A stretch of 54,562 nt of DNA, filler included, from Jimgerdemannia flammicorona (lineage: Eukaryota): NCBI GenBank assembly GCA_003990765.1. It is 3 parts of 3 records of this genome, joined end to end, with 100 filler letters (N's around TTAATTAATTAA, not from the genome) between each part and the next. Parts side by side here need not be neighbours in the genome. Positions count along the whole stretch, not along the records: positions 36,443 to 54,562 come from RBNJ01002298.1; 2 more parts are not named here. The stretch is one strand, 5' to 3'. The notes under the pieces were generated by a model. It did no database searches. It saw only the letters and a program-made list of their open reading frames with translations, and had not been told where the DNA came from. The translations under genes were made by a program, and so were the position numbers. Positions 1 through 54,562 of this stretch are shown piece by piece; within the stretch, counting starts at the first letter, position 1; each line of letters starts with the position of its first letter.

Positions 1-3000
1 GCCAAAGCCCAACCTAAAGTAAGCCACTTCTTCCCTATCCCCCCTACCAATCTATCCCTCAAGTCCTCCCACCACCCCCATACTTCATCACCCCTACTCC
101 GTACCCCTAAGCGATCCCCAATTATCTGCCAAAAATCCCCCAACACCTCACACTCTCCTAGCTAATATTCTGGCATCTGTACATAACCCCTCTCCTGCCC
201 TACATTATGGCACTCCTTACAGTTGAAGCAACCCCCTACAACAAGGTGCCCTGAGTAAAAGTTGAGCATAATGTTTCTCTGCAGCATACACCACCAGACC
301 ACCCAGTACTTTGGTGGCAGCCAAGCTCTCACTGCAGCACTCCAGGTCCAAACACCATACCAGTTCCACTCTTTGCCAATTCCAACACCTTGCCAACCGC
401 TAGGCCACAGATTCTGGCCTGGTCCCCTTTAGCATTCCATTCCATCACCAATGTCAAACTCAACTAAAGGAGCACTACCCAGCAGTATATGATTCCATCT
501 CCACATCACCGGGTCCCAATCCTCTATGACTTTATTTCCCTGCCAATGAATACCAATGTAGTGCACTCCTTCTGCAATCCCCCACCAAAATCCTTTATAT
601 CATAGTTGGGCAGTGTTCTGAAGCCCAACCAAGGAGAGGAGATCACCAGATGAGCCCCTTGGCAATACCTGCCTCTCCCATATCTTCTGTAACAGAGGAA
701 CCCATCCACCTCCTCTCAACTCCACCACCCTCTTCAGCCACCATGCTCTCAAGCAGTGTAATCATTTTGGGAAGTCAACCAGCCCAAGACCACCTCTTGC
801 CACTGGTAGGGACAAGGTCTCCCAACTAATTTGACTCTGTCTGCCAGCCCAAATCCATCTCTTCACCGACTTCATCAATCTCTTCACTACCCAGGCTGGG
901 AAGTCCAGATGATATGCCAGGTACCACAACTTTGGCAGCCAGTAGACATTCAAAATCGAGACCCACCCTGCCAGAGAAAAATGTCTTCCCCCCCAACTCT
1001 GCAGAGCCTCCTCCCAGATTCCAATCCTCTGCTCCCACCAAAGCTTGGGCAGAACTGATCCATAGACTGACAAGTATATACCTAAGTACCGCACTGCTTC
1101 ACCAGCAGGGACAATTGTTCCTATAACTTCCCCTCCCACCAGGCTGTTACTGAGTACCATCATCTCACACTTATGCCAATTCAGCTTAGCTCCAGAATAC
1201 CCCTCATACCACTCCACAGTCCTCTTGAGCTCCTCAACATCCGCAATCAAACCCAAACCCACCACCATGTCATCAGCAAAGGCCCCAACCTTCCATCCTA
1301 TGCCAAAGACAGAGAGCCCCACTATCCTCTGCCTAATTCGGTCCATAAGTGGTTCCAGGGAAAGAGCATACAAAATGGGGGACAATGGATCCCCCTGGGG
1401 CACCCCCCTTCCCAAGGGGAATGCTACCCCTCTATGTCCATTATACGTGAGTGCAGCCCTACTCCCTTCCAGTAGGCTGACCATTGTTGACCGGAATTGA
1501 TGCGGTACCCCCATTCTATCCAAAACTTTCTCCAGCCAGACTCTTCGCACCCGGTCATATGCCTTCTCCTGATCCAGGAAGACTAGACACCCATCCAGTC
1601 CACAGGCCCTTGCCCCTTCGATAATGCCATGCACCCAGGCAGTGCCATCTCTGATGAGCTGACCACCCACAAATCCCCTCTGCTCAACACCCATGACTTG
1701 CTGGGCCACCTTCTGTAGTCTCGCCACCACCACCTTAGTTACCAACTTTCTGTCTATATCTAGCAGCATTATCAGCCGCCAGTTCTTCCAATCCTCCCGC
1801 CTTCCTTTGTTTTTGTAAAGCAGTGTCACCAGCCCAAGGTCCTGCTCTCCCACCCACCTCCCTGTCTGTAGAATAAGGTCACACAATACTGTCATCTCTC
1901 CCATCACCCCTGGGACTCCAACCATTCGCTTCCAAAAGTCCCAGGGCAGACCATCCTCCCCAGGTGCCATACCGGATGTTGTCATGCCAAGAACCTGGTG
2001 GATCTCATCCTCCTGTACAGGCATCACCAGGTCCCCTAGCCCTTTGACTTGTGGTGGGTGCCAATCCTCCAATATTCGTCAATTGTAGCAGCATCTGCTC
2101 CACCCTCCTCCTCACTCCACAATCCACTCCATCTCTCCTTCAGCGATCCAAGAATGTCCTGTACACCATGCACCAGTACCCCATCAGAGTCCAATACCCC
2201 TTCCCACCATTGCTGGACCCACCTCGCCCTAAGGGCCCTTGTAAGAAGCTTGGAAGGCCTCTCTCCTTCCTCCAGATCCTGCCAGCAAAGACGTGCTGCA
2301 AAGCTCTGTACCCTTGCCTCTTCCTCCTCCTGCAGCACCTGTTGAAGTTCCCCAACCTCTATTTTCACCCTCATTAATCTCCAATCTTCTTCTCCCTCCA
2401 ACATCGTCAGCCTTGCCCACTCCTCCAGGAGTCTTGTCAATCTGGCAGAGGCCCAGTGCACTCTTTGTTTTCGCTGCTTCCCTGCCTCCTTGCCAGCCTC
2501 CTTCCAGTAAATCCTGGCCATTTTCTTCATCCTCATCCACTGAGTCCCAACTGTGGCCCCTTCCTGCCTCCAGTTCTCCACTCTCAGTTGAATGTCTTTA
2601 GCCCACTCATCCCACTGGGTCTTGTCATCTAACAAAGAGGAATTGAGGTGCCAATGTCCAGGCCCATCCCCACTTCCTCCAAAGCACCCCTGTCCCAAAA
2701 GCCCCCAGTGGTCTGACCATGGACACCATTCCACCTCCAATGATTTCCAAACATCTAGTCCCCAGTAGCAGGCTGTCAAAATCCAGTCAATTCGAGTCCC
2801 CAGACCCCCTGCCCAATGTGTATAGACCCTCGGACTCCCCCAGCACTCCCTTCCAGCATCCAATAATGCACTTAGTCTTTCTACTTCCTCCCATGCCACC
2901 AGTCCTCCACTCCTGCTCTCAGCACCTCGTCCTCCATCTGTTCTATCCAGCAGTATATCCCTAACCATATTGAAATCTCCCCCGAGCACATCCACCCCAG

Positions 3001-5444
3001 CCTCCACAAGTAATCCACTCTCCTGTAAGCCTTTCACCCAATCTACTCTCTCACCCCATACTGCAGGGCAGTAGCAGGAGCTAACCATAACTGACCCCCA
3101 GCCTGCCCAAATCCACTCTCCCCAGACCAGTCTCCTCCCAGCACCACACATTCTGTATCTCCCCTCTGCCTTTCCTAACCAAAATCCCAACCTTGCCCTT
3201 CCAAATCACCACACCTCCCCATTTCTTCATCCATTCTAACCTATCAGAGTCATCTTCACACCGGACATTCTGCAAGAGGAAGAGATCGGCCTCCAATCCC
3301 TTCATCCAAGTAAAAATGTTCCTATGTTGAGAAGTGCCCCGTAACCCATTCACGTTCAAAGAGAAAATGTTAGTTGTACTGTTCATATTGATGATATATG
3401 TGATGTCGTCAATCAGCCTCTACTGCTCCATGCTCATCTCCTCCTGCACCTTGTCCAAATTATGTTCTGCATCCACCTCCTCCTCTTCTGCCCTCTGAGC
3501 CTCCAATCCAGCCAGTAGTTCATTCATCTCTCCATTGGCCTTCTCCTCAAACTCCTCTTGGTATTCGATGCATGCCTCCTGCCAGAGCTGTAGTCCATGT
3601 CACTTGTTCCAGCAGTATTCAGCCCTTTCTCCAGCAACAACTGCCATCTCCTCCTCCCTCTCCTTATCCACCTCATACCCTTCTTCCTCCAGGTACACCG
3701 CAAGAATTTCCGCCTTCAATGCCTTCATTACACCATCCCCCTGCAGTATTCCTGCCCAATGCTCATCACTCATCACTCGCAAGTCCACTTCCCCCAACTC
3801 TTCCACCACCAGGTTATTTATCATCCAGCACATCCAAAGTAAATTCCCCATCTCTTTCCCCCCTGGAGTCACCAGCCTCCCTCCATCCAACATTGTGGTG
3901 TCAGCTCCAGCACTTGCAGACTCATCCCATACTTCCGGGACATCCACCAATTCCTCCTCGCCAGCCACCACCACCTGTCCCCCATATGCTACCTCTGGAA
4001 CTCCAAATTGTACCCTCTGGGCCCCTCGTATTGGCACATCTTCTACCACCCTATTTCGGGATGCTGGGCCATATCTGATGAGAGGGGTAGGAGTAGGGGA
4101 GCCCACCCAGTCCTCCTCTCACACCTCCAGTATACCATCTGCATACAGGTCCTTCCCAGCCTTCTTCTTGTCCTCCCCTGCCTCCTTCTTGTCCTTCCCC
4201 TCCCCCTCACCAGCCCAGACACTCGCTTCAGCTCCCCCAGTGCCCTTCACCTTGCTTGCCTCTCTCAGTGGTCTGCTATCCAGCTTGGCCAGCAACTCCT
4301 TCTGCCTCTTACACCCCTGAGCCCTCTCCCACTGCTCCTTGGTCACTCGAATCTGCTTTCCATCCACCACCTCCAAGTGCGTCACCTCTACAAAAGCCTC
4401 CCAAGCCTTCGCTCGCCTCTCCACAGCACCACCCAGCTTTTCTAGTGCTTCCAGTAAATCCTCCTCCTCCTCCTCACTCCCCTTCACCCTTGTCACCTTA
4501 TACAGGATCGCTCCCCAGACCAATACCAAAGGCTAATCCCTTGCCTTCCCAGTGGCTTCTTTCCCAGCCAGCCAAATCCTCACATCCATGTCACCAGTCC
4601 TGAGCAAGGTCCCTTCCCAGACCCTGAACCCAATATCCACCACCTTGCCATATTCTGCCATGAAATCCTCAACTCTCTTCCTTGTCTCCATTGCTGTCAC
4701 CATCAGCACTCCTTTCACCAGCAGTTGGACCACCCTGGGGTCCCACTTCAGGCACCGCACCATTGGAACACACATCTCCCCAACCACCAATCCAACCTTC
4801 AGTGCCTCCTCCAGTGGCGCTGCCTCCTCAAAACCCACCTCCACTCCTTCCAGTCCCTTCAAAAACTTCACAGATGCTGCATCTGCCACCTGCTTAGTGA
4901 TGAGCTCCAGTACCATTTTCGCCATCACCGCCAGGCCCCGGAAGCACAGTATGACTGTGAATGCCAAAATCTATTTCTTGAGTAACAGGGCCACCACCAG
5001 ACCCATTACACTATCCGCCAAGTCCCCTTGTCTTCTAAGCCTCAGCCACTCAGCCTTGCCATCAGCTGTCACATCTGGATTTTTTTCCAGATCGACAGTC
5101 CCAACACCATCAGCAGTCATACCCCCCCCAGCCACTACTCCCCCAGCTCCACCACCCCCCCTTCCAAGGGCCACTCCCCCTGGCACTGTCATCTTCTCAG
5201 TCTCCTTGCCCTTCCTCAGCCAGCCCTCCAGCCCTGATGCCTGCTGTCTCCCCTTCACCATCTCCGCGAAGCTTGCTCTCCCAGATCCTGATCCTCCACC
5301 ACCTCCTCCACCCCTTCCACGTCCACCTGCCAGCAGGCCCCTCATACCTCCCCCCAGGCCTGGACCCCTTCCCACCTGCTGCCAGTCAAAAGTGCTTGGG
5401 TCACCCTGCCCAGTATGCACCTCAGGTTGCCTGTCGGTTACCAT
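1..5444 (-). mobile_element. L1/Tx1-like non-LTR retrotransposon (ORF1 + APE endonuclease-RT-CCHC ORF2), disrupted; 3' end runs off the window
   Basis: ORF2 starts at 3386 (FSLNVNGLR). APE motifs GGDFN, TRIDWIL and PWSDH lie in 2036-3190. RT motifs PGEDGLP, DQEKAYDRV, GVPQGDPLSPILY, FADD, YLGI and GGLGL lie in 762-2072. A C-terminal CFNCKEC...PEY*LGEC zinc-finger relic is near 140-240. ORF1 fragments span 5444-~3410. Frameshifts near 3090 and 2060, plus in-frame stops. Confidence 0.93.
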
Positions 5445-5914
5445 GTTGTTAGTCTCTTTTCACTGAAAACGATGTCAAAAGTGCCTTCCAAAGGTTGTGT
5501 AACCTGAATGATACTAGAAAGAGATGACCATCTAGTGAAGATTGTCATACTTCTTCCTATAGGCCTCCAGAATATCTTTGTAAATAGTATTGGTACTTGG
5601 TAAATATAAATCATACTTGAGAAGGCCAAAAATGCTATATAATTAGTTACTCTCAAAAGTTGTAAATGATTGGTCTGTATATATAATCTAGCAAATGAGT
5701 TAATTTCAAAATTTTGTCAAAAAATAAAACTAAATATTTTTAATTAAATAGAGTTATTGATATAGAAATAGTCAGGCAATCAGATAAATATATCCACCAT
5801 AGCTTAGATATTGGTTTTATCTGTTTCTGTATTATTTTTGATTTTGTTAGAGTATTTGTCTTTTATATATCAATATATATTCAAAATTGACCCATCAAGC
5901 ATTTTGAACTTTCC

Positions 5915-6120
5915 CCAAATATAAGAATAAAGTAGTATTCAAATTATAAGAAATCCTCAGATCTGACTTATTAATAATTCTGAGTCTGATCAACTTAGGA
6001 TATAAGTATAGTACTTCTACTAGTATAAGGACCTAAAAGTGATATCCAGACTCTACTACAACAGATAGTATAGAAATTCAGTACTTCCTTAAGAACTCAG
6101 AACTTAGGGCTAAAAGTTAC
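5915..6120 (-). repeat. Dispersed ~200-bp repeat (probable DNA-transposon end); inverted copy at ~16185-16380
   Basis: cagatctgacttattaataattctgag...aagaactcagaacttagggct here is the reverse complement of agccctaagttctgagttctt...ctcagaattattaataagtcagatctg at 16.2-16.35 kb. Confidence 0.7.
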
Positions 6121-8913
6121 CTTTGACTCTCTATAATATATTAATTCTATCAGTATATAGTTTTATTATATAAGCTTTATTGTAGATATCTCAGAGTATA
6201 GTATACTTCTTCTTGAATTTTAAGACTATTGACTCTTATTCTTCTTACTTTATCTCTTTATCTTCAGAAAGAAGATTTTCTTCATAAGTTGTAGTTTTAG
6301 AGATAAAAGGTAATAGAGATCAGGGGGGTATTTTAATCTGCTCTTCTTCATCTTCTCTATCTTCCTCTTAGATAGTTCTTCTATTTACTCTTCTAGATGA
6401 TCTTCTACTTATCTCTTCCTCTTCTCTATAAGATAAACTATCTTTTGAAGATAACTTTGATTAAATATAGATCTAGATCATAGTAGTCTTTATTATTACT
6501 TTCTTTAAAGTCTTTTACTAGATAAGCTTTATTTTTCTTATACTGAGTTATATTCTTTTGATTTGATAGTTCTGGATCTCTTCAGTCACTCTTTTTATTA
6601 TTATATTCTGTGATATAGTATTCAAACTATCTACAGTAGAAGTATTAAACTTAAGCTCTGTCTTAAGATGAGTACTTTCTCTCTTCTTATAGCTTCTATT
6701 ATCTCTGAGTAGATAATCTTGGTTTCTTTATAGTGTATACTCTCTATTGTCTTATAGATAGCTTTGATTTTTACATATAGTGAGTTTTTTTTATTTATCT
6801 AACTAATCAGTCTAGTTTGGAGCTAAGATCTTAGATTTCATTCTTATTCTTCTTCTATTTCTTTGTAGATTCCTTTTCTCTTGAGTTTCCTTAGAGAATT
6901 CCTTAGAGAGTCTTAATCAGAAGGCTTTCTTGTCTTCTCTCTTATTATTATTCTAAGTGGTTCCTTGCTTGACATCAAAGTACATCTATTTATTTATCAG
7001 ACTTCTTAAACCTAAAGATACAGATATACTGAGTAATATTAGAAGAAATGTTATTTATAAAAATTATTGAATCAATGATATCTTAATTAGTAATACTAAA
7101 ATTAGTTATATGTATTCTCTTCTGAATTCTTATAAAGAATACTCATAGAGATTCTTTAAGATTTATCTTTATATTTATAATAGATTCTTGAGCTTTGTGA
7201 TAAGTTTCTATTCCTATATACTTCTTAATGAGCTAGTAGAAGATAGTTTCATACTGATCTGCATAGTAGTTTGTATCAGCTATAGCTTGTTTTAGGTTAG
7301 AGTTTAGATTATTTAAGATTCTGGTAAAGATTTCTTTGATCAGTTCTCTCAGTTGTATCTTAAAGACTACAATTTGTCTTTTAGAAGTAAGGTTCTTCAG
7401 GGCTGCAATTCCTTCAAGAGCATCTAGAAATTCCCTTAGATCTTCTTTTGGATATCTTGCAAATATAGAGATTGGTACTGTCATTTCATCATCATTATCT
7501 TCTAGCTCTTCTTCAGTTCTTAAATATATTTTACTTATTATAGATATATTGAGTCTGATTGAACTACTACAAGTTGAGAGGGTTGAAAGATATATACTTA
7601 GTCTTTAAAGTACTAGTATTTCTCTTAATATTTTTAAAGGTACTGAGCTCAGAGGATCTGCTGGTCCAGATAAAGATAAGATGGGAGGAACTTCTAAGAA
7701 AAATAGAAATCAGATAATATAGTCTTCAAGTTCTTGTGCAAGTTCATTAAAAAAATTTGAGTAGAATCTTCTATATTATCTGGCTGAGTCAGATTTCTTA
7801 ATAGTAAGTCTACTGATACTTCTGGGGTATTTACAAGCTGTTCTCTTGGTGATTGAGCTGGTACTAGTTGAGAATTTTGTACTATAATAGTCTCTAGTTG
7901 GAATTTTTCTGATACTGAATAGTTAGTAAGTCTTGAGGTAATCATTTTTCTTCTTGTCCAAATACTACTAATAGTTTGTTCTTCTATAGTAGTAGAGATT
8001 AGTATTGTATCAAATATATCCAGTTTGGCTATTGAGTTTTTGTAAGCTGAAAAGTTATATAGATTTTTGGAAAATCTTTTCAGTTGAGCCTCCAAATATA
8101 ATATATTAGCTCAATAGAGATAAATTACAAGATTGAGACTATAATATATATAGATTGGCTAGAGCCCTTAGTTATTTTATCAAAAGTAACAAAATGTTCA
8201 ATAGTTTCTAATACAAGTTCAGAAAGTATATAATGTAGACAATATCAGTAGTTTTTCTAATTAGACAGATTTAGTACAATATGATAAATTTGGCAGGTTT
8301 CTCTTAAGTAATATAAATTCTCATAAATATAATAGATTTCTCTTCTGGCTTAGTCTGGCAAGTATATTAAGAAGGCAGAGTTCTTGAATTCAGACTTAAT
8401 CTGGTAAGCAGATTAAAATTAGCAGACTTCTTTATATCAGAAAGTAGACTGAAGTAGAAAAGAAAGCTCACAATCTCCTAAGTAGTAGCTATAGAGTGGG
8501 TATTTCTCTTAAGTATTGTAATCCTTTCTAGATCAAGTGACTTTTGGCAGACATATCTATTAAAATATATTAGACAGACTTGTCTTTTACTTTTGAACTT
8601 TTTGGACTGAGGTTTATTTACTCTTATCACTGGGGTATTTTATATAATTGTGATTGCTAGCTGATTGCTATATGGCTAATTATAAAATACACAGTAAGGT
8701 TAATTTTAGGAAGGTGTTCTCTCAGAGGACAGGTGTTCCTTCAGGACACAGATGTTCCCTCAGAGTATAGGTGTACTCTGGATTCACAAAATTTGTCCTA
8801 ATTTAGTATGTCAGCTATTTATGCAATAGTGGTGCAAGGGGTAACTATGTGGAGTAACTATGCTGGGTATTTTGCATGTCATCTGGCTATACTATAATGT
8901 TTTGCTCATCACA
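6120..8913 (-). mobile_element. Decayed LTR retrotransposon 5' part (LTR ~8097-8913, PBS, gag relic)
   Basis: The minus strand begins TGTGATGAGC at 8913. A PBS-like TTTGGAGGCTCAAC lies at 8083-8096. Gag-like ISIFARYPKEDLREFLDALEGIAALKNLT starts at 7484. Heavily TA-enriched with many stops. Confidence 0.65.
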
Positions 8914-11377
8914 GTATATACAAAAAGGATTGCCTGATCAATTTTTGTTAACATAGAAAAATATATATTATGATGGGAGCTAGGATCGATTCCTTCAATA
9001 TTAATCAGTTAATCAGTTTTGGTTTCGACCCTCTCACTCTTCAAACATTAAAGACAGCACCTCATCAAAGACCAGAATAGCCAGCATTTAACAGGAACTG
9101 AGTTGCATTGCGGGTGGCTCGTGAATGCATTTATTATACTTAAAAGCACTTGGGATTTTGTTTGCACAATTTTTTATTTTACCGACATGACTATTATATG
9201 CTAAAATTATGGCATGACAGCTAAGGGGCATCCAAATGTTTTTCTGCAGCTCCGGTCAATCTTTGCCGACCGCAAGACTTTCATATCATTTACTTTCTCG
9301 CGAGGATGTCGCTGCAACATTCGTCACTCGTCCTCCGTCCACGTCAACGAGAGCGTAGCGAAAGACGAAGGTGACGCGCTCTATTTGCCTCCACGTTCAC
9401 CACGTGGTATAATGTCCTCTTGACTCGTGACAATACGAGAAATAGGCGCGCTAACGCTTGACCTGCCAATGCCTCCGTGGAAGGAAAATGAACGAACTGA
9501 ACTGAGGAGAAATAAATTCTTTCTCAATTAAGAATCAGTGCATTGCTCCCAAACAAGGTAACAGTCCGAGGAAAAGACGTCGACTGATCAATTGCATAAT
9601 AATAATGGCAAGAGACTCGGTGACCCATGAAAGGCGCCAGAAAATTAATGGGAAATCAACTGTATCGAAAGGGTTATTGACATATGGGTGAGTCGAGGAG
9701 TTTGAAAAAGGATGGCTTATGCATGAGAAATCTTTTTGTGGTAGACAATTCTCCGCAGGGGAGTTAATGCTGGTCCTAAACTTGCTGTTTCTATACTTGA
9801 ATGTTCTTGGCGTGCATTTCACGCTCGCCGTGAATAACAATGCCGCTGTGACTGCTTTCGCGCAGTCGAACCCCCGATTTACCTCGACTTCGGAGACCCA
9901 TAGGCCCAATTACCCCGATATACGGAAGGAATGACCCCGTAGTTGCACAACCCAGTCTTTTTTAGGTATATACATGTGTTATGATCTAATGAAACCGACG
10001 ATCTTTGATTCAAGTAAATATTAAATATTTATTAAAATATAAAATAAAAAATTAGTCTAGTTAGTTATTTATATAATAGTAAAAAGAGATTAATAATGAT
10101 ATTAATTATAAATATGGTATAATAAAATAATAAAATAAAGAGAGTATATAACTATATATACTAGAACTAGAAGAGATAGTAATATAAAATTCTATCTTAT
10201 ATTTAATTAAAATCTAATCTAAACATCTATTATATTAATACTTAAAATACTTCTATATTTATTAATCTATAATCTCAGATGAGCTCATATAGTTATATAA
10301 ATATATTGATTATATTTAAAATAAATATTTCTATAACAGTTGTAATGTTTAGTAACAAAATGGAACTCTATTATATCTTTATATCTCTTAATCTATATTT
10401 ATAACATATAAATTTATATGAATTTCTCTAATTTATCTATATATAAATTACTTTTGAAAATTTAATTTTCAATTTTAATAAACAAGGAAATTTAATATTT
10501 AAATATTTATAATATTTATAAATTTTTTATATGTAACTTTATGAATCATGCAAATTCACCTCCACTATAGGTTAAGGGCTATAGAAAACATTAGCAAAAC
10601 ATACAAAACACCGGTAGAACCCAGAACAAATGGAGCGCGTGCAATGTCGCAACCGCGCCGCATGAAGATATTATCTCTTCATACGATTACAATCCTCCAA
10701 GTCCGTACGGCAAACGAGGTGCAATTTCCACATGTCACACATTGTTGCTCCATTGGCGAATACGGATTAAATGGTCGCCGGCTATAAATTCAATTCATCC
10801 ACCTACTTGGAACAACCTAATGAGTAGTGGCGTTTATCATAGCACCGAGAGCGACGTTGCGGAGTTGACCTCGTTGTCGAGGATGGCGCGAACTTCAAAC
10901 AAAAGGAACCCGATTTCGATGTTTATGGAATCTGCACCAATTCGAGTTGGATTGAAAATGTTGACGTTGACGTTGACGTTCCCGAATTTCATTTTTGTTT
11001 CACTCACTGTGTACCTCTCTGTTGGTTACGTGCCACATTTTCCTTGTGAATACTCTATGTATGAAAAGAAGGATTTTATTTTGGCTGCCGCTGGTTTGAA
11101 TATGCAGATGCAATAATTTCGATAATTAGTACACGTATATTTACCTCGATGCAAACAATCTGCGATCGATGAGAATTTCTAGTTCCATTTTGGGTGTTGC
11201 TTACTTAGCAACTTATACTTCGTGTTCGGAACCAAATTACCGCAAATGTTTTATTCGGTTTCAATATACAACAGGTAAAGCAGGTGTGAATATCTTCAAC
11301 ATTTGTTAAATGCAACACGTGTGATGACAGTACAATTCAACATCGCTATCGCTATGGTGGAGAATGCGTGTGCGCCT

Positions 11378-12542
11378 TCATTTATCGACGGCCAACAGCT
11401 CAATCCTCCATTTCTCACACCACTTAGCGTTGTAGTAGTGAGTAAAACTCTCCCAGTTATACCTAGGAATTGAGAGTTGGGGGGCATTATTATGGCGCCA
11501 CACGGCCGTGTATTTTGGGATCCCATTGACGACATTTTGGTTGATGATTTGCAGCCTGTATCCCTGGCGTTGTAGCGTGGCATGCCTGGCTGCGTAGGCC
11601 TGGATAAAATGAGAATAAGGTGAATTTAGCTTCTTCGAAGAGCACAGAGGAGGACCGCGGCGGGAATGGGGGGGGGGGTGAATAGATACCTTGTACGTCA
11701 CCTCGTTCACCTGTTCTTCGAGTGTTCTCGAGTTCGATTTTTGCCAAACAGCCGAGTAAAAGATAGTGCCATTATTATTGAAGGTCTCGAGGATGTGGAG
11801 GTGATAGTTGATGCGCCGTTGGGCCATGTCCTTTTTAATATAATCGCTCCGACTCATTTCGTAAGCTAGTTGTGGTGGTTGGAAAGGTGTGAGACCGTGT
11901 GCGAACCGCAACCAACGATCATATAACATTACGAAGGCCCTGCAGTATTTGAAGAGAAGGTATACCTTGTACGTCATCGATATTGGACTTCCGCAAGACG
12001 GCGGTGTAATACACTTTGTTATCCAAAACATATTGGTTAAGAATATCGATCCTCCACCCCTGCTGCCGCAGACCTTTAATCTTGACCAAGAAGTCCGCCT
12101 TTTCAAACCCGTACACCTCGGTATGGTTTTCCCCGGTGAGCCTCCACACTGCTGTGTAATAGACCTTATTGTCGACAACGCGCTCTCGGAGGATGTGTAG
12201 GAGCCACCCCTTCGACCTTAATTCACTCAACCTCTTACTGTAATGTGTGGTCGTGGTATCATATAATGAAGTCTCATTAACGTAAGCGCTTTCCCGAGAA
12301 AATGCTGCAGTCAGCCTGAAGTCGTTGTTGGGTTTGAACTTGGCTGTCCATGTCGGGAGGGGGCACGTGATTGGCAAGCCGGTGATGTTAGTCGGCATGG
12401 TGACGGTGACATTGTGATGGGTGACATTGTGATGGGTAGGGACTGTGACGTTGGTCGAGTCGTTAGGGTCGGCGTGGGCAGCCGGGGTCAGTAAGGCCAA
12501 GAGAAGGAGCAAGTAGATACTTGCAATAATAGTTGGGCGCAT
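11378..12542 (-). CDS. Secreted protein (~324 aa) of ~5 BTRD1 / polyglycine-hydrolase-like ~50-aa repeats; 3 exons (12542-11966, 11865-11690, 11599-11378)
   Basis: Signal peptide MRPTIIASIYLLLLLALLTPAAHA, then an N-x-T/S-rich linker. Repeats have the form L..QGW/Y.L..L.......YY(T/S)AVW(R/Q). Two GT-AG introns join the frames without stops. Confidence 0.82.
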
Positions 12543-13590
12543 GGTTAAGCTCGACCTCTTGGTCGAGTTTGGAATAGTCGGTTTTTATTGCGTCCGCAAT
12601 ATTTTGGTTGGCCAACCCGAGTCCCTTTGCTATATTGAGATGTTTGATTTGCGCTATCAACAAACACATATGCACGCCTCGAAAAACCGAAATAACCTTA
12701 GGTATTTTGGTCCGTCCGCCATTAATGGAAAACTCAAGCGTAAGTAAAGCCCCATAAGTCGAGCGGCGCATGTAGGGAAACCATTGGGTTCAAACCGAAC
12801 ATCGGGATTGAACATTTCTATTTTATTCTAATAATCCGAACCCGTTACCAACAACTGCCCATGGGGTGTTTAAAGGACTCATTTTATTGAATCATAATAA
12901 TCCTGGTCATAATTTACCAATTTTTCTTAGCCTTTTCTTTTCAATTAATGTTAACATAGCACACGTTACCTTTCCATTGTTTTCAAGCCGTCAAAAACTG
13001 GCCTTTAATTTCCGGCGCCGCTGTCCAAAATAAATGCAACGGAGATGTCAGTTGTATGTCGCGCTTATATGGGTCTTGGAAATGTGATTCAACGAAGCCA
13101 GGAGGTTCAACGACGCCGGCGAATTGAAAAGGACACGAATTTCGTCACGCAGTCACGCCTAAAAAATTAGATACAAGGTTATTAATAAATCGGCTCCAGA
13201 AAGAAGCCATTGCTCTTCATTTGTCGATTTCCCGCAGTCCTTCCAATTATAGCGTTGGAATGTTTGGCCACAAGGTAGCACCCATTGACACGCGATCGCT
13301 TCTCTATTAGCGCACCTGACAAACAGCTTTTGAACGTCGAGTCATGGATGTCCACCCTTAAATTTGAAGGCAGGTTCGCACTAAGCAACACAACAGATCA
13401 GAAGTGATACTAGTTAGAATGGCTGTAATGCGATTGAGCGTGAGTAAAGTAATGCTCTTGCCCGCTTACCATAGAATGTGAATATGCCAAATCAACGATG
13501 TGAATCTGGCTGCGGTCGAGACACATGTTACCAGTCACATGATATCAAATTATGTTGCCACCAGAATACAAATGAGACAGCCACTACTTG

Positions 13591-13625
<35 letters not shown>

Positions 13626-14576
13626 AGGCAGCCACTTTTAAAAAGGTTCCTTTCTGCCTGATTTTAGGGCATACTAAGCCACCAGAGGAAACAATTCTAA
13701 AGTAGCCATCTCAAATTAGATCTTAAATTTCATTCAAATATTTTTATTATATTATACTTAGGCTAATTTTTATAATTATATATATATATATAGATAAAAT
13801 TTATATATCTCTTTATCTCTGATTTATATATTTAAATCTGATTCAACTATATATTATTTTAATTATTTTAATTAGGGGGTTTTTTTTTCTTTAAAAAAAA
13901 AAAATAAAAAATTAAATTAAATTAAAACTTTTATTTCAAATTTAAAATATAATAACTTAATAATATTTATTATACTAAATTTACCTAAATAAAATAAATA
14001 TGATAAGCTAAAATATAATAAATTTAAATATATTTTATTGAGTTATTAAATTTTAAAAATTAAATTTAATTTACTTTAATTTACTCTAAATACTAGTTCT
14101 AATTTATTTAGTTAAATTTAATATATCTAATTTAAATAAAATATTTAATTAAATAAATTGATTTAATAAGTAATTTAAATTTGAATAAAATTTTTATATA
14201 TTTTAATATAGTTATAAATAATGAATAGATTAATTAGTAAATCTTAAGTTTGAATTATTAATTTAATATAAAGTTAAAGTTATAAAATATATTCTTTATA
14301 GTATTTATATTAATATATATAATAATTTCTTAAATATATTATATTTTTAGTCTTATTTTAATATTCTATATCTTCTAAATACTTAAAGATTCTTTCTTAA
14401 TACTAAGACTTTACTAAAATATTATTGTCTTTTCTCAATACTAAGTATTTTAACTTTGCTAGTTATAAATCTTTTGAAATTTATAAAACTATATTAGTTA
14501 TTTTTTATTAAGATTTTTTTTTTTTTAACTTTTATTTTATTACTAAAATCTTTCAGATTTTTCTTTTAGATTATAT

Positions 14577-15772
14577 ATACATATATATATATATTTTTAA
14601 TAGACTTAATATCCCACAGATTTTTATTAGAAGAGAACCTAGACTATATAGGCCAAAACCCTCCCCTATCACTCATCAAGCACTGCTCCCCCATTAACCT
14701 AGGCTAGTTATTATCCAGCAGCATGACCATACTAGGCACAGCAGAGCCTATAGTGGCCCATACCTCATTTGGTACACCATACTCTCTCTATCATCAGAGG
14801 AAACTCAACCATATACCAATAACTAAAAGTATATATCTGAGAACCCAATATATATACAAGGCCATACTCAAGCTGAATAGAATAGTCTCTACCACCTTAA
14901 AGAGAATGACAGGTAAAGAAAAACCCTCATCAAAGTACAACACAGTGGGTAGGGCCTGGTTCTCCCAGTTGAGGTAAGTAAAGGACTTATACATAAGGCA
15001 GGAGGAGATCCCCAATACTCTACTACTCAAGCCTGCAGGTCTCAATTACATTGCTGTATCAGCTCTTGGTTCCAGTTGAGTGCAGCCAAGATATCTGAAA
15101 TGGGTAGCCTTGGGCCCCCCAACTCCCCCTGATGACTGGGGTCCAATTCGCCAAATTGCCAAAAGAAGTCAAGAGTGATATCTACTACCTAACTATACTG
15201 CACCAATCAAAAGGCCCCACTGAAGCAGCACCCACCCCAGCCCCGATGACTGCCCCCAGCCTGGCACCCTACTGGTTCACTGTTATCACTCATCCTCCTA
15301 TCTGTGATGGCCATCTCTCCTCCCATTCCAACAATACTCAAAAAGCAGTCACCTATATCAGAACTGCACTCACTGGGAAGCTTGCCAAAGCCAGAGGGCC
15401 CCACCACAAGCATCAAGGACCTGCAGATAACCTATACTGAGCACTTGACACCAAAGATCAGCTGACTCCCTACATAGCTCAAGATATACCAAGACAGTAC
15501 CTTGTTGGTGACAGCAAAAGGAAGAAGGCACTGCACCAAAATAGATGTACTCCAGATGTAGCCAAAGGTATCAGAAACTGTGAAAAAGTGGAGAAGACAC
15601 TGATCTGATACTGATAAAGGGGCAACTTATCACCATTGCCTCTCTCCCACTACTCTGCAACAGGTACAGCAAATCAATCCGAGATAGAGGAGATAATAAT
15701 TGTAGAAAATAGACTCAGAAGATTACCTACCAAACCATTGTGACCAGTAAGGTAGTAGAGAAAGAAGTGCTG
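14577..15772 (-). mobile_element. ~1.17-kb non-coding retroposon-like element, copy 1 (more mutated)
   Basis: Colinear with 36450-37624. The minus-strand 3' end has AATAAA followed by an A/AT tail. A 12-bp direct repeat TTTAGATTATAT sits at 14565-14576 and 15773-15784 (candidate TSD). Confidence 0.8.
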
Positions 15773-16184
15773 TTTAGATTATATCCCTTTGACTGTTTTG
15801 TATCTATATTTAGAGGCAAGATTTTAAAAGTTTATAACTTTTAAAATCATAATAGCTTTTAAAAAAAAATTTACCAATAATATTTTATATAATAATTCTA
15901 CCTTTGGTAAAAATTTTATAAAAAAAAAAAATTTGTTTTTAAACAAATTGAGATATATTTTTAACAGAAAAACAATGTTTCAAAAAATCATTTTTTTCAA
16001 ACTTTAATTTGTCTGCTAAATGATTTTAAAAGACGATCTTATCTTCAGACAAAGGAATATATAAATATCTCTCTATCTGTTTAAAAAAAACTCAGATTTT
16101 TTTTTTTTAAAAAAATTCTTTAAGACTACCTGAATGTAATAAAACTATATACTGATAGAATTAATATATTATAAATAATTAAGA

Positions 16185-16380
16185 TAACTATCAGCCCTAA
16201 GTTCTGAGTTCTTATAAAGAAGTACTGAGTTCTCATTATCTATTATAGTAGTATAGTTTAAGTATTTCTTTGCTAGTAAAAGTACTATACTTATATCCCA
16301 AGTTGATTGAACTCAGAATTATTAATAAGTCAGATCTGAGAGTTCTGAAATAAGAATACTACTTTATTCTTAAGTTCAGA
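16185..16380 (+). repeat. Dispersed ~200-bp repeat, inverted copy of 5915-6120
   Basis: Direct sequence match by eye to the reverse complement of 5915-6120. Confidence 0.7.
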
Positions 16381-17107
16381 AAAAGCAGAGCTGAGATTAT
16401 AATATACTTAGTATAGAGAATATGTATTTATATATATTTAAAGCTATAACTAAATATAGTATACTGGATATATATATATATAGTTATACTATATTTGATA
16501 TCTATGACTATTAGTTGAAAATTCTATTAGAATTTCTGTAGAAATTTCTGTTAGAAATTTTATTAAAATTTTTGATAACTTGTAAGTATATAATTATTTA
16601 TTATATTCTTCTCTTTTTTATCTGAACCTACTCATTAGATTTAATACTAAACTCTAGATATTTATCAAACAGAAGAGTAGTATACCAGACTACTTGAAAG
16701 TTTTTATTCATTATTCAAATTAGTAATATTCTCAGAGGATACTTTATAAAGATGATCAAGAACTTAGAGTCAGATATAGAAAAGAATATAAAGTCTTATG
16801 GTAATAACATAAGTATGGTTATCAATTAAAAGATAAACTTATTACTTTTTTTTTTTTTCATTAGCACTAGATCTCTTTATTAACTAATCTATAATAAATA
16901 TATAGTTTTTATATTATACTGATAGCTCAAACCCAACCCTCCCCCACTCTACTCTACTCTAATATATACTCTCTTCCCTATCTCTATTTTCTTAAAACAA
17001 CTATATTATTAACTACTCTAATCTCTCTACTACTCCTTTCATATATTTTTTTTACTAAGTATTGATAATAATATTCTTGAGAACTCTACTCCCTCTACTA
17101 GCCTAAC

Positions 17108-17239
17108 TAGTGCTCTCAATGAATTGAATTGAATCAAAGGTCCAATTCAATTCAATTTGATTCAAACTTGATTTAAATTGAAAAATCTCCAATTTGATTC
17201 AATTAGATTTGAATTGATTCAATTTATTTAGGAATACTA
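17108..17239. mobile_element. 132-bp hAT-type MITE with 8-bp TSD
   Basis: AGCCTAAC at 17100-17107 and 17240-17247 flanks TAGTGCTC...GGAATACTA (imperfect TIRs). The interior is made of GAATT/AATTC repeats. Confidence 0.82.
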
Positions 17240-17577
17240 AGCCTAACAGTCTACCATCAACTTCTCTCACCTTAATATCTTTTCTACTAGAACTATCTGT
17301 CTCTTATTCTTAAATATATATAGCCAGTATTTAGCCAACTCTATCTATACTACTAGTACTTACTCAATAGTAAGCTACTTATTACTAATATACTCTACCA
17401 ACTATCTCCTTAAGTTATTCTATCAACTCTTCTCTCTATTATCTTACTGTCTTACTCCCAGATGATCTCTAATGATCACTTAGAAGTTATTAAATATCTT
17501 ATACTCATTTAGCTAATATTCAGATATCTATACAATTGACCTATATTATAATAATTCTCATACTCAAAACTCTCATC

Positions 17578-17712
17578 TAGTACTCAAAATAAATTGAATC
17601 AAATTGAATTTGAACTAAATTTAATTTGATTAAAACCAATTCAAATTAAGTCACAATTCAAATTAAATCAAATTTTGAAATTTAAATTTGAAACTAAATA
17701 TAGTAATTCCAA
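17578..17712 (+). mobile_element. Probable hAT-family terminus with GAATT-type subterminal repeats
   Basis: Starts TAGTACTC and is followed by AATTGAAT/TTCAAA repeats like the 17108 MITE; the other end was not identified. Confidence 0.45.
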
Positions 17713-18122
17713 ATATATATAATATAACTTATAATATATATATATATATATATACTCTTCTAAAGTAATTATATCAGATATATCTTTTATACTCTCTATA
17801 GAAGATACTATAATAATAGTCTCAGTATCAGATATAGCTTCAATAAGTCTAGCTTCAATAAGTCTGGCTTTAATAAGTATAATCTTATTTGAGAAAAAAA
17901 AAGAAAAAGTATAAGAATAATCTAATATTTGAAAGGAGTTTGTAAAGGAGTATAAGGAAAATGAAGATATCTAAATTAAATATAACTATTATAAGGTATT
18001 ATATAAGGCTCTTAGTGGATCAATAATAAATTTTAAGAGTTATCAAACAGAAGCAATAGAGTTATTTTTTTCAAAAGTATGATTTTTATATAACTTATCT
18101 GCTTTTTTTTTTTTTTTTTATT

Positions 18123-18222
18123 NNNNNNNNNNNNNNNNNNNNNNNNNNNNNNNNNNNNNNNNNNNNTTAATTAATTAANNNNNNNNNNNNNNNNNNNNNN
18201 NNNNNNNNNNNNNNNNNNNNNN
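18123..18222. other. Artificial scaffold join (N44-TTAATTAATTAA-N44)
   Basis: Exactly 100 bp of N with a stop-in-all-frames linker; identical to 36343-36442. Confidence 0.95.
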
Positions 18223-19414
18223 TTTTTTTTTTTTTTTTTGTCGACGGGGCCACTTCAAACCGGCTACATTACAACTAAGGGCTACGAAGGCGCCATATGT
18301 GCATAAATTGAAGGTAAGAAGGGAGTGGGAGTGTATATTGTAAAATTGCACATTAATATTCATTGATGTTATAGTCGTGTGACCACAAAGCCCGCTGCGG
18401 CGTGTTTCAGGGCCCGCCATTCCATGACGCAGTGTAATAGGGGGTGGGCGGTGGACAAAGAGGCCATTATGCAGAAAGCGGAAAAACATCCGTAAGTGTG
18501 CCGTGCCAAGGTTCGAACATGGACAAAGGGGGGGGGGGAACCGGCGCGGACCGGCATGTGATGTCGTGTGATGATGGGGGTGATCGTGATTATTGATAAA
18601 ACATGTTTGGATTGCACTCTCACCGTCAGGCGCACCCACTTCATGGACGAAAGAAGGACCTGTTCCTTGTTGATCCGGACATCTTGGATCATTTAGTGTT
18701 TGGCATTGTTCCTGAACTGCTAAGGGAAACGGGCTAGCGGGATGTGCATCATTTGCTGGGACCGTGACGCAATCATGCGATCGAAACCCCGAGAAAAGTT
18801 GATAAAACAGGGAGGCTCCGCCCTCTTGAACTGAACTCGGACTGACGGACTCATGCCCGTAATAACAATGGCAACATAGCCTGTGTGGCAAACATTCATT
18901 TATTCATTATTATTTTTTCCTTTTTCCTGTTCCTATTTCACATTTATCTATAATTACACTTGTTTGACCCCACATGTGTGTTTTCCTAAAGTTCGGATGT
19001 CCCGTACTGGAAGGAGAGCCAGGGCACGCTTACCTTTCCGGACTCTGCCTCTCTCTTCCGGCATCCGGTCCACCCTTTCGACTTCAGAACACATGGGCTG
19101 CTTTGTCAGCATATATACACGAAAAAAAAACCATACTGTGCATCGAGGTTATTCCGTGGGTGTGAGCTTCAATGGGGGCAGAGATTCTTTGGCACACCTT
19201 TCTAAGAAGGTAGTGTGTAAAGAACAAATATGGCGACATTGCTTGCCTTATGGGGTATGCACAATAATTTGAGTTCTGAGGTGGAGCAGCACAATCAATC
19301 AAGCTAATGTTTTATATGCAATCTCCCGTAAGATTTCAGCATCACGTACGGACTGGCAAGCACGGTTTACGGCCAATGAAGTCTGATGCTGTTTGTTACC
19401 GGCTGCGCCAAGGT

Positions 19415-21443
19415 TCATCCAACCCGGATCGCACCTTCCGAAGCGAGCTTGTCTATTTTATGGTCATCATATTCTAATATATCACTGAGCACCTCGCGAG
19501 TATGTTGGCCAAGGGTTGGAGGCGGAAGACGGATCGAGGGTTTGGCGGCGCTGTACTTGACGGGAATTCCTGCGGCAATTTTGAGTTCGAGCTGAGACGT
19601 CAGAGTTACGCTAATCGCCATCAAACACAAAAGAAAGCAAAAAATCCTCAACCCCCAAAGTACCACCCATGCGTAAGGTTGCATGAGGGCCTTAATGCAA
19701 TTCGCATACCTGTCAATTTAATTTTTCCCGCTTTCGGATGCTCCACCTCCTGCACCATCCTCCTTGCCAAAACCTGCGGATGTTTGAACGTCTGCTCCAA
19801 GTTATTGATGGGGGCGAACGGGATTCCCGCATCCTCCAGCACGCCCAGCCAATGCTCGGTCGTGTGCTCCTTCAACCTGTTTTCGAGCAGCGCGATGAGC
19901 TCATCGCGGTGCTGGACACGGTCCGTGTTCGTCTTGAACCTGGCGTCCTCGGGGAGGTGCTCTAAGCCGATGCGGTGGCACAGGATCCTGAACTGCCGAT
20001 CGTTGCCGGCACCTATCATCATGTGCGAGTTGCTCGATGGCATCACCTGATAGGGCACTATAGACGGATGCGACGTGCCCATCCGCGTCGCCTCCTGCCC
20101 GCCGATCAGGTAATTGGAGCCGATGTTGACGAGCGAGGCGACCTGCGACTCGAAAAGGGAGCAGTCGACCTTCTGGCCGCGGTTTGTTGCGTGGCGGTGC
20201 AGGAGTGAGGCCATAATGGCTCCATGAGCATAGAGGCCTGGGGAGGGAAGGGGAGGCAAGTGAAAGTGAATATAGTGAGGTGGACTTGGTATGGATGCTT
20301 TGCTAAGAGTTTTTTTTTTTTTTTTCTTCCCTTCACATACCTGTTGTTAGGTCTGGATTGGGCAAGAGAATATAAGTATTGCAATCTAATAAAATGATAC
20401 ACATAGCATAAGCCGCTAATAAAGGGTGATGATCTTACCTGTGATTGCCACACCAACTTTCACTGGCCTCCCGTCCTTCTCACCAGTAATGTGCATTAGT
20501 CCTGCCTCGGCCTGTCGCACGATAATGGATGGCTCAGTAACAATCGCTAAGATATGGTTACTAAATGTCAAAATTCGTTGAACTGTACCCACCTCAATCA
20601 TGACGTCGTAACCCGCGCGCTGAGCGTAAGGACCCTGTGGACCATATCCTATGAGGAGAATGACCGGGAATAGTGGTTCATACAAAAACATTTAGTGATC
20701 TTACATGCAATCTAGTCTCCGCACCTCACAGTATCACGAACGCCGGTCATACCCACCCGTGATAGACGTGTAGATGAGCCTCGGATTGATCCTGCTCAGC
20801 TCCTCGTACCCCAGCCCCATCTCGTCCAGCTTGCCTGGGATGTAGTTCTCGACCAGCACGTCGGACCGGCGGGCCAAATCACAGATCAGGGCGACGCCCG
20901 AGGGGTTCTTGATGTTCACGGCCACGGACTTCTTGTTGCGGTTCACGGACAAGAAGTAGGCGCTCTCGGGTTGCGATTTGTCGGTAGGGACCTTGTTCTC
21001 CGCCCACGGAGGACCCCAGGTGCGCGTATCGTCGCCATACTGCGGGTTCTCGATCTTGATTACCTCGGCGCTTTGTGCGAATGAAGAGGGATGATTGATG
21101 ATCAAGAAAATGTTGCGTTGGGTGTAGGTGGATCAAATTTTGCGGGTGATGCACATGTTTAGCTGCCTACCCCAAATCACCTAATAGCATCGTGCAATAC
21201 GGACCGGCTGGTTTCGCGGGAAGAGGTTGTCAGAAATTGGAGTCGGGTTTAAATCAAGTTTGAGACGTTTATCTACCCACCCAGAACACGAGTCAAGTCC
21301 AGAACGCGAACACCCGACAAAGGCCCAGACTCGCTCGAAACAGAAGAAAGGTCGTTGCGACATGAACGCGGTGCGATAGAGAAAGAGCGGGTCGACAGGC
21401 AATAGCGTGCTAGTAGTGTTGTAGATCTCACGGACAGGTTCAT
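19415..21443 (-). CDS. CoA-transferase family III (CaiB/BaiF; SUGCT-like), multi-exon, with probable mitochondrial presequence
   Basis: Spliced motifs [101 protein letters not shown] and [13 protein letters not shown]. Arg/Ser-rich N-terminus; GT-AG introns. Confidence 0.93.
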
Positions 21444-21638
21444 TGCGAGAGTTCCTGACCTGACCAGCACACGTTACGCGGTGTTCCACAAGGACAGTCA
21501 TACTCGGTCACATGCTAATTCTAAAACTCTCATCACCACCCTCTCCACCCTTCTTCCTCCCTCCTTCCTCCTTTTCCCATACCCTGCCACCTGTCCCACC
21601 CAGTCAACAGAAACAACCTCCCCCACACACATACCGCA
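21444..21638. promoter_or_regulatory. Putative bidirectional promoter (195 bp between divergent start codons)
   Basis: The CoA-transferase ATG at 21443 (-) and the CHIP ATG at 21639 (+) point away from each other; pyrimidine-rich tract at 21530-21600. Confidence 0.55.
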
Positions 21639-23898
21639 ATGAGCGCCGAAGCACACAAGGCCGCAGGTAACAAGCTGTTCTCACAGCAGCTATACGAGGA
21701 TGCCGTAAAGGAATACAGTACCGCAATCGTGCGTATACATTTGCCAGCTCATTTTTAGAGTACAGCGATTCACTCGCGCTTGGTTGGCTTAGCGGCGGTC
21801 GCTTGCTTGCTTGCTCGCTTACGAGGACCCCCCGTTGGACCTCTGAATCTGTGATCTCATAAAGTTCGGAGTTCGGTGTTGCCGTCAACAGCTTGATTAT
21901 TCTCAGACATCCCTCTGACATGGGCCGGTTTACATGAATTCCCACAGTGTCAGAACCCAACCGTCGCCACATACTACACAAATCGCGCTCTATGTCACTT
22001 GAAGGTAAGACCATCACTTTTTTGTGTGGCTATCACAGATGATGTCGTTGCTCACCATAGCCACCCAGTATTAGTCTTAGCACTCGACATGATCATAATG
22101 AACCCCTATTTATATTCCTCAAACAGCTCAAGAGGTTTGACGATGTGGTGGCCGATTGTAACCGAGCTGTCGACATCGACGAACGTGCTGGTGAGTTTTG
22201 GTGTTCGCGTTGTTTGGTCACGTGGAAATTGGCGCATGGGGGATGACGACAATTGCACGTAGCACTCTGCTATTTTCGGCGTATGTGCCACAGCCATCAC
22301 TACCGACCTAATCCCAACCTCGCTTCAATAACCTAGTCAAGGGCTATTATTTGAAAGGCCAAGCTCTGACTGAGAAGAAGCGGTACGCCGAGGCGCTGAC
22401 GGATCTGAAGAAAGGTGCACAGTAAGCTTTTTCTTTTTTTTGGAAATTCGCGCGCTGCGGCGGGAGAAGCACCAGCGTCGCAAGTTAAGTTGATGAGGTC
22501 GTACCCCCTTGGGTAGATCGTTGCTAATGCTCTCTATTTCTGTTGGTTCACCGGTGGTCGAAACCGAATGGCTTGGCGATCAGCATACCAATTGTCGCTT
22601 GAGGAGCCCATTAGTTACACTGCAGACATCCTGCATGCGTTGCTGCACGCGAGACGAAAGGTATGTGATTGAAATTGAGACGGAAATTGAGACGGAAATT
22701 GAGACAGGCATGAAGCAGAAACGCGAAAAGACGAAAACGGATGAGCAAGACAGGACGGCGATGGCAACAATTGGAGAGGGTCTATCATTAGAAACGAACA
22801 ATGACTGCAGTTTAAGCATCGAGAGCCTCCGCATTCGTGCTTCAGAAAGCCCAGACTTGTGTGATGTTTTTCCATGGACGTAGATTTGGTATCGGGTTTG
22901 ACTCAACAATACAGTTTGTTCAATAATGCAGAAATGGGAGACGGACGAGGTGAAGCGGATGGAGCAAGAGTCGGAACTTCTACGATACATGAAAATGTTG
23001 ATCAATAAGGACCGGCAGAGGCGAGTATAGCGCGGTCCGCGTGCGTGGTTGATTTCATGTGGAGTCGGCATACTGATAGATTTGAATGTGGAACCCACTG
23101 CTTAAAAACCCCATTTGGCTTGTTCACCGTCTATGCACTTCATGTAGTCAAAAGGCCTTGTTGAGGCGGGATGACCGGAGACGGCATGAGAATATTGATC
23201 AATCGCAAGTGAGTAGGATTGTCTCCTCGATTGGGTTTTGAGGAATTCACGCCTCGAGGCGAGGGCAAATCATGACCAGGGTCGGACCCATGATCAGGTC
23301 GTGGCGTGTGAAACGCCAAGGCGTTGAGCGCGCTGGGACTAAACTATTATGGTTCGCGATTGCTTGGCACAGGATGAACGACTGTCACAAATAGAGTCCA
23401 TATTCGAGCAGGCCGACGAGAACCTCAAGGTGGGTTACTAGTCGTCATTGAAATCATATATGTAGTTGGCATTGTGGATGCGGTCAGTTGGGTTCACAGC
23501 GATATACATGAATTTTCCTCTACATGTAGAAGCGGGACGTGCCAGATTATTTCGTCGATAAGATATCATTTAATATCATGCACGGTGAGTGTCATTAAAG
23601 GGACGGAGAGAGGGTAGTGATCGTTAGATTTGTTATTAACCTGGTTTACCCTGACTGCTTCTTTGTACCTCTCATTTCTGTGTTGTTTTCATGCCAATTG
23701 CTCCATCTAGACCCTGTCATCACCACGTCGGGCATCACGTATGAGAGGGATTCATTGCGCAATCACTTCAGGCGCATTGGTTACTTTGATCCTCTTACGC
23801 GGCGCCCGTGCACCGAGGAAGCGCTGATCCCGAACCTGTCGCTCAAAGAAGCGATCGAGGACTTCATAATCAAAAATGGGTGGGCGGCGGATTATTGA
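21639..23898 (+). CDS. STUB1: CHIP/STUB1 TPR + U-box E3 ubiquitin ligase (~10 exons)
   Basis: TPR exons MSAEAHKAAGNKLF..YSTAI, YYTNRALCHLK and VKGYYLKGQAL; a helical region; U-box [29 protein letters not shown]...FDPLTR...LIPNLSLKEAIEDFIIKNGWAADY*. Confidence 0.93.
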
Positions 23899-23909
23899 GG
23901 GCGAGTGGG

Positions 23910-23989
23910 ATGAAGTAGAGCGATGAAGTAGAGCGATGAAGTAGAGCGATGAAGTGGAGTGATGAAGTGGAGTGATGAAGTAGAGCGAT
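23910..23989 (+). repeat. 13-bp tandem repeat (GATGAAGTAGAGC) x~6 in the CHIP 3' region
   Basis: Directly visible, with variant units GATGAAGTGGAGT. Confidence 0.9.
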
Positions 23990-24554
23990 GGGAGATTGAC
24001 AAATCGAAAATAGACTGTTATTGATTATGAACGTTTGGCGTATCAAGGGGATCTTACATGGCTATGTGAACGATATATACACACATATAGGTTTTGTTTT
24101 TGTTTTTTTTTTAGATTTTTAATTAAGTATTTGCGGGTAACTGAAGTAGAAAATATTACAGTTTTTCCCTGAGATCGTCGCTTTGGGTGTGTAACTTTCC
24201 AAAAATAGGTTATGGGGGATGTAAGACGAGTAGCCGTTGGTGGGTGGAGTGAGGCAAATTCAAATTGGATCACTGAGGCCCAACACACAACCCAAGAGAT
24301 ACAACTTATTCCAGAAACACCTTGCTTAGCGGACGCCCTTTCTTCCCTAAAACTTCACCGAAGCCTTCTCGAACTCTTTGACCGCCCTCGGCGCCCCTGG
24401 CACTCCTTTCTTGATCACTGTCAACCACCACCCTTTTGATTGAACGACACACCCTCCCTCCGGAACTCACCCACACTCGAAACACTCCTCACCCCTCTCT
24501 ATCACCTCCTCCACACTACCCCCGACTCCCCACAACACACAACTCCGTCGCGCC

Positions 24555-27500
24555 ATGTCTATTCACACAGCGAAAGGCGCCCTCCGCAGCGTGTAAAGTA
24601 TTCTCGCCTATTGCCTCTCCTTGCTGTTCCGTCTTGTTCACGGCGCAGACTGGTGGTGTGGCACCGCCACTTGTCTCGGCGAAGAGTGACAACGCCGAGA
24701 TCAAATTGGCTCGACACGCCAAGGTGCACACGTTGTGAACTGGGTCTAAGATACCGGCCAGTGTTCTGGATAGCCTATCAAACCAGAATTTACGATAAAC
24801 TGCACCCCGAGTCAAATCAGTTCCAGACGACACATTACGCCACGTAGTGATATCTTTAGACGGGATTCTCGTGTTCGAGTCAGACAGGCAATTGCTTGGC
24901 AGCAGCGGAATTGATTACCTCTCAAGAACAAGTACCCCATGCTTCAACCTGGCTCACACTTGTCCATTCCAAAACATTCCCCTCTCTCGCTTCCCCTCTG
25001 AACCCCCCTCCTCCCTCCCCTCCCCCCCAAAAAAAATAATAATACAGTAAAAATTACGCAAAGGGTTACACCGATGTCCAGGCTAAGGTCCGGGAAGCGA
25101 CATCCAATGATCCATGGGGCCCGAGCGGCACTCTAATGAACGAAATCGCCCAGGCGACCTATAATCAGTGCGTTCTCGTGCCTTTTCTCTTCCTCTCATT
25201 GGGGTTTGAGTTGAAGACGCTTTGTGCGCATCTGTGTGGAAAACGAGAAATGGGTTTGGTTCTGCGCTATTTTATGCTAAAATCGGTATTTTTCAAACAT
25301 TGCACATTTTAGGCATGACTTCTTGGAGATTATGGAGATGCTTGACAAACGATTGAACGACAAGGGCAAGAACTGGCGACACGTCTTCAAGGTTAGATTG
25401 TCCTTTATTTGTTTCTGGAACGATTCATTTGCCCTTGGGTTTTTAAAAAAAAAAAAAATTACATTGGTGAAATTTGTTGCACAAATTAGGCACTGACCCT
25501 ACTAGACTACTGTCTACATCTGGGATCCGAGAACGTGGTTATTTACGTGAAGCAGAACCAGTATATAGTAAAGACGTTGAAGGAGTTCCAGCACATTGAC
25601 GAGGCCGGCAAGGACGTTGGCGCAAATGGTATGTAATGGTCTAGAATCTGATATAACTCGATATTGTCTGCTTTGCATTTTGCGGAGAGAATGCGGGGAA
25701 GACCGGTAAAAAAGAGTGGGGAAAATGTGCGACGGCTTGATGGCAGCCTCGAAATGGGAGGACCAGCGTGTCGTCAATGTTACGTCGATCACGACTTTAC
25801 TCATCGGCAAACCCCGCCCCACAGTTCGCCAGAAGGCCAAGGACATCACGAACTTGCTCGCGGATGATGCTCGGCTCAAGGAGGAGCGTCGTACGCGGTC
25901 GCAGATGCAGAACCGCCTGGCCAACAGCACGCGCGGCTTCGACGAGAGCATCCTCTGGGAGGGCGGTCAGCCGCCCAACCGCGACCGCGACGGGACCCCC
26001 ACGTACGACCGGCCCACCGGTGGCGAAGACGATCGCGAACTTCAGCGCGCGCTTGAGGAGAGCAAGCGGAGCGCAAGGGAGGACGAAATGAGGCGTCAGC
26101 ACACGTGAGTTTTGTTTGGGCATAAATTTTGTGTTTCGTGATTGTCAAGGGAATGGGGTTTAGCGTGATTTGGGAACGGGAAGCATGTTTTCCCACTGCT
26201 TATTGAATGGGCAATTTGATATCTAGCGTGACCGACAGCGACTCTGAATTGGCGAAGGCGTTGGAAATCAGTGAGAGGGAGGCGAAGGAGAAGGAGAGAC
26301 TGAAACGAGAACAAATGGAACGCCAGCAAAAGGATGCCGATCTTTTGGGTGGCTTTGATTCCACTCCTTCTACGTTAGTATCTTATTTAATCGTGCTATG
26401 TCCAAGAAAGCTGATGGTTGATATACCGGTTGTTCTAACGCAATCAATCCCCCCATTAGCTTCAACCCCTTCCCTCCTCAACAAGATTTCCTCAACCCTT
26501 ACGGCCAGCAGCAACAGCAGCAACTTGACTTCTTTGGCCTCTCTTCCCCCATTAGCTCCAACGCGCAGCTCCAATACCAGCAGCCTCAATTGACTGGCCT
26601 GTCCAACCCGTACCAGCAGCAGTTGCTGGCACAACAACAACAGCAGCAACAGCTCGAGGAGCAGCAGCGCCTGGAGCAGCAACGCCTGGAGCAGCAACGC
26701 CTGGAGCAGCAACGCCAGGAGCAGCAGCGACAACAGATGCTTCAGCAACAGCAGCAGCAGCTCATCCTGCAGCAGCAGCAGGTTCAGGAAGCCCAGCGTG
26801 CCGCGCAGCAGCAACTCCACCAGCAGCAGCAACAGCAGCAGCAGCAGGCCGCGCAACAGCAGTTGGCCCAACAGCAGGCCGCACAACAACAGCAGCAGCA
26901 GTACCTTCTTGCCCAGCAGCAGGCGGCGGCGCAGCAGCAGTTGTACAACACCCAGCAGCAGCTCCAACCCGCTCTCACCGGCAACAATCCTTTCGGCCAG
27001 TTCGGCCAGGTCAGCCAGCAGCAGCAGCCGCAGTTCGCGTCGTCGTTCGCGTCGTCGCAGCAGGGATTGTCGCCCCAGCAAGGATTGTCGCCCATGTCGC
27101 AGCAGAGACAGGTGGGTTTGGTGGGCAACGGTGGTCGGTCCCGAGTGGAGGAAGATTTTCGGTGAAGATGTGTCTGGGTTGTGTGGTTGGAAGAAGAAGT
27201 TGTATCTGCTGGTTGGGCTCGTGTGTTAATATTTGATCCCGTTGTCAAATTCCCATGGTTAGCTTACTGGCGACAACCGCTCGCAGCAGCAGCAGCAGCA
27301 GCAACAGGTGAGCGATCGTAGACATGACAGATTTTTGGTCATTACTTATGTCCATTATTCTTCGTCCAGTGAATATATGCTCAAATGTTTCTCCACTCGC
27401 AACTTTTTTGTATGCTTTCCTAAACCAATAGCTCTCAACTAGCAGTGCCTTCCCGAGTCCGGCATCACGGGCCGCAGACGAGCGCCATGCCAACTTGGTG

Positions 27501-28313
27501 ACCGCTCTTTCCAATGGGTGAGTTTTGAGGGTAGCAGTTAAGAAGACGAGGAGATATTCCTACGCTATTCCGCGATTCTAACAAGTAAATACGAATTCTC
27601 TAAATCAACAACAGTACGGGTATGGATACCTTCGGCAATGTTGGCAACCTGCGTATCCCTGTGTAAGTTTTATCAAATTGGGTAATTGTCCTTGGCGCAT
27701 CTTCTTCGGTCGTGCCTGACCTATTCAAACTTTCTACCAAACAGCGGGAGCGGCTTCAGCAATACGCTCACATCCGATTTCGCCACACCCTCGCCTACTG
27801 CGCCCAATCCCTTTGGATCTGTGCAATCCTCGGCCACCGGGGATCTATTGGGTCTGGGGGGCAACTCTAGTTTTGGCAGCTCTACGCAGGTGTGGAGATC
27901 AGAATTTTTATGCGATTCAACCACTACGGCAGGAATCATTCATCAGTTTTGCTTAACAATACACATTTTGTTCCTCTTTTCCGCATCAGCAGTCCTCGTT
28001 CAAACCCGCCTCTTCGCCCACCAGCTCCACCGCGAGCTTCACGGCTTCCACCTCCACCTTCGGTACGAGCGGCAGTCTACTGGACCTGGACGGCGGTGCT
28101 TCGTTCGGACAGCAACCGTCGCGGAATCCGTTTCAGTCGCAGACGTCTGCGAGCCCGTGGGGCGTCACCGCGGCCAAGACTGGTAACCAGCAGAGCCTCA
28201 ACGATCTGCTCTCGCAGCAGCGCCAGCAGCAGCAGCAGCAGCAGTTCGCCCAGCAGCAGCAGCAACCACAGTTCACTGGGAACTTTGGCGCGTCATCGTA
28301 CAATGGGCAGTGA
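24555..28313 (+). CDS. Epsin (ENTH domain, two UIMs, poly-Q, NPF motifs), multi-exon
   Basis: MSIHTAKGALRSV/KNYAKGYTDVQAKVREATSNDPWGPSG; RLNDKGKNWRHVFK/ALTLLDYCLHLGSENVV; UIMs DRELQRALEESKR and SELAKALEISERE; Q-rich exon 26.5-27.1 kb; several NPF motifs; GMDTFGNVGNLRIP; clathrin-box-like LLDLD. Confidence 0.93.
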
Positions 28314-28713
28314 ATGGATTTGGGTTCTAAGGGTCTCGTGCGGGGTTGGGCAAGGTTCGGCTGGGGTGGATGGCAAACTAGGGATGTACTTGTTTCGTTT
28401 GTCTTTGTTCCTTCATTCATTCTCTTCGCTTTGCGACCCTTACCACTCTTTGCTCGTTTGTGTTTAATCTTGATTCTGTTTTCCTCTTCAATAGTTTTTG
28501 CATTCTCCTTACCCTCTTCATATCATCCTTCTCTTTTTGTCATCTGATGATCCTCTTTTCTTCCCACATGTATTTGTTGTTTTGACGTTAAAAGCACAAA
28601 CGAGTTTACATATTTTTCCTGTCACGTTGAGCAGAAAGACTTGGCGACTGGTCGCAGGTTTCCACATTTCCTTGTTTGTAACCCGCCTTTGCCATCTTCT
28701 GAAAGAAAAAATC

Positions 28714-28754
<41 letters not shown>

Positions 28755-29068
28755 GAACAGATGCAAACGCAAACGGTAACCTTCCTCCCCCTTTCCCCAT
28801 ATCTACTTGTAGTTACAATTACATATAATGATCGTGTTTGTTTGAATGTCTTCGAAAAAATATTCTGCCAAGATATACAGGAGCATGGCCGACACAGTTC
28901 TCAGGATCTCGCTCTTGATTATCAATGGCATTTGGTAATAAATTCTAAATTCTATTTATAGCGCTTGACCCATAATGGCAATCATACTCGAGTGGCTTCT
29001 GGTCCTGGGCCATATTAGGACCGTCACGTTTCTTCAACGAGCTGCCCCTTGGCCATAACACTTCTGCA

Positions 29069-31334
<2,266 letters not shown>

Positions 31335-31982
31335 GCGTAGGGCTAAGGTTGGGAGGGGTTCGGTCCGCTCGGACGGTCAGCAATAATGGGAAGGGTACGG
31401 ATCATGACGATTGAGACAATGCGTGAGCCACATCCGAAGTTATTGTATGAACCCTAGACCCAGCAAACGACAGGAATGCCTATACTGGTGGTGAGGCCTT
31501 TAGAGCCGATCATTGAAAAATGTTTTCGATGTGTAAAATCAGCTCAGTTAAATAGAATGTGAAGCCATGTTTGTCATGGTCGTGGAGACTATAGAAGCAT
31601 CTGCATCTTTATTCCCGATGTGTTGCTCGCATTCTGAATCCGAGATTTGTGTCTGTGTAGCCGAGGGTTGTGAGGTTGTGACGTTTTCATAAGGCAGAGA
31701 ACAATGATAAGACCAACAAAAATTGCGTTGCGTATTAACAAACCAGACTTTAACAAAGGCTTCGAGCTTGTTTGCCCGACTGGCCATTGAAATGCAGGGA
31801 GGGGGGAAAGCTGTAGCATTCGGATACATCAGCAATAGGTGCTCGAGGGTTTTTGGAGCCGGCTCATCTTACGGCTTGTGTCCGACTTGGATGGCGTTGG
31901 ATCAGCGAGCAAGGCGTTGCGTTTGGTCAAGAAGGCGTGGAGGACTTTATCTTTCTTTTCGTAAATAAAACCTTGTGCCGTT

Positions 31983-32507
31983 TTATTTATCGCAAAATCG
32001 AACATCAATATCCTCCACCGTCGGGCAACCCCGGGAAAACGACGCTTTGAGGAGGGCCGTAGCAACCGGCCCGGAGGGCATCCTTTGTTCTAATCTACCT
32101 AAAGCCCTTGGGTGAACTTGATGTTGGCTAACTTCGTCCCCAATGCCTGCATAGATCCTCGGCTCGGGTAACACGTTAACCTGGACGAGGATGCACATGA
32201 TAGAATCGGGCTCGCCTCTGCGCGGCGCGCGGATCGTCAGCGTATTATCCTTCTGCCTGAAGGTGCTACGGGACACGTTACGTACCGTCTCGCCGTACTT
32301 GTCAAAACTCAACGACCACTTGTTGGTGAGCGGCACGGACGTCGCCGAGACCTTGACAAGGTACTGGAAGGATCTGGGGTTGTCGAGGTTGGAGAAGTCG
32401 AGGACCTCGATGTCGGTCGCATTGGCGTTCTCAAGCCCACACTCAGGAACGCCGTCGGCGCTAATACCCACGCACGGCCAAAGGTTCTGGCCGGCGGAGA
32501 GACCGCA
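31983..32507 (-). pseudogene. Orphan exon / 5'-truncated gene fragment, weakly CBM2-like
   Basis: CpG-retaining open frame after a candidate acceptor (ccgatag|TGC). FQYLVKVSATSVPLTNKWSLSFDKYGETVRNVSRSTFRQKDNTLTIRAP resembles CBM2 strand spacing. Decayed repeat DNA lies immediately upstream. Confidence 0.35.
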
Positions 32508-32519
32508 CTATCGGAGGCT

Positions 32520-34568
32520 CCAAGAACTATTACAGTGGGTGGTTACACCTTACCCTATTAAGAAATCTCATGAGTTACAACTAGTCACACAAGCTCAAAA
32601 TGAACTATAGAGAATCTGCCAGCCAGCTAGAACCTACTGTAATAGGAGATACAGACTCAGAAATATAAGTAGATCTAGCAGAAATAATTACTGCTATGGT
32701 ACATTAGCTCCAACATCTATAAGTACAGCTAGAATAATAGAAAATGAAGAATATAGTAGTATATTTTATATATAATTATATTTATTAGTTTTAAGTTACT
32801 CAAATTAGATATCTTTGATAGCCTATAACAGTTCTAGTTTCTTTAAGAGAAAGTGGCTAAATCTGGAAGTTCTAGTTGGTTTAAAGTAGCTTGAAGAGAT
32901 ATTTAAAGGTTCAAGTATTCTCAAAGGATTTCTGAGAGAACATATTCTGAGCTTTATTTAGATAGAGAATAAGGATATTTATATATAATATAACATTTTA
33001 GTATAGTTTATTTCTTTTCTTTATCTTTCCTCAATATTCTACAACCTTTCAGTACTTTCCAAACACTTAGAAATCCTTTCTTGACACTAAGCATCTACTA
33101 GTACTTATTTAGCTAGTTACTGAATATCCTAGATATAGAACTTTATTTGTTATTATTTATCATCCTTGCTAAGAACTTTCCTCTTAGTATTTTCCTTTGA
33201 TTTCTCAGATCCTTCTGGATCCTTCTTTCAGATCTTGTATAAATATCCCCTTTGTTCTTATAAATAAAGTCGCAGAATATTTTCTCCTAGAAATCCTTCA
33301 AGAATATTTAAACTCTTAAGTATCTCTTCAAGTTACTTAGAACTATCAGAACTAGTTGCTTCCTCATTTAGAAACTAGAACTGTTATACTTGGTAGCAGC
33401 AGTTAAGTTACACCTAGCCTTATCAAGACACCTCTCAAGATATAAGTATACAACCTTTAAGCCACTGAAATCACATATCACCTACTGAATAAGCCACCAA
33501 AATCACATGTAACCTCCAAACAAATCTGGAAATCATCTGTATGATCATAAAGCTGAGTCAAACCGAAGTCATAACATACAAAGCTGAGTCAATATAAAGT
33601 TATGGAACATAAGATTTACACAAACAGAATCTTACTAATCAGGACTAAATACATATATACTGAGCACTGAGATACATCAAAACAGAGAACTAAAACAAAC
33701 AATATCTACAACTTCTGAATATATACAAATATGACTACTGAGATCTACAACTACATCCATGCTGACATTTGGAATGCCATTGTCAACCAAGCTACACCCC
33801 CTCTGCCCCTCATGAATATATAGTCTAGCATTCCTCTACTTTGTGAAAGTCCAATGGAATACCCTAAATATGCTTAGTGAGACCCACCAAATCAGACAAA
33901 TCTCAAGCTACTATCAGATTAGCTGCCTCCTAGAAGATATGGTTGAACACCACTATGATACAGATATCACTCAGATGTCTCAACACCAGAAACTCATTGC
34001 CTACAAACACTGAGAACTCTTTTATGAATATAGCACTGTTATTTCCCATCTCTGAGTTATTACTAGTAAAATGGTTGCTACTCTGTTCTATAGCCAAATC
34101 AATAATATGATACAAGAACTCAACTACAAGTATCTTGAATATATTCAGACCACAGATAGAACCTTCTTATACCCCAATGACTATATTCTACAAATGCCTC
34201 AAGTCAGATACATGATAAAGGATGTCTACAATGTAATCTGATTTGATGAAGACAAAGCAGAAGACAATGATCTCTCTGATACTGACATGACCTTAAGCCA
34301 AGGATCTCTGCCAACTCTGATCATACTGCCAACCTTACTGATGAACTTACAACAGTTCATAATCACATACAAGACTTATTAGGATAATGACCACTGGTAT
34401 GAATACCAACTCACATTTATCCCTGATTACTTCAACTATAATGAAGAGACCAGAGAATACAATCTGTACCTTTAGACAATCCTTGAGATCAAACCAACCA
34501 CTCTACTACCTGAGTATAAGCGATATGAACTACAGTCACCAGCTTACTACAACCCTGTGACTCATAGT
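32520..34568 (+). mobile_element. Decayed LTR-element fragment: LTR ending ~33388, PBS, and a degenerate ORF interrupted by the hAT element
   Basis: TATAAATA and AATAAA within 33238-33270; ...GAACTGTTATA-C-TTGGTAGCAG (same PBS as at 44568-44578 on the minus strand); ORF relic from ATG 33731. Confidence 0.6.
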
Positions 34569-36342
34569 TAGTGCTCTACAAACCCAACCCGATTAACCTG
34601 AAACCCAACCCGTAAAACAGCCAACCCGAAATTAGACATCACCTGTCTTTAACCCAACCTGGAATTATATGTCACCCATCTTTAACCCGACCCAGAATTA
34701 TATGTTACCCGTCTTTAACCCGACCCAGAATTGTACGTCACCCATCTTTAATCCAACCCGGAATAATATGTCACCTATCTTTAACCCAACCTGGAAATGT
34801 ATGTCACCCGATCCATTATTTACCCTTAATCCAAACCTGAACCCGACCCCTGAACCCAACCCTAAACCCGACCCCTGAACCCAACCCTGAACCCGACCCT
34901 CTGAACTCTGCTCTGAAAAAATGATTTGGAAAATATTTGGATAATATTCAGAGTAATTGAAAGTGAAAAATATCTGAAGACCACCAAGAATCCAAATACA
35001 TGCATGCACGAATTGTATTTACACACAAGCTGTTTCGACGTTCAGTCACTAGCTTACCAGCAATAGAAAAAATACGTTCAGATGGAATAGATGTTGCCGA
35101 AATAGCAAGATAATCGCGAGCCATTTGTGAAAGATTAGGATATACCAACTGATTTCGCTGCCACCAATCCAGTATATCTATATGAGGATCAGCTGGATTC
35201 TCTGACAAATAACTGAAACAGAGAAATATGAGTGAAAATTAACCAAGCCAATCAAAAAACATAAAAACAACACCCATCATTCAAGCTCATCATCCACATC
35301 GACATGCTGTTTCTTCTCATATATTGAGTTGATAAAATCATTGGAATCATGAGATATTGAGAGTATAATGATAGCATTAACAGACTTATACTCCTTTTCC
35401 CAGATACATTCCATCTGATTCTTCCATTCATCAATTAAGGATTTTTTCCATTGCTCACGATGGAAATAACGCATGTTGATACGTGGATCTAAGGCTGAAG
35501 CTATGCTGTATAATGGTGTCGTCTTGTAGTAATACTTTAGAAGTTTCATATGTGCATTCTCAGCAGTGGTAAGTATTATCTATAAAAAATAAAAATATAC
35601 ACATATTACTTCCCAATTACTTACTAAATTAGTTCCTAAATTCACAAATAAAATTACTTTCAAAATCATATATATATCTGATTAAAATGTTCACCAGTTT
35701 GATATATATTGATGACATCTTCGAGGTAATCACATAGCTGATTAAATAGTGAGATAACAGCCGCTATTGTAGGATACTTCGAAGCTGACATCACAGTTGT
35801 CACTTTGGCAAAAGGCTTGAGAAATCGGCAAATCAATTCAAATTATTGCCATGCATCTTCAGATATATCGCTCATTTGCTTATCCATAGCACACAATATA
35901 TCCAAGCCCTATTTGGATGTAATATCAATTTATTTAGTACCAAAATACTTCCAAATTGTATTCCAAAATCTATACAAATAGATTCAAAATATTACCTTAC
36001 GAATCTCCAGAGCACGTACTAACATTTCATGTGTAGAACTCCATCTCATTGTAACATCTAAGAGAGGCTTCAAAATGGGAATTCCGGAGGATTCACAGAC
36101 CTTCACCAGTTGTGCTTGTCATTGCGCTGAATTTTTAATCTTCTTTATCAACTCCCATAGCTTTCCAATGGGCTTGCTAAGAGAACCAAGAGCATCATGA
36201 ACAATGAGATTCAATACATGCCCGAAACAGCATACATGAGTGAGCGGATGATAGAGATTCTCAAACAGAGTATTGTTGTTACTGGCATTATCACATACAA
36301 CAGCAATGATTTGATTGTCACTAGGCAATAAATCATCTATTA
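34569..36342 (-). mobile_element. hAT DNA transposon with intron-containing, inactivated transposase; 5' part lost at the gap
   Basis: VCDNASNN, CFGHVLNL, DVTMRWSSTHEML, ALDPRI and dimerisation domain WWQRNQLVYPNLSQMARDYLAISATSIPSERIFS. Terminus TAGTGCTCT at 34569. In-frame TGA (SAQ*QAQ). Confidence 0.92.
34580..34900 (+). repeat. hAT subterminal repeats: AACCC(G/A) motifs including a 33-bp unit x5
   Basis: CACCCATCTTTAACCCGACCCAGAATTATATGT-like unit tandemly repeated over ~34640-34810, between the TIR and the transposase stop. Confidence 0.85.
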
Positions 36343-36442
36343 NNNNNNNNNNNNNNNNNNNNNNNNNNNNNNNNNNNNNNNNNNNNTTAATTAATTAANN
36401 NNNNNNNNNNNNNNNNNNNNNNNNNNNNNNNNNNNNNNNNNN
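36343..36442. other. Artificial scaffold join (N44-TTAATTAATTAA-N44)
   Basis: Same 100-bp linker as 18123-18222. Confidence 0.95.
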
Positions 36443-37624
36443 TTTTTGTTTTATAGACTCATGTCCCGCAGATTTTTATTGGAAGGGAACCTAGACTATA
36501 TAGGCCAAAACCCTCCCCCACCACCCACCAAGCACTGCCCCTCCATTAACCTAGGCTAGCTATTGTCCAGCAGCTCGACCATGCCAGGCGCAGCAGGACT
36601 GATAAGCCCGCACCTCATTCTGCACACCATGCTCTTCCTACCACTAGGGGAAACCCAACCATATACCAACGACTGAAAGCGCATGCCTGAGAACCCATTG
36701 TATGTACAAGGCCATGCTCAAGCTGAATAGAATAGCCCCTGCCACCCCAAAGAGAATGACAGGCAAATAAAAAACCCTCATCAAAGCACAACACAGTGGG
36801 TAGGGCCTGGTTCTCTCAGTCGAGATGAGTAAAGGACTTACATGTGAGGCGGGAGGAAACCCCCAATATCCCACTACTCAAGCCTGCAGGCCTCGATCAC
36901 GTTGCCATGTCAGCTCCCAGTTCTAGTTGAGTGCAGCCAAGATGCCTGAAATGGGTAGCCTCGGGCCCCCCGACCCCCCCTGACGACTGGGGCCTCACCC
37001 CGCTACCCGCCAAAAGAAGCCGAGAATGATACCTACCACCTAACCGCGCTGCACCAATCAAAAGGCCCCACTGAAGCAGCACCTGCCCCAGCTCCGACAA
37101 CCGCCCCCAGCCTGGCACCCTACTGGTTCACCATAATCGCCCTTCCGCCTATCTGTGATGGCCATCTCCCCTCCCATCCTGACAACACCCGAAAAGCAGT
37201 CACCTACGCCAGAACCGCACTCACCGGGAAGCTCGCCAAAGCCAGAGGGCCCCACCACAGGCACCGAGGACCTACAGGTAACCTACACTAAGCACTTGAT
37301 ACCCAAGGTTGGCCGACTCCCTATATAGCCTGAGACACACCGAGACAACTCCTTGTTGGCGATGGCAAAAGGAAGAAGGCACTGCACCAAAATGGGTACA
37401 TCCCAGACGCAGTTGAGGGCACCAGAATCCACGAAAAAGTGGAGGAAGCACCGATCCGACACTGATAAAGGGGCAACTCAGCACCATTGCCCTCCTCCCA
37501 CCATGCCCCTGTAGGCACAGCAAACCAACCCGAGGTAGAGGGGGTAATATTAGGGGAAAGGGAACTCAGAAGGTCGCCTACCAAACCTTGTGACTGGTAA
37601 GATAGCGGAGAAAGGAGCGGCTGC
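36443..37624 (-). mobile_element. ~1.17-kb non-coding retroposon-like element, copy 2 (less mutated)
   Basis: Colinear with 14577-15772 and shares the same 5' boundary. The minus strand ends CCAATAAAAATCTGCGGGACATGAGTCTATAAAACAAAAA. Retains many CpGs. Confidence 0.8.
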
Positions 37625-37676
37625 TTGAAAAGACTGTCTATACTTCTTACTTAGGTATATTGTATATATTCTCTGT

Positions 37677-37708
<32 letters not shown>

Positions 37709-37709
37709 G

Positions 37710-38130
37710 CTTTTGCTTACTCTGCTTCATTCTCTCACTCACTCTACTTCATTCTTCCACTGGCTCTACTTCATTTCCCTCACTCACTTTGCTTCATTTC
37801 TCTCACTTACTCTGCTTTATTTCTCTCACTTGTTTTACTTCATTTTTCTCACTTGCTCTACTTTATTTCCCTCACTCACTCTACTTCATTTCTCTTACTT
37901 GCTCTACTTCATTTCTCTCACTCACTCTGCTTCACTTCTCTTACTTGTTCTACTTCACTTCTCTCACTTGCTTTACTTCATATCTCTCATTTACTCTACT
38001 TCACTTCCCTCACTCTTCATTTCTTATAGCTTATCTTCTATATATCTCACTACTTGAAAAGGCTATCTATACTCTATTCTGACCACTCTGACATATCTCA
38101 CTGCTTGAAAAGACCATCTGCACTCTCTGC
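37710..38130 (+). repeat. Degenerate ~22-bp pyrimidine-rich minisatellite
   Basis: Units like CTCACTCACTCTACTTCATTTC repeated roughly 14 times. Confidence 0.85.
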
Positions 38131-38319
38131 CTAAGATACTTTATATGCATTCTCTAACCCACCTTACCCTGCCTCACTTTGCCTTATCTCACCTTACTGC
38201 TTTAAGTATATTGTATTTATTTTCTATAATAATATTTACTAAGCCAATGTTTACCAAGATGATGTTTAATAAGCTGATGTTTGCCAAGCTGATGTTTGCT
38301 GTGATGATGTACTGATAAT

Positions 38320-38765
38320 ATAAAGGCTAATTGGAGGGGTGTCTTCTGATCTATACCAAAAATATACTCTCTCATTTCTGAAGAGAACCTCTTATAGCCT
38401 GTCTTTAATATTTTATCCAGAAGGCCATTTGGGGGGGTATCTCTTGATTTGTACTAATGATGTACTCTCTCTCTAGAGGAGGGCCTCTCATGGCCAGTCT
38501 TTAGCATCTAGAGGAGGCTAATCAGGGGGGTATCTCCTAATTTATACTGGCTATATACTCTGCTTTAGCAGAGGATCTCTTCTAGCTGGCCTCCAATATT
38601 CATCCTTGAGAGGAGACTTCTGGCAGCTGGGCTCACCTGTCTTGCCATGGCAGAGATATCATGAGGATGACTAGAAGCTAGTTGAGAGAGTAACTCTCTA
38701 ATCTACACTGATGACATTCTTTCTCTTCAGAGGAGTATCTCTTGTGGCTGGTCTCTAGCATCCTT
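38320..38765 (+). repeat. Degenerate longer-period (~90-100 bp) tandem repeat
   Basis: Recurrent AGGC(T/C)AAT..GGGGGGTATCTC.TGAT.T.TAC...ATACTCTCT....GAGGA..CTCT....GCC.GTCT blocks at ~38324, 38421, 38514 and 38675. Confidence 0.6.
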
Positions 38766-39374
38766 CAGCATTCTTCTGCATCTCTCAGCATTTCTTATCA
38801 GTTATGTTTTTTTTTTTCCCATTCTAATAATCCCCCTCTTTGTACCCACTATTACTAGGTTCTTTTAGTACATTATTGTGAAATAGAGGCTGATTTTATC
38901 TCTGCTGATTTTGATCTAAGTAAATTACTAACTACTTTGAGGCAGGAGTTGGAGACCACTTTGGTGATTCTCTCAACTCTTCCATCTGGTGGAGTTAGTC
39001 CTAGGTTGGATTTTAGAAAACCCCTAGAATATAATATATATTTTGAAAAAGTTTTTAAGCTTACTAGCTTTTGTGATTGATATGAAGTAAGGAAATGATA
39101 TACTTCAGAAGATATTTAGAAGTCTCTACCATGAGAGATTGTCCAAGCTATGGCATTTTCATTTTCCTGAGAGCCCTCCTCTGATAGGTCAGAAAATATA
39201 TGATCAAATTTTTCAATATCTTCCCACTATTTGAGTAAGTTTCCAGAGTATTTTTTTTATTTTTATTTTTTTTTTTTGAGAAGAGGGGCTGCAGAGGTAT
39301 ACTTATCTAACCTGGATTATTTATAAGGTTATTTTGCTTTTTATTTTAATTTTTAGAAAGTGAAGAAGGATCAA

Positions 39375-40040
39375 TGTAAAGTATAGTTAGTAGATTTTTT
39401 AGATCAATAATAACAATATTGAATAGATCAGCAAAATCTCAAGACCAAATTTATTCAGACTCAGTTCTATATCTCAAGTCTGCAGAATTTCAAAATACTA
39501 AGAATTCCAAGGTTTGATCTTCCAGAAGGCCAGATAACAATACTTTATATATAAAATTTGGAGAAAGTAGAATGGCAATATTCTATTAAGTCTTCAGAAA
39601 AAGGGTACCAAAATCAGTTTCAAACTGTGCCATTTTTGGAGTTCTCTACTTTATCAGCTAGTATTCTGAATTCACACTGCAATTATATTATCTTAGATAC
39701 TGATATGCTGATATGGAAGAAGTTGTTCTTATCATTTAGAGGGAGATATTGAGAGATTAAGCAAGCTAGATTTTGACAGATATTTGTAAGAAGGCATTTA
39801 AAGTTTAGAAAGCTAGATTGTATGGTAAAGCTTGAGCTAGAACTAGATCTTACATATCATCTAGCTACACTTTGACCTATGCTGGAGGAATACATTGCTA
39901 TATTATATCTCTTAATAATTTTAAACTAAAAATTAGATAAGATAAATAGGAGGAATATGAAATAGCTATTATAAAGATGGCTTCACTTCTTTTCAATACT
40001 TCTTACTGGATGTGATAACAAATTCCCCCACTTCACCCAA
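39375..40040 (-). mobile_element. Probable 3' LTR (39375-40020) with polypurine tract
   Basis: Minus strand reads GGGTGAAGTGGGGGAAT(T), then TGTTATCAC... through ...TTTACA. Internal TATATAAAG and AATAAA are present. Confidence 0.5.
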
Positions 40041-40884
40041 TTTTTGACCAGTTCAATGCTCTCTATTGTTTATCTTCTAAGAAAATTTCAGGGAGTATCC
40101 CAATATTCTCAGCACTCTCAGCATTCTTGGAATCCCTAGTATCCTTAGCATTCTTGGTATCTCCAGCAACTCTGATATTCCTGGTATCCTCAGTATCTCT
40201 GATATCTCTGGCATTCCTAACTTTGGTATTCTCAGTATCTTTGATATCTCTGACTTTATTAGCTTTGAAATTATCTAGAATAGATAGAGATCAGATGAAT
40301 CTGGATCAATTTAGAATACATTTTAGACTTGGAGGATTTCAGTTTGAGCAAAATATAGTAAAAGTCAGTAACATATTTTTTGACTGATATGCAAGCTCTC
40401 CTACTTACACTGATTAAGACATGATATCTGTTTTACTCTACATTGTCAAATATAAAGAACAGTATATGGGGCTTGTTCTACAATTTGGCTTATAGTATTG
40501 GAGTTCCACTAGAGTCTAATATAATGATAATGTTTCACTCAAATCAACCACATAGTTCAACAGTTATTAGAGATGAGGAAGTTTTAAATAGTTTATCTCT
40601 AAGTATTTGTTACAGAACCTTGGAAGCTATGTACTGCTATAACAAATTTTTTGAAAACTTAGGAGAGCAAAAAAATCAGTAGATATTTTGTATATTTGGT
40701 AATTGATTTTTATATTATATCTTAGTTTTCAAAAGTTTAGCAAATATAGTGTCCTTTTTTTAGGTTTTTTTTCCACTAAAGAATTGCTCTTTTTGGTGAG
40801 CTTGTTAATTTGTACTAGCTGACTTCTAATTTAGTTTAGTTTGTCATCTAAAGAATTTGCTGGAATTCTAGCTCCTGAGGTAAA

Positions 40885-41085
40885 TTTGAGCTGGTTTGAT
40901 TAGGTTCAATCTGATCTGAACTTGTCATAAACTGAATTCAAATTTGAATTGATCTGAATTCATCATGTGATAAATTTGAACTGATTTAAATTCATCATAT
41001 AATGAATTTAAACTGACTTGAATCAGACACATAGTTGGTAAATTCGAATCAGATTCAAATTTCTCTAACTTGATTGGAATACTAA
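40885..41085. mobile_element. hAT-type terminus that truncates the gypsy RT
   Basis: GAATTCAAATTTGAA-type repeats ending TTGGAATACTA, the same end as the 17108-17239 MITE; gypsy RT sequence resumes directly beyond it. Confidence 0.6.
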
Positions 41086-44000
41086 TCCTAGATAAGATAT
41101 ACTAGTTCTTGATAGTGATCTTGTTAAGAGCTTTGTAGTCAATATATATTTACAAAGAGCCATCCTTCTTCTTGACAAACAAAATGGGGGCTCCAAATAG
41201 AGAATGGCTGAGTTCAATATATTCTTGAGCCAATAGTTTGGTCAACTTATCTTTGAGGGTCTTGAGTTCAGATTGGATCAGCTGGTAGATACTCTTATAT
41301 AGAGGTTCAAAATCTGGAATGAGATCAATTCCATATTGAATTTGGTGCTTAGATGGAAGTCCTTTGGATTTCTAAAATACATCTAAACAGTTCTTAGACT
41401 TCTGGTGAAATTGAACTACTTGGAACTTTAGTGACATCTTGTACAGTACAGATGAAGTAGGTATTTTCTTTTTTATAAGAGAGTCTCTTCATTTAAATGG
41501 CAGAGATGATTTTAATTTCTTGATAACCAGTATCTTCTTGAGGTATCAGGATGATCTTTCTATCTTTATAGATCAGGTTAACCTCATTGATCCTTCAGTT
41601 GATACATATCTGGGTTATACTGGGTCAATCAGGTCTTTCTTAGGATAATATTTTATCCTAGAAGATCTATGATACTAAAGTCTAATTTCCCTTGATATTT
41701 GCCAATCCTGAGCAATAGATCTTTATAGATCTTGGTCAAAGGTGCAGTCTTATCATCACTAAAGATAACACTCCTTTTCTCAGTAGCTGGTCTGCTTTGG
41801 ACTCTAATTCTCTTGGCAGTCTTAGTATTAATATAGTTTTTAGTAGTACTACTGTCTAGTAGGACATTGAAATCTTATCTGTGAACTTGATCTTTGAACT
41901 TAATGTATCCTCCTTCTTGATGATGTTAAGCTCTTCATTCTCATTGTTCCAGTTGCTGTCAGTCTTCTTGAAGTCAATCTCTCTCCATCCTTTATAAGGA
42001 GAGTGGTCTTGTTTGGATTCCTCAGTCTATTGGACTTGATGTCTTTCAGAATTGATTTTGAAAACCTTAGAGAGGTATATATGGTATTCATTAATATATT
42101 CTATGTATTATATTTAGATATAATGAGAGTATTGTCCATATAGTATATAATTATCTGCAATTCTCTTATATTAGTTTTTATCATCTTCCTTCATAGTAGT
42201 AACCTTTTGACTGGGGTGGTTTATTGGTTAATCTAAACTCTTTCTTATTATGGTCTATCTGGGAGAGCTCAGGGACTTCTTCAATAGTAAGATCTTGATA
42301 TATTTCTTTGATAATTGCTTGGACAATTCTTTGGCCTGCTTTGACTTCAAATGAGATATCTTCAAAATTTTGCAAAATGATCTAGATTTTACCAGTAAAT
42401 CCTTAGTCAACTACTTCTTCTCTTAGCTCAATATTGAATTCTTTAGCCAGGCTATTTCACTTAGTAAGATGGATATATGTTTCTTTGGTAGCTTGTATTG
42501 CAATTCTAGTATGTACTGTAGTATTAGTACTTGGTGGAATAGTAAGGTCTTGGCTACTGTAGAGGTTATATCCTATATCAGTAGGATGGGCCTTAGTGGG
42601 GATGGTAGCCTTATACCATATCTTCTACACTTTGATGACATTCTCAGAGTTCTTCTTTTCTGAGCCTTCTCCAATAACAATAATATTCTGGTTACTAGAT
42701 TTACCTGATCTATTTCTCTTCTCAAGATATCTGACTGAGATGTGTCCTAACTTTCTACAAATGAAGCATAATCCTTTTTCACAAAGCTACTTCCTTTCAT
42801 CCTTGTTGGGAGATCTGGGTCCTCTGGGGTTTCACTAGTTCTTTTGGTTATTTCTTTGATTATTTTTTAATCATTCCTTCTGGTGAGATTCCTCCTATCT
42901 TGGTTATCCTTCTTGTATTCTAGATTTCATAGGCTCTTCTTTATACTTAGGCAAAGTACCATGAGTAGTAGAGACATCCTTAGAGAAGGCCTTGTTCTTT
43001 TATCTTCTGGGTGAGCCGGTCTGATAGGACTACAAAGAGATGGTTGACTCTGATACTATTGATGGTTAAATTGTTATCCTGATAGATAAGTTTTATGGTT
43101 TTGAGGTAGACATCTATCCTGATGGTAAAGGTTTCTAGGTCCTCCTTATCATTCTTGTGAAACTTCATCTGAGTTAGTTTGTTCCAAGTTTCTTATATGT
43201 ATATAGGCTGTATTTCAGAATTTAGTCAGTAATAGGGCCTTGAGTTCTGAGCCTGCTATATAGTCATCCCAACTTGGTCTATTATGGGCAAGTATCTGTC
43301 TATTAACTTTAAAGTGATCTTCTCAGATTACTGAGTATTCTTCTAGGGTGCACTAGAACTTAGCTGCTATTCTAGTAAAGAATATTGCTACTATTTCCAC
43401 TTGTGCTGCTGATGTAGCAAACAACTGATAGAGGGTGTTGTCTTGGTTATTAGTGAGCATTCCTGTAGATACTTAGTTATCATTTCATTGGTTTGTTCAG
43501 TATTCTGTATCAGCTATATTGATGAAGGTTTCAATTTTACTGTTTTTTCTACTGAAAGTGAGGATTCTCAAGGTTTTGGTTAGTTTATTCTGTTCAGTAA
43601 TTCATCCTACTATCTCTACTAGTATGGCTAGCTGGGTAGTCAGTACTGTAATATTAGTATCTACTATTATATTGACTATTGGTAGTGGGCCTATAGGGAT
43701 AGATTCTCTTGAAGATTATTCTACTTAGTGAGGTTATAGTGCTATATAACTTAGAGTTGCTTGATTCCTAGATATCAGATCAAAAAGTCCTATAAGAGAT
43801 AGTAAACCAAACCTCTGTATAGATGGCTGAATTGGTTCTGGAGTCTGGTCTTCTTGACCTATGGATCCTTGGTAAATTCTTAGACCTGCTATTCCTTATT
43901 GGCTATCATCAGACTGGTATTCTGTAGAGTCTTTGTCTGACTCCCTTTTCAGATGAGATAGTGCATCCTCATACTAACTAGGTTCTTCAAAGAAGATATT

Positions 44001-45337
44001 AGGTTCTGGCTAAGTAGATGGGCCTACTTCTTGATCAGCAGTAGGAGATATATATAGGTGACCTACTTACTTATTCTCATATCTTGTAATAGCAGAAGTA
44101 TAGTATACAACTAGCCTATAGTAGAGAGAGGTCCTGTTAGAAGGATGATGGTATCTGTCAGATATAATCTACTCAGTAGTTACTTCTCTTACTACAGGGA
44201 GTGAGATATAATCTAAAAATTCCTGAGTAGCTGTAAAGTAGATTCTTAAGTTCTAGTGGTTATAAGATAGCTATGGAGAAGTTTGTAGAATCTACAACAG
44301 CTAACTATATTTCTAAGATCTGGGTGGAAAGTTCTAAAAACCTGGTATAGATTCTTATATGCTTAGTCAATTATAAGCTAATGAGTCCTTGGGTCTGTGT
44401 TTCCTGATACTATCTGATCCTAATGACAAGAGCTTGTCTGACTCTGGTTTGGAGGTTTGTTTTTAGGAAATCTATAGTTAGTTCTGAGAGATTACTCCTA
44501 TCTAAGATTAGTCTTATTCTAACTTCTTAGAAGTATATTCTTAATATCTTCTTGGCTTGGTAATTCTACTGCTACCAAGTTATAATAACTCTTATTGCTA
44601 TCCCTCTCTTATTATTTGGATAATTAGAGAAACAAGATATTACTTAGAGACTTAGTATATAATGTATACTAAGAAACCTTTAGTATGAGAAAGCAGTCAC
44701 TTAAAAGTAGTTGTAGCAGTAGTATCCTTATTAACTATAGTTATAAGGAACTTGTTCTTTGCTGTATATAGACTGAATTTACTTAAGTTTTTGGAATTTA
44801 TATACTAGTTTCAGTTCTGATAGAAGTTAGCTAGACTTTTGGAGTTTAGTCAGAAACATTAGAGTTACTTAGATGTTATTAGTAAGACTCAAGAGAATAT
44901 GTATATGAAGAGGAGAACTTGATTCTTGTATTAAGAACTGAACTAAAACAGCTTTATTTTAGATAGAAACTGGGAGGTATTTATATAAGTTGATTTGCAA
45001 TTTCTGACTAAATATAAGTGACTAATTTGGTAACTATAGTGAGATTTGTGATTGTGATCTTTGTTAGGTAGTTTGTAATCAGGAACACTTTATGATCAGG
45101 ACCTCTATTATTAAGTAATAATTAGCTACTGCAGTGCTGATTGCTGTAGTACTGATTATTGGGAGTAAGCTGGATATTATTTTATTTACATCATTTGTTT
45201 ATTATATTTGTCATTTATATATTATATATTATACTCAATTGATGGTAACATCATCACTAGATCACATGATTGCTCATTGTATATTACATCTCATCTGTTT
45301 ATTTATTCATTCATTATGTCTCATTCATTCTATTACA
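41086..45337 (-). mobile_element. Decayed Ty3/gypsy retrotransposon: 5' LTR (44581-45337), PBS, gag with CCHC, dUTPase, protease, RT N-terminus
   Basis: PBS TGGTAGCAG; knuckle GLCFICRKLGHISVRY at ~42725-42775; dUTPase at 42220-42600; protease FNVLLDSSTTKNYI at ~41830-41875; RT [34 protein letters not shown] at 41105-41215. Confidence 0.9.
42220..42630 (-). pseudogene. dut: Trimeric dUTPase domain within the gypsy element
   Basis: One frame reads PTKAHPTDIGYNLYS...VHTRIAI...K*NSLAK...EEVVD*GFTGKI*IILQN...EVKAGQRIVQAII...ELSQIDHNKKEFRLT, matching motifs 1-5 after reverting transitions. Confidence 0.85.
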
Positions 45338-45389
45338 GAAGTCAGAAATTAATTAAATTCTAAGAAGTAAGAATTACTCTTAGTTCTTA

Positions 45390-47205
45390 AAAAAAAATGA
45401 AAAATATTAGAAGAGTAAAAGATATATAGAGTATTCTTTTATATTTTGAATATACTATATAGAAGAAATTTTACAAAACTAGACAAACTGAATATAAGAA
45501 AGCACTCTAATTTTTAAAAGTTGGATATAGTTGTAGTTGCTCTTCTAAAGTTTCTAAGAAAGTATTTGCTGAGATATGCAAGACTTTTCAAGTTCTTTCC
45601 AAAGCAGAATAAGATATCTTTTTAATAGTCCAACTCAAGATAATGAATGGTAGATCTATAAATACTAGTTGCTATCTTAAGAAGAAAGCTTACATTAATA
45701 AAAGAACTTTATACTGCTAAGGCTGTAATATATCTCTTTACCAGAAACTCTATTTAAATATATTGAGAATTGATCATACTCATTTTGAAAATATATGAGA
45801 TCATCTATTGAAAATAGCCTTTTATTATAGCTCTATAGTAATATCAAAAGAATATCTTAGTAAAAAACTAAAATAGTGATCAACCATAATATTGCTACTA
45901 CTGTTAAGAATTTTCTTTTGAATTATACTGAAGTTTAAGAACTGCCTAGTCCAGTGAGAAATTTTAATCATATGACTCAATCATTAATATTTTTACTAGC
46001 AGAAATAAGCTTTAAATTTATTCACTATAACTTTTTAACTGGCCTGGAAGATAGTACTCTGCACACTTTAAAATATGATACCTTTTGTAAATTATAGCAT
46101 CAACTAACTCTGCATATCTAAATCATGAGTCCTCAAACTGACTTATGTAATACCTGTTAATATTTGCAGAATGATTTATAATTTAAAGTTCATAAAAAAG
46201 AAGAGACTTAAGACTTATTAAAGAGGTATAAAGAGCATCTTGCCAAAGTCAAGCTAGAATAAAATTATTATAACAGAAATATCAAATTAATAGAAGAATA
46301 AAAAAAACTCATTGATCAGAATTATTCTATACTGAAAGACAAGATATCATTCTACTGTATTAATACAGTTGTCTATTATAGTTATAACTAAGCCCAAAAT
46401 ATTTATATACCTTATTCTAATCAACAGATTGACAAAGTATATTATCTTAGTACTTATAAAATATATTTATTTAAAATCTAAGATGAAGCAGTTTGTAAGT
46501 AAATTAATTATATTCTTAATAAGAATGAACTACTTGAAAAGGGTTCAAATAGTATACTTAATCTAGTCTTTGATGGAATTAAGCAATTGAACTAAGGTGA
46601 AAGGCACTTAAAAATCACTTATAATAATATAAGCAGATAAAACAAAAATAATATCACTTTTTGGTTTTATTTGTATTTAGTAATTTACAAGTATTATGAA
46701 AGTATTGAATTAAACTTCATGGTTCCAGACCATACTAAATTTAAATATAATAGTAGTTTTGATCTGATTAAAAGACTTTATTGCAAAACCATAGCAGACT
46801 ATATAGATTATATCATCAATATAGTAAAAAGATCTAGTATTGCTAGATTAAATAAAACATGATATTATAACAATAGTGAAAGTTTTCAATACTTTGACAT
46901 TTTGAGTAGTTTGGAAATATACTTCAAGAAGCTATCTGGTATGCAAAAGTTTCAATATTTTTTTTTACCAGAGTAAATCCAGATATTGTCAAAGTCCAAA
47001 AATTGCCAATAATCTATTTTAAGAATTAAAACTATTAAAAAGTAATAAATTTAAGACTTCAAAAGTTATAGAAATAATTAAGACCTTGTTATTTCTAATA
47101 CTAGTACCTTTTCTTATAGAATTGAAATATCAGAAATATCTTTATCATAATATTTGCCTCTTTATCCAAGATGAATTTAAAGATATTACTTATCTAAAGC
47201 TAATT
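45390..47205 (+). pseudogene. Decayed DNA transposase (Sola-like DDD family)
   Basis: Relics ELPSPVR, IMSPQTDLCNTC, ITYNNISR*NKNN (from ITCDNAGGQNKNN) and FMVPDHTKFKYNSSFDLIKRLY (from PGHTKF.CD..FGLIK). Superfamily assignment is by motif recall only. Confidence 0.6.
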
Positions 47206-47239
47206 TATACTATCAATGAATAAAAATATTTACTTCTTT

Positions 47240-47821
47240 ACTTTCAATTAAGATTATTTTTTAATCTTGATTTGAGTTATGAATTAGCTATTTTGTTTTT
47301 CTAATTGGACTTTTAATTTGTTTAATTTTTTTAACCTTTCTACTTCTGCCTCTAATTTTTTTAATCTTATCTAATAATTCTTGCTTCTGTCTTTTACTTC
47401 ACTCTCTGGATTTTTCTATAAAATTCTTATGGGCTTCTCTTTTTTTAGCTATTATTCATTTAGTATTATTTAATTATTCTTATAAGATATTTATTTGCTA
47501 TTCATATCTAGTGGATACTCTTTCTTTATAAGATAAGACTAGAAGTTCTTTTTTATTACTATTAGAACAATTGTAATAAAAACTCATTCTAGTCTTTAAT
47601 TGTCAATATTTCTCATATTTAGATAGTTCATTATTCTCAAATTTTTCCTTATACTCTTTATAAGCACAAATATTACTAACTATTTATATATGACTTACTT
47701 TACTCTGAGTTCTAATTTGACAAATCACTTTATTTCTCTTATTAAAATTAGGGCAAACATCACAAGTTATATCTTTACCTCATTTCTCTAATTCTAAAAT
47801 AGTATAAAGTAGTTCTTTCAT
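47240..47821 (-). pseudogene. Decayed bacterial-style gene 2 (Mollicutes endosymbiont-like; TGA read as Trp)
   Basis: MKELLYTILELEK(TGA)GKDITCDVCPNF...EKY(TGA)QLK...SRE(TGA)SKRQKQELLDKIKK/LEAEVERLKK...FITQIKIKK; starts 1 nt after the stop of gene 1; no introns. Confidence 0.55.
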
Positions 47822-47822
47822 A

Positions 47823-48940
47823 CTACTTAATCTTAACTTCTATCTGAACAATTATTTCTTGAGTTTGAGACTTAATTTTTTCTATCAATTTCTGAGTCTT
47901 AACTTTTATTTCTATTCCTAAATATTGAAATCTGTTTTGCTTTTTAAGTAAAAGAGGTAAGGGCTTATTGGCTAAATTAAGTAGTATTTCCTATATTTGA
48001 ATTATTTCTCTTACTTTTCTCAATAATTCTATATTATTTCTCACTTCCTCTCACAATTTTTGAATTTCTCTTTCTTGATTTTCAATTATAATATAATTTT
48101 ACTGAATGATTTCTAAATTATTTTCAATTTTCTCTTTTAAAGATATTTCCTTTTTATTATTCTATTTCTTACTAATTTTAGTAAAAAATATAAAGTGAGT
48201 TTTGGTATCTACTTCCTAATAATTCTCACAACAACCTTATTGAGTTTATCTAATTTACTATTTTTGATTTTCTCTAATAATTCTTATAGTTCTCCTTCCA
48301 ACTAATAAACTCTTTCATTTTCTATATCCTCTTCTGTTAATTCAGAATAATCTAATAAAATTTCCTTGATAGTTTTCTTAAACTTTTATGTTCAATTTTA
48401 ACTTTTGTAGTTTATTCAGTAATATCTTTATTATATCTTTAAGAGAAATACTATGAAGATCATAACAATTTCTAAACTCTTCTCTTTAGTCTTCTTCAAA
48501 TGGTTTCTTTTTTATCTTATCCTCTTCTAATTATTTTTCAATAATTTTCTTACTTTTCTCTGAATTTAAACCTTGTAGAGTAGAGAAAATATCTTTTTTA
48601 GCATCATTTATTTCATTATAGTATTTAAATCAATTATTATGATATTGAATATATTAATAAAGTAAGTAAATATATATATTCTTGCTGAGAACTTTCAGCA
48701 GAATAATTCTTGCAAAGTCTTGGTTAGTATTTTTCATTATTAATTTGAGTAATTTTATCAACTACTGCTAGATTAAAATTATGAGTAATGTATCTATTTC
48801 TTAAATATTTGATTATCTCTTATTCAATTTTTTCATTATTCAACTACTTAACTTATAATAGTATTTTTAATTGTTTAATTTGGTTTAATAATTCTTTGTT
48901 TCTCTCTTAGAGTTTATTGATTATATTTTTTGTTATAAAT
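47823..48940 (-). pseudogene. Decayed bacterial-style gene 1 (Mollicutes endosymbiont-like coiled-coil protein)
   Basis: (M)TKNIINKL*ERNKELLNQIKQLK... ending PISPLPLLLKKQNRFQYLGIEIKVKTQKLIEKIKSQTQEIIVQIEVKIK*; K/E/I/N-rich with TTA/GAA/AAA codons; a few frameshifts. Confidence 0.55.
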
Positions 48941-49659
48941 TTATATATATTTTTTCTTTTATATACTTATATATATATATTTTATAAGATTATATTAAGT
49001 ATATAAATTATTTTAGTTAAAACAAAAAATAATAGTTATTTTTCTTTAATGTAGTTCTGTTAGAATGAAAGAAATATACCAGATTTTGGTATTTTATTAA
49101 TAATAATCCAGTTATAGAGGAATTTATAGTATGAAAATAAAGAAATATTTCTTGAAAGAATTTATATTCTGCTCCCAGAAGAGCATTAGGCTATAGTTCT
49201 ATTGCTTACTATAATTATTCTAGTTATTGAATTATTAAAAAGTATAAGCAAAGTGACAATAAAAATAAAATCTTCAAGTCTGATAAACAAGTGATATCAA
49301 ATGTTCACTTTGTCTGATTTTGTTATAGCATGCTCTATATAATACTTATCAGTAGCTACAGAAAGTCATCTGATCAGGTTTGAACCCCCAGTCTGTAGCC
49401 TAGAGGATAATATCTTAATAGGATAACTAACTATTTATCTAAAGTCAAAAGAAGAAAATTTCAAACTGATGAAATTCAGTAATTTTCATATAATTGGTAC
49501 ATACTCTACTTATAGTAACAGGTTACATATCTCTCTAGAAATGTGATCAAAATGAAGTCACACTAGATAGGTAAATAAGTATAAATACCCAGAATAGAAA
49601 TATACTATAACTCTCATTTCTCTCTCTCTTTCCTAAATAAAAAAAAATCTAAAAATACC

Positions 49660-51050
49660 TGCTACCTACTACCAAACAGCCCACTATAGCCAGACTCTTT
49701 TAAGCCAGATTGACTATCTTTTTGAACATATTCAGATTGCTATTCAAGATAGAAATCACTACTCTGAGATCCTTAACCTCATTAGTCAGAATCTAAGATA
49801 CTATGTTCTCAATTGCTATAAAGTTATAGATAGGGTCTATCTTATCACTAACTATCTTGAAATCTGGTATGAATATAAAATTAGATACCAACTTCTCCAA
49901 TAAGTATAAGACCTAACTGCTAATCAAGTTGTAGACTGGACCTACTTAGATAGGCATGAGCAAAGACTAGCTAAGAAGGTCTATCAAATTATATACCATA
50001 TATCTTTTATAATCTCCAACCTTAACTACATATAACTGAAGGATTTTCAGAATCTCTTTTTCTCTGAGATTGATATACTGGAGATCAGAATTGCCCAAGA
50101 ATTCTACTTTTGGATTACTCTTAAGTCTACTAACTGTGAACTCTACTAGAGTTCTCTTCTGAATGATAATTCAGACCAATGGTTTCAAGGTCTTTCTGAT
50201 CTCTTTAAAGAACCATCTATCTGAATAGACATCCCCAGGTATGATGAGCAAAAACTCTACTTAGATGGTCTTAACTATATTAGATAAAGAACCTCTACCT
50301 CTATTCCACTGTCTGGAATAGTTCAAGAACTATTTATAGATCTGATTGACTTCTCTATCTTTAATACTGAGCTATCAGTAACTATCCCTCTAATTACTGG
50401 TGGGAATGGCAATAACAATAAATTGAACAAAGAGAAGAATACCCCAACTCCTCTCCTAGTTTTCAATTTTTAAATCAATATAAATATTGACTTTTAAGAG
50501 AGAAAAGATGTAATAAAATAAATGAACAAGATGTGATGAATTATCATATGACTCAGTGATAATATTACAATTAAATATGATATATAACAAATATAATAAG
50601 ATATAAATAATATAAATAATACAAATAAATGATATCCAGTTTATCTCTAGCAACTAGTACTACAGCAAATACTATAGTAACTGATCATTGTCTAATAACA
50701 AAGTTTCTGATCACAAAGGTCATAATCACAAATTTTATCCATAGTTACCAAATTATCACTCATACTTAGTCAGAAATTGTGAACTAACTTATATAAATAC
50801 CCCCCAGTTTCTATTTAAAATAACTCTAAAAGCCTAGCTAACTTCTATCAGAACTGAGACTAGTATATAAATTATAAAGACTTAAGTAAATCTATTATTG
50901 AATCAGAATTCCAAGATGAATTCAGTCTATACATAGTAAAGAATAAGTCTCTTATAACTATAATTAATAAGAAGAATACTACTACTATAACTACTTTTAA
51001 GTAAGTACTTCCTTATACTAAAGACTTTTTAGTATACTTATATACTGAAG
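49660..51050 (+). mobile_element. 3' end of an LTR element: decayed unknown ORF, PPT (50496-50508) and LTR (50509-~51050) of the same family as LTR 44581-45337, in opposite orientation
   Basis: AAGAGAGAAAAGA|TGTAATA...; 50.6-51.05 kb matches the reverse complement of 44.65-45.2 kb (e.g. CTAGCTAACTTCTATCAGAACTGA). Confidence 0.75.
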
Positions 51051-51099
51051 CTTTTGCTGATAAAACTCTATTCCGGTTTTACTATTGTTTACATATATA

Positions 51100-52090
51100 A
51101 GAGAAAGTGACATCCTGCTCTCCTAAGCTACATTTCTTAGTTTATTTGAACTATTAGTATCTTGGTAATATTTGCTCTTATAAATATCATCTTCTTCTAC
51201 TTATAGCTCTGGCTGACTAGATTGTTGCTCATTATTAGTATCTGGCTTACTGTCAGAGTTGTTAATTATATTGATACCACTAGTATTGATAGTGATCTTA
51301 ATAAAGACAAAAAATAATGAAGATTCTCTTTTTCATTATTATTATTATCATATTCTATATCATAGATATTACTATTAATATTAATATTTTCAGAAATCTC
51401 TATCATCATTCTTATTCTTATTATATATCTATACTGTCTATATGCTCATTCTTCTAGTTTCTTCTAGATTCAATATTATTAAGGGGATCTTCTTCATATA
51501 TCTTATCTTCTAGATCTTCTACTTTATTCTTTATTATTCTGAGTTTCAGTACTACTATAGGTTTAATATTAGGCTTTTTACTGAATAATTCTTTTATTCA
51601 GAAAAACTGAAAGCACATTTGCTCTAGCTTATCATTAATTATCATACTCTTTACAAGCTACTTTTTACTAAGACTTATCTCTATCTTCTTCTGGCTCTTC
51701 AAAGTTTCCTTAAACTTCTTTTTATATATATCCTACTACTATATCATATTGTTAGCAGAAATTGTAAGATCGTTTGTCTTGGTATTCTTTGATAAGTATA
51801 CTACTATTAGACTGAAAACTATAATCTTTATAATTTTGGAACCACTACTAATACTCATTTTCTTGGAAATTCTATAGATAGCTTTGAAATTCTCCTTATT
51901 TTTCAGCTAGTTCATAATTATATAGTAGTTATTAAGAGACAGATAGATCTTCTTATTGGTCTTCTCTTTATTATCACTTATATTATCTGAGAGCAGTAAG
52001 GAATGATATATAAAATTATAAGACTGAAATTACAGAAAAGTAGACATTGCAGCAGATATTGTAGTAAGTAGTAGATACTTTATTTTTTGT
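51100..52090 (-). pseudogene. Decayed Myb/SANT-like ORF of probable PIF/Harbinger origin
   Basis: IIMN*LKNKENFKAIY...DIYKKKFKETLK...INDKLEQMCFQFF*IKELFSKKPNIKP resembles, from recall, the WL....NF...LE.MCP.F.RM..LFG.KPN pattern of fungal Harbinger ORF2-type proteins. Confidence 0.5.
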
Positions 52091-52693
52091 TGAAATCATC
52101 CAAGAGTTGGAGATCAATATGGTTTAGTAGTATGAGTGTAAGTTGTAAGTAGAGGTGTTCATAGAGTGTTTATGATATTTTGACCTTTATAATATAATAA
52201 GTCAAAATTATATATCTTGAAAGATAACTGATTATGATTTGGAAATCATATCATAAGGCTCTATATTATTATGAGAAATTTTTTCAAAATATCATATGCT
52301 ATTTCACTCAATTTTGACTTCCTCTATTATGATCAAATGTAAATGTCTATTCTCTGATTGTTATTCCTAATTTAGATCAACTATCACAATAGATGTCAAA
52401 AATAAATATTAAAAGTAAATATTAGAATTATAAAGTTCTATCTTAATAATTATATGTATACTATTATTACTCTTTAGATATTAACTTATTAAAAATATTC
52501 AATGACTTTAATTTCAATAAAAGTAATCAATGTTTTATTTGTTTATATTTATTTTTAACCTTTACAAATTATAGAAACTCTAATTCAAATTATCAGAATC
52601 AGCAGCAAATAACAAAGACCGGTTACTTTTTATTTTTAATTTTATTTAAGTTTGCAATAACAGATTCTGATCTTTGACATCAAGCTTTCTACT

Positions 52694-54482
52694 TTAATCG
52701 TCAAACGGTATCTTGGTGGCGCAAATTTTTCGGAATGTCTCTCGCATCTGTGATGCATTGACAACGAAAACGCACTGTGTAAATCCAATAATATTTTGCT
52801 TAACAAAAACATGCAGCCACCCAACATGTAATATTTTCTTACCTCGCATTCCAGAGCCTTATTTCCGTGAATATGCTGGAGAAAGGAGAGAGCGACCTCA
52901 CACCATACACGCGCGCTTGCTAAGTCGCTACCTCTACAGTAGTTTTGGAAGATGCAATGCAACTGTTAAGACTTCAGTCAAATTAAAGACATATAAAGTA
53001 ATTTAAGTGCGATAATACATACTGAAAATAATCAATGCCTTCGTTCCATGCCACTACCATCAAGTAGCGAATCTCATCCTGCGGATACTGGTCCTGGGAA
53101 CGCCACAGATTTAAAATGAGTCGTTTAATGTGACCACCAAATAAACGGTAACATGTATACTATTTAATCGCACCTTTGCCATGTCCTTCAAGTAAGCAAT
53201 AACTTGCGCAAAGTATGGCAATGCTGCGGGTTTGTTGCGCACCAAGGCCGCGGTGACAAGGATTCGCATCCAGCGAGCATATCGCACGAAATCGATTTTC
53301 TCTCGAGACAGAATAGCTTCGAGCACGAACTGATAATGATATTAGGAATCAAGAAAAATAACAATTAAATTAGACCCCAAACCTGGGAATTATCATAATA
53401 GAGTAATAATGCAAAAAAGAGCAGGAAGGAAGATGATGCAATATAGGGTGAGGAAAGTACATTGGATCGTAAATTCCCGCAGGAACACGGCTATACATAC
53501 CTGTAACATGATGAAAGTCACTGTGTGGGTGTGTACATGAATAATAAAAACGTGGTTATATATTGCGTCCTAAACACCAAGATCCGAAGGCTAGGCCCAC
53601 ACTAGACTTCTACCTGTGCTTGGGCAATCTGGCTCTTTCAACAGAATATCTGTGAGCAAAGAACATGCCATTATGAGGCAATGCTACAAAATAACAACAT
53701 TAAAAAATCAACGGTTTATATTTTCCTACCAGCCATTCGCTCGAATATGTGCAACGACAATTGCTTGAAACTATCTGCGACCTGTTCAATCATGCAGGGC
53801 TGTCAATCACACCTTTTTCGTATGCGGGCAATAATATTATTGCCATCCACTAACCTGTATCGTCTGTACGGCGTCCTCGTACTGCTTAAGTCGCACGTTT
53901 GCCTCAAACTCAAAAAGGAGTACGAGTCCGTCTGTGGGATCGCTGACTATAGAGTCCGTGGTCACGCTCACTGACAAGCTCGTCGCGACACTCTTGAGTC
54001 TTTTAAGTTTTTCAATGTCTTCAAGAACGATCTGATTTGTTTCATCATTTAGAACCGAGCCGTCAGGGTTGTGAATGTTTCTATCTGTCTAGTGTAGATG
54101 TATGATGATCTTCAATACCTACATGAATAATCTTGGGATCACGATCACAGTTTTCAAGCATGCGGGAAGCAATCGAAATGAATAGGCAAAGCTTCTTCCG
54201 GTGGATTGTGTCCATGGTTTCGGGCATTATCAAATCTAACAGCTGTTAGATAGGTTGCACGGGAATGATAAAAAAAAATGTTACAATTGTCCCGTTCGAG
54301 ATGGTAGGAGAGAGAGAGGAGGGAGTTTTTTTTTAAAAAAAAAAAAAAGCATAGTAAAATTAAGCATAAAATGTTGGTTGATCGAAACCGAATGTAGGAA
54401 CCTTAAATGCAATCCCTAGGAACCGATTTGTCAACGTGTCATCTTTCCACACTTCGCAGCTCTGCAGGCCAAAATTCCAAGC
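52694..54482 (-). CDS. SPO22: 3' exons of a ZIP4/SPO22/TEX11-like meiotic TPR protein (continues beyond the window)
   Basis: Spliced exons AWNFGLQS..., LLFEFEANVRL, DFVRYARWMRILV, DQYPQDEIRYLMVVAWNEGIDYF, ARVWCEVALSFLQHI and MRETFRKI...PFDD*; matches the YP..E..(W/Y)L...AWN.G...WC..AL C-terminal signature. Confidence 0.8.
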
Positions 54483-54531
54483 TAAGATATATACGTAAAT
54501 GAAAGTTGTAGATCAATTCGGCTAACCAGAG

Positions 54532-54562
<31 letters not shown>

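Follow-up and report, generated by a model that had tools for sequence, protein, structure and literature searches.

The DNA described here carries the remains of a transposon whose genes are written in genetic code 4, and it is very probably a copy, now lying in fungal nuclear DNA, of a transposon of the type carried by Mollicutes-related endobacteria (MRE). The window, the whole stretch of DNA that was analysed, comprises 54,562 nucleotides of Jimgerdemannia flammicorona (GCA_003990765.1; genome G000) as three N-joined contigs, the third of which (contig C2298 of this genome) is the one studied. For the element as a whole we favor, with a probability of roughly 0.6, a reading in which a fungal transposon moved into an endobacterium, was recoded there, and re-enters fungal nuclei repeatedly. 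On this reading, the window is best explained as holding one dead copy of the element, the left side of which was later truncated by an LTR element.

Sequence common to other copies spans positions 45351-49340, with a sharp right-hand limit at 49340. This remnant has a GC content of 0.225 and no CpG, lacks the left arm, and is bordered immediately to its left by an LTR retroelement. Its features are the following:

45351..49340, no strand: TIR transposon remnant (transposase, two-gene cargo, and right end), from similarity to other copies
45473..45487, plus strand: TIR core repeated internally (14 of 15 bases) directly ahead of the N-terminus of the transposase, read in the sequence
45490..47223, plus strand: decayed DUF7869 (Sola-like, RNase H fold, D/D/D) transposase in code 4, start approximate, from the match to PF25273 (E 2.7e-9) and the Trp codons
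47230..47821, minus strand: gene 2, about 197 codons, decayed, from homologues and metagenome loci
47823..48936, minus strand: gene 1, about 370 codons, decayed, from relatives and native TGA sites
48937..49289, no strand: gene 1 upstream region and subterminal sequence common to copies, from blastn to other copies
49290..49336, minus strand: decayed right TIR, the intact form of which starts GGGGCGTGCTGCAACAAAACC, from TIR comparison
49337..49340, no strand: ATAT, probable target-site duplication, from ATAT beside other TIRs

The transposase and gene 2 are convergent, with 6 nt between their stops, and the segment at 48937..49289 also matches DNA upstream of gene 1 in three soil loci (L084, L080, and L081). 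The internal TIR core is a possible self-binding site for the transposase, and TIR-core-like matches also precede the transposase in L154, L158, L165, L166, and L041. Relative to the state found in most of 11 close copies, the window has 63 G>A, 36 C>T, 33 T>C, and 27 A>G changes, along with 8 transversions. The gene-pair stretch has a GC content of 0.217 and, like the neighboring nuclear repeats, no CpG, whereas host genes within the window have CpG close to expectation.

An earlier note on this DNA had read the two genes as DNA of a Mollicutes endosymbiont that was integrated into the nuclear genome and decayed there. Code 4, the nuclear flanks, and C>T/G>A decay bear out this much of the proposal, but a passive, one-off transfer is not supported, since the gene pair is cargo of a TIR transposon that has a code-4 transposase and more than 100 copies. 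Much of what was said of the genes themselves is confirmed: both are intronless and packed on the minus strand with a 1-nt gap (AAG TAG T ATG AAA at 47828-47816; a search pattern for this junction matched in 5 of 12 close copies), the codons are extremely A-rich (gene 1 is 49% A), and both genes carry TAA/TAG lesions. The ending assigned to gene 2 (FITQIKIKK*) proved wrong: its TAA and the stop codon that follows align to Trp in relatives (..EVKKWPWxKVKK*), and the true stop lies at 47232-47230. The shared C-terminal tail that the two genes were said to have, put forward there as a candidate export signal, is enriched at protein ends, with an AQIEV-type tail in the last 22 residues of 72 of 138 code-4 ORFs versus 18 of 1258 internal windows. 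The positive ORFs, however, are almost exclusively homologues of the two genes, recovered by a search with one of them. Further, truB, HU, SOD, and the transposases are without this tail. That the stretch is a repeat and lies inside a transposon had been missed.

Gene 1, the start ATG of which is mutated to ATA, encodes a coiled-coil protein with a variable N-terminal half, a KPLPPLPKK motif, and the tail AQIEVK. A full HMMER search with a cutoff of E<=0.001 recovered 57 relatives; longer proteins were also queried by word search using 193 residues of gene 1, which gave no match. The product of gene 2 has a Cys-rich, zinc-finger-like head, a long coiled coil, and the tail AQIEVKKWPWxKVKK, and nine intact protein homologues share 45-85% identity with it. 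Its predicted model (pLDDT 73.7) had no match in the PDB at E<=0.001, and a search of the ESM Atlas yielded only unnamed clusters.

Three in-frame TGA codons had been proposed to encode Trp in this gene pair, and two of them stand, as intact homologues have Trp at LEK-W-GKD (8 TGA, 5 TGG, 4 TAG, and 2 TAA across 19 copies) and at SRE-W-SKR (9 TGA, 2 TGG, 7 TAA, 5 TAG, and 1 TAT across 24 copies). The third, EKY-W-QLK (47605), fails. Homologues have Arg or Gly at this position and the codon is AGA in 10 and TGA in 7 of 22 copies, which makes a CGA>TGA lesion the most likely explanation. Better code-4 sites than these are present in gene 1, where W73 (22 TGA, 4 TAA, and no TGG in 26 nuclear copies), W103 (24 TGA and 1 TGG in 27), W136, and W176 (TGG in 0 of 30 and 0 of 28 copies, respectively) are natively TGA.

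The transposase tells the same story. Codon W135 is TGA in 25, TAA in 4, and AAA in 1 of 30 nuclear copies, and codon W312, which adjoins the first catalytic Asp, is TGA in 34, TAA in 7, and TAG in 1 of 42. In an enlarged set of 49 copies with at least 150 aligned codons, 36 of which cover both sites, TGG was found at W135 or W312 in none. At a control site where TGG is the true codon (W214), 37 copies had 16 TGG, 13 TAG, 5 TGA, 2 TAA, and 1 CAG, and control Arg-CGA sites in nuclear copies show mixes of TGA and CAA. Other Trp sites vary, with TGG at W87 in 4 of 29 copies and at W403 in 26 of 43. Intact soil copies (L080, L081, and L084) have two to four in-frame TGA at conserved Trp positions, with TGA and TGG swapped between them, and some intact relatives carry only two TGA. 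Because W135 and W312 are never TGG, a standard-code ribosome stops before the catalytic core and the host cannot make the transposase. Two protein clusters, P0078 and P0079, known from proteins alone, start beyond W135 and continue across the Trp sites that follow, and lineages with a transposase in nearly standard code may therefore exist.

Three Asp residues of the transposase, D311, D390, and D432, are invariant across 35 sequences and probably form the catalytic triad. Although Foldseek alone returned no match to the transposase model at E<=0.001, the model of an intact relative (pLDDT 82.6) matches the cores of integrase and Mos1 (Z up to 10.8, rmsd 2.5, 131 residues aligned), and the predicted enzyme thus appears to be of the DDD type with an RNase H fold.

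Well over a hundred copies of the element are present in this genome. The gene-pair stretch has at least 49 matches at 64-89% identity apart from the match to itself (40 of 122 candidates scored), gene 2 has 115, and a 35-nt TIR pattern occurs, with up to two mismatches, at 250 places, as compared with 0 for the reversed control. Both TIRs were found in 5 of 25 loci examined, 6.3-9.3 kb apart, and in L026 the two arms are identical (51 of 51 nt). These five complete copies start with a TIR, followed by 3-5 kb of DNA that resembles the host and has normal CpG, then a short ORF X, the transposase, code-4 cargo, and the second TIR, and all five have ATAT on both sides. Outside the first 30 perfect TIRs, ATAT occurs 28 times, with a single AAAT and a single ATTT. 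Since ATAT is a palindrome and no site lacking the element was encountered, it may be part of the TIR itself; the variants AAAT, ATTT, and AATT favor a duplication. That the copies are nuclear, as the earlier note held, is supported by host-like flanks at many independent sites: in the assembly, the outer flanks of 24 of 30 perfect TIRs have host-like CpG (observed/expected 0.75 or more), a count that the choice of perfect TIRs biases towards undecayed surroundings. Additionally, on two contigs (C800 and C7013) copies have been duplicated together with their flanks inside the nucleus.

Intact relatives of the cargo were found in soil. In JGI metagenomes, 51 of 92 pattern matches to gene 2 were confirmed as loci; these have 28-36% GC and give good reading frames only under table 4, the table with which MRE are annotated in PMC10507103. 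A relative of gene 1 usually precedes gene 2, a transposase is present in 13 of the 51 loci, and a TIR of the nuclear type is present in 8. Several of the loci adjoin bacterial genes, including truB, HU, and SOD (Fe/Mn-SOD) in L063, L31 in L095, GmrSD and LRR-HET in L086, or DDE_3 transposases. A complete element in a bacterial context, 5.25 kb long, is found in L085/L086. Its related TIRs of 38-46 nt have a CAACAAAA..ACAAAGT core, and between them lie gene 1 and gene 2, an LRR gene, and a code-4 transposase in convergent orientation, which is the layout of the window. Code-4 LRR-HET, GmrSD, and MazF-like genes surround it, and the two loci differ beyond one TIR. The transposase of L085/L086 is split at an A9 run, the point at which two related proteins start, which suggests programmed slippage.

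A protein of Ca. Moeniiplasma glomeromycotorum (P0100) is 52% identical to the L084 transposase. In a quick, midpoint-rooted tree of 55 rows, this protein groups with L086 as sister to a TIR clade (SH-aLRT 99) that includes rows from G000, soil, Ambispora, Diversispora, Geosiphon, and Gigaspora; Rhizophagus proteins (25-40%) fall outside. The probable attribution of the element to MRE thus rests on its code, its neighbors, and the one transposase assigned by name to Ca. Moeniiplasma. For the gene pair, a named MRE record was not found, the GTDB scan included, whereas the transposase clade does hold one. Scans of GTDB genomes gave 17 pattern hits for gene 2 and 23 for the transposase, and those of IMG/VR gave 154 and 21, with none confirmed; these are weak negatives because the scans use short exact patterns. 

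Some AM-fungal records of the element may be MRE contigs inside fungal assemblies, the occurrence of which is described in PMC11423566 and PMC10507103. Of 43 gaps of at least 14 residues in 17 gene models from AM fungi, 34 span a Trp site as compared with 13.5 at random (reached in 0 of 5000 draws), as would be expected if gene predictors skip TGA. In a metatranscriptome run (X23), 16 of 30 bins of L084 were covered at low depth, which does not demonstrate transcription. In two soil runs, summed depth was about 400-1600 over the transposase versus 8-18 over its arm and cargo, an excess that fits many variants with different neighbors and gives no copy number. Of the soil-run variants listed (40 of 303 rows), 26 of 36 are at third codon positions.

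Where the element has been under selection was examined among 49 transposase copies using transversions only, thereby hiding C>T decay. Private variants were found at 53 of 535 second-position and 19 of 162 four-fold sites (ratio 0.84), whereas variants common to at least five copies were found at 13 of 535 and 59 of 162 (ratio 0.07; Fisher p 2e-11 for private versus common variants); the ratio was 0.34 for variants in two copies and 0.20 for those in three to four. Shared transposase variants thus show strong purifying selection and private ones are near neutral. The same trend was seen on a tree of 44 copies with at least 300 codons, where about 3.3 second-position changes would be expected for every four-fold change under neutrality: 43 inner branches had 158 four-fold versus 36 second-position changes, cherries had 31 versus 12, and tips had 164 versus 78, the tip figure being lowered by recombination. 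A recombination signal is evident in the incompatible site pairs, which number 83 of 229 near and 577 of 1123 far, and MRE are described as recombining in passages of PMC4916391. Eukaryotic DNA transposons, according to part of PMC7070016, evolve neutrally within a genome. Shared variants of gene 2 gave a weaker purifying signal (ratio 0.21). Gene 1 gave no purifying signal among nuclear copies (8 of 366 versus 1 of 62 shared variants, ratio 1.4, at few sites), and this is counted against the simplest story.

The two arms of the element carry passengers in different genetic codes. Of 16 right arms, 4 hold the gene 1/gene 2 pair, 11 hold another code-4 gene of about 520 residues, and 1 holds part of the latter. 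The left arms of all five complete copies are unique, host-type DNA with 40-50% GC, normal CpG, and the standard code, and almost all are mutually unrelated. Five long left-arm ORFs have five to nine TGG each and no in-frame TGA, and three host-type arm genes end in TGA. Host-type ORFs also lie upstream in soil copies L084 and L081. A search of this genome with two of the left arms recovered no near-identical parent, the best match being 74% over 0.9 kb; a match of 88% over 0.9 kb was to another element. Two left arms contain Crinkler N-terminal domains. Crinkler genes were considered as a core part of the element and rejected, since only about 5 recognised contigs among their 134 matches in this genome also hold the element. 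Pfam gave no match for gene 1, gene 2, ORF X, or the second cargo gene, and no viral Pfam was found in the cargo scanned.

These observations can be joined as follows. A cut-and-paste DUF7869 (Sola-like) fungal transposon would, judging from the tree, have entered Mollicutes-related endobacteria, where it would have taken up the TGA codons for Trp that its genes now have and acquired passengers from bacteria, among them the gene 1/gene 2 pair. Transposition in the bacterial chromosome would explain the TIR-bounded copy among code-4 genes. The whole transposase could be produced only by code-4 ribosomes, presumably in MRE, and element DNA would enter the fungal nucleus repeatedly, probably in a complex with bound transposase that the bacteria release, to be integrated at ATAT sites by its own enzyme. 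Once there, the code-4 genes would be unreadable and repeated parts would decay by the C>T changes seen in the copies, perhaps through a methylation-linked process. An enzyme that only code 4 can yield, together with many nuclear copies, points to repeated jumps of DNA from endosymbiont to host. The host-type left arms must be nuclear captures and a one-way route alone does not explain them: arm capture requires either that the enzyme be active in a nucleus or that the element make a return journey. A more tentative extension of the favored reading is a two-way shuttle, in which the element, translated and selected only in the endobacterium, might jump into nuclei, leave with host genes (Crinkler-type, kinase-like), cross fungal orders by way of host-switching bacteria, and act as a vehicle for the fungal genes in MRE genomes; the gene pair and its tail might serve delivery.

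Several other explanations were weighed against the recoded, re-entering transposon. The one that survives best, which we consider unlikely, is that MRE DNA holding diverged elements leaked passively into nuclei, as in NUMTs, and that a host-code Sola transposase then trimmed or moved the elements in trans and captured host DNA. Selection on inner branches would be explained, the variants having arisen in bacteria, as would the nuclear capture of host arms, and a source for such a helper is conceivable, given that standard-code DUF7869 genes exist in Rhizophagus and that P0078/P0079 may be nearly standard-code. A stop-free DUF7869 gene was, however, absent among the scored hits in this genome: all of the 107 transposase candidates scored (of 565) contain stops except one 33-residue piece, none of 140 DUF7869 matches (150 of 180 candidates scored, in a fragmented assembly) lies in an open frame longer than 277 residues, and 67 scored hits of 498 candidates for a Rhizophagus transposase query all have stops. 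Moreover, copies end at a TIR with ATAT and are followed by host DNA rather than by flanking bacterial DNA, and selection extends down to the cherries. Nor was an MRE truB fossil found, a search of this genome having returned one weak, partial match (44%) in GC-rich DNA, and therefore no MRE contig was seen.

It is improbable, to a somewhat greater degree, that the bacterium exports transposase protein instead of a DNA complex, such that nuclear copies are mobilised and capture host DNA while fresh element DNA rarely arrives. Export of the protein would account for the unique left arms and the size range of 6.3-9.3 kb, and copies without a readable gene could still move; such action in trans predicts neutral shared variants, however, and selection is seen at every clade size, and the transposase is without the AQIEV tail. 

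Table 4 is also a fungal mitochondrial code. Reading and selection of these genes in a mitochondrion, mitochondrial plasmid, or virus-like replicon of the fungus would fit this and the negative GTDB scans, but such a compartment is very unlikely, as relatives of the cargo sit beside truB, HU, Fe/Mn-SOD, L31, DDE_3, GmrSD, and MazF-like genes, the clade holds a named Ca. Moeniiplasma protein, and two IMG/VR scans were negative. A TGA stop is leaky when followed by C. Readthrough of UGA by the host, often enough to make transposase, would permit cis-like selection in the nucleus, yet it is hardly credible when two to three in-frame TGA precede or lie within the catalytic core, each followed by A or G, and host-type arm genes use TGG only and in three cases end in TGA. 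Finally, although fungal assemblies often contain MRE contigs (as noted in a portion of PMC11423566), chimeric assembly of MRE and host reads, which the earlier note had named as a possible refutation, cannot explain the element, because dozens of different sites have sharp TIR ends with identical TIR/ATAT junctions, and the copies, unlike intact code-4 relatives, show the C>T decay and lack of CpG of the neighboring nuclear repeats.

The route by which DNA travels between MRE and the fungi that host them has yet to be established, and fungus-to-MRE transfer has been documented gene by gene only. A transposon that fills a host nucleus and that only the endosymbiont can read would constitute a natural cross-kingdom delivery route, with TGA versus TGG as a marker of compartment. 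The element would also be a dated record of past MRE infection where the bacteria have been lost or filtered from an assembly. AM and related fungi are hard to transform, and the element may offer a way to put DNA into them. For annotators, there is a warning that AM-fungal gene models appear to invent introns that skip the TGA codons of the element.

Of known systems, endosymbiont and organelle inserts in nuclei, such as Wolbachia inserts and NUMTs, are well known and likewise consist of endosymbiont-type DNA that decays in host chromosomes. The inserts described here differ in that their ends coincide precisely with TIRs and target-site flanks, that there are hundreds of them, and that they come from a single element family instead of consisting of random fragments. 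In Pack-type cargo transposons, namely Pack-MULEs and like elements, each copy also holds different captured host DNA between its TIRs; here, in contrast, long host ORFs that are still intact are among the passengers, and the transposase is one that the host is unable to produce. Frameshifted IS genes have a transposase split like that at the A9 run in the bacterial-context element, which further resembles MRE insertion sequences and composite transposons in its code-4 chromosome and its passengers. It differs from them in that the closest relatives of its transposase family mark that family as eukaryotic, and in that the majority of the copies seen lie in nuclei. Transposases make up 1-8% of non-orphan MRE genes (PMC4916391). 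The supplements of the main MRE genome papers may list the transposase.

Transfer of genes from fungi to MRE was reportedly described by Naito 2015 and Torres-Cortes 2015. Such transfer is also covered in parts of PMC10507103, PMC5982333, and PMC10386755, and the main text of the first does not contain 'transpos'. As in those cases, a fungal-type gene sits recoded in MRE with bacterial genes on either side; the difference is that the gene here is a transposase together with its ends, and that traffic would return to the nucleus. No description of a eukaryote-type transposon that is recoded in an endobacterium and re-enters nuclei was found in the literature searched, the scope of which left out subscription journals, including the main MRE genome papers, and supplements.

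The closest likeness is to the Sola DNA transposons (Sola1/Sola2), which were reportedly described by Bao et al. 2009. Like these, the element has TIRs, an RNase H-fold transposase with three invariant Asp, and passengers that differ between families. Its termini are GGG in the nuclear type and GAG in L085/L086, and we take 5'-GRG termini to mark the Sola2 subgroup and DUF7869 to correspond to Sola2. The 4-bp AT-rich flanks (ATAT, AAAT, and ATTT) are the same three as those given for Sola2-Fanzor elements in a passage of PMC3627910, while an AWWT target site is named as a hallmark of Sola1 in part of PMC3845634. Relatives also occur in Rhizophagus, for which Sola1 and Sola3, and not Sola2, are reported in the relevant portion of PMC5751038. 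The element departs from Sola in that its genes are written in code 4, a complete relative resides in the chromosome of a bacterium, copies within the same nucleus diverged under purifying selection, and its passengers use two genetic codes. With the fold predicted for its transposase and the TIRs at its ends, it probably functions like a Sola cargo transposon.

Some copies of the transposon were duplicated in the nucleus together with their surroundings, since the copies L003 (contig C800) and L006 (contig C7013) have their right flank in common. In the window, an LTR-type retroelement adjoins the broken left side of the transposon, and parts of 44664-45182 recur in inverted orientation at 50627-51037.

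Retroelements of the window and additional ORFs of transposon copies:
Window 38500-45350: remains of an LTR-type retroelement, degraded by mutation but still encoding a recognisable dUTPase (PF00692, E 5e-17)
Window 762-5460, minus strand: non-LTR retrotransposon with long endonuclease-like and reverse-transcriptase-like ORFs, labelled by reading the ORFs
L152:8122-9660, minus strand: second code-4 cargo gene (TGA read as Trp), ~520 aa, also present in 10 further right arms
L090:2220-2678: ORF X, a conserved code-4 ORF of 60-70 aa that precedes the transposase in most J. flammicorona copies

The non-LTR retrotransposon has a CpG observed/expected ratio of 0.1-0.2 despite a GC content of 50%. 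The three contigs of the window are linked by N runs with 12-base spacers (18123-18222 and 36343-36442), and ORFs that span either run are artefacts. Positions 19600-31100 hold spliced host genes of an ordinary kind, labelled from their ORF text as CoA-transferase-like, epsin-like with a long poly-Q, and nucleotide-sugar dehydratase-like. A separate host gene (11378-12584, minus strand) has a start resembling a signal peptide and carries repeated YTAVWR motifs, which resemble a bacterial tandem-repeat domain; a bacterial origin of this gene is possible.

Among the transposase relatives, the bacterial-context transposase is divided by an A9 run (L086:7976-8030), and two others, the Ca. Moeniiplasma protein P0100 and P0096, begin at the same point; programmed slippage at this run is possible. 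In gene models from Ambispora, Diversispora, Geosiphon, and Gigaspora records (P0077-P0134), apparent introns omit transposase Trp sites, and some models fuse kinases to leftover transposase parts. The P0078 and P0079 clusters (33 and 4 members, many fragmentary), drawn mainly from JGI contigs of 37-236 kb, probably derive from another genome rich in copies.

The second cargo gene encodes a Cys-rich head, the HIT-like NSPHFYMWIVPKY, a coiled coil, and a C-terminal membrane helix; neither it nor ORF X had a match in Pfam searches. ORF X lies ahead of the transposase in both orientations among copies, and beside the TIR in soil copies. Close to a gene 2 relative, an Ala/Gly/Asn-rich code-4 ORF (L061:1373-2389; 12 TGA, 0 TGG) differs in character from the remaining neighbours. 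Gene 1, of the window's cargo pair, carries the proline-rich motif KPLPPLPKK (~47960-47985, minus strand), which is kept in its relatives and hints that the protein may act in the host cytoplasm; the motif resembles SH3 ligands.
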